From: Candidatus Krumholzibacteriia bacterium | GTDB lineage: Bacteria > Krumholzibacteriota > Krumholzibacteriia > Krumholzibacteriales > Krumholzibacteriaceae | DNA: 64,000 bases | Assembly: GCA_963836185.1 (NCBI GenBank) | Contig: CAWIIQ010000001.1 | Location: 128,001-192,000, forward strand | Reading direction: 5' to 3' | Shown here: piece after piece, positions 1 through 64,000 of the stretch | Position numbering within the stretch: position 1 is the stretch's first letter | Layout of the letters: every line of letters begins with the position of its first letter | Position numbers and translations under genes: made by a program | Notes under the pieces: generated by a model | What the model was told of the DNA's origin: nothing | The model's input: the letters and a program-made list of their open reading frames with translations, nothing else | The model's database searches: none

Positions 1-38
1 AATGGTATTCGAATGTTACCCACTGGATAATCGCGGCA

Positions 39-1166
39 GTGGCCTCGACGGTCCTTATTATCGTTCTGCATCTCGTCGCCGAGACGGCCCCGGCCGGTAA
101 TCCGCCCCTGGAGAACGAGCTCCAGGGTGTCCTTGAGGAATTCCTGTCTGAAAACATCATCGCACCAGGTCTGTCTGCCTGCGTGATCTGTCCTGATCTG
201 GGGCTGGACTGGTCCGGTGCGGCGGGTAGCGCGGCGAAGAGTGACAGCACGCCGATGACAACGGCCCATACATTCCGAATTGCCAGCAACACCAAGACAT
301 ATGTGGCAGCTTCTGTTCTGCGGCTCGTGGAGATGGAGCGACTCTGCATGGATGATGCTATGAGCGAACATCTGGCTCCGGAAGTGAACGCCTTGCTGCG
401 CGGTGACGGCTATGACACGGATATCATGACGGTCGCCCAGGTCCTCAGCCACACTGCCGGCCTGGGAGACCACACGAACGACTCTCTTTTCGTTGTCCGG
501 CTATTTGAAGACAACCAGCACACATGGACCCCTGAGGAACAGATCCGCTGCCTCGTGGAGTGGCGCGAACCTGTTGGAGAACCAGGCGAGAAGTATGTCT
601 ACTCCGACGCGGGGTACGTCATCCTCGGCACTGTCGTCACGCGTATCACGGGAAAACCACTGGGGCCTTCCGTGCGCGGCCTGGTCGATTTCGAAGGACT
701 GGGTCTCACGGTCACTTACTGGGAGTATATGGAAGAGCCTCCTGTTGAGGCGGGCCCGCGCGCGCATCAATACTTCGGTGAGGTCGATGTCACATCCTGG
801 AACGCTTCCTTCGATCTTTACGGAGGAGGAGGCATCGTCACCGATTCCCGCGAACTGGGCCTCTTTATGCGAAAGCTGCTCAAGGGAGAGGTCCTTGCCG
901 ATGAATCCACGCTCGAGGCGATGACCACCCGGGGGACAGGGCCATACCGTCTCGGCCTTATGGTCCTCGAATGCGACGGGTTCGAGGCATTCGGCCACCA
1001 GGGATTCTGGAACACCTTCGCCTTTCACGTGCCATCGCTGGACCTTACGGTCAGCGGGAGTATCCTGAACCACGACGCGACAAACGGCCGCGAACTGATG
1101 TGCAGGCTGGTGAGTACGGTCGCGGCTGTGTCAGGCCGCCTCAATGTTGACAAAAGTACCAAATAA
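39..1166 (+). CDS. Serine hydrolase, beta-lactamase/D-Ala-D-Ala peptidase family, probably secreted; true start may lie before the window
   Basis: FRIASNTKTY (SxxK), YSDAGY and GHQGF motifs; the frame is open back to the window edge. Confidence 0.85.
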   Translation: MASTVLIIVLHLVAETAPAGNPPLENELQGVLEEFLSENIIAPGLSACVICPDLGLDWSGAAGSAAKSDSTPMTTAHTFRIASNTKTYVAASVLRLVEMERLCMDDAMSEHLAPEVNALLRGDGYDTDIMTVAQVLSHTAGLGDHTNDSLFVVRLFEDNQHTWTPEEQIRCLVEWREPVGEPGEKYVYSDAGYVILGTVVTRITGKPLGPSVRGLVDFEGLGLTVTYWEYMEEPPVEAGPRAHQYFGEVDVTSWNASFDLYGGGGIVTDSRELGLFMRKLLKGEVLADESTLEAMTTRGTGPYRLGLMVLECDGFEAFGHQGFWNTFAFHVPSLDLTVSGSILNHDATNGRELMCRLVSTVAAVSGRLNVDKSTK

Positions 1167-1175
1167 TGGTACATT
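1147..1175 (+). promoter_or_regulatory. Sigma70-type promoter with an overlapping inverted repeat (candidate operator)
   Basis: TTGACA(1147-1152)-17 bp-TACATT(1170-1175); GTACCA-AATAA-TGGTAC at 1156-1172. Confidence 0.65.
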
Positions 1176-1550
1176 ATGAGCATGAAGTTGTCCCTGGATA
1201 AGATTGACTGTCTGTGCAGGCAGCGAAGCGAAGGGATCGGTGAGATGCTACGTGAAGCCGGCGTCAGCCGTAACGCATTCTATTCGCTGGCGCGAAAAGA
1301 ATACGTGGTGCCTCGATCCCTTATCAATATCGCTGAACATCTCGGGGTTTCAGTTTCTGCATTTCTGGATGATACAGCTACAATGGGCCAGCGGATGAGA
1401 TCCCTTGCCCGGGAAACGGACCGGATCGTGAGGCAACATGAAGAGGTCGATCGGGACAATGTCAGGCATACTCTTCTTCTGCTGAACGAAAAACCGGTGG
1501 ATCGGTTAAGGAGGGCGTTGAGGCGTGGTCGATACGTTGATCTTCGGTGA
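1176..1550 (+). CDS. HTH (XRE-like) DNA-binding protein, putative antitoxin/regulator; probable true start 1182
   Basis: LREAGVSRNAFYSL...IAEHLGVSVSAFL HTH pattern; overlaps the next gene. Confidence 0.65.
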   Translation: MSMKLSLDKIDCLCRQRSEGIGEMLREAGVSRNAFYSLARKEYVVPRSLINIAEHLGVSVSAFLDDTATMGQRMRSLARETDRIVRQHEEVDRDNVRHTLLLLNEKPVDRLRRALRRGRYVDLR

Positions 1551-2010
1551 CCGGGAGATAGAATTTCTCCAGGAGCTTGTCCGACAGAAGGTCGATTTCA
1601 TGCTGGTCGGGCTTTCCGCCGCCGCATTGCAGGGAGTACCTGTAGTGACGCAGGACATCGATCTGTGGTTCCGGAAAGTGCCTGATCCCGGCCTGGTGAA
1701 GGCTCTGAATAATGTTAATGCTATCTACGTACCACCGGTTCTGGGGAATCCACCAATGTTTGCGGGCGAAGGCGTCGAACTCTTTGATATAGTGCTAAAC
1801 ATGGATGGGCTCGATGGGTTCGACGAGGAAAAGAAAAACACGATCAAAATACCTTTAGGCCGCTTTAAAGTTCTAGCTCTGAAACTCGAACGGATCATTG
1901 CCAGTAAGGCAGCGGCTGGAAGGGAAAAGGACAGACTTGTCATGAAAGTCCTGGCAGATGCATTGACCGCAATCCAGGAACATGAGACCATCGAATTGCC
2001 AGAAGACTGA
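1525..2010 (+). CDS. Nucleotidyltransferase-fold protein (AbiEii/DUF6036-like)
   Basis: VGLSAAALQGVPVVTQDIDL (G-x-S/A...DxD) and C-terminal K.AAGREKD motif. Confidence 0.7.
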   Translation: MVDTLIFGDREIEFLQELVRQKVDFMLVGLSAAALQGVPVVTQDIDLWFRKVPDPGLVKALNNVNAIYVPPVLGNPPMFAGEGVELFDIVLNMDGLDGFDEEKKNTIKIPLGRFKVLALKLERIIASKAAAGREKDRLVMKVLADALTAIQEHETIELPED

Positions 2011-2059
2011 AGATACTGTGCGGCAAACACCTGCTTTTAAACTGTATAAGGAGAACAAA

Positions 2060-2746
2060 GTGAAGAAAGTGTTCATAGTAGTCGCGGTCATCGTAGTACT
2101 GATAGCAGGCGGGCTGTTTGTTCTGCTGGCCAACCTGAATTCCGTAGTAGCGAAGGCTATCGAGAAGCACGGGAGCAAGGTGACACAGACGAATGTCGCT
2201 GTTTCGGGAGTCGATATATCGCTGAAGGAAGGCCGCGGATCGATAAAGGGGTTGAGCGTGGAGAGCCCCGATGGATTCGATATGCGTGAGGCTTTTTCTC
2301 TCGCGGATATCACGCTCGATATCGATGTACAGAGTCTCAGGGGAGAACCCATCGTTATCGATGAGATCCGGATCCTTGCCCCCGTCGTCAATGTGGAGGT
2401 AAAGGCAACCGGAGCGAGCAACATAGATGAGCTCAGGAAGAACATTGAGGCATCTGTCAGCGGAAACTCCGGCGGCGGCGGTGATTCGGAAGGGAAGAGT
2501 AAAAAAATACGGATCAAGAAGTTCGTATTCGCTGAGGGCAGTATCGAAGTAGATGCGTCGGCCATGGGCCTTGAAAAGCGCACTGTCATCCTTCCCGAGT
2601 TCCAGCTCGACGATATCGGCGGCACCGATGGGGCGACTCCCGATGAGATAACGAGGATCGTCATGGATGCCGTGAGTAAAAAAGTGGCTTCAGAGATCTC
2701 AAGCTCGGGAGTCAAGGGATGGCTCAAGAGCAAGCTCGGCGGGTGA
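2060..2746 (+). CDS. AsmA-like membrane-anchored protein
   Basis: GTG start after AAGGAG, N-terminal TM anchor, beta-rich body (V.GVDISL..GRG.I.GL.V..P.GF). Confidence 0.6.
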   Translation: MKKVFIVVAVIVVLIAGGLFVLLANLNSVVAKAIEKHGSKVTQTNVAVSGVDISLKEGRGSIKGLSVESPDGFDMREAFSLADITLDIDVQSLRGEPIVIDEIRILAPVVNVEVKATGASNIDELRKNIEASVSGNSGGGGDSEGKSKKIRIKKFVFAEGSIEVDASAMGLEKRTVILPEFQLDDIGGTDGATPDEITRIVMDAVSKKVASEISSSGVKGWLKSKLGG

Positions 2747-2771
2747 GGATTCCTGCCGGGGAAAGGCATCG

Positions 2772-3500
2772 ATGATATCGAAGATATTTGCCGGACTGCT
2801 GTTGTCTGGCGCCCTGATTTTCGCGTTTTCCGGCTGTGCTGCGCTTTCGGAGAGCGCGGGGGACATCCTCAATACGGGCTCCGGAGATGGAGAGCTCGAC
2901 GAATCAGTTGTCATAGATGGTATCAGGGAGGCTCTGCGTGTCGGCACTCAGAACACGGTGATCTCTACCTCGCAGGTAGATGGGTATCTCGGCAATGAAA
3001 TGATCCGGATCGCTCTACCCGAACAGATGGGATCTGTCGCTTCGACCTTGCGGACTGTCGGGCTGGGCGCGTACGTTGACGAACTCGAAGTCGGCATGAA
3101 CCGGGCCGCTGAGCTGGCAGCTGCCGAAGCCCGGGATGTCTTCTGGAAGGCGATCAACAGCATGACCGTTACTGATGCCTTCGGAATCCTCAATGGTGAA
3201 GATACAGCTGCCACCGAGTATTTCCGCAGACAGACCGGCGCCGACCTGAGGGCCCGTTTTCACCCCATAATCGAAGAAAAGATCGAAGAGATCGGACTTT
3301 CGCGGATGTACAGCAAGGTAGCTGATGCTTACAACGATCTTTCCTTTACTGGAGCTCCCGGCCTCGTCGATCTCGATGAATATGTGACAGACCAGGCGCT
3401 CGAGGGTCTTTTCACGGTCCTGGCTCAGGAAGAAAAGAAGATAAGGGAAGATCCGGCGGCGCGCACGACAGAACTTCTGCGGAAAGTATTCGGGGGTTGA
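2772..3500 (+). CDS. DUF4197-family lipoprotein
   Basis: Lipobox FSGC; GIREAL.VG, MNRAAE.AA, AATEYF, EEKKIREDPAART.LL.KVFG signature. Confidence 0.85.
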   Translation: MISKIFAGLLLSGALIFAFSGCAALSESAGDILNTGSGDGELDESVVIDGIREALRVGTQNTVISTSQVDGYLGNEMIRIALPEQMGSVASTLRTVGLGAYVDELEVGMNRAAELAAAEARDVFWKAINSMTVTDAFGILNGEDTAATEYFRRQTGADLRARFHPIIEEKIEEIGLSRMYSKVADAYNDLSFTGAPGLVDLDEYVTDQALEGLFTVLAQEEKKIREDPAARTTELLRKVFGG

Positions 3501-3502
3501 CC

Positions 3503-4111
3503 ATGCGCCTTCCCGAGGGTTATTACACGTCAACCGGAGCGGCCCTTATTCTGGGCGGGCTCCTGACCGCCCTGATAAATATTTTTCTGACTCCGCAACT
3601 CGATCTCGGGGCATCATTCGCGGCAACGGCCGGGTCATTCCTGTTTTTTATGAGGCTGGTCCTGGCCGGTATCGCGGCGCTGCTCGTTCTGATAGGCTGC
3701 ACCGGGCTTTATGCGCGGCAGGCTGAAAAGATCGGTGTATTCGGGTTCATCTCGTTTCTTGTGACCTTCATCGGGATGACAGCTCTGTTCGCGAATGAGT
3801 GGACTTATGTATTCGCCGTGCATGAGATTGCGAAGACGGTTCCGGAAGCACTGGAGGCACTGGAGGATTCCGCCCTGTTCGATTCTGGAGCGATAATCGC
3901 TCTGGGATTGACGGTGCTCGGGTGGATCGTCTTTGCGGGTGTGACCTTGCGGGCCGGAATACTGCCTCGCTGGGCTGCCCTGTCCGTTATCGCCGGTTAT
4001 ATCGCTGTGTTGTTGCTTCCCGCGCTTATTGGACCCTGGGGTGCTGCAGGGGGAAATGCGATACTGGGAGCGGGATGGATGGGTCTGGGATGGAGCGTAG
4101 CACGCCATTGA
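3503..4111 (+). CDS. Integral membrane protein, about 6 TM helices
   Basis: Multiple hydrophobic segments; LRAGILPRWA motif. Confidence 0.65.
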   Translation: MRLPEGYYTSTGAALILGGLLTALINIFLTPQLDLGASFAATAGSFLFFMRLVLAGIAALLVLIGCTGLYARQAEKIGVFGFISFLVTFIGMTALFANEWTYVFAVHEIAKTVPEALEALEDSALFDSGAIIALGLTVLGWIVFAGVTLRAGILPRWAALSVIAGYIAVLLLPALIGPWGAAGGNAILGAGWMGLGWSVARH

Positions 4112-4354
4112 TCCCTGATACAATAAGGGCTCCTCAAATGAAGAGCCCGATATCCAGGGAATTGGATCCACCAAGAATAATACGCGGATATTCTAGCAGA
4201 ATATCCGCAAAATATCAATAGGAGGTTCTGCTCATAAGCAACCGTGCGTTATTACGGTTGCCAGGGGGAACGATATTGACCATCATCTTATATACCTTGT
4301 AGAGTTCCGGGCTTGACTGCTACGCTGAATCTGATGATTCCAGAGGAGAAAGTG

Positions 4355-4963
4355 ATGCGAAGACTTTCCGATATAATTATTCTGATGGTCATTCTGGCTG
4401 TGGCCGGTTGCGGCTCGGATGAACCTGTAACTGCTGAGGAGCCTCTCGCCGACATCCACGATCTTCGCGTCGAGCTCGAGTGCCTGGGGGCCGGTTCCGC
4501 CTACGTGAACTGTTATGTGCCGGATGTAGATGAGGAATCCACGGCAGTCGATGGAGAGGAAGGGACGACGTACGATGTGACGATCAGGGTGCGCGGTGTG
4601 GTCGAACAGAAGACCTACAGCGACTATGTTAATGGTGACGGGATGTGGATAGAGGGAGGCGTACCGGATGGAGGCACGTTCAACATATTCAGGCTCCATG
4701 TCTCATCTCCTGACAAGACCTACCATCTGAATTCAGGCACCTCCGGCTACGACGAGTGTTATCTGCTTGATATACAGAAGACGATAATTGTTGATGACGG
4801 CGCGGTCCTCACGCTGATCGCCGATTCAGGCGGAGATAATTACGGTACGATAAACATGGATGGAGATGAAGAGCCGATCGTAGTCACAGGCATAGCTCCT
4901 TATCCTGATCCATTCAACGGTCAATTTGTTCAGTTAGATGTCATCGACATCAGGATTCATTAG
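4355..4963 (+). CDS. Hypothetical acidic lipoprotein
   Basis: RBS GAGGAG, lipobox VAGC. Confidence 0.65.
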   Translation: MRRLSDIIILMVILAVAGCGSDEPVTAEEPLADIHDLRVELECLGAGSAYVNCYVPDVDEESTAVDGEEGTTYDVTIRVRGVVEQKTYSDYVNGDGMWIEGGVPDGGTFNIFRLHVSSPDKTYHLNSGTSGYDECYLLDIQKTIIVDDGAVLTLIADSGGDNYGTINMDGDEEPIVVTGIAPYPDPFNGQFVQLDVIDIRIH

Positions 4964-4977
4964 ACGGGAGAAGGGTC

Positions 4978-5322
4978 ATGACAAGCATGGAAAAGCTTCT
5001 CGATGCTCTCGATGATTGCGGCGAGGCCGCGGTGTTTTACAAGGGCAAGAACATCATGATGGCCAACAGGCTCTTTTCAGAGATGTTCGAGATCGAGCAG
5101 GAAAAGTGCAAGGGGCTGCCGATCATTGGTATCCTGCATGAGGAATCGATCGAGATGGTCACGGATTTCATAAGGAGAAGGAGTCACGGGGATCCAACTC
5201 TCCCGGCGGCATATACCGCCGATTTCAGGACAAAGAGCGAATCGAGGGTCCCGCTTCAATTGACGATAGTGAAGACGAGCAATACCGAAGGTGCTCTGCT
5301 GGTCATCATACAGAAGGCTTGA
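4978..5322 (+). CDS. Stand-alone PAS-domain protein
   Basis: IMMANRLFSEMF...G..I..ILHEES...Y.A..RTK PAS pattern. Confidence 0.65.
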   Translation: MTSMEKLLDALDDCGEAAVFYKGKNIMMANRLFSEMFEIEQEKCKGLPIIGILHEESIEMVTDFIRRRSHGDPTLPAAYTADFRTKSESRVPLQLTIVKTSNTEGALLVIIQKA

Positions 5323-5362
5323 GCACAACGTTGTGTCTGGTTGGATCCAGGAGGTTGGGATA

Positions 5363-5881
5363 ATGGCAGGACGGACTGGCTTGATATTTATGCTGGCGGT
5401 CGTTGTGCTGGCAGCAGGTGGACTTTTTGAGGGCGCCCGCAGCGGAGAGCATCAGCTCGGCGGCGGGATCCATTACCTCGAGACCCTGGGGGATATCAAA
5501 GATGTTCCCGAATGGGATTCAAGTTCTCTCGGGTGGATGATCTCCTATCGGTACAAGATGACCCTGATCAAGATCGAGGCCGATCTCGAATGGATCCCCG
5601 ATTACGGCGGTTCTGATAAAACATTGTCCCAGCCGCAGGTATGGCTCATCGTCGGTGGCCTGATCTATGGCGCGGGAGGTATCGGGGGGAGCTACATCGA
5701 CGGTGCCTGGCTCGACAATCCGTTCTACGGCCTGCGGGCGGGGGCCGATCTCACGGTCGCGGGGCTCAATCTCGACCTGTTCGCGGCGTACTTCTTTCAG
5801 AGCACGCAGGTCTTCGAGGATGTAGACCAGAAGGACCTCGACTCGATTACGTTCGGCGCGATAGTTCGATTCGTATTCTAG
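5363..5881 (+). CDS. Small outer-membrane beta-barrel protein
   Basis: Signal peptide, alternating beta-strand pattern, C-terminal Phe. Confidence 0.6.
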   Translation: MAGRTGLIFMLAVVVLAAGGLFEGARSGEHQLGGGIHYLETLGDIKDVPEWDSSSLGWMISYRYKMTLIKIEADLEWIPDYGGSDKTLSQPQVWLIVGGLIYGAGGIGGSYIDGAWLDNPFYGLRAGADLTVAGLNLDLFAAYFFQSTQVFEDVDQKDLDSITFGAIVRFVF

Positions 5882-6918
5882 GCTGAGAACTCGGCCGCCA
5901 GGGTCCAGTATGGATCCGTAACCGGATGTACCAGCACCGACTCCTCGCCGCCGTGAACGAGTGTGAGTCCGTTTTTCTCAGGGACGACCTCTCCGCACAC
6001 CGCTCCGGGTATCCCGTTTTCACCCAGCGCGGTTACCAGTTCATCCGCCTGATCTGACGCGACGACCGCGAGCAGCGTGCCTTCGCTGATGGCGCTGTAC
6101 ATATCGAAATCGAAGAGATCCGCAGTTTTCTGTATCACAGGCAGAACAGGAATGAGGTCCCGCTCGATACGCAGTCCGTAGGATCCGGCCCTGGCCATCT
6201 CGAAGAGTCCGCCCAGTATGCCGCACTCGGTTGCGTCGTGCATGACATGAACACCTGGGAACGTCCTGGCTATGGCGCATTCGTCGAGGACCGACATCTG
6301 GTCGAAGACTCCTGCGGCCTCCTTCTGAAAATCCTCGCCGCCGGCTGATATGAACCTGTCAGGGAAAAGCGCCGCGAGCAGACCGGTCGCTTCGATCGCC
6401 GGCCCCTTGGTGATGATTATCTTGTCTCCGACAACGGCTCTGTGCGGTCCCCTCAGCTCTGATTCGTCACCGATAGCGATCGCTGTCGCACCGCCTACCA
6501 TGGGGTAGTTGCAGCCTGTGTATCTTGCTGTATGGCCCGTGACGATACTTACACCGTACCTGACCGACTCCTCGTGGACAGTGTTCCACATCTCTTCCAT
6601 CTGCTCCTCGGTCATCTCCGGCGGCAGATTGAGATCGATAGCGAGATGTTTCGGAGGAAGACCCGATACCGCCACGTCGCAGAAGATGATATGAAAGCCG
6701 AACCAGGCGGCTCTCGCGAAACCCAGTGACGGGACGATAAAGAACGGGTCGGTCGACATCGCGATCGCCTGGCCGCCGACACGTATCACTCCGTAATCGA
6801 CGCCGTGGCGAGGACCGATGATGATACTGTCGTCCGTGACGCCAAGCCGGGGGTAGATCACGCGATCGAAGAACTGTGGGTGGATCTTGCCGAGTTCGGG
6901 CAGTTTTTCCTGGTCCAT
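5878..6918 (-). CDS. AIR synthase (PurM)-like family protein of uncertain function (HypE/ThiL superfamily)
   Basis: GP..GVD, STDP, IVTGHT, MHDATECG, ISEGTLL motifs. Confidence 0.85.
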   Translation of the reverse strand: MDQEKLPELGKIHPQFFDRVIYPRLGVTDDSIIIGPRHGVDYGVIRVGGQAIAMSTDPFFIVPSLGFARAAWFGFHIIFCDVAVSGLPPKHLAIDLNLPPEMTEEQMEEMWNTVHEESVRYGVSIVTGHTARYTGCNYPMVGGATAIAIGDESELRGPHRAVVGDKIIITKGPAIEATGLLAALFPDRFISAGGEDFQKEAAGVFDQMSVLDECAIARTFPGVHVMHDATECGILGGLFEMARAGSYGLRIERDLIPVLPVIQKTADLFDFDMYSAISEGTLLAVVASDQADELVTALGENGIPGAVCGEVVPEKNGLTLVHGGEESVLVHPVTDPYWTLAAEFSA

Positions 6919-6923
6919 ATTTG

Positions 6924-7018
6924 CTCCCTCCGCAGGTGCTGGCCTGATCAGGTTCGACGGGTCCCTGGATCTCCTCCAGGTTCTCAGCCCCGGTTTCGTC
7001 AGCCGAGGGGCTCCCCGG
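6924..7018 (-). ncRNA. TPP riboswitch, probably translational
   Basis: Minus strand reads GGGGAGCC...GGCTGAGA...GACCCGTCGAACCTGATCAGGCCAGCACCTGCGGAGGGAG, containing the GCUGAGA and GAACCUGAUC cores; the 3' strand contains the Shine-Dalgarno. Confidence 0.88.
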
Positions 7019-7035
7019 ATATTTCGTCTGACGAG

Positions 7036-7064
7036 ATGATATTGCAGGCGGGCCGAACTGTCAA
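7036..7064 (-). promoter_or_regulatory. Sigma70-type promoter of the TPP riboswitch transcript
   Basis: TTGACA-17 bp-TATCAT on the minus strand, just upstream of the aptamer. Confidence 0.7.
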
Positions 7065-7152
7065 TAGACTGAAACCGGACCGGTCAGGTATCGTACTATT
7101 AATATAACAGTCTTTCGGGATAAGTATCATTCAGCGATCGAGGAGGGGCAGG

Positions 7153-8247
7153 ATGAACCGTTTCGCGGGAATCATCTTCATACTCATTGTCATTATTGCT
7201 CTGCCATTCTTTTCCGTACAGGGGGGAGAGGCGATAGATCAGTCCGGGGAAATAGGAGCGGCGCCGTACCGGATCCGTATCCCCGCCGACTGGAACGGCA
7301 ACCTTGTCATGTATGCGCACGGATACAAGCCGAGGGGAGGGATGTGGAGGCCGCTGGCGGATGTTCTCGCCGGTGTCTTTCTTGAGCGTGGATTCGCTCT
7401 CGCTGAATCGGGATATTCCAGGCAGGGGTGGGCGCTTGAGGAGGCGATAGCCGAGACCGAAGAGCTGAGGGTCCATTTTTCAGAGGTCCACGGGAAACCT
7501 GATTCGACATTTGTGACCGGACATTCGATGGGAGGGCTCATCACGCTCGCTACGGTCGAGACTTTCTCCGATTCATACGACGGGGCGCTTCCGATGTGCG
7601 GGCCGCTGGCTCCGGCGCTTCTTTTCTTCAGGGACCACGTTTTCGATATGCTGATCACATTCGAGGCGCTTTTCGGAGATCACATCCCCGCTGATTACAA
7701 GCCTGTTATCGAGGTGGCAGCGCTCAGTGGAGCGGTCGTGGAGCAGGCCCTCGCTTCTGATTCTTTGCTCGCGGATACTTATGCCGCGAACAGGGGTGTA
7801 AGGCGGGAGGAACTGGCGGCGATAATCGCCATGGACCACATGTTGTACAAGGAGCTGGCGGACAGGGCGGGCGGCAATCCGATTGACAACCGAAACACGA
7901 TCTACTCTGATTATATCGGATCAGTCGACCTTAACGCCGTCGTTTCGAGATATGCGGCCGATCCATCGGCCCTGGATTACCTGAGGCGCAACTACACTCC
8001 CAGCGGCAGGCCGGGCATGCCGGTCCTCGCCGTTCATACGACATATGACGCAGGCGTACCTCCATGCGTTCCCGGATTCTACAATACGGCGTCCTGCCTT
8101 ATTGATGACGGGAAATACTTTGTGCAGATGTACGCGGAAGCGGACGGGCACTGCAGGTTCACACCGGCCATGACCGGGAAGGCATTCGATCTGTTGAGAG
8201 GATGGGTTGCGTCAGGCGTGCGTCCCGAGCCGGGCCGGCTAGAATGA
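7153..8247 (+). CDS. Secreted alpha/beta hydrolase
   Basis: Signal peptide; WNGNLVMYAHG, GHSMGG nucleophile elbow, GHC His motif. Confidence 0.8.
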   Translation: MNRFAGIIFILIVIIALPFFSVQGGEAIDQSGEIGAAPYRIRIPADWNGNLVMYAHGYKPRGGMWRPLADVLAGVFLERGFALAESGYSRQGWALEEAIAETEELRVHFSEVHGKPDSTFVTGHSMGGLITLATVETFSDSYDGALPMCGPLAPALLFFRDHVFDMLITFEALFGDHIPADYKPVIEVAALSGAVVEQALASDSLLADTYAANRGVRREELAAIIAMDHMLYKELADRAGGNPIDNRNTIYSDYIGSVDLNAVVSRYAADPSALDYLRRNYTPSGRPGMPVLAVHTTYDAGVPPCVPGFYNTASCLIDDGKYFVQMYAEADGHCRFTPAMTGKAFDLLRGWVASGVRPEPGRLE

Positions 8248-9666
8248 TCATTTCTCCGCGAACTCGTTCTGCCAAACGGGATCGCTGAGTTTCCGGTATC
8301 CGTCAGCATATTCTTCCATCACACGATGATAGCCGGGGTCTTCCAGGGCCTCGGCCGCAGCCTCGTTGATCGGCCTGGCGCCGGTCTCGACAACAGCGGT
8401 GCGCAGTTGGTCGAAATGATCCCGGATAGGGCAGGGGCAGAGCCAGTTCCCGACCTCTTCTGCGGGCCGTCCGAATCCGTATTCGTACTGCCAGTCGTGG
8501 ATCTTTTGAAAAAACGGGGTCTTGAGCAGTGACGAGAGGTCATCTCCCCGCTCGTATACGTCGTAGATATTGTCGGCCGCGTAGGGAACGAAGACGCACG
8601 GCGTGACGTCGCCGTTCCAGTCTATGTAGAACTGACCTCCAGGGCGGCCCGCGCTGATGCATCCGTAGCTGGCTATTCCGCTGTTCCAGAAATCGGCAAA
8701 GAGGATCTTCTTGTCAAAGACTATGCGCCGGGTTCTCTTGAGCATTTCGAGGCGGTTCTCCGGGGTTATCATAAGGTCGAGGTCGGGGTCGCGTCCGATA
8801 GGCATGTACTGGAAGCACCAGATGTAGACCGCTCCCTGCTCTTCGACGCAGAAATCGAGGAATTCATCGCTCGTGAGCAGATCCCAGTTCCGGTTGGTCG
8901 GAGTGATCGATATCCCGAACGGGACGCCGTGCCTGCGCAGCCTCTCGAATGTGTCGAGGATCTTCCTGAAAACACCATTCCCCCTGCGCGCGTCCGTTTC
9001 CTTTTCATACCCTTCCAGAGACAGCGCGGGGGTGATGTTCCCGAGTTCTCCCATCCGCTTCGCCGTATCGTCGTCGATCAGCGTGCCATTCGTGTAAGTC
9101 ATGAAGTACTCGGTCGGGTGTTTTTCAGCGAGGTCCAGGATGCCTCGCTCGCCGTCACGCCAGAGAAACGGCTCCCCGCCCGAGACGATCGTCAGGTAGG
9201 AGTCCCACAGCTCTCTTTTCTCGGTGACGATCCTGTCGAATATCTCCCACGAGAGACTCGCGTGTTTTGTCGGGTCGCTTGCCGCGTAGCACCCCTCACA
9301 TTTCAGGTTGCATGTCCCGGTCGGGCTTACGACGAGCACGAGGGGATTGTGTTCCGTAGATGGCCCTTCACGTCTTTCATTAACGACTATATTCTCAAGG
9401 ACCGATCCAAGAAGTCTGTCGAGGACATTCCTTGATACATGTCCGCTTGTCATAGCCCTGTGGAAACCATGGAAGAGGGCCATCATGTAGGCGTGCTTGA
9501 GCTCCTGCACGCCTCGCGGCCGTCCATCCTCGTTCTCCACGACAAGTTTCTGGTAAATACGCCGGTTTACGATATCGACAAGGATCTTCCTCGACAGGCG
9601 GTTCTCCAGCATAAGCCGGTAGAGCTCCCTGACCGAGGAGCTTTCGAGGATTTTCCCTGGTATCAT
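8248..9666 (-). CDS. Radical SAM protein with SPASM/Twitch-like C-terminus
   Basis: CNLKCEGC, SGGEP, YTNGTL, GC.AG...G.V.PCVF, CPCPIRDH. Confidence 0.9.
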   Translation of the reverse strand: MIPGKILESSSVRELYRLMLENRLSRKILVDIVNRRIYQKLVVENEDGRPRGVQELKHAYMMALFHGFHRAMTSGHVSRNVLDRLLGSVLENIVVNERREGPSTEHNPLVLVVSPTGTCNLKCEGCYAASDPTKHASLSWEIFDRIVTEKRELWDSYLTIVSGGEPFLWRDGERGILDLAEKHPTEYFMTYTNGTLIDDDTAKRMGELGNITPALSLEGYEKETDARRGNGVFRKILDTFERLRRHGVPFGISITPTNRNWDLLTSDEFLDFCVEEQGAVYIWCFQYMPIGRDPDLDLMITPENRLEMLKRTRRIVFDKKILFADFWNSGIASYGCISAGRPGGQFYIDWNGDVTPCVFVPYAADNIYDVYERGDDLSSLLKTPFFQKIHDWQYEYGFGRPAEEVGNWLCPCPIRDHFDQLRTAVVETGARPINEAAAEALEDPGYHRVMEEYADGYRKLSDPVWQNEFAEK

Positions 9667-9677
9667 TCAGATCGTCT

Positions 9678-10244
9678 CTAGAACGCTACCCCGACATTGA
9701 CAAGCCTGATGATCGGAAGGAATCCGGCCTGATCGTCCTCGAGATCCCCACCGAACAGTCTCGTCGCGCCAGCTCCGACACTTATGGCGAAGTTCTGGTT
9801 GTCGCCGAGCAGCCACGTGTAACCGACGTCGAGACCAAAACCGAAAGCGGTGCCTTTCTCGGTGGGCTCGTCGTCATAATATTCGAACTCGACAGAGGTC
9901 ACGCCGAGCCTGCCCCCGAAATAGAATCCGGAAGGCGCCTTGCCCGACGGGTAAAATCTGTAAATCAGGTATCCGCTGAGATATTTCGATTTTGCAGCAT
10001 CCATATCCTCTTCATCATCTTCATACGAAGTGTATGATGCCGCGATCCCGAGCGTGCTGTTCGGTGCTATCTTACGTTCATATTCTATGTTCCACCAGCT
10101 GAACAGAATGAGGAAAGGATTGGTAGTTATCAGATTCTTGGTAGTCGGAGCAGGAGGTGTGTTGTCCTGTGCCGCGACAGGAACGCTCATCGAGGCCATG
10201 ACAATTATCAAGCCGATCACCGTAAGACATCGTGCTCTGCTCAT
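9678..10244 (-). CDS. Outer-membrane beta-barrel protein (DUF3575-like)
   Basis: Signal peptide; KNLITTNP, NIEYER, YRFY, GYTWL; ends in NVGVAF. Confidence 0.65.
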   Translation of the reverse strand: MSRARCLTVIGLIIVMASMSVPVAAQDNTPPAPTTKNLITTNPFLILFSWWNIEYERKIAPNSTLGIAASYTSYEDDEEDMDAAKSKYLSGYLIYRFYPSGKAPSGFYFGGRLGVTSVEFEYYDDEPTEKGTAFGFGLDVGYTWLLGDNQNFAISVGAGATRLFGGDLEDDQAGFLPIIRLVNVGVAF

Positions 10245-10339
10245 CTTTCATCCACCTTCCATCAGAATAAAGACAGCATTCAACTGGATACCTGCGGGGA
10301 GTTTCATCGAAAGGACGGGGTTGTGTCAAGAGTAATGAC

Positions 10340-10370
10340 AAAAGCGCGCGGGGCCAACTCCCCGCGCGCT
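10340..10370 (-). terminator. Intrinsic terminator of the RND operon
   Basis: AGCGCGCGGGG-CCAACT-CCCCGCGCGCT stem followed by a T-run on the minus strand. Confidence 0.7.
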
Positions 10371-10396
10371 GAATGTGATCGAGAATAGATATAGTG

Positions 10397-11623
10397 CTAT
10401 TTGAATTCGACGTAGTCGAAATCGTCCCAGTCGATCTCGATCTCCTCGCCAGAGTCGAGGATCACAAATATCCCCTTGTTTTCATCGTCGACGTCGTTCG
10501 ATCCCTTGACCTTGAATTCGTGGCCGTCCCAGAGGGTGATGATTGAAGAGCAGCATCCCTTGCGCCGGATCGAGCTGATGTTACCCAGTTCGATATCCAT
10601 CTCGACGCCCCTGAACTCGGTATCCATGACTTCCCAGGTGTATTCCTCATCGTCATCCCACCTGATATTTCCCGTGTACGATTCGCCTGAATCGGTATGG
10701 ACGGTGCCCCTGAGAAGCTTTCCTCCGTCGAAACGGCTGTACTCTACCGGGGCGGCTGCTTCCTCGAAATCGATGCGGTCGAATTCGTCCCAGTCGACCT
10801 TTACGACGCCGAAGTCCTCGACAAAGATGGAGATCCCTCTGTTCGAGCTGTCCACGTCGTTAGTGCCTTTCAGCGTGATCTCGTCGCCGTTCTTGAGGGT
10901 GACACGCGCGCTGCTCGAACTGCGGCGTTCGATCGACCTGATCTTTCCGAACTCGATCTCGCGGTCGCGTCCGCGCTGCTCGCCGTCCAGCACGTCCTCT
11001 TCCAGGACCTCGTCAGCGTCCCAGACGACCCAACCGGTAAATGTATCGTCTTTTCTTGTGGTAAGCGTTCCGTACAGCCTGTCTCCATAGTCTGAATAGA
11101 CCTCGTAGCCGCCCTGGCTGAATTCGACACGGTCGATTTCGTCCCATTCGAACTCTATCTCGCCCTCATCGGGATCCTCCACGATTATACCGCGGATATT
11201 GTCGCCGATGTCGGTCGAGCCGGCCTTGACTTCCATCTCTTCGCCGGACTTGAATATGAGCAGAGCAGTGTCATCTTCTATGACTTCGATAGCTTCGAGG
11301 TGGCCGAACGCCACGGCGCACTGAGCTGACATATTGTAGGAACCCTTTGTCTTCACGTTGCCGACACGTATACCGAAAATACGGATCGACTTTACCTTCT
11401 CATTGTCTTTGTACCGGCGCTTGGAGAGTTCGAGTTCCTTCGTGCAGTCGATCATATCGACCCACGAAACCTCGTTCTTGTCCCACCTGATCAGGCCATC
11501 GTACCTTTCGCCTTCAGATGTGATTACTCTGCCGTGTATCCTGCCGCGCGCGTCGGCGAATGATGGCGCGGATACAGTCGCGGCGAGGACCAGGATCAGC
11601 CCTGTCGTCAGGAGCTTCTTCAT
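10397..11623 (-). CDS. Secreted acidic protein with three tandem repeats of about 120 aa
   Basis: Signal peptide; three copies of G.V.T..G..Y.G.I.WD.DE...I.FG.I..I...G.NDV...N.GI.V...W..FD.VEF. Confidence 0.8.
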   Translation of the reverse strand: MKKLLTTGLILVLAATVSAPSFADARGRIHGRVITSEGERYDGLIRWDKNEVSWVDMIDCTKELELSKRRYKDNEKVKSIRIFGIRVGNVKTKGSYNMSAQCAVAFGHLEAIEVIEDDTALLIFKSGEEMEVKAGSTDIGDNIRGIIVEDPDEGEIEFEWDEIDRVEFSQGGYEVYSDYGDRLYGTLTTRKDDTFTGWVVWDADEVLEEDVLDGEQRGRDREIEFGKIRSIERRSSSSARVTLKNGDEITLKGTNDVDSSNRGISIFVEDFGVVKVDWDEFDRIDFEEAAAPVEYSRFDGGKLLRGTVHTDSGESYTGNIRWDDDEEYTWEVMDTEFRGVEMDIELGNISSIRRKGCCSSIITLWDGHEFKVKGSNDVDDENKGIFVILDSGEEIEIDWDDFDYVEFK

Positions 11624-14600
11624 ATCGATAGCCTCCGTTCAGGTTCAGCGGGCGCCGCTGGCTGCGTGCCCTTTGCGTTAGCGATGATTCTTCTGGACCA
11701 GTTTCTCAGATCGTCGAGAATGGCATATATCGTCGGCAGGACCAGAAGGGTTATCATCGTTGAGAATGTTAACCCGCCGACGATCGCTCTGGCCATAGGG
11801 AAATAGGGCGGTCCGTTGCCGCCTATCTGAGTTGCCACGACACAAAGAGGGACGAGGCTCAGCACTGTCGTGCCGGCCGTCATGAGGATTGGCCTGAGCC
11901 TGTCACGGCCAGCCTGCACGATGGCGTCGTTCCTCTTTAATCCTTTCAAGCGCAGATGGTTTATGTGGTCGACCAGTACGATCCCGTTGTTCACTACAAC
12001 ACCTATCAATATCAGTATCCCTATCATGGCCATGATCGACATCGTGGTGCCTGTCAACAGGAAGAACCAGTAGACACCGACTATGGAGAATATTATCTGG
12101 GTCCATATAGCCGTCGGGTAGAGGAGCGACTCGAACAATGAAGCCATCACGAAGTATATAAGCGCGAGCGCCAGCAGCAGGTTGATCAGCATCGTGTTCA
12201 TCGCTTCCTGCTCGTGGTCAAAACTCTGGCCGTAGTTCCAGGAATACCCGGCGGGGAAGTTGTAGTTACCCAGCACGAACGAGATCATCTTCTGCGCTTC
12301 ACCCTTGGTGACATCTGTCAGGTTGGCTGAGATTCCCAGGGAGGTCGTCCTGTCTTCCCTGCGGATATTCCGCGGCCCGCGACGAATCCGGAAATCCGCG
12401 AGAGAGGCCAGCTTGACCGTTCTGCCCGTTCTTGAATGAAGAGGAAGGTCCTTTAACTGCTCCAGTGTCTCCCGGTCCTCCTCCTGGAACTCGAGGCGGA
12501 TATCGATCTCGCCCGATTCGCCGTGCATCTTTCTCAGGTTCACGCCTCGCATCGCCGCCGAGATGACCTGCGCGATCTCACCCGCCGAAAAGCCGTATTG
12601 CCTCGCGCGATCGCGATCTACCGATATCTGGACTTCCTCTTCTCCTTTTTCCGCGTCGGAACGCACATCGGAGAACCCGGGGAGCTGGCTGAGGGTCCAC
12701 GCGACGTCCTGTGAGATCTCCGCCAGTTTCTCGCTCGATTTGCCGGTGAGACTGATGTTGATAGATGTGCCGCCGCCTCCCTGGTTTCGCCATGTGAACG
12801 AGGGGTTGGCGATTGCCATCTTGGGCAGGCCCTCTTTTATCTCGTCTTTTATTTCCTTGGTCGATTTCTTCGTTCCCTCTTTATTCAGGAGTATCGTCGA
12901 AGACGCGTAGTCGCCCTGGAAGTAACTGTAGATAGATTCTATCTCGAATTTATCCTGATTTTCGAACAGGTAATCCTCGTATTCGGTCACGGCCGCCTCG
13001 ACCTTCTCCAGGGTATAGCTTCCGTTGATATGGTAGTGGAGCCTGATCCGCCGGTCCTCCGGTTCATCGAACATGTCCGTCTTGACGAACTTCATAGGAA
13101 CGGCGATGCTCAGGAGCAGGCCGATGATTATCCAGACGGTGGCTTTCCTGTGGCGCATGGTCCATTCGAGAGCGACGGCGTATTTTCCGATCAACTTGTC
13201 GATGACAGTCTTTTTTGTAACGGGCTTCGGCGGTTTGATCCTCGACGAGAGAAGGGGGACGATCGTCTGAGCCAGCAGGAGGGAGACTCCGAGGGCTATG
13301 ACGATCGTTATCCCGATGTGCTTCAGGTATATGGAGATATCATCGTTAGGGCTTACGATATTTGGCAGGAAGACTATCCCCGTCGTTGCTGTTCCCGCCG
13401 TGATAGCCATGGATACTTCCCTGACACCGGTAGAGATCGACTTCGTTGAGCCGGGATCGGCAAGCTGATGCCGATGTATGCTTTCGGTCACAACGACCGC
13501 GTTGTCGACGAGCATCCCAACGGCGAGCATCAACCCCATCATCGACAGGATGTTCAACGTCACTCCCATGAAGTACATGAATGTAAGCGTGATAAGCAGG
13601 GACAGCGGCACGGCCAGTGCGACGATGAAAGTCGTTACAAGGCGCCTGAGAAAAAAGAAAAGGATCAGAACCGCTAGAGAGCCTCCTATGAGGCCGGACT
13701 TAAGTACCTCGTTAAGAGAGCTTGTGACGCCCTCGGCGAGATTGTCCATGTAGAATATGCTGATTCCCTCCATCTCGGGAATCTCCTTGATGATCTCGAT
13801 CTCCGCGATGATCCTGTCGGTCACCTCGACCAGGTTCGCTCCGCCCTCTTTGAATACGTTGAGTCCGATCGCGTACTTCCTGTTGAGATGCCTGCCGTAA
13901 TGACGCTCGGGCTGTTCGTATGTCACGGTCGCGATGTCGCTGAGCCTGAGGCCGTGCTCCCCGACGATCACCCGCCCGATCTCTTCGATGGACTGGTACT
14001 CCCCGACCGGCCTCACCACGAACCTCTGGTTCTGATCGGTTATCTTGCCGGCCGTTACGAGGAAATTGCTGCGGCGCAGAGTCTGTGAGAGCTGACCGAT
14101 ATCTATTCCATGCTGGATTATCCTGTCTGCCGAGAGTTTGATCCGAACTTCCTTCTTCTGCACGCCGTAGAGATCGACCTTGGAGACGCCCTCGATCCTC
14201 TCGATCCTTCTCTTGACGTTCCTGTTGAGCATGTCATACGAATTCGACAGGTCACGGTTGCTCGATATCCTCAGGGTCAGTATCTCCATGTCGGCAGTCG
14301 ACCATTTCAGGACATGGAAACGTTCCAGGTCGTCAGGGAAGAGGTGCCTGATCCCCTCGAGCTTCTCCTTCGCTTCGAGGGCCTTGACGTCGGTGTCGAC
14401 TCCCCATTCGAACTCGAGCCTGATCCACGCGCCGTTTGTATGTGAATTCGATTCCATACGTTTGAATCCGCTGATGGTCGCTATGACCTCCTCCGCGGGT
14501 CTTGTTATCTGGCGCTCGATCTCCTCTGGAGTGGAGCCGGGGTAGGGGATGTCGATAAATATGAACGGTGCGTCGAGATCGGGGAAATATTCCATGGGCA

Positions 14601-14694
14601 GGAGCCTGGCCGAGATGATCCCGAGCACGATGAAGCACACGAAGACCATAAGGGTCGTCACCGGGCGCTTGATCGATGCGTTCGTCAGGTTCAT
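11620..14694 (-). CDS. RND efflux permease subunit (AcrB/AcrD/AcrF family)
   Basis: 1024 aa; YPGSTPEEIE, GMLVDNAVVV, RLRPILMT. Confidence 0.95.
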   Translation of the reverse strand: MNLTNASIKRPVTTLMVFVCFIVLGIISARLLPMEYFPDLDAPFIFIDIPYPGSTPEEIERQITRPAEEVIATISGFKRMESNSHTNGAWIRLEFEWGVDTDVKALEAKEKLEGIRHLFPDDLERFHVLKWSTADMEILTLRISSNRDLSNSYDMLNRNVKRRIERIEGVSKVDLYGVQKKEVRIKLSADRIIQHGIDIGQLSQTLRRSNFLVTAGKITDQNQRFVVRPVGEYQSIEEIGRVIVGEHGLRLSDIATVTYEQPERHYGRHLNRKYAIGLNVFKEGGANLVEVTDRIIAEIEIIKEIPEMEGISIFYMDNLAEGVTSSLNEVLKSGLIGGSLAVLILFFFLRRLVTTFIVALAVPLSLLITLTFMYFMGVTLNILSMMGLMLAVGMLVDNAVVVTESIHRHQLADPGSTKSISTGVREVSMAITAGTATTGIVFLPNIVSPNDDISIYLKHIGITIVIALGVSLLLAQTIVPLLSSRIKPPKPVTKKTVIDKLIGKYAVALEWTMRHRKATVWIIIGLLLSIAVPMKFVKTDMFDEPEDRRIRLHYHINGSYTLEKVEAAVTEYEDYLFENQDKFEIESIYSYFQGDYASSTILLNKEGTKKSTKEIKDEIKEGLPKMAIANPSFTWRNQGGGGTSINISLTGKSSEKLAEISQDVAWTLSQLPGFSDVRSDAEKGEEEVQISVDRDRARQYGFSAGEIAQVISAAMRGVNLRKMHGESGEIDIRLEFQEEDRETLEQLKDLPLHSRTGRTVKLASLADFRIRRGPRNIRREDRTTSLGISANLTDVTKGEAQKMISFVLGNYNFPAGYSWNYGQSFDHEQEAMNTMLINLLLALALIYFVMASLFESLLYPTAIWTQIIFSIVGVYWFFLLTGTTMSIMAMIGILILIGVVVNNGIVLVDHINHLRLKGLKRNDAIVQAGRDRLRPILMTAGTTVLSLVPLCVVATQIGGNGPPYFPMARAIVGGLTFSTMITLLVLPTIYAILDDLRNWSRRIIANAKGTQPAAPAEPERRLSI

Positions 14695-17600
14695 CTATTT
14701 TCTCCTGTCGAGCAGATCATATACGACAGGTATTACGATAAGAGTAAGCAGTGTCGATACGCTGAGCCCTCCGATGACGGTGATCGCCATCGGTGCTCTC
14801 ACTTCAGCGCCCTCGCCGATCCCCATGGCCAGCGGGAGAAGGCCGAGTGTAGTCGTAAGTGTTGTCATGAGAATCGGCCGCAGCCTCGATTTGCCGCCTT
14901 CAAGGATAGCCGCCCGTTTTCCCGTTCCTCCGTCACGCAGCTGATTGATCAGGTCGATCAGCACGATCGCGTTGTTTACCACTATTCCCGCGAGAAGTAT
15001 AAGGCCGATGAAAACGACCACGCTGATAGTAGAGCCGGTCAGGAACAGGGCCCAGACCGCTCCGATCAGCGCCAGTGGAATCGTAAAGAGGATTACGAAG
15101 GGATGCAGGAATGATTCGAACTGGGATGCCATCACGAGGTAGACGAGGAATACTGCCAGAAGGAGAGCGAACTGGAGAGACTTGAAGGACTTCGCCATCT
15201 CCTGGTTCTGCCCGGCTATGTTGATCGCCAGACCGGCGGGCATGGGGATGCTGCGAATCATGCCGTTTATCTCCTCGGCAGCAGTGCCGAGATCGCCGTA
15301 GTTCAGGTTGGCCGTCACGAGGGCTACCCTTTCCTGGTCGACACGCCTGATCTCGCCGGGGCCTGTGTCGAGTGTGATGTCCGCGACCGCTTCGAGCGTG
15401 ACGGGTCTTTCGCTTTCCGGGTTGATGATCAATTTTCTTATCTTGTCGACCGAGTTCCTGTCCGATTCCTTCGCGCGGACGAGGATGTCGATCTTCCGGT
15501 CGCGCCAGGAGTAGCGTGATGCGACATCGCCGCGGACCTTGCTCACTACGCGGTCGGCGACCTCGTAGACCTGGAACCCGAGGGCCGCGGCTTTCTCGCG
15601 GTCGAATCTTATCTGGATCTCGGGATGCCCCGCTTTCATAGTCGATTTTACATCGGCGAAGCGGGGATTCGAGTCGAGCCTGGAGGCTATATCGTTGCTG
15701 ACCTTCTTGAGGCTTCGCAGATCGTATCCGGCGATCTCTATCTCGACAGGAGTCTTGAAAGTGAACAGAGTCGGTCTCGAGAACTTGTACTGCAGGTCGG
15801 GAACGCGATGCAGATCATCACGCATCTGGGCCATGACTCTTTCCTCGTCGTTTCGCTGCGAACCGGGCAGGAGTACGACATTGAGTTCACCCCAGTTCTC
15901 GCCGCCCTGCTCGGGATTGGCGTCCATTCTGTTGCCGGTGCCGGCTACCGCGAAAACGGTGCTGATGCCGGATATGTCCCTGGTAGATTCCTGGACGCTT
16001 CTTATCGCCCTGTCGGTCACTTCGAGCGGAGTGCCGGGGGAGAGGCGGAACTCGACGCTGAACTCGCCCTGCGAGAGCTGCGGAATCAGCTCTACGCCCA
16101 GGTTCCTGGCCATCAGCATCGTCCCGAAAAACAGGATAAGCGCTATCAGTATGACTCTACCCCTGTGATCGAGTGACCACGCGAGCGTGCCGTCGTACCA
16201 TCCGGCGACGACATCGTAAAATTTAGTGAAGAGCTTGAGTATGGGCCTGAGCAGGAAGGAAAAGATTCTCGCCAGACCCCGGCAGATGCCCAGTATGACT
16301 CTCGTGAAAAAGACAGGAACAGTATTGAAAATGAATCTGCCGAACGCCGAGAACCATCTGCCGACACGTCTTTTCGGTTCTTTTTTCGGAGCCGGAGCAG
16401 GCGGCGGCTCTTTGTTAGACTGCAGGGACGCCAGCATGGGGATGAGCGTCAGGGCTACCACAAGAGACGCGATCAGCGCGAAGGTGACCGTAAGAGCCTG
16501 GTCCCTGAATAGCTGCCCCGAGATTCCCGAGACGAATACGAGCGGCAGGAAAACAGCGACCGTGGTGAGCGTCGAGGCTGTCACAGCCTTGCCGACCTCG
16601 CCCGCGCCGTCCCGGGCAGAGTCGGCGATATTCTTTCCCATCGCCCGGTGTCGGGATATGTTTTCCAGCACGACGATGGAGTTGTCCAGGAGCATTCCGA
16701 CCCCGAGCGCGATCCCTCCGAGAGACATGATGTTGAGTGTCAGGTCCGAGCCGTACATCATATTGAATGTCGCGATAATGGATACAGGTATGGAAAGGGA
16801 TATGATGACGGTTGCCCAGAAATTCTGCAGGAAGAGGTAGAGGATGATTATCGCGAGGATGCCTCCGATGACGGCTGCCTGTATGACCTCGTTGATCGCC
16901 TGTCTGATGAAGGTCGACTGGTCGTAGACCTTGACGAGGTTGTACCCTTCAGGCAGGACCTTTTTCGTGCGGCCGAGATGTTTCTCGACCTCGCGGGCCA
17001 CGGCGACAGTGTTGGCGTCGCCCTCTTTGTATATCGCGATCTCCACAGCCTCGCGCCCGTTTAGCCTGGTGATCGCCTCTCTCTCCTTGAAGCCGTGCCT
17101 GACTGTAGCGATATCGCGAAGATATATCGGCTTGCCGTCCTTCGTGGAGACGACGACATCCCCGATCTCCTCGACCGATTCGAACTCGTTAAGTGTCCTG
17201 ACGAGGTACTGCTGTGTTCCTTCCTCGAGCCTGCCGCCCGAGAGGTTGACGTTCTCCGCCCCTATCTGGGTGGCCAGGGCACTTATCGGCAGGTCCAGCT
17301 GGGCCGTGCGCTGCTGATCGATGAATATCTGTATTTCATCCTCGAGGCCTCCGCTGACCTTGACCGCGGCGACTCCGAGGGAAGCCTCGAGCTCTTTCTT
17401 TACCTCTTCCTCGGCGAACCGGCGGAGGAACTTCAGTTCCTCCTCGTCGAACCAGTCGCCGGATGAGTCTGCGCTGTCAGCTTTCGCTTCCGAATCAGTT
17501 TCCTTGTAGAACCCGAATCGCATGACCGGGTCGAGGGAGGGGTCGAACCGCAGAAGAGTCGGCCGTTCGACGTCCAGAGGCAGCTGAAGCACGTCGAGTT

Positions 17601-17931
17601 TTTCGCGAACGTCGAGACTCGCGTAATCCATGTCTGTTCCCCAGGCGAACTCGAGGATCACATCGGATTGCCCCGAACGTGAGATCGAGCTTACCCGGTT
17701 GACGTTCTTGACCACCCCGAGAACTTCCTCGATCGGTTTCGATATGACGTTTTCTATCTCGGCTGGAGCGGCGCCTGGATATTCGGTGCGTACCGTCAGT
17801 GTGGGATATGTCAGTTCGGGTAGAAGGTTGATTTTGAGCCGGGAAAAAGAGACTGCCCCGAACAGTATGATTGCCAGCGTGAACATCGCTATCGTCACAC
17901 GCCGCCGGATGGAGACATCGATTATCTTCAT
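14695..17931 (-). CDS. RND efflux permease subunit, second paralog
   Basis: 1078 aa; YPGAAPAEIE, GMLLDNSIVV, MASQFES, RLRPILMT. Confidence 0.95.
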   Translation of the reverse strand: MKIIDVSIRRRVTIAMFTLAIILFGAVSFSRLKINLLPELTYPTLTVRTEYPGAAPAEIENVISKPIEEVLGVVKNVNRVSSISRSGQSDVILEFAWGTDMDYASLDVREKLDVLQLPLDVERPTLLRFDPSLDPVMRFGFYKETDSEAKADSADSSGDWFDEEELKFLRRFAEEEVKKELEASLGVAAVKVSGGLEDEIQIFIDQQRTAQLDLPISALATQIGAENVNLSGGRLEEGTQQYLVRTLNEFESVEEIGDVVVSTKDGKPIYLRDIATVRHGFKEREAITRLNGREAVEIAIYKEGDANTVAVAREVEKHLGRTKKVLPEGYNLVKVYDQSTFIRQAINEVIQAAVIGGILAIIILYLFLQNFWATVIISLSIPVSIIATFNMMYGSDLTLNIMSLGGIALGVGMLLDNSIVVLENISRHRAMGKNIADSARDGAGEVGKAVTASTLTTVAVFLPLVFVSGISGQLFRDQALTVTFALIASLVVALTLIPMLASLQSNKEPPPAPAPKKEPKRRVGRWFSAFGRFIFNTVPVFFTRVILGICRGLARIFSFLLRPILKLFTKFYDVVAGWYDGTLAWSLDHRGRVILIALILFFGTMLMARNLGVELIPQLSQGEFSVEFRLSPGTPLEVTDRAIRSVQESTRDISGISTVFAVAGTGNRMDANPEQGGENWGELNVVLLPGSQRNDEERVMAQMRDDLHRVPDLQYKFSRPTLFTFKTPVEIEIAGYDLRSLKKVSNDIASRLDSNPRFADVKSTMKAGHPEIQIRFDREKAAALGFQVYEVADRVVSKVRGDVASRYSWRDRKIDILVRAKESDRNSVDKIRKLIINPESERPVTLEAVADITLDTGPGEIRRVDQERVALVTANLNYGDLGTAAEEINGMIRSIPMPAGLAINIAGQNQEMAKSFKSLQFALLLAVFLVYLVMASQFESFLHPFVILFTIPLALIGAVWALFLTGSTISVVVFIGLILLAGIVVNNAIVLIDLINQLRDGGTGKRAAILEGGKSRLRPILMTTLTTTLGLLPLAMGIGEGAEVRAPMAITVIGGLSVSTLLTLIVIPVVYDLLDRRK

Positions 17932-18998
17932 TTATCGCCGCCCGACCTTACGATCTCGACTTTAGTGCTGTCCTTGAGGCTGCCCTTGCCAGTAGTGACG
18001 ATAGTGTCACCCGGCATGAGTCCTGAAAGGATCTCCACATAAGTCGTGTTCGTATAACCGAGGACTACACTGCGCCTGTAAACCGTACTGTCCTGGACGA
18101 CGAAAACGGCGGATTCGCGATCCTCGGCGATGATGCCATCTTTCGGGGCCAGTGTCGTTCCGGTGTGGACGTCGTAGACGATTTTTACGCGGGCGAACAT
18201 GCCGGGCCTGACGCGGCCCGTCGGGTCGTTGACCTCGATCGTGATCTTGACCGTCCCTGTGCCTGAGTCGACGATGGGGCTGATGCGTTTGATGTAGCCC
18301 TCGAAATCAATACCCCCGAGTGCGTCTATGTGGAGGACGGATCTCTGCCCCGGTTTCATCCTCTCGAGCTGTCTCTCGGGAACGTGAAGGATCGCGATTA
18401 TCGGATCGAGACCGCTGACCCTGAATATATTCTCGTTCTGGAGGACCATATTGCCGACCTTGACCTTCCTCTCGGCGACGACGCCGCTGATCGGGGTCTT
18501 GATCGACGTGTACTTGAGGCTCAGCTCGGCGAGGTCATATGCCGCCTTCTGGCGCTCATACTCGAACTGGACCTGTTGAAAGACTTCAGTGCTTACCAGC
18601 TGCTTCTGGTGAAGGTCCCTGTTGCGCTCGAAGTTGTTTTCCTGCTTCCTCAGGTCGGCCTTGGCCTGCTCGAGCTGGACGGAGATCATCTCGTCGTCGA
18701 GTTTGGCAAGGACAGCACCGGCCTTTACGAAATCACCCTCCTCGACGTAGAGCTCCTCGACAACTCCGCTGACCTTGGCGACGACACCCGTCTCTTCCTC
18801 AGCCTCGACAGTCGCCGTTCCTGTGAAGTACGCCGAGATGTCCCCCGTCTTGACTGCGCCTACCTCTACCGGCACGACCGGTTCCTTCTCCTCTTCGCCG
18901 TTCTCCTTCGACTGCGAATCTCCGCCGCAGCCGTATGACGCTATCGCGAGGATCATCAATACGATGAGCGCCGGCAGGAGCTTACTTGAGTTTCTCAT
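17928..18998 (-). CDS. RND periplasmic adaptor (MFP) lipoprotein
   Basis: Lipobox SYGC; V.EGDFVKAG lipoyl half-motif, I.TPISGVV, RPGMFA; start set at MRNSSK. Confidence 0.92.
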   Translation of the reverse strand: MRNSSKLLPALIVLMILAIASYGCGGDSQSKENGEEEKEPVVPVEVGAVKTGDISAYFTGTATVEAEEETGVVAKVSGVVEELYVEEGDFVKAGAVLAKLDDEMISVQLEQAKADLRKQENNFERNRDLHQKQLVSTEVFQQVQFEYERQKAAYDLAELSLKYTSIKTPISGVVAERKVKVGNMVLQNENIFRVSGLDPIIAILHVPERQLERMKPGQRSVLHIDALGGIDFEGYIKRISPIVDSGTGTVKITIEVNDPTGRVRPGMFARVKIVYDVHTGTTLAPKDGIIAEDRESAVFVVQDSTVYRRSVVLGYTNTTYVEILSGLMPGDTIVTTGKGSLKDSTKVEIVRSGGDK

Positions 18999-19218
18999 TA
19001 CGGATTCTCTCCCTGGTGATTGAATTACGCTGTCCATACCAGATATACGGGTATTAATGACAAAAGTTGCATGAAATGCCGAAGTGTATGCTGTTGAAAT
19101 AATGTAAATTGGCGTGTTGCCGTTCCAGCCCCATACATGATAGGTTGTGGATATGGAGGCTAAATGAGAATGCGGTGAATATTCATCTGTTTTCCCGGGC
19201 TGATCGAAGGAGGTCGAC

Positions 19219-19557
19219 GTGAAAAGATCATTTCTCGTTATCGTCCTGGCCGCGGCGCTGTTTCCCGTGATCGCCGGCTGCGGAGGAAGCAGCGTTGAAA
19301 CAGGTATCGTCGGAGAGTGGAAGGGCGATACCGTCAAGCAAGACTTTCATTTCTACAGTGATGGAAAGGTGGAGCTGAACGATCTTCAGAACTCCATGTA
19401 TTCCGGAACCTACAAGATAACTGACGGCAGCACCCTGACCTGCACATTCGAGAGCCCGATATTCACGGAGCCGGTTGCGATGAAAGTGGAGATCAAGGGG
19501 GATAAGCTGACCCTGACCGCTGATTCAGGAAGAAAGGAAGTATATACCCGAAAGTGA
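19219..19557 (+). CDS. Small lipoprotein, lipocalin-like IVGEW beta protein
   Basis: AAGGAGG RBS, lipobox IAGC, IVGEWKG, GTYKI, GDKLTL. Confidence 0.7.
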   Translation: MKRSFLVIVLAAALFPVIAGCGGSSVETGIVGEWKGDTVKQDFHFYSDGKVELNDLQNSMYSGTYKITDGSTLTCTFESPIFTEPVAMKVEIKGDKLTLTADSGRKEVYTRK

Positions 19558-19585
19558 TCGCGGACCATATTCATCTGAAGACGCA

Positions 19586-20611
19586 GTGCGGGTATTACTA
19601 GGTGGCGGAACAGAGAAGGCGGAGTCGCTGTACCGGGACGCGGAGCTCAGCGCGATCAAATCGCACCTCTTCAATGACACGCGCCTCCTTCAGCAGCAGG
19701 CCGGCAAGAACAAGGTGGATAAGTACGCTCCCAAGACGCTGGCCCGGTCATTGACTCTCCTGGAGCAGGCCGAAACGGCGCTCGAGCAGAACCGGTACGA
19801 CACGGATCGTCCGCGTACTCTGGCCAGGGAGGCGATGTACGAGGCGAAACACGCGATCCATATTTCCGAAATAGTCAGCAACATGGAGAAACGGAAAGTA
19901 ACTACCGAGGACCTGATCCTGAACTCGGAGGTCCCGCTCAGGAGGATTGCGTCAAGCATCGGCGTAACGGCCCTGTTCGATGAGGGATACGAGAAGACGA
20001 CAGGGCATGGTCCTTGAATATATCGAGGCCGAGCGGACAGCGGTCGAGCGGTCGAGCCAGGAGATCGCGGATAAGAATCAGCTTATCGCAGACCTGGAGG
20101 AGCATATCGCCTCGATGGAGGCCAAGCTTGGCGGGGCGAAGGAAGAGCAGACCGTCCTCAATGAACGCATCAGCGCCCAGGAAGAGGCGCGAAAGAAGTT
20201 CGGACAGGTCGAGAATATTTTCGACAAGTCCGAAGCGAGGGTGCTGCGGGAAGGCAATACCATCATAATCCGCCTGATAGGCATGAACTTCGAGGTCGGT
20301 CAGTCCACGATCCGCTCCGCGAACATTTCGGGTTGTTATCAAAGGTCCAGGAAGCGATCATGGTCTTCCCGAAATCCGATGTACGGGTAGAGGGCCATAC
20401 TGACTCTTACGGTACGGACGAAGCGAACCTCAAGCTCTCGGAGGAACGTTCGGAGGCGGTGAGGCTTTATCTCACAGCCAATATGGGAAGCGGAGCTCCG
20501 AAGATAACATCTGTGGGTTACGGCGAGACGCGTCCTATCGCGAACAATGAGACAGCTGATGGAAGGGCGAAGAACCGCAGGATCGATATTGTCATCGTTC
20601 CGCAGATGTAG
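19586..20611 (+). CDS. OmpA-family coiled-coil protein, split by two frameshifts and apparently lacking an N-terminus (possible pseudogene)
   Basis: Three consecutive frames 19586-20017, 19980-20390 and 20333-20611; VEGHTDS, NLKLSEERS, G.GE.RPIA.N, NRRIDI OmpA motifs. Confidence 0.75.
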
Positions 20612-20641
20612 GAGAATGGATCCGGGGACAGGAGGCACAGG

Positions 20642-20758
20642 ATGGGAGACAGAGGCGGTAAGAAGGACAAGAACAAGCATAAGAAACAGGACAAGAGCAA
20701 GCGGGATAGGAAGGCTCAGGACAAGAAGGACAAGCAACCGAAGAGAATCCCCAAATAA
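20642..20758 (+). CDS. 38-aa Lys/Asp-rich small protein, not in the ORF track
   Basis: AGGAGG RBS; MGDRGGKKDKNKHKKQDKSKRDRKAQDKKDKQPKRIPK*. Confidence 0.6.
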   Translation: MGDRGGKKDKNKHKKQDKSKRDRKAQDKKDKQPKRIPK

Positions 20759-20914
20759 AGGGAGGGGGATCCTGTCTGTTATCTGTTGACAAACGCCGCT
20801 GACAGATTATCTTTCGGCACGATTGGAAAACCAGCCGCTCCCATTCCTTGAAAATGGTTCGATGTCCAGGCCAGATATGGCCCGTCGGGGAGCCGGCGAT
20901 TTCCGGAGCTGTTT

Positions 20915-22768
20915 ATGAGCAGAAGTGTTGAAAATAAGAATATCAGGAATATCGCCATAATCGCACACGTCGATCACGGGAAGACCACGCTTGTCGACGC
21001 GATGTTCAGGCAGAGCGGCCTTCTCCGTGTGGGGCAGGTAGTGGACGAGCGCCTGATGGACAGCATGGACCTCGAGCGCGAGCGCGGCATCACGATCGCC
21101 GCCAAGAACTGCTCCGTAATATGGAATGACGTTAAGATCAATATCATCGACACCCCGGGGCACTCCGATTTCGGCGCTGAAGTGGAGAGGGCCCTGTCGA
21201 TGGCCGATGGCGCCATACTTCTCGTGGACGCTTCCGAGGGCCCCCTGCCGCAGACACGCTTCGTGCTCAAGAAGACACTCGAGGCCGGGCTGAAGGTCAT
21301 CGTCGTGATAAACAAGATCGACCGTAAGGACGCGCAGATCAGCCAGGTCCTCAACGATATCTACGATCTCTTCATCGACCTGGGCGCCGGAGACGACCAG
21401 ATCGATTTCCCGGTCCTCTACGCGATAGGCCGCGACGGGATCGCCAAGAGGACTCTTGAAGAAGAGACGGATAATATCCACCAGCTGCTCGATGCGATAA
21501 TCGACGAGATCCCGCCGCCGGTTTATGATCCTGCGGAGCCGTTCCAGATGCTTGTCTCAGATCTCGGGTATTCAGATTTTCTCGGTCGCCTGGCGGTCGG
21601 CAAGATCGTTAACGGCACGGTTAGCTCGAACAAGCTCCTCGTCTGCATCAATGAAGAAGGCGAGCAGGTGCCGCTGAAGGTGATGAAGCTTCAGAAGTAT
21701 GAGGGCATGACTTACAAGCCTGCCGACTCGGCTGATGCCGGTGATATCGTGGTCCTCGCCGGGATCGATAACGTCAAGATAGGCGATACGATCTGCACGA
21801 GGGAGCATCCTAAGGCTCTGAAACGAATCACTGTCGACGAACCGACGATATCGATGCGGTTTACGATCAACACCTCGCCGTTCAGCGGCCAGGAGGGACG
21901 TTTCGTGCAGTCGACCAAGATACGCGAGCGTCTCTTCAAGGAGACCCTGATGAACGTCGCGATCCAGATGGAAGAGGCCCATGGCAGCGACAGTTTCATC
22001 GTGAAGGGGCGCGGAGAGTTCCAGATGGCGATCCTGATCGAGACGATGAGAAGAGAGGGCTTCGAGTTCTGCGTGGGCCGCCCGCACGTCATATACAAAT
22101 ACAAGGATGGGAAAAAGCTCGAGCCGATCGAACGTCTCTTCATCGACTGCGAGGAGGAGTTCCTCGGTGTCGTTACCGAGAAACTCGCGCAGCGCAAGGC
22201 GAGGATGGCCGACATCATCCACGACGACAGCGGCCGGGCAAGGGTAGAGTTCTCGGCTCCATCGAGGGCGTTGATCGGGTACCGCGACGAGTTCCTCACC
22301 GACACGAAGGGGACCGGAGTGATGAACTCGTACTTCGCGGGGTACGAGGAATACAGGGGCGATTTCGTGACCCGCCAGACAGGTTCGATCGTCGCCGACA
22401 GGTCCGGCAAAGCAGTCGCTTACGCTCTCTTCAATCTCGAGGCGCGAGGACGGCTCTTCGTGAAGCCGGGCGATCCGGGATACGAAGGGATGATCGTCGG
22501 TGAGCACAACAGGGAAAACGACATCAATGTCAACCACTCGAAAGAGAAGAAGCTGTCGAACATGAGAGCTGCCGGCAAGGACGCCGCGGTGGTCCTCACC
22601 CCGGTCAAGCCGATAACAATAGAGAGGGCTATCAACTTCATTCGCGACGACGAGATGGTCGAGATAACGCCGAAATCAATCCGGCTGAAGAAGATAATTC
22701 TTTCCGCAATGACCAGAAGGACCCTCAAGCCGGATACATTGGCCGGCAACGGCCAGCGCCCGATGTAA
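20915..22768 (+). CDS. typA: Translational GTPase TypA/BipA
   Basis: IRNIAIIAHVDHGKTTLVD, ERERGITI, DTPGH, NKID, GRGE, YEGMIVGEH. Confidence 0.97.
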   Translation: MSRSVENKNIRNIAIIAHVDHGKTTLVDAMFRQSGLLRVGQVVDERLMDSMDLERERGITIAAKNCSVIWNDVKINIIDTPGHSDFGAEVERALSMADGAILLVDASEGPLPQTRFVLKKTLEAGLKVIVVINKIDRKDAQISQVLNDIYDLFIDLGAGDDQIDFPVLYAIGRDGIAKRTLEEETDNIHQLLDAIIDEIPPPVYDPAEPFQMLVSDLGYSDFLGRLAVGKIVNGTVSSNKLLVCINEEGEQVPLKVMKLQKYEGMTYKPADSADAGDIVVLAGIDNVKIGDTICTREHPKALKRITVDEPTISMRFTINTSPFSGQEGRFVQSTKIRERLFKETLMNVAIQMEEAHGSDSFIVKGRGEFQMAILIETMRREGFEFCVGRPHVIYKYKDGKKLEPIERLFIDCEEEFLGVVTEKLAQRKARMADIIHDDSGRARVEFSAPSRALIGYRDEFLTDTKGTGVMNSYFAGYEEYRGDFVTRQTGSIVADRSGKAVAYALFNLEARGRLFVKPGDPGYEGMIVGEHNRENDINVNHSKEKKLSNMRAAGKDAAVVLTPVKPITIERAINFIRDDEMVEITPKSIRLKKIILSAMTRRTLKPDTLAGNGQRPM

Positions 22769-22802
22769 CCCTCGTTTTAACTCTAACGCTCACTTCAGAA
22801 GG

Positions 22803-22892
22803 CTACTTGGCTTTCTTCTCTTTTCTTTTTTCCTTCAGGCTCTTGGTGGGCTTTTTCTTGGTCTCTTTCTTGGTGCTCTTTTCTTTTCCCAT
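22803..22892 (-). CDS. 29-aa Lys-rich small protein, not in the ORF track
   Basis: GGAGG RBS 7 nt before ATG; MGKEKSTKKETKKKPTKSLKEKRKEKKAK*. Confidence 0.6.
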   Translation of the reverse strand: MGKEKSTKKETKKKPTKSLKEKRKEKKAK

Positions 22893-22915
22893 TATCTGAC
22901 CTCCAGGTCTGCTGC

Positions 22916-24625
22916 TTACTTGTTCTTTATCTTCGCCCAGGTGTCCCGCAGCGGGACGGTCCTGTTGAAGACCAGGGCACCTGCCGTTGAATCTGTATCT
23001 TCGCAGAAATAGCCGTGCCGGAGAAACTGAAAATGTCTGCCGGGGCTCGATTCCTTCAGTGAGGGTTCGACCTTGCAGCTGGTAAGTTCTTCCAGGGCAT
23101 CGGGATTGACGTAATCCATGAAGGTCTCGCCCTCCTCGACATCATCGGGATTTTCCTTCGTGAAGAGCCGACCGTACAGCTTGACTGTCGCGTCAGCGGC
23201 GTGCCTGGCCGATACCCAGTGCAGTGTCCCCTTGACCTTCCTGCCGTCGGGGGCGTCGCCCCCCTTTGTCTCCGGGTCGTATGTGCAGCGCAGCTCTGTG
23301 ACTTCGCCCTTGTCGTCCTTGACTGCTTCGTTGCAAGTGATGAAGTAGGCATGTTTCAGCCTTACTTCACGGCCGGGAGCGAGGCGGAAGAACTTGCGCG
23401 GCGGATCCTCCATGAAATCCTCGCGTTCTATATACAGTTCGCGCGAGAAAGGGAGTGTCCTCGTGCCCATCGACTCGTCCTCGGGATTGTTGATCGCCTC
23501 GAGTTCCTCTTCCTTGTCCTCGGGGTAGTTCTCGATAACGACCTTCAGCGGGTTAAGCACTCCCATGAACCTAGGGGCTCTCTTGTTGAGGTCCTCGCGG
23601 AGGCAGTGGTCGAGAAGGTCTATCGAGACCCTGTTGTCCTTTTTGGCGACCCCGATCGTCGCGGCGAAGTTCCTTATCGACTCGGGTGTGTAGCCGCGCC
23701 GCCGCAGCCCCGAGATCGTCGGCATCAGGGGATCGTTCCAGCCTGAGACCTTGCCTTCCTCGACGAGCATGAGGAGCTTGCGCTTGCTCATGATCGTATA
23801 TGTGAGGTTGAGCCTGGCGAACTCTATCTGGCGTGAGGGGAATATCCCGAGCTCCCGAAGGTACCAGTCGTAGAGGGGGCGATGCGCCTCGAACTCGAGG
23901 GTGCAGATCGAGTATGTGATTCTCTCGATCGAGTCGCTGCAGCCGTGTGCCCAGTCGTACATCGGGTAGATGCACCAGTCGTCGCCGGTGCGGTGATGCG
24001 TGGCGCGCAGGATACGGTACATGACCGGGTCGCGCATGTTGATGTTCCCGGCGGTCATGTCGATCTTCGCGCGAAGTGTCCTCGACCCGTCCTCGAACTC
24101 GCCGGCACGCATCCGCTTGAAGAGGTCGAGGTTCTCCTCGACGCTTCTGTTTCTGAAGGGGCTTTCGCTGCCAGGCTCGGTCAACGTCCCGCGGGTCTTC
24201 CTGACCTCTTCGGCGGTCAGGTCGCAGACGAAAGCCTTGCCGTCATTTATCAGCTTAAGGGCGAACTCGTAGAGCTGCTCGAAGTAGTCCGATGCGTAGT
24301 ATTCGCGGTCGTCCCAGGAGAATCCGAGCCAGTGCACGTCTTCCCTGATCGAGTCGACGTACTCGACATCCTCTCTGCTCGGGTTCGTATCGTCGAACCT
24401 CAGGTTGCAGAGGCCTGCATACTGCTTCGCGATCCCGAAATTGAGGCAGATCGATTTCGCGTGCCCTATATGGAGGTAGCCGTTCGGCTCGGGCGGGAAC
24501 CTCGTATGGACCCTTCCATCATGCTTCCCGGTCTTTATGTCGTCCTCGATTATCGCCCTGATGAAGTCGACGGAGCGTGATTCCTCTCCATCGGTTTCAG
24601 GCGGATTCTTTTTATTTTCATCCAT
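22916..24625 (-). CDS. glnS: Glutamine--tRNA ligase
   Basis: [43 protein letters not shown]; start set at MDENKK. Confidence 0.97.
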
Positions 24626-24740
24626 TTGAGGGTCTCCTGGTGGAAAAATAAGGGGGCCGCGGCCGGTGTGAACCGGCAGGCCCCGGCACTGCGGAATATT
24701 ACTCGAAAACAACCCTGAAATCCAACAGTTTCGATGCCGG

Positions 24741-25739
24741 TCAGCGGTTCTTCACAAGAGCGACGACCTGGTGGACCGCACTGATGGCGACAGGGATTAT
24801 AGATGCCAGGAGAGCGGTCTTTATCATTCCGGCGACCACGGGGTACACGGTCGTCTTGAAGAGGGCCGGATACTCGGGCGGAACGACCGGGCTCCCGTGC
24901 CACCCGGGAAGTACCCCTGTCAGGCCTGCGGTCATGGCGAGCCGGTAGAGAAGGATGCCCAGGAAGACAGTCAGCGCCAGCCGGAATATCCTCGCCGCCA
25001 TGTGCCACGTATTGGTTCGAAGTACGATGAGGTTCAGCGCCAGTGCCAGGATCAGGTAGAAGTCGAGCCAGAGTATCATCCGCAGGAATCCGTCCCCCAC
25101 GATAGGAACGAATATCCACTGACCCTCGTAATTGTTGATCACTCCCATCCACTCTCTGGCGAAGTTGAAGAGTAGCAGCAGTCCGGCGATTACGAAGCAG
25201 CGGACGATGAGCCCGGCCCTGTTGACTTTTATCGCCCCGGCAATGGGGGGCAGGCTTTCAGGGTCCCATTCACCTTCGGCCGTGCGCGGTGAGCCGAAAC
25301 GTTCTATCAGGGCGAAAACGGCCGTGACGAGCCCGAATATGAACAGCGCCCTGAAGGGGAAACGTCCCGTTGCGTCCAGGATAGCCTTCAGAAAAAGATC
25401 AGGGCCTACATTGCCCGATATCAGGTATGTCAGGATAAAAGCGAGCATTATCGCGTAGGCGCCTATGATACTGATCTTCAGTGTCCTTATATACGGCCTG
25501 TAGAGCCGGGGGCCTATCAGGCAGAGGGAGGGGGAGAGGTACGACTGCGCGATCTTTTTCGGTGGCCCGAACTCCTTCAGGACCACCGCGGCCGCCTCAT
25601 CGGGCGATCCGCCCGTCTCGCTGACCCTCGCGTCGATCGCGTCATCGATGGAGGAACCTATCTCCCTCGCTACATCGTCCCTGATATCGCGGGGCAGGTG
25701 CCGCCTTACCTCGAGTACATACCTGTCGACCAGTTCCAT
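24741..25739 (-). CDS. PadR-associated membrane protein (HAAS-like N-terminus)
   Basis: LVDRYV.EV.RHLP...R.DV..E, EFGPP..IA.SY, then several TM helices. Confidence 0.7.
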
Positions 25740-25752
25740 ATCATTCTCCTTT

Positions 25753-26091
25753 TCAGCCCGACAGCAGGCGTTTCATCACATCGCCGAGCTCTTTCCATTC
25801 AGTCGTCGCCTCGGCAAGGGCCTTCCTGCCCTTCGGCGATATGCTGTAGTAACGTCTCGGCCTGCTACCTTCGACCTTCCAGCTGCTTTTAAGCAGCCCC
25901 TGTGACTCGAGACGGCGAAGGAGGGGATAGAGCGTACCCTCGTTGATATCGAGACCCTTTGCGGCAAGCTTCTCCCTCAGAGAATACCCGTAGTGTTCTT
26001 CCGTGAGCTGGCTGAGGATAGCGATCACGAGCGCCCCTCTTCTGAGCTCGTGAGTGATGCTTCCCGCGGTTATGCCGTCTTTCTTCTTCAT
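25753..26091 (-). CDS. PadR-family transcriptional regulator
   Basis: ELRRG, HYGY, EGTLYPLLRRLE..GL, RPRRYYSIS..G. Confidence 0.92.
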   Translation of the reverse strand: MKKKDGITAGSITHELRRGALVIAILSQLTEEHYGYSLREKLAAKGLDINEGTLYPLLRRLESQGLLKSSWKVEGSRPRRYYSISPKGRKALAEATTEWKELGDVMKRLLSG

Positions 26092-26132
26092 ATTGTGTGA
26101 TACATAATACTGTGTATTGCACAGTAAGTCAA
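26091..26132 (-). promoter_or_regulatory. padR promoter with two overlapping 7-5-7 inverted repeats
   Basis: TTGACT-17-TATTAT on the minus strand; TACTGTG-N5-CACAGTA (26108-26126) and TATTGTG-N5-CATAATA (26091-26109). Confidence 0.7.
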
Positions 26133-26163
26133 GAAAAATTTTCCGGGGGTTCCGGACCGGACA

Positions 26164-27991
26164 TTATTCGTACTTCAGGACCCTGGGAGCTCCCGGGGAG
26201 AGGAAGGGGATATTTATGTTTCTTACCGCCTCAAATCTGAACAGCTGGGTATCCGCGCCCTCCGGCACCACGGGGTGGAACATGAAGCGCGCCTCGAAGG
26301 CATCGAAGATCAGCCTCTCGTTATGGACCCTCAGTCCGCCGCCGAGGCTGTAGTAGAACTTCGTGTCGAGGAACGAGTTCCATTCCGGCCCGCACTGCCC
26401 CGCCTGGGCGTATCCGAAGGAGGCGAACCTGAAGCCGTACCAGTCCCAGTCTGCGAAGAGGACCCCTTCCCATCTGATGACGAGGCGCTCATGCCCCTCG
26501 ACTCCCGTTCTGGACAGGCCCCTCAACTCCCCCCGCGGATACTCGAGGGCGATGTCGTCGTTCTCGAGCCTGTTATAACCGTGTATATAGTCTATGGTCA
26601 GGAAATGTCTCCCCATCGCGCGCCATGCGGGAAGCAGGCTGGTAAAGCCTCCCACAGTCAGAGACAAGGTTCCGTCCTCGGTGCTCCCGTTCCGTGTATA
26701 GCTCCCGACCGCTCCCCTCGCTGCGATGTATCCTGAACTCCCGATGAATCTCGCGTACGCGAGATCGAAGGCGAGGTAGGGCCTCGTATAGAACTCGGAC
26801 ACGTTCGGCCCGCTCGTGACCGAAGCGAGGAGACCGTACGGGACATCTTCCGTGCGGCCGAAGCTGAAGACCATCCTCATCTTACGGAAGGAGCGTTCGG
26901 TGAGCGAAAGGTTCGCAAGATACAGTATCCTGTCCTGATAGCCCCGGTTATGATCAGGGCCCGACGGGGGGGCGGACATGATAGTCGGTCCTCTGGACTC
27001 TCAGCGCCGGAATTATCCTCATCCTGCCGCCCTCTTCGGTATAACCGGTTCCGATGCGAAATGACCGGCCGAGCCAGAAATCCTCGCGGTCCCACTTCTT
27101 TATCTTCCCGGGATTCTCGTCGTAGTCGTCCATTCCCTCGATGGAGACGGCGCCGGTCCACTTGATCTCGGGAGAGACAAATCCCCTTCTCAGGGCCCAC
27201 TCGTTGTATTTGTAGGCGACCGCGTCGACCCACCTCACCGATCCGTCGATGAAGGTGCCATAGATGTTAGGCGCCCCGTAGTAGATGGTATGGTCGATTT
27301 TCCTTTCCCTGCTGAGCTCGATGGTGCCTTCCCACTGGATAGTCTGGCCGTATCCGCCCAGGTTTCTCTCGTAGAGCTTTACCCTGTGGCGGTCCTCCGT
27401 TATCCAGGTGTATCCAGCGCCGATCGACCAGACGTCCCTCGTCAGAACCTGCACATCGACAGAATCAGCGCTGCCCTCGACGGGTACGACCCTGACCATC
27501 GCCTCCTGGATGAACGCTGTTTCCCTGAGCAGGCGCTCAGTGTCGGACAGGGCATAGGGATCCACGGGATCGCCTTCTTCAAAGAGGAGGAATCCGGCGA
27601 TCTTGCCTATCCTCGTATCTACGTGGATCCACTCAAGCGCGCGGACAAAGCCGGGGGACTCAGAATTGTCCGTTCCGACCTCGGTATCGCTGAAGATGTC
27701 ATACCTGTATATCTCGACATGCCGGATGAATCTGCCTACATACGGGACGAAGGGATCCTCGCTTTTGACGGCGTTCCGTCCGACACGGGCCGTATCTATC
27801 TTCGTTACAAAGACGTAATCGGCAAGATACCTGCCGAGGGAGTTTCTTTCCACCTGGGTCTGGAGCGAATCCAGATCCTCCTGGCTCTTCGACTTGATAG
27901 TGTCGGGTATTTCCCTTGTGAACTGGCCGGCGGCGGTCCCGGCGCACAGCGTCAGGAGGAGGATCACGTATATGCCGATTTTGGGTTTCAT
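26164..27991 (-). CDS. BamA/TamA-like outer-membrane protein (POTRA plus barrel), one frameshift near 26965
   Basis: Signal peptide; LLFEEGD..D...L.DTERLLR, VLTRDVWS, ERNLGGYG; continues in the 26164-26979 frame after a G-run. Confidence 0.75.
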
Positions 27992-28098
27992 TACAGGCCC
28001 GATTGTAACCGCAGGGGATCGGTTAAAAAAGTGCTTTTAAGCAGCGAAAGGGCTACAATAACATGCAGGATACAGTAAACAATGGAACGGAGAAGACC

Positions 28099-28593
28099 AT
28101 GAAAAATCAGATCAAATACTGGACAACGATGAAAACGCCCGTAGGGGAGCTGTTTATCGCCGGCCGTGACGGAAAGATAACAGAGGTCCTTTTCAGCAGG
28201 CCGCAAAAGGGTTTTCCGGGCCCGATGTGGGAGAGGTCCGACGAGCCGTTCGCCGATGTCAGGAAGCAGCTCGGTGAATACTTCAGCGGAAAGCGCAGGA
28301 AGTTCGAGCTCAAGCTCGCGCCGGAGGGCACTCCTTTCCAGCTCGCCGCGTGGCGGCAGCTGCGAAGGATACCGTACGGGAAGACGATCACGTACGGTGA
28401 GCAGGCCAGGAGGATGGGGAATCCGAAGGCCTCCAGGGCGGTCGGCGGAGCGAACGGAGAGAATCCGATATCGATAATCGTGCCGTGCCACAGGGTCATC
28501 GGGGCCGACGGCAGGCTGACCGGCTTCGGCGGAGGGCTTGGGAAAAAGAAGAGACTGCTCGACCTCGAAGGAGCCGTGGGCTTCAGGCGTTAA
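28099..28593 (+). CDS. ogt: Methylated-DNA--protein-cysteine S-methyltransferase
   Basis: GTPFQ, IPYGKTITYGE, RAVG.ANG.NP, PCHRV. Confidence 0.95.
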   Translation: MKNQIKYWTTMKTPVGELFIAGRDGKITEVLFSRPQKGFPGPMWERSDEPFADVRKQLGEYFSGKRRKFELKLAPEGTPFQLAAWRQLRRIPYGKTITYGEQARRMGNPKASRAVGGANGENPISIIVPCHRVIGADGRLTGFGGGLGKKKRLLDLEGAVGFRR

Positions 28594-28872
28594 AGTGGGT
28601 CGAGGGAAGCGAGAGTAGCTCCCCAGCCGCCTGCGTCCTCGCCGGCCAGCCTGTACGATATCACGGATGGGAGGGATTTCAGAAGGGCGTGGATGGTCTC
28701 CCGCATGGCTCCAGTGCCCTTTCCATGGATTATCCGCACCTCCAGGATACCCGCGCGCGCGGCATTCCTCCAGGTAATGCGTAACGAGCTCCCTGGCCTC
28801 TGACGGCTCGAAGGTGTGAAGGTCGAGGGTTCCGTCGATGGGCAGTTCTACCGGTCCGGATCCGTTTTCCAT
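28590..28872 (-). CDS. Smr-domain protein, frameshifted near 28750
   Basis: LDLHTF followed, in a shifted frame, by VRIIHGKGTG...GGWGAT. Confidence 0.8.
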
Positions 28873-29104
28873 GCCTCTATATTCCTATAAATGAACCACT
28901 GATTCAATCACAGTGTTTGATTTTTTGGCGCTTCGGTGGTACTTTACAGGGAGCCTGCCCTCCTCGCAGCAAGAATGGCGGGGATGGGCGCCAGGCGGTC
29001 ACCAGGGAAAATCCCATTTCAGGCTGTTGTGCTCCAGATCGAGCTGCCGGCTTGATGCCGGAAGGGACCGCCGCATTTATTCTATCGGAGGGAGGAACCA
29101 TCCG

Positions 29105-30133
29105 ATGTTGAGAACGAAGATCGCGTTTATCCTGCTTGTTGTCATGGTGGCTGCCATAAACGGATGCGGGGAAGACGGGAAGAAAGAAAGTGGAGAAAAC
29201 ATGGACACCCCTATGACGGACAGCGCAGGTTTCGTGGCCAAGGTAAACGGTGAAGTCATCGGAGACAAAGCGCTCGCCCAGGAACTTGCCATGCTGAAGC
29301 AGCAGATGGCCGGCAGGGTCAGCCAGCAGCAGCTTGACTCGATGGAGCCGATGCTGAAGCAGCAGGCTGTCGCCAACCTCGTAAACAGGAGCCTGCTTAC
29401 CCAGGCTGCCAAGGTTGAAAATATTACTGTGACTGAAGAACAGATCACTGGAAAATATGATGAGATCAAAGCCAACTTCCCCGACGAAGAGACTTTTATC
29501 GCGCAGCTTGAAAGAAGCAATATGTCTCCCGATGAGTTCCGCGTGGAAGTCGAGCGCGGGATGAAGCTTGAGGAACTGGTCGATATGAAGACCACGGGTA
29601 TCGCGGCGCCGACCGAGGAAGAGGCGAAGGAATTCTACGACTCGAATGCCGAAAGATTCACTACGTCCGAGAAGGTCCGTGCCTCACATATCCTGATCAC
29701 GGTGGCTCAGACTGACACGGAGATCACGCGTGAGCAGAAGAAGGCGAAGATCGATGATATTCATGCCCAACTCGTGGCGGGCGGCGACATGGCCACGCTG
29801 GCCATGGAGAACTCGGATTGTCCGAGCAAGGACAAGGGCGGGGACCTCGGCTTTTTCGGCAGGGGCCAGATGGTAAAGCCGTTTGAGGATGCCGCGTTCG
29901 CTCTTGATACGGGAGAGATAAGCCCCGTCGTGGAGACGAGTTTCGGTTATCACGTCATCACGGTCACAGAGAAGGAAGAAGCGGGCACTACTCCCTTCGA
30001 GGATGTAAAGGAAAGCATCATCGATTATCTCGCCGACATGAAGAAGCAGGACGAGATGAACACTTACATGACCTCGCTGAGGGATGCCGCCGTGATCGAG
30101 TACGCCGATTCGGCTTTCGCTCCGGCCATGTAA
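29105..30133 (+). CDS. Parvulin-type peptidyl-prolyl isomerase lipoprotein (SurA/PrsA-like)
   Basis: Lipobox INGC; VAKVNG, VRASHILI, GGDLGFF, VET.FGYHVI. Confidence 0.92.
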   Translation: MLRTKIAFILLVVMVAAINGCGEDGKKESGENMDTPMTDSAGFVAKVNGEVIGDKALAQELAMLKQQMAGRVSQQQLDSMEPMLKQQAVANLVNRSLLTQAAKVENITVTEEQITGKYDEIKANFPDEETFIAQLERSNMSPDEFRVEVERGMKLEELVDMKTTGIAAPTEEEAKEFYDSNAERFTTSEKVRASHILITVAQTDTEITREQKKAKIDDIHAQLVAGGDMATLAMENSDCPSKDKGGDLGFFGRGQMVKPFEDAAFALDTGEISPVVETSFGYHVITVTEKEEAGTTPFEDVKESIIDYLADMKKQDEMNTYMTSLRDAAVIEYADSAFAPAM

Positions 30134-30157
30134 GCAGGCCCGCACGGCGGGATCGCG

Positions 30158-31309
30158 ATGAGCGCATTTTTTATCAATAAGCGAGCCGGGAGCATGGAGA
30201 ATATCCATGACCCCGGCTCTTCTTCTATCTCCTTCCATCGAAGGCTTCCCGGATACAGGCCTTCCCCCCTGAGAGCATCCGCTTCCGCGGCGAGATCGCT
30301 CGGCTGCCGCAGTGTCATGCTGAAAGATGAATCCGACAGGTTCGGGCTTCCCTCTTTCAAGATCCTCGGGGCATCGTACGCCGTGTACAGGGAGCTGATG
30401 CGCCGGCGCCTCTTTTCCGGGGACTCATGGGACTCTCTCGATGATCTGGTGAGACTCTGCGCCGATATCCTTCCCCGCGGCCTCGTTTCCGCTACCGACG
30501 GGAACCACGGCCGGGGGGTCGCGCGTGTCGCGGCCTGGCTTGGTGTCGGGGCGGAGATCTTCGTGCCGGAGGGCACGGCGGAGGCAAGGATAGAGGGGAT
30601 AATATCCGAGGGCGCATCGGTAAAGGTCGTCCGCGGCGACTACGATGACGCGGTCGAAGCAGCCGCGTCGCGGGAGAGTGAGGATCTGTGGCTCATCCAG
30701 GACACTGCGTGGCCCGGATACGAACGGATACCGGCATGGATCGTCGAAGGGTACGCGACGATCATGGAGGAGATGGAAGATCAACTTGCGGCGGCAGGAG
30801 GCCGTGTGCCCGGAATCGTTGCCGTCCAGATCGGAGTCGGGAGTCTCGCCGCCGCGGTGATACGGCATTTCAGATCGGACGGGAACGGGGATGCTCCTGT
30901 GATCGCCGGTGTCGAGCCCGGCAGCGCCGCCTGCGCGTATGAATCTGTCAGGGCGGGAGAGATCGTCACCGTCCCCGGGCCGCACCGCTCCGTGATGGCG
31001 GGACTGAACTGCGGTACCCTCTCCAGCCTTGCCTGGCAGGCGATAAGGGATGGGGCGGACATACTTGTCACCGTGACCGACGATGACGCGTTTGAGGCGA
31101 TGAAGTTGCTCGCGGGTGACGGGATCGTCTCGGGCGAGTCGGGCTCGGCCGGCCTCGCGGGAGCCATGGTCCTGTTTCGGGATGCCGGGGCGCGCGATGA
31201 GCTCTCTTCGATGGGGCTCGGGCCGGAGCCTGACCTGATGCTGATATCCACTGAGGGTATTACAGATCCCGTTCTCTATGGAAAGATCGTCAGTCCTCAC
31301 GGTCGATGA
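30158..31309 (+). CDS. Diaminopropionate ammonia-lyase family PLP enzyme
   Basis: KDES.RFGL.SFKILGAS, ATDGNHGRGVA, IQDTAWPGYE, MAGLNCG. Confidence 0.88.
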   Translation: MSAFFINKRAGSMENIHDPGSSSISFHRRLPGYRPSPLRASASAARSLGCRSVMLKDESDRFGLPSFKILGASYAVYRELMRRRLFSGDSWDSLDDLVRLCADILPRGLVSATDGNHGRGVARVAAWLGVGAEIFVPEGTAEARIEGIISEGASVKVVRGDYDDAVEAAASRESEDLWLIQDTAWPGYERIPAWIVEGYATIMEEMEDQLAAAGGRVPGIVAVQIGVGSLAAAVIRHFRSDGNGDAPVIAGVEPGSAACAYESVRAGEIVTVPGPHRSVMAGLNCGTLSSLAWQAIRDGADILVTVTDDDAFEAMKLLAGDGIVSGESGSAGLAGAMVLFRDAGARDELSSMGLGPEPDLMLISTEGITDPVLYGKIVSPHGR

Positions 31310-33824
31310 AGGCTGGATCGGCCGATGTCGTATGCATCTTCTCGGCCGGGATGACCAGGCGGTCAGCCTTCCAGATCTCCCTGTTGTACTCCATGATCGT
31401 CCTGTCCGAGGAGAACCTTCCCGAGCGGGCAACATTGATCAACGACTTCCTGTTCCAGTTCTCGCTGTCGGCGTATTCCCTGCACACATTCTCCTGCGCC
31501 TTGCGGTACGAGTCGAAATCGGCGAGGACGAGGAACCGGTCATTTCCAAGGATCGCTTCGACGAGGGGCCGGAAGAGATCCTTCTGGCGCGGGGAAAAGA
31601 AGCCTTTTCGCAGAAGTTCGATGGTCTTCTTCAAGATCGGATCGGATGATATGTAACGGCGGGCGTCGTAATCCGCCGCCGTCTGTCTCGCCTGCTGCGC
31701 GTCCAGGCCGAAGATAAAGATGTTTTCCTCTCCCACTTCCTCCATGATCTCGATATTGGCGCCGTCGAGCGTGCCTACGGTCAGGGCGCCGTTGAGAGCG
31801 AGCTTCATGTTGCCAGTTCCCGAGGCTTCATATCCCGCCGTGGAGATCTGTTCGGAGACATCGGCCGCGGGTATGATCGCTTCGGCCAGGGTCACGCGGT
31901 AATTCGGCAGGAAGACCACCTTGAGCCTGTCGCTCGTCTCGCGGTCTTCGTTTATCATTCCGGCTACATGGTTGACGAGGCTGATGACGAGCTTGGAGAT
32001 CATGTAGTCAGGTGCCGCCTTGCCGGCAAAGATGTATGTGCGCGGGCAGGGAGTGTACGCGGGATCCTCCTTGAGCCGAAGCCATGAGTACATCACGTGG
32101 AGGATGTTGAGAAGCTGCCTCTTGTATTCGTGAAAGCGCTTTATCTGGACGTCGTATATCGATGCCGGATCGATTTTATGCCCCGTAAGCCTGTCTGAGA
32201 GTTTCGCGAGCTTTTCCTTGTTCGCGTTTTTGACGCCGGTGTAGCGCTCCATGAATTCTTCGTCGCCGGCGAATTCCTCTATGCGCCGCAGCTGCTCGAG
32301 ATCGGTCACCCAGCCGCTGCCGATCTTCTCCGTTATCAGAGACGCCAGCCCGGGATTCGCCGCCAGCAGCCAGCGCCTCGGTGTTATCCCGTTCGTCTTG
32401 TTATTGATCCTGCCGGGGAAGATCTCGTTGAAATCCTTAAGCAGGAATTTTTTCAGAAGTTTCGTGTGCAGCCCGGCGACTCCGTTCGTGGAGTGAGTGC
32501 CGACCACGGCGAGATGGGCCATCCTGACCTTGGCAGCCGGATCACCGGTGACTATCGAGACCCGTCCGAGCCTCTCCGTGTCGCCCGGGTATCTCAGGGA
32601 GACCCTCTTGCGAAACATCACGTCTATTCTGCGTATGATCTGAAGGTGACGGGGGAGCAGCCTCTCGAACATCGAAACCCGCCATTCCTCCAGAGCTTCG
32701 GGCAGAAGGGTGTGATTCGTATATGCGCACGATCTGGTCGTTATATCCCATGCCTTGTCCCAGCTTACGCCGTGCTCGTCTATCAGCAGCCTCATCAACT
32801 CCGCGACAGCGAGTGAGGGATGAGTGTCGTTGAGCTGTATCGCTGCCTTGTCGGGAAACTCGTCGAAATTCCTGTGATTGACCAGGTATCTTCTGATGAT
32901 GTCCTGTATCGAGCAGGACACAAAGAAGTACTGCTGCATCAGCCGCAGCTCGCGGCCCTCGAATGTGCTGTCGTTGGGGTAGAGGACCTTCGAGATATTC
33001 TCGGAGAGGTTTTTCTGCTCTACGGCCTTGAGATAATCGCCGTTCTGGAAATAGTCGAGATCGAATTCCTGTGTCGCCTGCGCGGCCCAGAGCCTCAGCG
33101 TGTTGACCGTGATGTTGCCGTACCCGGCGATCGGTGTGTCGTAAGCGACCCCCATGATATCCCTCGTGCCGGTCCACTCGCGAAGCGTCTTCCCGTCCGG
33201 CCCCCACTCCTCGTTGACCTTTCCGAAGAACTTGACGACGAACGAATACTCAGGCCGCTCGATCTCCCACGGATTGCCGTACTTGAGCCACTCATCGGGG
33301 CACTCGCGCTGGGCGTTGTCCCTGATCTCCTGCTCGAAGATCCCATATTCGTACCGGATGCCGTAACCGACGGCCGGTATCATCAGCGTTGCCATAGAAT
33401 CGAGGAAACAGGCGGCCAGCCGCCCCAGTCCGCCATTGCCCAGGCCGGCGTCGGGCTCCTGGTCGATCAGTCTCTCGATATCGAGGTCGATCTTGTCCAT
33501 CGCTTCGCAGGTCGGGCCGTATATGTCGAGATTGATCAGGTTGTTGACCAGGGCCCTGCCCATCAGGTATTCGGCGGAGAGATAGTAGACGCGTTTCACG
33601 TCTTTCTGATGATAGACCTGCTGGGTCTTGATCCACTGTTCGACGAGCCTGTCGCGCGCGGTCAGGGCGAGGGCGAAATAGAGATCCCTCAGCGTCGCTG
33701 TGAACTGGTCCTTTGACCGGGAGTATTCGATATGGTTGGCGAAATCATTCAGGATACCGGCAGCATCGTACGACTTGTGAAAGATCCCCCATTTTTTGAA
33801 AATCTCACTTCTGCTCATCGGCAT
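31290..33824 (-). CDS. glgP: Glycogen/alpha-glucan phosphorylase
   Basis: GLGNGGLGRLAACF, QLNDTHP, EASGTGNMK, FSSDRTI. Confidence 0.97.
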   Translation of the reverse strand: MPMSRSEIFKKWGIFHKSYDAAGILNDFANHIEYSRSKDQFTATLRDLYFALALTARDRLVEQWIKTQQVYHQKDVKRVYYLSAEYLMGRALVNNLINLDIYGPTCEAMDKIDLDIERLIDQEPDAGLGNGGLGRLAACFLDSMATLMIPAVGYGIRYEYGIFEQEIRDNAQRECPDEWLKYGNPWEIERPEYSFVVKFFGKVNEEWGPDGKTLREWTGTRDIMGVAYDTPIAGYGNITVNTLRLWAAQATQEFDLDYFQNGDYLKAVEQKNLSENISKVLYPNDSTFEGRELRLMQQYFFVSCSIQDIIRRYLVNHRNFDEFPDKAAIQLNDTHPSLAVAELMRLLIDEHGVSWDKAWDITTRSCAYTNHTLLPEALEEWRVSMFERLLPRHLQIIRRIDVMFRKRVSLRYPGDTERLGRVSIVTGDPAAKVRMAHLAVVGTHSTNGVAGLHTKLLKKFLLKDFNEIFPGRINNKTNGITPRRWLLAANPGLASLITEKIGSGWVTDLEQLRRIEEFAGDEEFMERYTGVKNANKEKLAKLSDRLTGHKIDPASIYDVQIKRFHEYKRQLLNILHVMYSWLRLKEDPAYTPCPRTYIFAGKAAPDYMISKLVISLVNHVAGMINEDRETSDRLKVVFLPNYRVTLAEAIIPAADVSEQISTAGYEASGTGNMKLALNGALTVGTLDGANIEIMEEVGEENIFIFGLDAQQARQTAADYDARRYISSDPILKKTIELLRKGFFSPRQKDLFRPLVEAILGNDRFLVLADFDSYRKAQENVCREYADSENWNRKSLINVARSGRFSSDRTIMEYNREIWKADRLVIPAEKMHTTSADPAFIDRED

Positions 33825-33843
33825 GGCAAATCTCCGTCTGGTA

Positions 33844-34479
33844 TTATTGTTTCTCTGTCCCTGTCAGCGGCCGCAGCGACCTGTCAAAAGCCCCTGAAGG
33901 GTCGAAGGTCTGCAGCTTGAACGTCGATCCGTCAGGTATCATCCCCGCCACTCCGTCCATATCGGTGTCGGAGAGGAGGGAGGATACGCGCGTCGTCCTG
34001 AACTCGTGCTCGATCCCGCATCGGGAGAGCAGGTCGATCGATCTGGTGATCTCACCGATCGGGGCGCTGACTCCGCACAGCCTGTCGTAAGACAGGGGAG
34101 GGGCCTTTACATCCATCGAGACGAAATCGACGAGACCCCCGGATATCAGGTCCTCGAGCACATCCGGCCTGCTGCCGTTCGTGTCGATCTTGATCCTGTA
34201 CCCGATCTCCCGGACCTTGCGCAGAAAAGCGGCAAGGCCCTCCTGCAGGGTGGGCTCGCCGCCGGTTACGACCAGGCCGTCGAGCTTTCCCGCGCGGGAA
34301 TGGAGGAAGGATAGCACATATTCTTCGGGGATGAGAAGCCCATCGTTCGGCGCGTCGGGGATGAGCCGGCCATTGTGGCAGAAGGGGCAGCGGAAGTTGC
34401 ATCCCTGCGTGAAGACGATCGCTGCCGAGCGGCCGGGGAAATCGCTGAGGCTGAATTTCTGGAATCCGCCGATTCTCAT
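33844..34479 (-). CDS. nrdG: Anaerobic ribonucleoside-triphosphate reductase activating enzyme
   Basis: MRIGGFQKFSL.DFPG, GCNFRCPFCHN, TGGEP, DTNGS; ATG overlaps the nrdD stop (ATGA). Confidence 0.92.
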   Translation of the reverse strand: MRIGGFQKFSLSDFPGRSAAIVFTQGCNFRCPFCHNGRLIPDAPNDGLLIPEEYVLSFLHSRAGKLDGLVVTGGEPTLQEGLAAFLRKVREIGYRIKIDTNGSRPDVLEDLISGGLVDFVSMDVKAPPLSYDRLCGVSAPIGEITRSIDLLSRCGIEHEFRTTRVSSLLSDTDMDGVAGMIPDGSTFKLQTFDPSGAFDRSLRPLTGTEKQ

Positions 34480-36624
34480 TGAATCGAATACCTCTTCCTC
34501 ATCTCGAATTCGGCCTGTTTCCCTTCGTTCCACTGATCGACCGGCCTGAGATAGCCGACGACGCGTGAATAGATCTCCGTCTCTCTCGCAGCAGTCCGGG
34601 CAGCGTTCGATCTCTCCGCTGATGTACCCGTGCTCGGGGCATACGGAAAAGGTCGGGGAGATGGTGAAATACGGGAGCCTGTAATTGTCGCACACCTTGC
34701 GCACAAAGTTTTTTATCGCCTCCGGGTCGGCGACTGCTTCGCCGAGGAAGACGTGGAGGACCGTTCCGCCGGTGTACTTCGACTGGATCTCGTCCTGCAG
34801 ATCGAGCGTCTCGAAGACATCGTCCGTGAAGTCGACAGGCAGCTGGCTCGAGTTTGTGTAGAAAGGCTCGGTCCCCTTCGCCGGCCCGCTGTCGCTGGCG
34901 CATCTGATGGAGGGGAATTTTTCCCGGTCGATCCTCGCGAGGCGGTAGGCCGTGCCCTCGGCCGGCGTCGCCTCGAGGTTGTAGAAGTTGCCCGTCTCTT
35001 CCTGGAAGATCCTGAGTTTCTCCCTCATGAAGTCGAGCGTTCTGCCCGCGAACTCAGCGCCTTTCGGATCGCCGATCGAAACGCCGTGGAAATTGAGGCA
35101 TGCCTCATTGAGGCCGACGAGCCCGATAGTGGAGAAATGGTTGAACCAGTAGCAGTCATGCCTCTCGCGCATGTTGCGAAGGTAGTATTTCGTGTAGGGA
35201 TAGAGGTTCTTTTCCGTGAATCCCTCGAGGACCTTGCGTTTCGTCTCTAGGCTCGTTCTGGCGATCTCCATGAGATGTCCGAGTCGGCCGAAGAACTCTT
35301 CCTCTGTCTCTGAAAGGTGGCCGATCCGCGGCATGTTGATCGTCACCACGCCGATCGATCCGGTCAGCGGATTGGCTCCGAAGAGGCCGCCGCCCCTCTT
35401 CTCGAGCGACGTGATGTCGAGCCTCAGCCTGCAGCACATCGAGCGGGCATCATCGGGAGAGAGGTCGGAGTTGACGAAATTGGCGAAGTAGGGGATGCCG
35501 TACTTTCCGGTCACCTCCCAGAGGCGCTCTAGACCGGGGGCGTCCCAGTCGAAATCGGACGAGATGTTGTACGTCGGTATCGGGAAGGTAAAGACGCGGC
35601 CGCGGGCGTCTCCCTCGGACAGCACCTCGAGGAATGCCCGGTTGAGTATCACCATCTCCTCGCCGAATTCCCCGTACGTCTCCTTCATCGGTTTGCCGCC
35701 GATGATGACCGGTTCCCCGGCGAGAGTGGAGGGGGGCTGCAGGTCGAGGGTGAGGTTGGTGAACGGCGTCTGGAACCCGACTCTCGTCGGTACGTTCACG
35801 TTGAAGACGAATGCCTGCAGCGCCTGCTTGACCTGCTTGTAAGAGAGTTTGTCGTAGCGGATAAAGGGCGCCAGCAGAGTGTCGAAGTTGGAGAAGGCCT
35901 GTGCGCCGGCCGCTTCGCCCTGGAGCGTGTAGAAGAAATTGACGATCTGCCCGAGCGCGGTGCTGAAGTGTTTTGCCGGGGAGCTCTCCGCCTTGCCCGC
36001 CGCTCCCCGGAAACCGCTGCGCAGAAGGTCGTGCAGGTCCCACCCGACGCAGTAGACAGACAGGAGGCCGAGGTCGTGTATGTGGAGCGCGCCGGCCGAG
36101 TGCGCCTCGCGGACCTCCGCCGTGTAGATCTTGTTGAGCCAGTATGTCTTGCTGACCTCGCTCGAGATGTAGTTGTTCAGGCCCTGGAGAGAGTAGGCCA
36201 TGTTGCTGTTTTCCTTGACCTTCCAGTCGAGTTTCTCGAGGTAGTTGTCGATCAGGTCGAGGTCGGCCTTCTTGATCATCTCCCTGATCCGCGAGTGCTG
36301 GTCGCGGTAGAGGATGTAGGCCTTGGCGGTCTTCTTGAAGGGGGATGTCAGCAGCACGTCTTCGACGACGTCCTGGATCTCCTCGACAGTTGGTACATCG
36401 TTCTGTGCCATTACCTGCGTCAGGCCGAGTACGCGGATAGTCAGCTTGCGCGCCATCTCCTCGGTGAACTCACCCGAGGCCCGTCCGGCCTTGAGGATAG
36501 CCCTCGTGATCTTGTCCGCGTCGAAATCGGCGATACGTCCGTCTCTCTTGCGGACCGATGTGAATGTCGAGGAAGGTTCCCTGTGGACTGCCTTCTTCTT
36601 TCCCCTCGTAGAAGTGGACTGCAT
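34476..36624 (-). CDS. nrdD: Class III ribonucleoside-triphosphate reductase with ATP cone; one frameshift near 34590
   Basis: VRKRDG ATP cone, HIHDL, SMCCRL, EATPAE; the glycyl-radical YSRVVGY motif lies in the 34476-34706 frame. Confidence 0.93.
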
Positions 36625-36899
36625 ACGATTCCTTTCGTCCGGCTGAGGCAGCGGGCGATTACCACGCGCCGGCGTTCCTGTCGCCTGATGTCTGTCAAAG
36701 TGGCCTTGGCTCACACAGACGCTTCCGCGGCCCCATGCCCTCGGGTCCCGGTCGCGTCCTTCGAATAGAGAAAAAGTCTACCTGGCGGCAGAGGGGCTTT
36801 GAGTAGTCCTTGCAAGCATATGTGCCTTATCTTCTGCCTGTCAGGCCTGCCCTTCCCTCGAAGGCTTCGGCCCAATATATCCGCGAGTGGTCTCGCGGG

Positions 36900-37080
36900 C
36901 CGCCGGCAGGTCTTCGGACTCGCAGGCTGGTATCGGTACCGGCCTACCGGCCGCGGCTTCCCGGCTCCCTGGCGGGGGCCAGTGCCATCGTGCGGCTTTC
37001 GTTCCTGCTCACCGCTGCGGGGCAGTCCCGGAATCTCACCGGGTTCCTGTAAGCACTCCCATATATGGAGTGGTTACCGG
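36900..37080 (-). ncRNA. Cobalamin riboswitch
   Basis: Minus strand reads AGGAACCCGGTGAGATTCCGGGACTGCCCCGCAGCGGTGA...GCACTG...GGGAAG...GAGTCCGAAGACCTGCC (B12 box). Confidence 0.92.
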
Positions 37081-37103
37081 CGGCAAGGCACAATATATAG
37101 TGG
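37056..37103. promoter_or_regulatory. Tandem NrdR boxes, 32 bp apart
   Basis: GCACAATATATAGTGG (37088-37103) and CTCCCATATATGGAGT (37056-37071) versus consensus acaCwAtATaTwGtgt; upstream of nrdD, overlapping a TTGACT/TATATA-like promoter. Confidence 0.75.
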
Positions 37104-37292
37104 GTGTAAAAGTCGAGTCAACGAAAAACTGAAATTCATGTGAAAGTTGATCCATACTGCTGGCACAAGGGCCGCCCGGCCCACCGGTTTTGACGGTAGA
37201 CATGCTCCGAAATATATGGTATAAAAGAAGTAGGGGTTATAAGCGGACGACTGGTTCAGGAATAATCAAGGCTTTCCGGGTATCTGGGAGGG

Positions 37293-37718
37293 ATGATAAT
37301 GACCGGTCCGGGGGAAATATCAAAGGGACGCAAACGGATCCTGTTCATGGACGATGAGGAGATGCTGCGCAGCGTTGTCTCCAGGATGCTCGAGATCATG
37401 GGGTACGATGTCGTGGCCGCGGCAGACGGGGACGAAGCCTTGCGGCTCTATATCGAAGCATCGGAGAACGGGTCCCGTTTCGACGCGGTCATCCTCGACC
37501 TGAGCGTGCAGAAAGGTATGGGTGGAAGGGAAACGGCGGCGAAACTTGTAGAGTACGATCCCGGAGTGATAGCTCTTGTCTCAAGTGGCTTCGTCGGCGA
37601 TACGGTGCTGCAGAACTATCGTGAGTTCGGATTCAGCGGCGTGATCCCCAAACCATACACCTCGGATGAGCTGCGCGACGGATTGAGCAGGGCGCTTGTT
37701 CCCAGGGTGGCATCCTGA
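37293..37718 (+). CDS. Single-domain response regulator receiver
   Basis: ILFMDDE, VILDL, VSSG, PKPY. Confidence 0.9.
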   Translation: MIMTGPGEISKGRKRILFMDDEEMLRSVVSRMLEIMGYDVVAAADGDEALRLYIEASENGSRFDAVILDLSVQKGMGGRETAAKLVEYDPGVIALVSSGFVGDTVLQNYREFGFSGVIPKPYTSDELRDGLSRALVPRVAS

Positions 37719-37961
37719 TACGAAAAGGCGGCTGCCGGGCCTCCTCTGCTCAATAAATATCTTCACAATTTCGACTCTCTTAACATGCTGTCAATAAAGG
37801 CAATGCGATTTGTAACGCCTTCCCGGATTAAGATATAGAAAAATAATTCTCCAAGGGGGTTGACAAGGGCCTCTCTATCCTAGTATCGTTCCTCTCCCGG
37901 CTGCTTCCGGCCGCCGGGGTCATACCGTTCAAGAAGTGCCCCATCGGGGCGTGGTGCGTGA

Positions 37962-42046
<4,085 letters not shown>

Positions 42047-42066
42047 CTCCGTTTTCCTTTCGTTCG

Positions 42067-42867
42067 TTATCTCATTATCACGAGTTTACGGGTCAGGACC
42101 TTTTTGCCGCACACAAGGCGGTACAGGTAAACACCCGAAGAGACATTGCTCCCCGCTTCGTTAAGGCCGTTCCAGTGCAGCGTGTGTCTGCCGCCTTCCA
42201 TCGGCTGGTCTGCAAGGGTCCTGATCTTTCTCCCCTGAACATCGAATATCTCGAGGCGGACCCTGTCGGGGCCGGGCATGTAGAACGAGATCGAAGTCGA
42301 AGGATTGAAAGGATTGGGAAAATTCTGATAAAGGGTCAGCGGTATCGAGGGCACGTCGACGGTAAGGGTGAAGGAGAGGAACTCCCTGTCGCCCTGGACT
42401 CCTCCTACCTGGTAGGTGTATGTCCGGCCGGGCAGCGCAGACTCGTCGAGGTAGATGTTGGTGCCCGCCGTTCCGAACAACTTGTCGTTGAGCCTCTCGA
42501 ACCGGTCGGGGCGTTCACCATCGCCGCGATAGATGTTGAAGCCGTCGAGCGAACCTGTCGCCGAGGCGATCCACTTCAACTCGACCGCGCCGCTGCTCAG
42601 GTACCCGGAGAATGATGCGATCGCTACCTCGACCGATGAGGATAGTCCCGCGATCTGCCAGAATCCTGGCAGTACGGTGTTGTCCGGGCCGGTCTTGTAG
42701 AAGATATGCCCTTCACCGGCAGTAAACCATACCCTGTGACTCCCGCTCGCTGTTCCCCCCATGCTTCCCTGCACGTCGTGCAGCACCTTGTATTGTGCCG
42801 ATACGGCGAGAGGGCACAGCATGATAAGGGGGACCAGTACGAGCAGTGCCCGTCTCATCTCTCTCAT
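42067..42867 (-). CDS. Secreted protein with C-terminal FlgD-Ig/T9SS-like sorting domain
   Basis: CAGGAGG RBS, signal peptide, GFNIYR, LYQNFPNPFNPST.I, WNG....G..VSSGVYLYRL. Confidence 0.85.
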   Translation of the reverse strand: MREMRRALLVLVPLIMLCPLAVSAQYKVLHDVQGSMGGTASGSHRVWFTAGEGHIFYKTGPDNTVLPGFWQIAGLSSSVEVAIASFSGYLSSGAVELKWIASATGSLDGFNIYRGDGERPDRFERLNDKLFGTAGTNIYLDESALPGRTYTYQVGGVQGDREFLSFTLTVDVPSIPLTLYQNFPNPFNPSTSISFYMPGPDRVRLEIFDVQGRKIRTLADQPMEGGRHTLHWNGLNEAGSNVSSGVYLYRLVCGKKVLTRKLVIMR

Positions 42868-43038
42868 CGAGACCTCCTGGCTGAATTACTAAGATTCCCA
42901 TGACATAATGTTCAAGTGAACGGATATCGGCCGTGGTAATCCCCGTGTGTTTTTATGTGTTATCAACCACTTACGGATTCACGATTGCATATGTCGAGAA
43001 GGCAGGGCAAGAAAAATCAGGAATTTTTGATGATCGGC

Positions 43039-43083
43039 TTGACAGGCATCCGCTTAATGTATTAGTATTAGTAATCATTACTA
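43039..43083 (+). promoter_or_regulatory. Promoter and Fur/PerR-type 7-1-7 box
   Basis: TTGACA at 43039-43044, TAGTAT at 43063-43068; perfect inverted repeat TAGTAAT-C-ATTACTA at 43069-43083. Confidence 0.75.
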
Positions 43084-43103
43084 TTATTAAGTGAGGAGAT
43101 GAT

Positions 43104-43508
43104 ATGAAACCCGGTCCGAGAATGACAAAACAGCGGCAGGTGATCCTCGAGGAACTGCGGATGATGCACAATCACCCGACGGCTGATGAGCTGTACGAGA
43201 AGGTCCGCGCGAGACTCCCGAAGATAAGCCTTGGAACGGTATACAGAAATCTCGATCTGCTTGCCGGTGCGGGGATTATCAGGAGGCTGGAGAACACCGG
43301 CTCGCAGATGCGTTTCGACGGGGACCTGCACGGCCATCCGCACATCAGATGCATTTCATGCGGGAAAATAGTGGATATAGACGCTGAACCGGAGCCGACC
43401 GAGTGCGACCACAGGATCGTTGCCGGCTCGGGATTCAGGCTCGTCGAGCGCAGGGTCGAATATGTCGGTATCTGCCTCGACTGCGACACGAAACAGAAAG
43501 AGATGTGA
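43104..43508 (+). CDS. Fur-family regulator, probably PerR
   Basis: RMTKQR, HPTADE, SLGTVYRNL, H.HIRC..CG, C..C; heads a peroxide-defence cluster. Confidence 0.9.
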   Translation: MKPGPRMTKQRQVILEELRMMHNHPTADELYEKVRARLPKISLGTVYRNLDLLAGAGIIRRLENTGSQMRFDGDLHGHPHIRCISCGKIVDIDAEPEPTECDHRIVAGSGFRLVERRVEYVGICLDCDTKQKEM

Positions 43509-44344
43509 GCAGGGTGAATATCGGCGCCGCAGAAGGAAGAAAGCTCAAGAAAGCGCTGGAAGACCTCTACAAGAGGTACGACAGGAAAAAATATGTCGAT
43601 CCCGATCCTCTGGTCTTTCTCTATGATTATCCGGATATCCGTGACAGGGAGATTGCCGGGCTGATCTCCTCGTCTCTTGCCTTCGGCGGAGTCAGGCAGA
43701 TAATGGCCAGTGTCGGAAAGGTTCTCTCCCCGATGGGAGCTTCTCCGCGCGAATTCGTGATGAACACGAACGTGAAAAGACTTTCGAAGATATACGAAGG
43801 ATTCAAACACAGGTGGGCAACATCGGATGACATCGTACAGATGCTCGATGGAGTAAGGACGATGACAGAAAAGTACGGTTCACTCGAAAAGGGCTTCACG
43901 GCGGGGATGGATGAGGACGATGAAGATGTGATTCCCGCGATGACGAGATTCGCCTCGAGAGATAGTCTGCGTCGGCAGCGGCGCGGGCGTCTGCCTGATA
44001 CCCGATCCGTGCCGCAAGAGCGCCTGCAAGAGGCTCAACCTCTTTCTGCGTTGGATGGTCAGAAGCGACAATGTCGACCCGGGAGGATGGAGACGGAGTG
44101 CCCGCCTCGAAGCTGATAATACCGCTCGATACCCATATGTACAGGTTCGCTTCGCTGCTCGGCATGACCGGGCGGAAACAGGCGAATCTCGCGACGGCCA
44201 GGGAGATAACCGCGGAATTCGCGATGATCTCCCCGGCGGATCCCTGTGAAGTACGACTTCGCGCTGACGAGGCTCGGGATAAGGCGCGACGACGACCGCG
44301 GCGAACTGATGGCGAAACTCGGCATCACGGCCGCGGCCGGATAG
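43505..44344 (+). CDS. TIGR02757/DUF2400-family protein, three frameshifts (near 43958, 44091, 44244)
   Basis: DP, DREIAGL.SS.LAFG, SACKRLNLFLRWMVR.D.VDPGGW, IPLDTH, DP.KYDFAL pieced together across frames. Confidence 0.8.
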
Positions 44345-44352
44345 ATGGAGTG

Positions 44353-45609
44353 ATGATGGAGTTTATTCAGGAAATACTGCTGCAGACCTGGGAGACGCTC
44401 AGGGAGATGTCCCCGTTTCTCCTCTTCGGATTTATGATAGCAGGGATCCTTTACGTTTTCATAAAGCCGGAGCTAGTAGAGAAGCATCTCGGAGGAAAGG
44501 GCACGGCCCAGGTCGTGAAAGCATCTTTGCTCGGGGTGCCCCTGCCCCTGTGTTCGTGCGGGGTGATCCCGGTTGCCGCCTCCCTGAGGAGGCACGGCGC
44601 GGGGAAGGGAGCGACGACATCGTTTCTGATCTCTACTCCTCAGACCGGAGTCGACAGCATAATGGTGACGCTCAGTCTTCTCGGTCCGGTATTCGCCGTG
44701 TTCAGGCCCCTTTTCGCCTTTATCAGCGGGGTCTTCGGCGGTTCGGTCGTCAATCTTCTCGACAGGGAGGATGACAGCGAGGCTCATGAGCATCCCGTCT
44801 GCACCGACTGCGACGAGGACGGCAGCCACAGGAGCGCCGGCATCGGCGGCGCGATGAAATACGGCTTCCATACTCTCCCGAGGGATATCAACAGGGCGCT
44901 GATAATCGGTATAATACTCGCCGGGTTTATCGGAGCTCTCGTTCCCGATGATTATTTTGCCTCGATTCTCGGCGGCGGCATCATCGCGATGCTCGTGATG
45001 ATGGCTGTCGGGATCCCCATATATGTTTGCGCAACGGCATCTGTGCCGATCGCCGCCGCTCTTATTGCCAAGGGCGTCTCGCCCGGCGCGGCTCTTGTCT
45101 TCCTCATGACGGGCCCCGCGACGAACGCGGCGACTATCATGACGATATCGAAGGTGATGGGAAGGCGCACAGCGGTGATCTATCTCGCCACGGTGGCGCT
45201 CAGCGCGATAGCGGGCGGGCTGCTCCTCGACGCGATATACCAGGCCGGATCCTTTCAGGGCGCGATGGAGCATCCGTGGATGCTTCCCGGCTGGCTCAAG
45301 AGTGTCAGCGCGGTCCTGGTCGTCGCCGTGATAGCCGGCTCCTTCTTCCGTATCCCGGAGAAGCAGCCGGAAATCGAGGATAACGAGGGTAACAGCATGA
45401 AGTTAAAGATAGAGGGAATGACATGTGAGCACTGCGTGGACAGCGTGACGAGGGCTCTGAAGGAAAGCCGGGGCGTCAAAACGGCCCTGGTGGATCTGAA
45501 GAAAGGAGAAGCAGTCGTGACTGGCGGGGACATGGACGTATCCCTGCTCAGGGAGGCGGTAGAGAGCCTCGGATATAAAGTGACCGGATCGGACGATTCC
45601 GGGACTTGA
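44353..45609 (+). CDS. ArsP/SO_0444-type permease with C-terminal HMA metal-binding domain
   Basis: PLPLCSCGVIP, YVCATASVP, GPATN; GMTCEHC. Confidence 0.88.
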   Translation: MMEFIQEILLQTWETLREMSPFLLFGFMIAGILYVFIKPELVEKHLGGKGTAQVVKASLLGVPLPLCSCGVIPVAASLRRHGAGKGATTSFLISTPQTGVDSIMVTLSLLGPVFAVFRPLFAFISGVFGGSVVNLLDREDDSEAHEHPVCTDCDEDGSHRSAGIGGAMKYGFHTLPRDINRALIIGIILAGFIGALVPDDYFASILGGGIIAMLVMMAVGIPIYVCATASVPIAAALIAKGVSPGAALVFLMTGPATNAATIMTISKVMGRRTAVIYLATVALSAIAGGLLLDAIYQAGSFQGAMEHPWMLPGWLKSVSAVLVVAVIAGSFFRIPEKQPEIEDNEGNSMKLKIEGMTCEHCVDSVTRALKESRGVKTALVDLKKGEAVVTGGDMDVSLLREAVESLGYKVTGSDDSGT

Positions 45610-45663
45610 TAGATAGGTCGAACAGGAGTACACTGATTAACCCGATTCCTAAGGAGGAAACAA

Positions 45664-46238
45664 ATGTCAATTGAAGGGCACGAAGACCGAGAAGAACATC
45701 CTCGCCGCGTTCACCGGCGAGTCGCAGGCACGCAACCGCTACACCTATTTCGCCAGCAAGGCGAAGAAGGAAGGATTCGTCCAGATCTCCGAAATATTCA
45801 CGGAGACGGCGAACCAGGAGAAGGAGCACGCCAAGAGACTGTTCAAGCTTCTCGAGGGCGGAGAGGTCGAGATAACCGGGAGCTTCCCCGCGGGTGTCAT
45901 CGGCACTACGCAGGAGAACCTGATGGAAGCGGCCGGCGGGGAGAACTACGAGTGGACGCGAGATGTATCCCGGGTTCGCAAAGATCGCCCGCGAAGAGGG
46001 CTTCGACGAGATCGCCGTGATCTTCGAGTCGATCGCCAATGCGGAGAAGCAGCACGAGAAGAGATACAACGACCTGAGGGAAAATATCGAGAACGGTTCG
46101 GTCTTCAAGAAGGACAAGCCGGTCGTCTGGCGCTGCCGCAACTGCGGGTACACCCATACCGGCGAGGAAGCTCCCGACCAGTGCCCCGCGTGCGCGCACC
46201 CGAAGGCGCATTTCGAGGTCCTCGGGGAGAACTGGTAA
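45664..46238 (+). CDS. rbr: Rubrerythrin, two frameshifts
   Basis: LKGTKTE.N, GESQARNRY, EKEHAK, MYPGFA, WRCRNCGY...CPAC.HP. Confidence 0.92.
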
Positions 46239-46290
46239 ACGAACGGAAATATTTTCGAAAGCGATTCCAATAACGTGAAAGGAGCCTGAA

Positions 46291-46669
46291 ATGGCAAAGA
46301 GACTGGAAGTTTACAAATGCGACATGTGCGGCAACATCGTTGAGGTCCTCACCGGCGGAGCGGGCAAGCTCGTCTGCTGCGGGCAGGAGATGAAGGTATT
46401 CGAAGAGAAGACCGCCGATTCCTCGACCGAGAAGCATGTGCCCTGTGATCGAGAAGATCGACGGCGGATACAAGGTCGTTGTCGGCAGCACGCTCCATCC
46501 GATGGAGGAGAAGCATTACATCGAGTGGATCCAGCTGATGTCGGGCGACGCGTCGATCAGGGCCTTCCTGAAGCCCGGCGACGCCCCGGAAGCTGTCTTC
46601 ATGTGTGATTTCGATGATGTCTCGGCCCGTGAGTACTGCAATGTACACGGGCTGTGGAAGGAGGAATAG
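46291..46669 (+). CDS. dfx: Desulfoferrodoxin (superoxide reductase), one frameshift
   Basis: [34 protein letters not shown]. Confidence 0.92.
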
Positions 46670-46675
46670 ACAGAA

Positions 46676-47228
46676 ATGATCCCCGACAAGATCACAAAGG
46701 CCTTTAACGAGCAGATCATGCACGAGTATTTCTCGGCGTATCTCTATCTCTCGATGGCCGCATGGCTGGAGACCGAGGGCCTCGAGGGAATGGGGCGCTG
46801 GATGCGCGTGCAGGCCCTGGAAGAGATGACTCACGCGATGAAGTTCTTCGATCATATTCTCGAGAGAGGGGGCGAGCCGGAGCTGCTCGCCATCGAGAAA
46901 CCTCAGGCAAAGTGGGATTCGGCGCTCGACAGCGTTCGAGAACGCGCTCGCCCACGAGCAGTTCATCAGCGGCAAGATCAACGACCTGATGACCCTCTCG
47001 ATCGCAGAGAACGACCATGGCTCCAGGACGATGCTGCAGTATTTCGTCGATGAGCAGGTCGAGGAAGAGGACAACGCTTCGAAGAACGTCTACAACCTCC
47101 GGATGGTCGGCGACAAGGGGCAGGGGCTCCTGATGCTCGACCGTGAATTCGGTGCGCGGGTCTTCAAGCTTCCCGCTGACTCCGGTACTCGGTACAGGGG
47201 CGGAGTAACGGACCGGAATGAACGATGA
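46676..47228 (+). CDS. ftnA: Ferritin, frameshifted near 46930; true stop possibly 47208
   Basis: NEQI..E..SAYLYLSM, EE..HAMKF, FVDEQVEEE. Confidence 0.88.
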
Positions 47229-47301
47229 TCCGGGATGACAGGGGGAGGCATGGACCTCCCCCGCGTCCCGGCAATACAAGTTTCAAGGAAGGAACCTGAC
47301 G

Positions 47302-48528
47302 ATGAAGGCATGCAGAGCTGTGCAGATTTCCGACAATGTCTACTGGGTCGGAGCGATCGACTGGGACATCAGGAACTTTCACGGCTATTCGACCGATCGC
47401 GGCACGACGTATAACGCTTACCTGATAATGGCCGAGAAGGTCACCCTCGTGGATGCCGTCAAGGCGAACTTCCGCGATGAGCTGCTTGCCAGGATCAGTT
47501 CGGTCATCGATCCGGAGAAGATCGACTATATCATCTCAAATCACGCCGAGATGGACCACTCGGGCTGCCTCCCTGACATCATCGACAGAGTCAAGCCGGA
47601 GAAGGTCTTTGCCTCCGTCAAGGGCGTCGAGGCTCTCGAGCAGCACTTCGGGCTGAAGGATATCACCGCCGTCGAGGACGAGGGGGAGATCGACCTCGGT
47701 AACATGAAGGTCACCTGCCTCGAGACGAGGCTCCTTCACTGGCCCGACAGCATGGTCTCATACCTTGCCGAAGACAAGATCCTCTTCTCCCAGGACGGCT
47801 TCGGGATGCATCTCGCCTCGAACGAACGTTTCGACGACGAGCTCGACGATTACGTTCTCTACTACGAGGCGGCGAAGTATTACGCCAACATCCTTCTTCT
47901 CTATTCCCACATAGCGGCGAAGATCATCAAGAGGCTCGAAGGCAGCGGACTCGATATACAGACGATCGCTCCCGACCACGGGCCGGTCTGGCGCTCGAAG
48001 ATCCCGTGGATCATGGATCTTTACAAGAAATGGTCGGCCAGGGAGCTGAAGAAGAAAGCGATCATAGTGTACGACTCGATGTGGGACAGCACCCGTATGA
48101 TGGCGCGCGCGATAGAGGACGGCCTGACCGAAGGCGGTGTGCATGTCAAGGTGCTCAGCGCGACCGGGACGAGCCGTGCCGAGGTCGTCACCGAGCTGAT
48201 CGATGCCGCCGCGCTGATAGTCGGCTCGCCTACTCTCAACAACCACATCTTCCCGACTGTCGCCGATATCCTCACATACATCAAGGGGCTCAAGCCGAAG
48301 GGAGTCGTCGGCGCGGCGTTCGGTTCGTACGGGTGGAGCGGAGAGTCCGTCCGCGTGCTCAATGCCTGGCTCGAGGATATGAAGGTCGAGCTGGTGGGGG
48401 AGGGAGTCAGGGTACAGTACGTCCCCAAGGCCGAGGACCTCGAGAGATGCAGGCAGCTGGGGATGGATATTGCGAAAAGGATCGAGGGCCTGCCCGATCC
48501 CCTGATCGTCACAAAGGTCTGCACCTGA
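47302..48528 (+). CDS. fprA: FprA-family flavodiiron protein
   Basis: GTTYNAYLI, NHAEMDHSG, HWPDSM, PDHG, flavodoxin domain FGSYGWSGE. Confidence 0.93.
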   Translation: MKACRAVQISDNVYWVGAIDWDIRNFHGYSTDRGTTYNAYLIMAEKVTLVDAVKANFRDELLARISSVIDPEKIDYIISNHAEMDHSGCLPDIIDRVKPEKVFASVKGVEALEQHFGLKDITAVEDEGEIDLGNMKVTCLETRLLHWPDSMVSYLAEDKILFSQDGFGMHLASNERFDDELDDYVLYYEAAKYYANILLLYSHIAAKIIKRLEGSGLDIQTIAPDHGPVWRSKIPWIMDLYKKWSARELKKKAIIVYDSMWDSTRMMARAIEDGLTEGGVHVKVLSATGTSRAEVVTELIDAAALIVGSPTLNNHIFPTVADILTYIKGLKPKGVVGAAFGSYGWSGESVRVLNAWLEDMKVELVGEGVRVQYVPKAEDLERCRQLGMDIAKRIEGLPDPLIVTKVCT

Positions 48529-48560
48529 CAGAGCGTCAGGATATTCTATAAAACATCAAT

Positions 48561-48597
48561 GGGCCCCGGTTTACATGACCGGGGCCCTGCTGTTTTT
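48561..48597 (+). terminator. Intrinsic terminator after fprA
   Basis: GGGCCCCGGT...ACCGGGGCCC stem followed by a T-rich tail. Confidence 0.65.
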
Positions 48598-48602
48598 ACC
48601 CG

Positions 48603-48651
48603 TTGACAGAATGCAGTTTCATCGCTATATTGGTATATAAGTACCGCAATA
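48603..48651 (+). promoter_or_regulatory. Sigma70-type promoter with an imperfect inverted repeat (candidate Rrf2 operator)
   Basis: TTGACA-17-TATATT; TATTGGTA-TATAAG-TACCGCAATA. Confidence 0.55.
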
Positions 48652-48669
48652 CTCAAATAAGGAGATGGC

Positions 48670-49119
48670 GTGTCAGGCTCACTGAGAATATCCGAAGCGG
48701 CCGCACTGGCTCTGCATACGATGGTCTACCTGGCGGGAGACCCGTCGACTCAATATTCGGCCGGGAATCTGTCGAGGGTGATCTGCGTATCGGAGGCTCA
48801 CCTGGCCAAGGTCCTCCAGAGACTGGCGAAAGAGGGGTTGCTCGTTTCGGTCAGGGGGCCGAAAGGCGGGTTCCGGCTCGCCCGGAAGACAGATGAAATA
48901 ACGCTGCTCGATGTATTCGAGGCGATCGACGGCCCATACGAACCTTCAGAATGCCTCATGCACGACCGGACATGCGGTCAGATGGGCTGCCTGTTCGGCG
49001 ATCTGCTCGGCAATATAAACAGGCAGGTCAGGGATTACCTGGGAGGCCGCAGCCTCGAGGACGTCAAGTGGGTCTATGATTCATCAGGCGACAGGAAGGA
49101 AAATTTCAATGAAGCGTAA
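48670..49119 (+). CDS. Rrf2-family transcriptional regulator
   Basis: SEAHLAKVLQRL, S.RGPKGGF.L, three C-terminal Cys. Confidence 0.9.
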   Translation: MSGSLRISEAAALALHTMVYLAGDPSTQYSAGNLSRVICVSEAHLAKVLQRLAKEGLLVSVRGPKGGFRLARKTDEITLLDVFEAIDGPYEPSECLMHDRTCGQMGCLFGDLLGNINRQVRDYLGGRSLEDVKWVYDSSGDRKENFNEA

Positions 49120-49981
49120 GATAATCACTATCGATGACGAGAAGTGCAACGGATGCGGAGCGTGTATTCCGGACTGCCCTGAGGGAGCGCTGCAGATGAT
49201 CGACGGCAAGGCGAGGCTGATCAGCGATCTCTTCTGCGACGGCCTCGGCGCCTGCATAGGAAGCTGCCCTGAGGGTGCTATAACGGTAGTGGAGAGGGAG
49301 GCCGAGCCTTACGACGAATCGAAGGTGATGGCCAATATCGTCAAACACGGCGTCAACACCATCAAGGCCCACCTCGCTCACCTGCAGGATCACGGTGAGG
49401 ATGAGTTGATGCGTGAGGCGATCGCCTATCTCGTGGAGAATGACATAGAGGTCCCCTCTGAATTCCTCGATTCGAAGTGCGCCTGCGATGAGATCGGTGA
49501 AGCGCCCGGCGGACAAGGCCCTTCCGGCGGTGGTTGTCCCGGTGCGAGACTGATGGATCTCGGCAAGCCCGCACCCCCACGCCCGGAGGAGACCCAGACA
49601 TCGGCAGGCCAGATGTCCTCACGGCTGAGCCAGTGGCCAGTTCAGATCATGCTGATTCCGCCGCATGCCCCATTTCTCAACGGTGCCGACCTGCTCTTCG
49701 CGGCTGACTGCGTACCGTTTGCCTACCCCGAGTTCCACGAGAAGCTTCTGAAGGGCCGGGTATGCCTGATAGGATGCCCCAAATTCGATGACGCGCAGCT
49801 TTATCTCGACAAGATCACAGAGATCTTCAAGCTCAACGATGTCAAGTCGATTATGATCGCCTACATGGAGGTCCCATGCTGCGGCGGTATGGTAAGGATA
49901 ATCGAGGAAGCGCTCAAGGCCTCCGGGAAGAATATCCCGCTGGCGAAGCAGAAGATCGGCATCAAGGGCGACGAGCTCTAG
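49109..49981 (+). CDS. 4Fe-4S dicluster / iron-sulfur cluster-binding protein
   Basis: CNGCGACIPDC, CDGLGACIGSCP, GCPG, QWPVQ, AADC, GCPK, EVPCC. Confidence 0.88.
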   Translation: MKRKIITIDDEKCNGCGACIPDCPEGALQMIDGKARLISDLFCDGLGACIGSCPEGAITVVEREAEPYDESKVMANIVKHGVNTIKAHLAHLQDHGEDELMREAIAYLVENDIEVPSEFLDSKCACDEIGEAPGGQGPSGGGCPGARLMDLGKPAPPRPEETQTSAGQMSSRLSQWPVQIMLIPPHAPFLNGADLLFAADCVPFAYPEFHEKLLKGRVCLIGCPKFDDAQLYLDKITEIFKLNDVKSIMIAYMEVPCCGGMVRIIEEALKASGKNIPLAKQKIGIKGDEL

Positions 49982-51084
49982 GCGGGATGCAGGTCGTCGA
50001 GCCAGGTCGCGTCCGGATCGAACTTTCTCTTGAAGAACTTTCCGTTGTTCTTCGGGTTGTGCGCCTGGTGGAACCTGAAGTAGATGTACTCCTCGTCCAC
50101 TCCGGATATGGCGATTTTCCCGTCCTTGTGTGACATGACGTAGCGGTACCTCTTGCTGTACCCGTCCATCATCGAACGGGCCTGCTCCACTATCCTGAAT
50201 CCCCGCACCAGGGGCACCTGGAAGATCTTCTTGACGCGCTTTACGGGCCTGCACTGGAAGACGTAATAGGGGATCACTCCCATCCCGGTGAGAGTCTGCT
50301 GCAGATCGGCCATGGTCCCGGGATCGTCGTTTACCCCCTTCATCAGCACCGTCTGGTTATTGGTCACGACGCCTGCCCGCTGAAGCGTGTTTATCGCCCG
50401 CCGCGCAGCCGGGGTGAGTTCTCTCGGATGATTGAACTGGGTGCTGACAAAGATCCTCTTCTTCTTTATCGATGTCTCCTTGAGCAGCTCGTACAGTTCC
50501 CTGTCCTCGGAGATGCGCCGCGGCATGGTCACCGGTACCTTGGTGCCGAGGCGGATGAAGTCGAGATGATCGATATCGGAGAGCTTTTCGATGAACTTCC
50601 TGACCATCCGGGTAGGCAGCGAAAGAGGATCCCCTCCGCTGAGGAGGACATTGTTGATCTCGGTATGTTTTTTGATGTATCTGACAGCGTCTGTGAACCT
50701 GTTGACAGTCTCATCCGTCGGCAGTCCGACGAGCCTCTTCCTGAAACAGTACCTGCAGAAGGTCGTGCATTTGTTCGTCGTAAGAATCAGCGCGGTCTTT
50801 GTGTACTTGTGCTGAAGGCCGGGCAGTTTCGTGTTCTGCTGCTCTCCGCTCTGGTCGTAGATCCCGGCGCGGTCGAGTTCGCCATCCGACGGAACCGTCA
50901 TCTTTCTGAGCGGATCATCCGGATTGTTCCAGTCGATCAGGGCGGCATAATATCTCGTTATGCTCATCGGATGCCTGTCGATCACCTTCCGGAGCTTTCT
51001 TTTCTCCAATCCAGTGATGTCTGTAAGTTCTGCCAGATCTTCGATAGTAGTGATATTATTTCTGAATTCTTCTTCCCATGCCAC
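49978..51084 (-). CDS. KamA-family radical SAM aminomutase-like protein
   Basis: GLQHKY, CTTFCRYCFRKR, LSGGDP, FNHPREL, NQTVL.KGVND, PYY.FQC; GTG start after GGAGG. Confidence 0.88.
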   Translation of the reverse strand: MAWEEEFRNNITTIEDLAELTDITGLEKRKLRKVIDRHPMSITRYYAALIDWNNPDDPLRKMTVPSDGELDRAGIYDQSGEQQNTKLPGLQHKYTKTALILTTNKCTTFCRYCFRKRLVGLPTDETVNRFTDAVRYIKKHTEINNVLLSGGDPLSLPTRMVRKFIEKLSDIDHLDFIRLGTKVPVTMPRRISEDRELYELLKETSIKKKRIFVSTQFNHPRELTPAARRAINTLQRAGVVTNNQTVLMKGVNDDPGTMADLQQTLTGMGVIPYYVFQCRPVKRVKKIFQVPLVRGFRIVEQARSMMDGYSKRYRYVMSHKDGKIAISGVDEEYIYFRFHQAHNPKNNGKFFKRKFDPDATWLDDLHPA

Positions 51085-51251
51085 GTCGCCCACCTCCCGT
51101 ATTGAAACGCGGTGCGTCTTCCAACGCATGAACTGGCCTGTCAAGGATATGCGGGTATAGGATACCGAAGCAAACCAGCGGGAATGAAGTGCGGGATTTT
51201 TCCACAACTTCACCTGAAAAATAGCAGATACGGGCCTTTATTACTATATTT

Positions 51252-51292
51252 AAAAAGAAAGGAGCCGCGCCCTTCACAGGACACGGCTCCTT
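51252..51292 (-). terminator. Intrinsic terminator closing the Lon-receptor operon
   Basis: AAGGAGCCG...CGGCTCCTT stem followed by TCTTTTT on the minus strand. Confidence 0.7.
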
Positions 51293-51313
51293 CAGCCCGG
51301 ATCTTCGCAGGAG

Positions 51314-51979
51314 TTACTGATTCGAAGATTCCGTCTTCACGCGTATCTTTGAGTCCTTTGAAATTGAGAAGCCCGCTAAATCCGTATCGAGCAGTCCATT
51401 CTGGCCGGTTATCAGAACTTTGCCGTCGACTACCACCTCGACGCCGCTGGTATTGATTCCCCTCTCTCCGACCAGGATATATGAGCGGTTACCATTGGCG
51501 ATGTTGGTAAATTCACTCAGGAAATAATTGCCGTCACCCGAGCAGAACCTGACGGGTTCTCTTTCAGGCCGCTCGGTAGCCGCTGCCAGCTGCGGCTCCT
51601 CTTCAAAAGGTCGTGTGTACGGCTCGTAGAACAGCTCGATCCCCTCCGACACGGATTCAGTAGTTTCAGAAGGAACCAACGATACATTATGCATGAGGAT
51701 ATCGAATCGTTCGTCGATATCTGCAGTTTCAACCGCCTGGCGATAGTAGCTGACGAATTCAATCAGCTCCTTTAGCGTTTCTCTGCACATCTCGCATGCC
51801 TCCAGATGGGATCTGAGATCCCCTTCACCGGGCTGAAACAGATCCGCCACAAGTGCCGCCGGATCTTTTCCCGGAGCGTCTTCTGCTCCGGCCCCTCCAA
51901 GTGCTCTAATGGCAAGTGCTTCCAACCTTCCCCCAGGGATACACCCTTCGGGCGTCGCATTTTTACACACTTGTCTCAC
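51314..51979 (-). CDS. Soluble zf-HC2 (ZAS-like) anti-sigma-like protein with internal LAAA motif
   Basis: HLEACEMC (HxxxCxxC), no TM segment, EPQLAAATE linker, small beta-rich C-domain. Confidence 0.65.
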   Translation of the reverse strand: MRQVCKNATPEGCIPGGRLEALAIRALGGAGAEDAPGKDPAALVADLFQPGEGDLRSHLEACEMCRETLKELIEFVSYYRQAVETADIDERFDILMHNVSLVPSETTESVSEGIELFYEPYTRPFEEEPQLAAATERPEREPVRFCSGDGNYFLSEFTNIANGNRSYILVGERGINTSGVEVVVDGKVLITGQNGLLDTDLAGFSISKDSKIRVKTESSNQ

Positions 51980-51997
51980 CCCTTTACTGGAGACATT

Positions 51998-53083
51998 TCA
52001 TATATCTGCACGAATCTTTCTCAAAAAATTATCCCAGAGCACCTTCCAGAAGTTCTGGAAGCTCCCCATGTGCTTCTCTCTGTACAGTTCGGCGTCGCAT
52101 CCGGCGATGTGCCTGCCCAGAGCTTCATGGTGCTGGACCTTGCTGCCGTGGACTATGATCTCCTCGAGCATGTCCCATCCAGCCTTTTCGTAAGCGCCCC
52201 GGTATTCCGCCGAGCCGCCACTTCTCCAGCCATATGTCGCGGAGGTCTCGTCGAGGGCCTCTCTGGCCAGAAGGAGCATCTCCTTCTGAAGGTACTCCTG
52301 CATCGGGTCGATCTTCGTGGTCTCGATCCGGGGAGGGATGAAACGGGTGCTGATCAGCTCGAATACCGCGGTGCGAAGAGTCGAAATATGGATACAGCTG
52401 CCGTATATTTCGGTTCCCAGGAGCCAGTCGAATATCAGGCCTACCAGCCGTCCGGGTTTTTCTGATCCACGCAGGAGAGGCGCGCAGCCGGCGATGATCT
52501 CATCCGCCGAAGCCTGCCGCCCGGTGGATTTCCCCGGCGCTTCGAGGTCAGTTACGATATCGGCGTTTCGCCTGTATCTCGGGTCAGCCGTGATATGCCG
52601 GGCAACGGCCGAGAAGACATAGTGCAGCAGCTTCTTCTCGGTCTGGGATATCTCTTTGAGGGTATGGCTCAGATTGACCCCGGATATGCCCCTGAGGAAG
52701 AAAAAGAGGTCTCTCTTCTCGATCTTGTCGTCTCCGGAAAAGAATCGAAGGATGAGATTCGTGATTTCCAGGAAATTGTCCTCCCCCCTCGTCGAGTAGG
52801 GGATCTCTGCGGTGCTGTGCGCTATTTCATCGAATTCGTATGACACGGTGCTGAGAAAGAACCAGGAGGATCTCTTCGATTTCATCTCGAGCTCGGCGAC
52901 CGCCATCGCGAAGAGAGCGAGATAGATCATCTTGATGTCCCGGCGGACCGACAGTTCGGCCCCGTCGATCTCACCATCCATCAGCTCTGCGCCGGCCAGT
53001 GGCGAGAATACATCGCGGATATTCTCTGCCGCCTTGTACAGGCGTTCGAGATCGACGCCTTCAAGAATGTTTGAGTCGTTCAC
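51998..53083 (-). CDS. Helical hypothetical protein, possible highly divergent sigma-like factor
   Basis: 361-aa ORF overlapping the upstream gene by 4 nt; weak sigma region-2 and region-4 resemblance only. Confidence 0.5.
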   Translation of the reverse strand: MNDSNILEGVDLERLYKAAENIRDVFSPLAGAELMDGEIDGAELSVRRDIKMIYLALFAMAVAELEMKSKRSSWFFLSTVSYEFDEIAHSTAEIPYSTRGEDNFLEITNLILRFFSGDDKIEKRDLFFFLRGISGVNLSHTLKEISQTEKKLLHYVFSAVARHITADPRYRRNADIVTDLEAPGKSTGRQASADEIIAGCAPLLRGSEKPGRLVGLIFDWLLGTEIYGSCIHISTLRTAVFELISTRFIPPRIETTKIDPMQEYLQKEMLLLAREALDETSATYGWRSGGSAEYRGAYEKAGWDMLEEIIVHGSKVQHHEALGRHIAGCDAELYREKHMGSFQNFWKVLWDNFLRKIRADI

Positions 53084-56000
53084 TTGTTCTTTCCCGCAAG
53101 ATGTTTCAGGTACGACCTGTTGACCGTCGGTTCGGCCACCCAGTTTTCGCCGTTCCAGTAGCGAATGCCCTCGAGGAGAGCTTTTTCATCGTCTTTCTCT
53201 TCCGGAAAATCCAGATAGGTCAGGCTGTCGACGCGGCCGCTGCTGCTCCTGACCACCTTGACTATCTCCGCACCGGTAAAGGTCATGCCATCCTCGATCG
53301 TGAACAATACTTCTTCGGTCCTGCTCTTCACCCTGACACGGAGGCTGTCGTCATTTTTCATGATGCGGGTGTGCAGGGGCCAGACACGGGAGACATACCT
53401 CTCGAACCGGTGATAGGGCGGAAGCTTGACATAGTATTTCGCTATATCGGTCTCCATCCCGGTGAGGGCATAGCAAGCTCCGCGAGGCGACGATCCTTCG
53501 ACGTTGCCGGGATCGAGGACGACTATGACATTTGCGTTCAGCGCTATGTTGTATCCTGTCAGCAGCAGTTCTTCCCTTCCGTCACCATCGATGTCCCAGG
53601 CAGCCATCTCCTGCATGATCCCCTTGTGGAAGAATGCCTCGAAAGATCCGTCATCAAGCGAGAACCTGACCAGGGAAGCAGGCGGTTCTGTCTTGTGATG
53701 GGTTCCCACAAAGAGATGTCCCGGCCCGAATTCCTCGCTGAACGGAGATGTCGATTTTATCATCTGCAGACTGATCCTGTGCGCTGTTCTGTCCATGCCG
53801 GAATCTAATATGGACGCTTCGTCATAGACATGCCTTCGTAGCGAGTTGTCCGCGCCGGTCGAATACCAGGATGAACAGCTTGTTTCGATCAGGATCGCTG
53901 TCATCTGAGTGCCACGAGTCAGCCACGGCCGCCAGTATTTCCTCGCCATCATCCTCCAGAAAATCCCCGAAAGAGATGTGCATGTACGCGCTCGACTTCG
54001 ATATATCAAATCCAACGTCATATGAAGCGATCAGGATTCCTCTGGCGCTCCTCATGAGCAGCCTGGTTTTGTTGTGACTGACCTGTGTTATGGTGCTGTC
54101 TATTTTTATGCCGCTATGTTCAAGATAAGATCTGTTCATCGTGGGGTCCGGCGTCCATTCTTTTCCATCCCAGTACCGGACACCTTCCATGAGCTCATTT
54201 TCATCTGTTTTCTTTCTGGCGTATTCGAGACTGGTGATGCTGTCAGGCGCCTTCCCTGCGCGCATTGTATGGCTCATGACCACTTCGGCACCGCAGATCC
54301 TCATGTCGTCCGCGAAGGAATACTTGACGTCTTCAGCGCGGCTTTTTATCGAAAGGTTCAGAGTATCGGCATCGTCGAGGATCGATACCCCTAATGGATA
54401 CATGGGGCCTGTCAATCTCTCGAACAGGCGGAATTCGGGGAATCTTATATAGTACTTCGCGATGTCGGCATTCATATACGGGACGTTATAATTGTAGCCT
54501 CCTGGGGATGAACCTGCCATGTGTGCGGGGTCTAACACCGCTGCGATGGAGGCGTCGAGGGCTATGTTGAATCCGGCAAGAAAGATCTCTCTCTTCCCGT
54601 CTCCATCGAAATCACGGGCTGTCATTTCGGGGCAGTATCCCTTGTGAAAGAACGCCTCGAATCCGCCTCTGATGACATCGGCTTTTATAACGGCGGCAGG
54701 AGTGAAGGTCCCGTAGTGCGTGCATACGGCTACAATGCCCTTCCGCAGCTCATCAAGAAAAACGGCGTTCGAAGCGATCATCGTTATAGGCTTTTCATAC
54801 GCCCAGGGATCCATCTCTTTCCCCATGACCTCTTGCTGATCGTATGCATTGTGGTGCATCAATCGTCCTTCATCGTTGAAGACGAAGAAGTGCAGCCTGT
54901 CGAAATTTGATTTTTGACGGCGGAACTGGCGTGATTCCACTGCGATTGCCAGAATCTCTTCTCCCGGATGATCGTCCAGGTCGTGACGATAGATCCGGAC
55001 GTGCGGGCTCGCCGGGTAGATGTAAAACTCCGCCTCGTGGGTCGTCAACAGACGCGCGTACTTGTTGTGCATGATCAACTGGCCACCCTTGACCTCGACA
55101 GTATCTACTTTCCGGTCGAGGTACGGTGGCAGGATAAATAGGACCAGCACGGCGAGCAGCAGGGGAACCAGGCTCGCTGCCAGATGCTTTCTCCACATGA
55201 ACAGCCTCTGAAGCAGCGGCTTGCCGATGGGCGTCCTGCGCCGGGCTGTCAGATCTGGATCGAGGAATATCCCGGCCACATCCGTAACGGGTACGAGATC
55301 GATCTTCCTCGCCGGGTACTCTCGGGAAAGGGCGGCAAGTTCCTTCTCTGCCGTATCGAGATTCCCGACAGGGAGGATCAGCTTCGAGAACCTCGAAAAG
55401 AAGGCGGCCCGCATCTTTTCGGCGATATGTGAATCTTCAACGGTCAGGATATTCCCGCCAGGGTCCACTTTGCCGGTAAAAGATGTGACATCGTCGAAAA
55501 TCAGTGTCTGCCTGTAGAGGTCGAGCCTGCTGAGGACGGATATGAGCAGGGCAGCGATGGCAAGACCCGCGGATCCCCCGGACAGCCTCTGGATCGCCGA
55601 AGCGGGGAAGGAGGCGATTTCGGGGAGAGATATCCTGTATTCCCTGGGCACTCTCAGGATACCTTTCATCCCCATCATGGAGGCTGCGTAATCCTCTCCG
55701 ACTTTTACGGCGGTACGGATCTGGCTCTCGAAGGTACTTTTAGGCTCGGCTGAGATGTTGTCGAAAGTGATTGCCGGATCGTATTTCCTCCGGACGCTCC
55801 ACTCACCGGTGATCCTGATCTCGACGCGTGCCTTTACGACACGGCCCGTACTGAAGGGTGTCTTTCCCGTGTTGTATGTCGATACGAGGGGGAGGCCGAC
55901 CGTACCCCAGGCGTTTTCCCTGAAGAAACCTCCAGTTCCGGTCTCGCTCCTGCCGTCAGTATCTGTATTCGGCCCGTTCGCGGGCCGGTTCCCGTCCAGG

Positions 56001-56371
56001 ACAGCCGAGATCGAATCGATCTCCGCCCGGATCCTCGATAATCCCTCTTCGACTCCGGCAGGGATATAGTCGCCTGTTGCCAGCGCGATGTCCCCGGTCA
56101 CCTCGTTAAGTGACAGCAGACCCTTGTATCCAAACGAGATATATGCCCCTGAGATGATCGTGTCCATGATGATGGGAGTGAAGCGGGCGAGCTGGGCGGC
56201 GTAGAAGGCCGGATTGGCGCTCTTGAGCTCCGCAAGCAGGATAGCGGCGGGCTCAGAGAGGGACAGGCCATCCTTCTTCCCCTTGAGTTTAAGGTAGAGG
56301 TGCTGAAGGAGGTCGTCGATTTCCCTGATCGACAGGTCGAAGTCGTTGGTCAATTGTGCCCCGCCTGGCAA
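53080..56371 (-). CDS. Transmembrane protein: Lon/S16 protease domain, TM helix and two tandem FG-GAP-like extracytoplasmic modules; one frameshift near 53843
   Basis: LSGGSAGLA..FTGKVD..G.I..V....EK..AA....LILP..N; TM LAASLVPLLLAVLVLFILP; DFDGDGKREI / DIDGDGREEL; the repeat alignment continues across the frameshift. Confidence 0.75.
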
Positions 56372-56479
56372 AGTCTCCCGCGGGTACCCCCTCCGCGGCG
56401 GCTCAAATATTTAAACCGGTTAATTCTAACCGATAACAGGCATCCAAATCAAGGAATTGAGAAAATCCGTCATTGATAC

Positions 56480-56524
56480 TTGACAGGCAACGATACGAGT
56501 AGTATCTTTACTATGGTTATAGTA
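56480..56524 (+). promoter_or_regulatory. Promoter and candidate BlaI-type operator
   Basis: TTGACA-17-TATCTT, then TACTAT-GGTT-ATAGTA (56509-56524). Confidence 0.7.
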
Positions 56525-56551
56525 GAACGGCCGGTTTCACAGGGAGAGGCT

Positions 56552-56950
56552 ATGGCAGGACAGGATAAACTCACTCCCGTCGAATGGGAAATAATGGAGG
56601 CGGTCTGGGCCCTGGGCGAGGCTCCCTCGGTCCGGGAAGTACTCGAGAATGCCTTTCCGAATGGTGAGAAGGCATACACGACTGTTCAGACGGTCATGAA
56701 CATACTCGAGAGAAAAGGATTCCTCGAAAGGAAGAAGACGGGGATGGTCAACTTCTACAGGCCGCTCCGCTCAAGGGAAGATATGGAGCGCGAGGAGATG
56801 TCATCTATCGTCGCGAGGATATTCGGGGGATCGAAGCCGGCACTGGCCAGCTCGCTTCTCTCCCTCGAGGGGCTCGAGCTCGGCGAGCTCGAGCAGATAA
56901 AGGAAATGCTGGCCAGGCGCGAGAAGGAGCTGAAGGAGGATACGAAATGA
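56552..56950 (+). CDS. BlaI/MecI/CopY-family repressor
   Basis: LT..EWEIM..VW, AYTTVQTVM..L.RKG, FGGS. Confidence 0.92.
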   Translation: MAGQDKLTPVEWEIMEAVWALGEAPSVREVLENAFPNGEKAYTTVQTVMNILERKGFLERKKTGMVNFYRPLRSREDMEREEMSSIVARIFGGSKPALASSLLSLEGLELGELEQIKEMLARREKELKEDTK

Positions 56951-58551
56951 TCCAGATGCTCAACAGCGCCGGAGCGACCTGGGGGGAGTTCTTTCTTCTC
57001 GCCGTAGTGCAGAACACGATATTTCTCGGTCTTGTCATCGCGGCTCTTCATATTTTCCGCAACGCGCCGGCCCGGGTGAGATATCTCATAGCTTTCACCG
57101 GTCTTGTGAAACTCGTGCTGCCCCCATTCCTGCGTATCCCTTCGATCATGACGATTCCGGAGGAGGGTGTCGGTGGTTACGGCAGCGTGATACCGTTTGT
57201 GAACGGTTCTGAAAGCGGATCGGTCTCGACGGTCATATCGGCAGGAGAGAATCTCACTGCTGCCGGAGTGTTTCTCGGGATCTGGGCCATTGTCGTTATT
57301 GCGGGGTTGGTCCTTCCCGTAGCGGCATCGGTCAGGCTCGCGCTGAAGTTGAGAAAAGCAGGACCTGTAGATCCAGGGGATATTCCCTGGATATCAGGTA
57401 TCGGGAACGTGCGGATCCTCAGGTCCGATCGCATCGCGATGCCGATCACCGTAGCCTATCTGCCGGGTCGCATATATGTCCCGATGGCATGGGACGAATG
57501 GACCATGAGCTGCCGCAGGATGGTCCTGATGCACGAGAAGGCCCACATGCAGAGACATGACGGACTCGTACTTATAATGCAGATAATCGCGAGAGCGATC
57601 TATTTTTTCCATCCGCTCGTCGCAATCCTCGATCGCAGGCTCTCCGAGTACAGGGAGATGGCATGCGACGACGCGACGGTAGGAGGGGACAGAGACTCCG
57701 GTGTGGAGTATTCCAGGTACCTGGTTGAAATCGCCGAATCGATCGTACGGGGTCCTTCCGTATGCGGCTCGGCGTCCGCCCTGATCAGGCGGAAGAATGA
57801 ACTGCTCAGAAGAGTAAGTTATCAGCTCGAGGAGGGCAGAATGCGTTCCATTTCAAAGACCAGGATAATGATACTGATGGCGGCGATAGTGCTGCTGGCA
57901 GTATCCCTTTCGTGGTACCGCGGCGAGGCGGATACCATTGACCCGCAACCGGCACCTCCGGTGCAGCCGGATCCTGCGGCACATCCCGCTCCCGTCGCGC
58001 CTCCGTCGCAGGAGAACTCAAAGAGGGCGATCAACGTGTCGCTCGCGAGCGATGGAGCCGAGGTCGACGGAAAGTCGATCGATTTGTCACTGCTCGTTGA
58101 GGCGCTCAAGTCAGTGGGAGGAGATGACCCGGAGAACGTCATGGTGAGGTTCGTATGTGCCGATGATGTGTCGATGGGGCAGGTCCGCATGTTTCACGAA
58201 GCCTTGGGAGAGGCCGGTATCGACAAGATCCGGTACGGTAAAAGTGATGGTGAGGGACTTACCATCCAGCTTCCGCCCCGGGAGGCGCTCGACCGGCTGG
58301 CGGAAATGCCGGAAACAATGATCATCGATGTGGTGGTCGGAAAGAACGGCGGTGTCGTTGTCGGTGCCCGGAATGTGGAGATAGATGAGCTGAAGGGTGT
58401 TATCGAAAAGAAACTCGAAGAGACACCTGTTGCTATCGTCGTGATCCACAATGATGAGGCAACGAGTTACGGTGATTTCACGAAGGTGCTTGCGCTGGCC
58501 AAGAAGGCGGGTGCGGAGCGGATCGTTGTTAAGTACGGAAAAGAAGAGTAA
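56947..58551 (+). CDS. BlaR1-type M56 metallopeptidase with Pro-rich linker and two ExbD/TolR-like C-terminal domains
   Basis: HEKAH..RHD, YFFHPL, REMACD; two copies of V....D..(V/T)S(M/Y)G...V...L..AG..(K/R)I. Confidence 0.85.
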   Translation: MIQMLNSAGATWGEFFLLAVVQNTIFLGLVIAALHIFRNAPARVRYLIAFTGLVKLVLPPFLRIPSIMTIPEEGVGGYGSVIPFVNGSESGSVSTVISAGENLTAAGVFLGIWAIVVIAGLVLPVAASVRLALKLRKAGPVDPGDIPWISGIGNVRILRSDRIAMPITVAYLPGRIYVPMAWDEWTMSCRRMVLMHEKAHMQRHDGLVLIMQIIARAIYFFHPLVAILDRRLSEYREMACDDATVGGDRDSGVEYSRYLVEIAESIVRGPSVCGSASALIRRKNELLRRVSYQLEEGRMRSISKTRIMILMAAIVLLAVSLSWYRGEADTIDPQPAPPVQPDPAAHPAPVAPPSQENSKRAINVSLASDGAEVDGKSIDLSLLVEALKSVGGDDPENVMVRFVCADDVSMGQVRMFHEALGEAGIDKIRYGKSDGEGLTIQLPPREALDRLAEMPETMIIDVVVGKNGGVVVGARNVEIDELKGVIEKKLEETPVAIVVIHNDEATSYGDFTKVLALAKKAGAERIVVKYGKEE

Positions 58552-58555
58552 CGTA

Positions 58556-58587
58556 AAAAGGGGCTTCCGGATCATCCGGAAGCCCCT
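58556..58587. terminator. Terminator hairpin between convergent genes
   Basis: AGGGGCTTCCGGAT-C-ATCCGGAAGCCCCT with an A-run on the left. Confidence 0.75.
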
Positions 58588-58595
58588 GGCATCTT

Positions 58596-61500
58596 CTACT
58601 CGTACTTGAAAGACTTGTCTGGATATTTCGGGGGATCGGGTACGTCGACCGGCTCTTTCTTTATCAGCTCCTTGAGGTGCTTTATCGCCGCGTCGAGCTG
58701 GGCGTCCTTCCCCTTGAAAGTGGCATGAGGCAGGTTGTCGACTATGATGTCGGGGTCTACGCCATGCCCCTCGATCAGCCACTCGCCCTCCGGGCCGTAG
58801 ACTCCTGTCTCGGCGGCCGAAGCCATTCCCCTGTCGGCAAGCCATGTCCTCATCGAGAGCCATATCTCGCCTCCCCACGTCCTCGTTCCGATCACCTTGC
58901 CCAGGTCGAGACGCCTGAACCCCTCGGTGAAAGCCTCGCCGTCGGAAGCGGTGCGCTCGTTGCAGAGAACGACGATGTGTCCCCTGAAGGCGTACTGCAT
59001 GTTCCATGTCGGAGAGCCCTTGCGCGGCTTCCAGTAGAACCATGCCTGGCGGATCAGCTTCTCGAGTATCCAGCTGTCGATATTGCCGCCGCGGTTGTGG
59101 CGTACGTCGATGATCAGCCCCTTGCGGTTGAAAACGGGATAGAAGTTGCGCACCCACTCGGAATAGTTTCCTCCGCCCATCGCGCGGAGGTGGACATATC
59201 CGATATCACCGTCCCCTTCTTCCTCGACTATCATCCGGCGCGTATACTCCCATTCGTTATAGCGGAGGTTGCTCTCCTGCCTCGGCGTGATCGGCTTTAC
59301 CACCGTCTCGACCGTCTCCTTCTTTCCTTTCGGCATGATTGTGAGAAGGACCTGCCTGTCAGCCTGGTTTTTCAGGAGCACGGCCGGGTCCTCTACGCTG
59401 AGGACTGAGATCCCGTTGATCGCAGTGATGACGTCGCCCTCGCCCGCCTTTACTTCCGGCCTCGCGAGAGGGGAGAGGTACTCGGGGTAATCGGGCTCTG
59501 TCTGGTAGATATGCTCGATCCTGTACCCTCCGGCCTTCTCGTCCCTTGTCAGCCTGGCGCCGAGCGAGGCGGGGCTGACCTGGTCCTCACCGCTGCGCCG
59601 GTCGCCTCCGAAGACGAAAGTGTGAAGGGCGGAGAGTTCGCCGACGAGATGAGCGATCAGGTCGTTGAGCTCGTTACGGTCGGTGACACGGTCGACGACG
59701 GGCAGATGCCTCTCGAGCAGGCCTTCGTAGTCTACGCCGTGCATGCCGGGATCGTAGAAGAAATCCCGCTCGAGGCGCCACGCCTCGATGAACATCTGTC
59801 GCCACTCATCGCGCGGTATCACCGAGAAATTCCAGGCGGAGAGGTCGACCTTCTCCTTCGCGAGTTTCGACGGGGGAGAGGTCGAGGCGTCTATGACATA
59901 GACGCTGCTGCCCTTGCGAACGATCAGTTTCTTTCCGTCGCCCGAGATGTCGTATCCGGTTACGCCGTCGAGCAGGGTCTTCGTCTCGATATCGTCGTTT
60001 GTTATCCCTATAGCCTTGAGGTTGCGTTTCCCCTCGTATGTGATCTCGCGGTCGACGACAAAGATCGCCTTGTCGTTGACCTTCATGCTCGAGTAAGCGC
60101 CGGCGGGAACGGGGACCTCGACCGCACGTTCGATGAGGCCATCGAGCTCTATCTCGACCTTAATGCCGTCGTCTTTCTCCTTCTCGTCATCCTTTTTCTT
60201 ATTTTCATCCTTTTTATCGTCCCCGTCCTTCTTTCCATTCTTCTCAGCGAGGTAGACCTCGTCATCGGGGAGGAAGGGCGAGCGCAGACCGGACTGAAGC
60301 GCTGTCATGTAGATCTTCGTCGTCTTGTCGAAGAAGGGCTCAGGCTGTCGTGGCCCCCACGGGGACCGAACGAGCGACCTGAAATTCCTGTCGGAGAGGA
60401 AATATATCCACTTGCCGTCGGGGGACCAGACAGGGTTCTCGCTGTCGACACGGTCGGTCGTCATAATCGTGATCTTGCCCGTGTCGAGACTGTAGAGATG
60501 TATCCGTGAATGCTGGTTCTCCGCGTTCGCCACGTAAGCGAGCCACCTGCTGTCGGGGGACCACGCGAATCCGTAGAAGCCGTATCGCTCGGAGGTGGCG
60601 ATACGCTTGTTCTTCTTCTTTTCGACGTCGTAGATCCAGAGCTCATAGTTCTTGTCATCGTAGACGAAATGCTTGCCGTCGGGGGACGGGACCCCTTCAT
60701 ACCGGAAGACTTTTCCGTCCGAGGTGAGAGCCTCCTCCATCCCCGGCACGATGGCGTCGAGCTTGACGAACTCGAGTTCACCTGTCTCGTCCGAGAGGGC
60801 GAGGATCGACTTGCCGTCAGGCATGAAGGCGGCATTGCGGTACCGCACGCTGTTTTTCCTCGTGACCTGGGCGAGACGGCCTTTCTTTACCGGCGCGGTA
60901 AATACGAGCCCGCGGGCTGTCATGACGATGCGGCTGGCGTCGTGAGAGATGCCGAGCGAGGTCATGTAGTTGACCGGGTTTTTCACCCATCGTTCCCTTG
61001 TCTGGTCGAAATCGGAGGCGAGGGTGATATCCAGCCTGCTGTCCTCGCCCTTTTCAATGTCGTAGAGGAAGAGGTCGGCGACTCTCTGGTAGACGATCTT
61101 TCCGCCGTGCAGCGAGGGATGGTTGATATCCCATCCGCTGTGAGTCGTGTGCTGCACGAGATCTCCGCCTGATTCGTCCATCGACCAGATATTCATCGTG
61201 CCGTCACGGTCGGTCACGAAGTATACGCGGCCGTTCCACCACATCGCCGCCTTGCTCGTGCCGGTGTAGTCGGCGGTCAGGGGGACGGCCTCGTTCTTGC
61301 CGGGGCCGAACTTCCACAGGTTCTGCGCCGTGCCCCCTGTGTACCTCTTCGTCTGGCTCCCCTGGAACGGCAGCCTGGTGAAATAGAGGGCGCCGTCACC
61401 GCCGTACGATCCGTCGCTCGCCTGCGCGAGAGGAACGAGCTCGATATTCCCCGAGTCGAGATCGATCGCGGCGAGCTGCATGTCCGGCAGGGTAGAGAAT

Positions 61501-61871
61501 TTATACGTGCTGTACAGGATCCTGCCGTCGGGCGTCCATCCGGAGACAAGAGCGGTTCCGCCCTCGAATGTCCGCCTGACGGGGAGCCCGCCGTCTACAG
61601 GTATCGTGTAGACCTCGGTCGGGCCTTCGTACTGGGCGGAGAAGGCGATGAGGGTCCCGTCGGGGGAGATCTCGGCGTTCGTCTCCTGGCCGTGGTGTGT
61701 GGTAAGGCGCCTCGCCATCCCGCCATCGGCGCCGACGATCCATAGGTCGCCCTCGGCGGTGAATACGATCGTATCGTCGTGTATGGCGGGGAACCTGTAG
61801 TAGCCGAGGTTGCCCGCGGCGTTGAGCGTTACAGGTATGATCAGAAAGAGAAGCAGAAGAAGGCGTTTCAT
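58596..61871 (-). CDS. Tricorn protease homolog (PD40 propellers, PDZ, peptidase S41)
   Basis: GYYRFPAI..D.IVF..EGDLW, ELSALH, IDVRHN.GG, ASDGE, GTRTWGG, IEGHGVDPD. Confidence 0.95.
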   Translation of the reverse strand: MKRLLLLLFLIIPVTLNAAGNLGYYRFPAIHDDTIVFTAEGDLWIVGADGGMARRLTTHHGQETNAEISPDGTLIAFSAQYEGPTEVYTIPVDGGLPVRRTFEGGTALVSGWTPDGRILYSTYKFSTLPDMQLAAIDLDSGNIELVPLAQASDGSYGGDGALYFTRLPFQGSQTKRYTGGTAQNLWKFGPGKNEAVPLTADYTGTSKAAMWWNGRVYFVTDRDGTMNIWSMDESGGDLVQHTTHSGWDINHPSLHGGKIVYQRVADLFLYDIEKGEDSRLDITLASDFDQTRERWVKNPVNYMTSLGISHDASRIVMTARGLVFTAPVKKGRLAQVTRKNSVRYRNAAFMPDGKSILALSDETGELEFVKLDAIVPGMEEALTSDGKVFRYEGVPSPDGKHFVYDDKNYELWIYDVEKKKNKRIATSERYGFYGFAWSPDSRWLAYVANAENQHSRIHLYSLDTGKITIMTTDRVDSENPVWSPDGKWIYFLSDRNFRSLVRSPWGPRQPEPFFDKTTKIYMTALQSGLRSPFLPDDEVYLAEKNGKKDGDDKKDENKKKDDEKEKDDGIKVEIELDGLIERAVEVPVPAGAYSSMKVNDKAIFVVDREITYEGKRNLKAIGITNDDIETKTLLDGVTGYDISGDGKKLIVRKGSSVYVIDASTSPPSKLAKEKVDLSAWNFSVIPRDEWRQMFIEAWRLERDFFYDPGMHGVDYEGLLERHLPVVDRVTDRNELNDLIAHLVGELSALHTFVFGGDRRSGEDQVSPASLGARLTRDEKAGGYRIEHIYQTEPDYPEYLSPLARPEVKAGEGDVITAINGISVLSVEDPAVLLKNQADRQVLLTIMPKGKKETVETVVKPITPRQESNLRYNEWEYTRRMIVEEEGDGDIGYVHLRAMGGGNYSEWVRNFYPVFNRKGLIIDVRHNRGGNIDSWILEKLIRQAWFYWKPRKGSPTWNMQYAFRGHIVVLCNERTASDGEAFTEGFRRLDLGKVIGTRTWGGEIWLSMRTWLADRGMASAAETGVYGPEGEWLIEGHGVDPDIIVDNLPHATFKGKDAQLDAAIKHLKELIKKEPVDVPDPPKYPDKSFKYE

Positions 61872-61994
61872 CCTTACCCCCTGGGAGAGTTGATAGAAGC
61901 CGCCCGGGCACGGCTGGGTTTGTGAACTGTGGACTGAGGATTATACAACAGGGAGACGGGGATGAATCCAGAAATGTTTCAGCGGCGGGCCTGG

Positions 61995-62261
61995 CTATCT
62001 CAATATCATTCCGATTATCGCGAAGATGAGGGCGAGGTTCATCGCCGTTATATATACGTAGAACCACGGGCCTGCGTGGCCGTTCTCGTTCTCGCTCGAT
62101 GTGATGACCTGGTAGTCATGGACGTACTTGATGATCATCATCCTGAAGAAGATGAAGCTGATCTTGTGGCCGCGGGCAGAGAGGAATGAGGCGATTTTTA
62201 TCGCCGAGACAATACCCACTGCGATGCTGACCAGTGCCGCCGCCAGAAATAAGGTACTCAT
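61995..62261 (-). CDS. Small two-TM membrane protein
   Basis: GGAGGG RBS; two hydrophobic helices. Confidence 0.55.
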   Translation of the reverse strand: MSTLFLAAALVSIAVGIVSAIKIASFLSARGHKISFIFFRMMIIKYVHDYQVITSSENENGHAGPWFYVYITAMNLALIFAIIGMILR

Positions 62262-62366
62262 GTCGCCCCTCCTTTAGACTGTTCCCGTGTTCCGTGAAGG
62301 AGACGCGCCGCTGTCGGGCGGCGCGACATCCTTCATTCATTACAGATTACAACCTGTGGGCAGTAA

Positions 62367-63668
62367 TTATTCAATATCAATCGTCTCCGCCCGAAGATCG
62401 CCGTAGATGACCCTCCAGCGGCCGTCCTCGAGTTTCCAGCGCATCAGGACCTTGTCGTGATCGGTGGCTCCGACTGTAGCGCCGTTATATTCGACTTCTA
62501 CGCCCTTCTCCACCATCCCGGCGTAGAATGTGCTGAGACCGCGGACCTTGAAGAAGACCTTTATCTCGTCAGGGCCCCACTCTCCATCTTCCTGGAGACG
62601 GTCGCGGTCCTTGCGGATCTCGCTCGCCGCCGTGTCGAAGGCGGGATCGCCGGGGTACCTTCCGTTTGAAAGGGTAGCGTAGGCCCGGAGTCCCTCGATC
62701 GCTCCTTCCTCGCCGTCCTTTGTTTCGCCGAAATCGAGGGTGCCGTATCCATCGGGGACCTCGAATTCGAAATCCTCCTTCGACAGGGACGCGTTCCACT
62801 GGAAGTCGGTGTATTTCTCGCGGACATCGACCTTTCCATCGTCCGACCTGAACTCCCTCTCTATCAGCACGGGCCAGTTCGTCGACGCGTCGACCCAGAG
62901 GCGGACCGAGCCCTCCTCGTACTGTCCGGCCCACATCGCCGGGTCGTCGACCTCGATCCCCGAGGCGGTGACTCCGTCGATCTCACGGGTGCCTATCTCC
63001 TCGTAGTCGTAAGAGTGGAAATACTCGACCATATCCTGTGCGCTGGTCATGTCGGTCAGGCTCTTTGCGTCGCGGCCTGTCAGGCCGATCGTCACGTATG
63101 CCTCGTCCTTGTGATGGAGGAGGTGGACCTCCTTTTCACCTGCCCTCAAAAAGGTTTCGGCGGAGAGCTTGCCGTCGATGTACATGACCTTCTTCTGACC
63201 AAATTTTTTCGAATGATAGGCTATTATTTCCATGCTGTCCCAGGGGGTCGCCACCCGGTCTATCCGGCAGATGAAATCCTGCGCGTCGCGGACCTGGGCG
63301 ATGACATCCGCCCACGCGACGTCGCCGCTTCCGCCCCTGAATATGACGTTCCATCCGACTAACAGGACAAGCGCGGCTGCCGCGGCCAGAGCGATCCTTA
63401 CCGGCCAACTCAATGACGTTCTTTTTCTGCTCTCAGTCTGCGCTGCGATAGATTCCATGACTCGTTCCTCCAGCTGTTCGATCCTCGTGTCCATAGATCG
63501 AGTCATTCCGGTCAGCAGCATGTCGTCCTCGAGAAGAGCGTCGCGGTACTCCCTGCACACGGCGCATTCGGCGATGTGTTCCTCGATTCCCGCGGTCTCT
63601 TCGGCGGGAAGTTCCGAGTGCAGCATCTCCTCGAGTTTTTCCTGGATCTCGACGCAGCGGTCGTTCAT
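62367..63668 (-). CDS. Anti-sigma factor: zf-HC2, TM helix and LolA-like periplasmic domain
   Basis: HIAECAVC, TM IALAAAAALVLLVGW, AWADV, LWVD..T.WP, F.F.VP.GY; overlaps the ECF sigma stop. Confidence 0.8.
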   Translation of the reverse strand: MNDRCVEIQEKLEEMLHSELPAEETAGIEEHIAECAVCREYRDALLEDDMLLTGMTRSMDTRIEQLEERVMESIAAQTESRKRTSLSWPVRIALAAAAALVLLVGWNVIFRGGSGDVAWADVIAQVRDAQDFICRIDRVATPWDSMEIIAYHSKKFGQKKVMYIDGKLSAETFLRAGEKEVHLLHHKDEAYVTIGLTGRDAKSLTDMTSAQDMVEYFHSYDYEEIGTREIDGVTASGIEVDDPAMWAGQYEEGSVRLWVDASTNWPVLIEREFRSDDGKVDVREKYTDFQWNASLSKEDFEFEVPDGYGTLDFGETKDGEEGAIEGLRAYATLSNGRYPGDPAFDTAASEIRKDRDRLQEDGEWGPDEIKVFFKVRGLSTFYAGMVEKGVEVEYNGATVGATDHDKVLMRWKLEDGRWRVIYGDLRAETIDIE

Positions 63669-64000
63669 TTCGAACCTGCCTGTTTCTCAAGGATCCTGCG
63701 CAGTTTCCTGCGCGCCCTGCTCAGCCTTGTGCACGCTCCGGCGTGGCTTATCTCGAGTTCCTCCGAAAGCTTCTTCGCGCTCTTTCCATCGAAGTAGAAT
63801 AGCATCAGCGGAGTGCGGTACTGCTCCGGGAGTTCGGCCAGAGCCTCGTGCAGCGCCGAATAGTCATCGGCATCCGGCTGCGGGTCTTTCATTCTTTCTT
63901 CCAGGAGCTCACGGCGCCTCGCTCTGACCCGGATATGATCGCGGCAGAGGTTTCTCGCGATGTGTGTGATCCACGGCCCGAACGATTCACCACTGCGAAG
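63665..64000 (-). CDS. ECF sigma factor, 5' end beyond the window
   Basis: SFGPWITHIARNLCRDHIR (region 2); LPEQYR..L.L.YF.GKS...TRLSRARRKLR (region 4). Confidence 0.9.
   Translation of the reverse strand, partial: LRSGESFGPWITHIARNLCRDHIRVRARRRELLEERMKDPQPDADDYSALHEALAELPEQYRTPLMLFYFDGKSAKKLSEELEISHAGACTRLSRARRKLRRILEKQAGSK

Follow-up and report, generated by a model that had tools for sequence, protein, structure and literature searches.

The three minus-strand genes at positions 51314..56371 of the window (the whole 64,000-nt stretch of DNA analysed here, whose numbering is used throughout) are likely to form an undescribed one-step route that leads from a cell-envelope signal to the genes of secreted proteins. 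Gene 1 codes for a predicted receptor-protease, gene 2 for a predicted sigma-like factor and gene 3 for a predicted anti-sigma protein. It is probable that the triad as a whole works through cleavage of the gene 3 protein in a Leu-Ala-Ala (LAA) motif by the receptor-protease, destruction of the cut inhibitor by ClpXP and release of the sigma-like protein, where both binding and cleavage are predictions. With less assurance, the balance tilts towards a class of transmembrane signalling absent from the literature searched, in which a single-pass Lon receptor, an LAA-cut anti-sigma, an unrecognised sigma family (having sigma-2 and non-canonical DNA-binding domains) and a specific bipartite promoter of T9SS-secreted proteins would be combined across the FCB group, one sigma being fed by arrays of receptors and by exchanged outer domains.

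Organization of the operon

Gene 1 (53080..56371) is covered by two open reading frames, 53822-56371 (849 aa) and, in another frame, 53080-54021, which together encode about 1090 aa over one frameshift: a helical N-domain, a Lon S16 domain, one membrane helix and two FG-GAP/propeller-like outer modules. Gene 2 (51998..53083) encodes an all-helical protein of 361 aa from an unnamed family, with an N-domain similar to sigma domain 2, and gene 3 (51314..51979) a soluble protein of 221 aa, in which the family profile identifies a ZAS-like N-terminal domain. By direct reading of the sequence, genes 1 and 2 overlap by 4 nt (GTGA), genes 2 and 3 are separated by an 18-nt gap and an intrinsic terminator-like hairpin of 16 pairs with a T run is found at 51258..51293 (minus strand), so that the tight coupling and the terminator of the preliminary description are all seen. 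A sigma70-like promoter candidate for the operon lies at 56423..56452 (minus strand), and genus relatives have comparable hairpins and comparable upstream boxes. In the metatranscriptome contigs of one study gene 3 alone is covered; these contigs give no ranking of expression and could derive in part from DNA. A BlaI/M56 pair, divergently oriented, is located next door to the triad; among 15 relative loci compared, one has such a pair beside the triad. The adjoining BlaI/M56 and KamA-like genes are not conserved beyond the genus, and a functional tie to them was rejected for this reason.

The frame change in gene 1 is caused by one extra base (53841..53843, minus strand), as shown by a DNA alignment against an orthologue, which has the single-base insertion near 53842. 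The frames of three same-genus orthologues are unbroken (1092, 1110 and 1120 aa), in agreement with the length of about 1090 aa that had been proposed after removal of this base. Frame changes also split further genes of the same assembly, and the extra base is therefore likely to be an assembly error, which read support did not prove; the sequencing runs found for a read check were small-share only. A near-identical DNA contig matches from 53841 on, with four letters left over, which fits the extra base without bridging the site. The likely start of gene 1 is the TTG at 56353, matching the ORF starts of the orthologues.

The gene 1 protein has a Lon proteolytic domain and one membrane helix

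The Lon proteolytic domain (residues 154-378; 55238..55912, minus strand) is identified by structure and profile matches, and is preceded by only about 125 helical residues. In the structure comparison with E. coli Lon (1rr9) it aligns over 181 of 182 residues (Z 19.7, rmsd 2.2). Its profile matches archaeal Lon (1xhk) with an E value of 2e-9 and CalpL with an E value of 0.11; of the proposed comparison with Lon and CalpL, the former half gave a strong match and the latter a weak one. CalpL is not among the best 50 structural matches listed for gene 1, which is compatible with a shared fold. Since the domain is nearer to LonA/LonB than to CalpL, these profiles suggest that the Lon fold was recruited separately in the two systems. 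The predicted catalytic residues are Ser267 in the GGSAG motif (55571..55573) and Lys319 (55415..55417), which are both retained in 108 of 109 homologues, with the 52-residue Ser-Lys spacing in 102 of 108, at a mean column identity of 20%. A Walker A motif is found in 1/109 homologues. The Lon/S16 motifs, the dyad and the lack of AAA+ Walker motifs, as first noticed in the sequence, are well borne out.

The single membrane helix (approximately residues 397-415; 55127..55183, minus strand) is predicted from hydrophobicity and charge bias to have the N-in orientation. Lys and Arg are commoner before the helix than after it in 105 of 109 homologues, and by the positive-inside rule the Lon domain is predicted to face the cytoplasm, in agreement with the one helix described earlier. 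Outer module 1 (54107..55114) is beta-propeller-like, with FG-GAP-like repeats; it matches propeller structures, including integrin alpha, with Z values of about 11-12, and FG-GAP Pfam matches are found in gene 1 homologues. Outer module 2 (53080..54106), in which the frameshift is located, is a duplicate recognised by internal repeat comparison (42% identity over 248 aa). The duplication of the extracytoplasmic module is confirmed, but as a lineage-specific feature, since most homologues are of about 700-800 aa with a single outer module. In some loci a tandem expansion of receptor genes is seen.

The gene 3 protein resembles zinc anti-sigma factors and has a conserved Leu-Ala-Ala site

The gene 3 family profile matches RslA (E 4e-4), RsiW, ChrR and DdvA; in searches of gene 3 profiles against PDB sequences these ZAS anti-sigmas were matched and CalpT was not. 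By hydrophobicity, a transmembrane helix is absent from both the gene 2 and the gene 3 proteins. The HxxxCxxC zinc motif (H58, C62 and C65; 51785..51808, minus strand) is present in 39 of the 63 receptor-linked gene 3 proteins (counted at lengths of 150 aa or more) and missing in 24; zf-HC2 of Pfam is detected in 2 of 28 members, and a MazF or DUF2080 Pfam domain in none of these 28. The view of gene 3 as a soluble zinc anti-sigma thus holds for its profile matches, its HxxxCxxC motif and its lack of a membrane helix, but the zinc motif is not universal in the family.

Leu131-Ala132-Ala133 (51581..51589, minus strand) is the predicted cut site, and the new C-terminus left by a cut at this point would be a ClpXP degron; this is proposed from its conservation and from the CalpT precedent. 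In 62 of the 63 receptor-linked proteins a hydrophobic-Ala-Ala triplet occurs at one aligned column, the exception being LVA. This triplet is found at that column in 1 of 17 other gene 3 copies, which lies beside a frameshifted receptor, and in none of the remaining 16, which are related receptor-less copies; as close kin that mostly occupy a single chromosomal site, these 16 do not count as independent. The gene 3 protein of the window reads QLAAA at this point, and clpX is encoded in its genome. CCaCalpL cleaves CalpT inside LAAA, exposing an LAA degron (10.1101/2024.05.08.593097), and the gene 3 motif, as judged by its residues, matches this cut-site and degron chemistry.

The N-domain of the gene 2 protein resembles sigma domain 2

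Among the best 50 structural matches of the gene 2 protein, 20 are sigma or sigma-like by entry title, mostly covering residues 9-151. The Z values of the N-domain against sigma-type structures are 5.0-6.9, the best of these being within the range of common arrangements. Residues 250-361, which were not folded alone, matched globin/phycobiliprotein-like helical bundles and not sigma-4. No Pfam sigma family is detected in 65 members, NCBIfam gives just three weak sigma matches (E 0.02-0.06), Foldseek finds nothing at E 0.001, PDB profile searches give nothing significant, and the HHalign profile-profile comparison with a 13-sequence ECF alignment gives a probability of 3%. The ESM Atlas has no usable match for gene 2 of the window; for an orthologue the matches are mostly unnamed clusters, and one structure-neighbour cluster, with Sigma70_r2 in 15% of its members, is a lead only. 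The divergent sigma-like protein of the preliminary description therefore keeps its resemblance to sigma-2, whereas no sequence method calls a sigma; with this moderate fold evidence, gene 2 may be a true sigma factor.

Gene 3 and T9SS-cargo genes share an upstream bipartite motif in Bacteroidota and KSB1 loci

In Bacteroidota and KSB1 loci a bipartite motif with a fixed spacer of 16-17 nt is placed just upstream of gene 3 and of neighbouring T9SS-cargo genes, also ahead of successive cargo genes. Its core is present in 10/61 downstream flanks versus 3/302 controls, and when the flanks are scored by a leave-one-out matrix, 24 of the 61 lie above the control 95th percentile. At the gene 2 stop the motif is found in 20/59 receptor-linked and 13/26 receptor-less pairs, and genomes without a detected receptor carry the strict motif as well (88/121 vs 24/121). 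Promoters of ECF sigma factors are bipartite and often autoregulatory. A sigma-54 promoter was considered for the motif and discarded because of the spacing.

The flanks of the window score at background level with the Bacteroidota-type matrix. A clade element at the gene 2 stop (51985..52014, minus strand), consisting of an 8-base box (52014-52007), a 16-nt spacer and a 6-base box (51990-51985), is a candidate promoter through which gene 2 could drive gene 3. The boxes and spacer, with rare codons, are identical in 11/11 clade members examined; at four loci lying further off within the class (L001, L032, L033 and L035) no such element was detected. The genome-wide scan finds this single occurrence, with no second site above background in the genome, and at the locus of the window gene 3 is the single target detected.

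The triad is conserved in several FCB-group lineages

Of 71 non-duplicate receptor loci, 57 carry both partners. The loci belong to several FCB-group lineages, among them cultured Balneolaceae, so that the gene-neighbourhood survey proposed earlier shows co-occurrence across several phyla. Of the 14 loci without a full triad, 11 are interrupted by a contig end, and both partners are missing in spite of adequate flanks at L031, L146 and L150. The triad is found in records of the cultured Gracilimonas amylolytica LA399, G. mengyeensis DSM 21985 and Rhodohalobacter sulfatireducens WB101. In the KSB1 phylum, 104 of 133 genomes encode gene 2 and 21 give a receptor profile match, and the gene 2/gene 3 pair therefore also exists without the receptor. 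The genes flanking receptor loci encode secreted proteins, peptidases and housekeeping functions. A T9SS tail is encoded by the gene next downstream in 13/60 loci versus 11/525 other ORFs, and TIGR04183 confirmed the tails in 12/12 tested. Judged by sequence context, both the gene neighbourhoods and the motif suggest that secreted and surface proteins are controlled, and the output is likely to be a small regulon near the locus, made up of T9SS-sorted proteins and further exported ones.

Discussion

It is possible to assemble these features into one mechanism. The propeller-like outer domain of gene 1 would sense an envelope signal, and ligand-induced clustering, by analogy to CalpL filaments, may activate cleavage in trans. 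The cytoplasmic Lon domain would then cut the soluble gene 3 protein after the conserved Leu-Ala-Ala, ClpXP would destroy the cleaved inhibitor, and the sigma-like gene 2 protein, set free by this loss, would bind RNA polymerase and read the bipartite motif, with feedback on gene 3 through the gene-2-dependent promoter. The Lon fold and dyad, the co-occurrence of the triad, the ZAS-like gene 3 and the LAA site coupled to the receptor all support the protease/anti-sigma/sigma logic of the preliminary description.

An unlikely variant keeps the receptor-protease and the degron step, but the gene 2 protein restrained by gene 3 would be no sigma; it would activate transcription as a DNA-binding protein or serve as an accessory of RNA polymerase. 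The negative sequence tests for sigma, the size of 330-360 aa with a winged-helix-like middle part, the C-domain that does not match sigma-4 and a weak direct repeat in the motif, which could be read by a dimer, are consistent with this, but sigma-2 is enriched among the structures that match the N-domain, the partner is ZAS-like, the motif directly ahead of genes has two parts at a fixed spacing, and the Atlas cluster, as a lead only, points the same way. It is more doubtful still that the Lon-fold domain serves as a scaffold for binding, as it does in RadA or ComM, or cuts itself or another substrate, with gene 3 being released or sequestered without LAA cleavage. RadA, ComM and BrxL do have the same fold (Z 14-16), the cut of gene 3 is a prediction, and Ser and Lys are 52 residues apart, against roughly 41-43 in Lon and CalpL. 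The CalpL dyad is S152/K193 (10.1101/2024.05.08.593097). The dyad is, however, almost invariant in an otherwise variable family, and LAA tracks the presence of the receptor.

The least probable reading is that of an anti-phage or abortive defence module, like CalpLTS, which senses phage attachment or envelope damage and arrests growth through gene 2. A patchy distribution (15 of 181 genomes of its own phylum), the tandem receptor expansion and a weak PADLOC CARF_LON match in two homologues, confined to the Lon part, could be understood in this way. Against it, PADLOC is negative for the window proteins, the flanking genes are of the kinds described above, and the motif precedes T9SS cargo genes. 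No match to the RAMP family is found in the 92.5% complete genome (control positive in 5/14) and no Cas-like gene was noted among the flanking ORFs inspected, in keeping with the earlier statement that CRISPR genes are not nearby. The viral contig scan found no relative. The phage-sensing option of the preliminary description is left without support, and the envelope-signal route to secreted proteins is preferred.

The openly accessible literature searched in full text gave no description of the triad, which agrees with the earlier impression of an architecture without a recognised name. Passages from the main text of the ECF reclassification (10.1101/2019.12.11.873521) do not mention Lon or FG-GAP; the descriptions of single ECF groups in its supplements could bear on novelty. 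All three protein families are unnamed in the libraries searched. If true, the proposed mechanism adds a transmembrane signalling route and a sigma-like family missed by Pfam to widespread FCB-group bacteria, shows that CalpL-type logic works outside CRISPR and names a candidate regulator of T9SS cargo. The predicted cut site, degron and promoter, and the cultured hosts, allow direct tests, and the modular outer domain with a site-specific protease is a potential chassis for engineered receptors.

Comparison with known systems

In the CalpL-CalpT-CalpS system, in which CalpS is an ECF-like sigma, an ATP-independent Lon-fold protease cuts a soluble anti-sigma in LAA, generating a ClpXP-type degron (10.1101/2024.05.08.593097). 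The triad shares with it the ATPase-less Lon-fold Ser/Lys domain, the three-gene unit and a soluble, predicted anti-sigma with LAA, whose cut is likewise a prediction here. The sensor differs, being an outer propeller behind a membrane helix instead of SAVED; Pfam detects no SAVED in gene 1, and a SAVED search of the genome gave nothing, but carries no information, its positive control being silent too. Gene 3 is ZAS-like, whereas CalpT is MazF-like/DUF2080, and the type III CRISPR association of CalpL is not found for the triad. As far as domains and homology can tell, the triad is outside CalpLTS, lacking SAVED and CRISPR and having partners without detectable homology. With LonA/LonB, gene 1 has the proteolytic fold and dyad in common, but it has no AAA+ module, and a membrane helix and a large outer domain follow the protease domain.

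BlaR1/MecR1 combine, in one membrane polypeptide, an outer sensor and a cytoplasmic protease that inactivates the soluble regulator BlaI. Gene 1 is built in the same way, but with a single-pass Lon S16 Ser/Lys protease instead of an M56 zinc protease, a propeller-like outer domain instead of a penicillin-binding sensor, and a presumed target that is anti-sigma-like, whereas BlaI is a repressor. Anti-sigmas are also the targets of regulated intramembrane proteolysis, as in DegS/RseP-RseA-sigmaE and PrsW-RsiW-sigmaW. The envelope signal, the anti-sigma cleavage, the Ala-Ala C-degron and the finish by Clp, as predicted here, are shared with these pathways; RsiW has a ZAS domain, like gene 3, and RseA has a VAA degron (10.1101/2024.05.08.593097). 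In the triad, unlike these pathways, sensing and cutting are united in gene 1, and the anti-sigma is soluble, which makes a site-1/site-2 relay unnecessary. Each step has its precedent, in BlaR1-type receptors, CalpL cleavage in LAA and ClpXP degrons; for the combination no name was found in the libraries consulted.

Gene 1 encodes a predicted membrane-bound Lon protease

The layout and spacing of gene 1 (putative receptor-protease; 53080..56371, minus strand), gene 2 (putative sigma-like protein; 51998..53083, minus strand) and gene 3 (putative anti-sigma; 51314..51979, minus strand), the terminator and the codons of Ser267 and Lys319 of gene 1 all match the preliminary description, which was read from the sequence. 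The extra base that it placed in gene 1 is found as one insertion near 53842, which splits the frame. This is probably an assembly error, because the frame is uninterrupted in the orthologues of the same genus (1092-1120 aa) and comparable breaks are present in other genes of the window's assembly.

Pfam returns a weak Lon_C match alone for gene 1 (E 0.095). The Lon fold proposed for the N-domain is borne out by the structure model (built from 109 sequences, mean pLDDT 85), which on comparison with the Lon proteolytic domain gives Z 19.7 and rmsd 2.2 (181/182 residues), and by the Lon-domain profile, which matches archaeal LonB with E 2e-9 and CalpL with just 0.11. The proposed Ser/Lys dyad is preserved in the family, which has 421 representatives at 50% clustering: when the best 150 homologues and the window's protein are aligned, fragments counted, Ser is present in 146/151 and Lys in 147/151 rows, and both occur together in 108 of 109 mostly full-length sequences. 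Among these 109, Walker A is found once, in agreement with the reported lack of AAA+ Walker motifs, and an N-terminal hydrophobic stretch is also found once; the single membrane helix that had been described is called in 94, and Lys/Arg are commoner N-terminal of the helix than after it in 105. Residues 412-717 of the model resemble beta-propellers (Z about 12). The Lys/Arg bias, the single helix and the lack of an N-terminal hydrophobic stretch in most sequences predict that the protease is inside the cell and the propeller outside. The outer part of the family is modular, since laminin-G domains substitute for the propeller in three homologues (P0067, P0096 and P0128; ~1040 aa), two of which also have an Ig-like domain.

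The three genes co-occur in several lineages

The receptor (gene 1 family) is present in 16/61 relatives, in 15/181 genomes of Krumholzibacteriota, in 23/301 of the phylum containing Ignavibacteriales and Balneolaceae, in 24/121 of the Balneolaceae order and in 21/133 of the KSB1 phylum, where some copies are partial. Genes 2 and 3 are both present at 57/71 receptor loci (four duplicates dropped), in several lineages, including some whose gene 2 product is only about 13% identical to that of the window; these counts include kin and are not independent. The remaining loci are truncated by a contig end (11) or are genuine misses (three). The gene order is either 1-2-3 or 2-3-1, with up to three receptors after one gene 2/gene 3 pair; two or three diverged tandem receptor genes are seen at L047, L049-L051, L055, L057, L028 and L142. 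As these diverged receptors share a single pair, the arrangement suggests several inputs to one output.

A second, diverged triad is present in the window's genome (G000:C1:418260-422394; L001:7261-11395). It has a single outer module, its gene 2 is frameshifted, and around the triad lie genes for large secreted proteins that have T9SS/FlgD-like tails. Divergent from the window's operon (56480-58551, plus strand) are a gene for a BlaI-like repressor and one for an M56 peptidase with fused ExbD-like domains, which adjoin the triad in no more than one relative. The minus-strand stretch 58596-64000 encodes a Tricorn-like exported protease and, at 62367-63668, a classical ECF sigma of its own kind, distinct from the triad, together with its zf-HC2 anti-sigma, a membrane protein. 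An oxidative-stress-like cluster lies at 45671-49981 (plus strand), with several ORFs split by frame changes as in gene 1; from their motifs, we take its products to be rubrerythrin-, desulfoferrodoxin-, ferritin-, flavodiiron- and Rrf2-like.

Gene 3 carries a conserved LAA site and gene 2 is the weak link

The gene 3 family profile matches the ZAS anti-sigmas RslA (E 4e-4), RsiW, ChrR and DdvA, as expected for the proposed anti-sigma; the zinc motif itself is less general, its ligands being missing in 24/63 receptor-linked members. The best-conserved feature is Ala132-Ala133 after a hydrophobic residue (QLAAA in the window). Nine shorter rows excluded, this hydrophobic-Ala-Ala occupies the aligned site in 62/63 receptor-linked proteins of at least 150 aa, the exception being LVA, and in 1/17 others, the one adjoining a frameshifted receptor; at any position, the triplet occurs in 171/781 background ORFs. 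The 16 LAA-negative proteins amount to about one lineage-level control, because they come from a gene 2/gene 3 pair that lacks the receptor and in most cases occupies one fixed KSB1 chromosomal site. According to the CalpL report (10.1101/2024.05.08.593097), CalpL cuts CalpT inside LAAA, past the second Ala, in trans within the CalpL filament, and the exposed LAA is a degron. The window's genome has clpX. It is very unlikely that the Lon domain, with its conserved dyad, is a scaffold or acts on a substrate other than gene 3.

The least secure part of the model is gene 2. In the exhaustive structural search, sigma or sigma-like chains, judged by entry title, make up 20 of the best 50 rows and mostly cover residues 9-151, with Z of only 5.0-6.9. 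Sequence methods give no sigma call, Foldseek is without any match, and the C-terminal domain resembles other helical bundles. The family is also widespread without the receptor (104/133 KSB1-phylum genomes). That gene 2 is an activator other than a sigma is nevertheless judged unlikely. A defence module is highly improbable, as no RAMP gene is found in the window's genome and PADLOC gives no match for the window's proteins. The preferred reading remains protease/anti-sigma/sigma signalling.

The receptor-less pairs (L092-L107 and L178) lie mostly between lpxK with a response regulator on one side and more response-regulator-like genes on the other. Gene 3 of these pairs retains the zinc motif but not LAA; it also has a promoter-like variant of its own. 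A different release mechanism is therefore likely. In a third type (L173, L175-L177 and L179), gene 2 is longer, at about 390-420 aa, and a zinc-finger-only partner of just 85-135 aa comes after it.

Candidate output genes and DNA motif

The first gene past the triad has a T9SS sorting tail at 13/60 loci, compared with 11/525 other ORFs of the same loci and 88/2664 in the window's own genome; TIGR04183 confirmed 12/12 tails tested. The DNA between the triad and the next gene bears TTTTCTGCA-N17-(G/T)GA, the core of which is found in 10/61 downstream flanks, 0/62 upstream flanks and 3/302 controls. With a leave-one-out matrix, 24/61 downstream flanks score above the control 95th percentile, and those of the window's clade score at background. 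Beyond the training windows, copies near the triad are found 52-161 nt upstream of giant cargo genes in succession and of lipoprotein operons, and also before gene 3 itself (L190-L196, regions picked partly for containing a motif match). The motif or a variant is present at the gene 2 stop in 20/59 receptor-linked and 13/26 receptor-less pairs. The strict pattern occurs in 88/121 genomes, many without the receptor, which counts against specificity. In two genomes, an operon converges on the triad (L193:890-12031 and L201:9478-19393), in L193 beginning after a strong motif copy; judged by motifs, it encodes small proteins that are exported or ExbD/TolQ-like.

At the gene 2 stop of the window's clade lies the element TTCGTGC(A/G)-N16-CCAG(T/A)A (52014-51985, minus strand), whose spacer is constant in 11/11 members despite a shifted stop codon. 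Two rare codons fall within it: CGT, which accounts for 9.9% of Arg, is used by 11 members, and ATT, which accounts for 8.5% of Ile, by 10. The window's own genome has no second copy, which again counts against specificity.

Proposed mechanism and comparison with known systems

It is rather likely that the whole chain operates as follows. A signal reaching the propeller likely clusters the receptor. The likely next step is cleavage of gene 3 behind its LAA by the Lon domain; ClpXP would clear the remaining ZAS fragment. Gene 2 would transcribe nearby genes for exported proteins and also raise transcription of gene 3, as feedback.

The triad is real and conserved and is probably a variant of protease/anti-sigma/sigma signalling; no description of it is found in the literature searched. 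The defining features of LonA/B are not shared by the triad. Its proposed working resembles that of CalpL-CalpT-CalpS downstream and that of BlaR1 at the membrane, yet the triad departs from the defining features of each.
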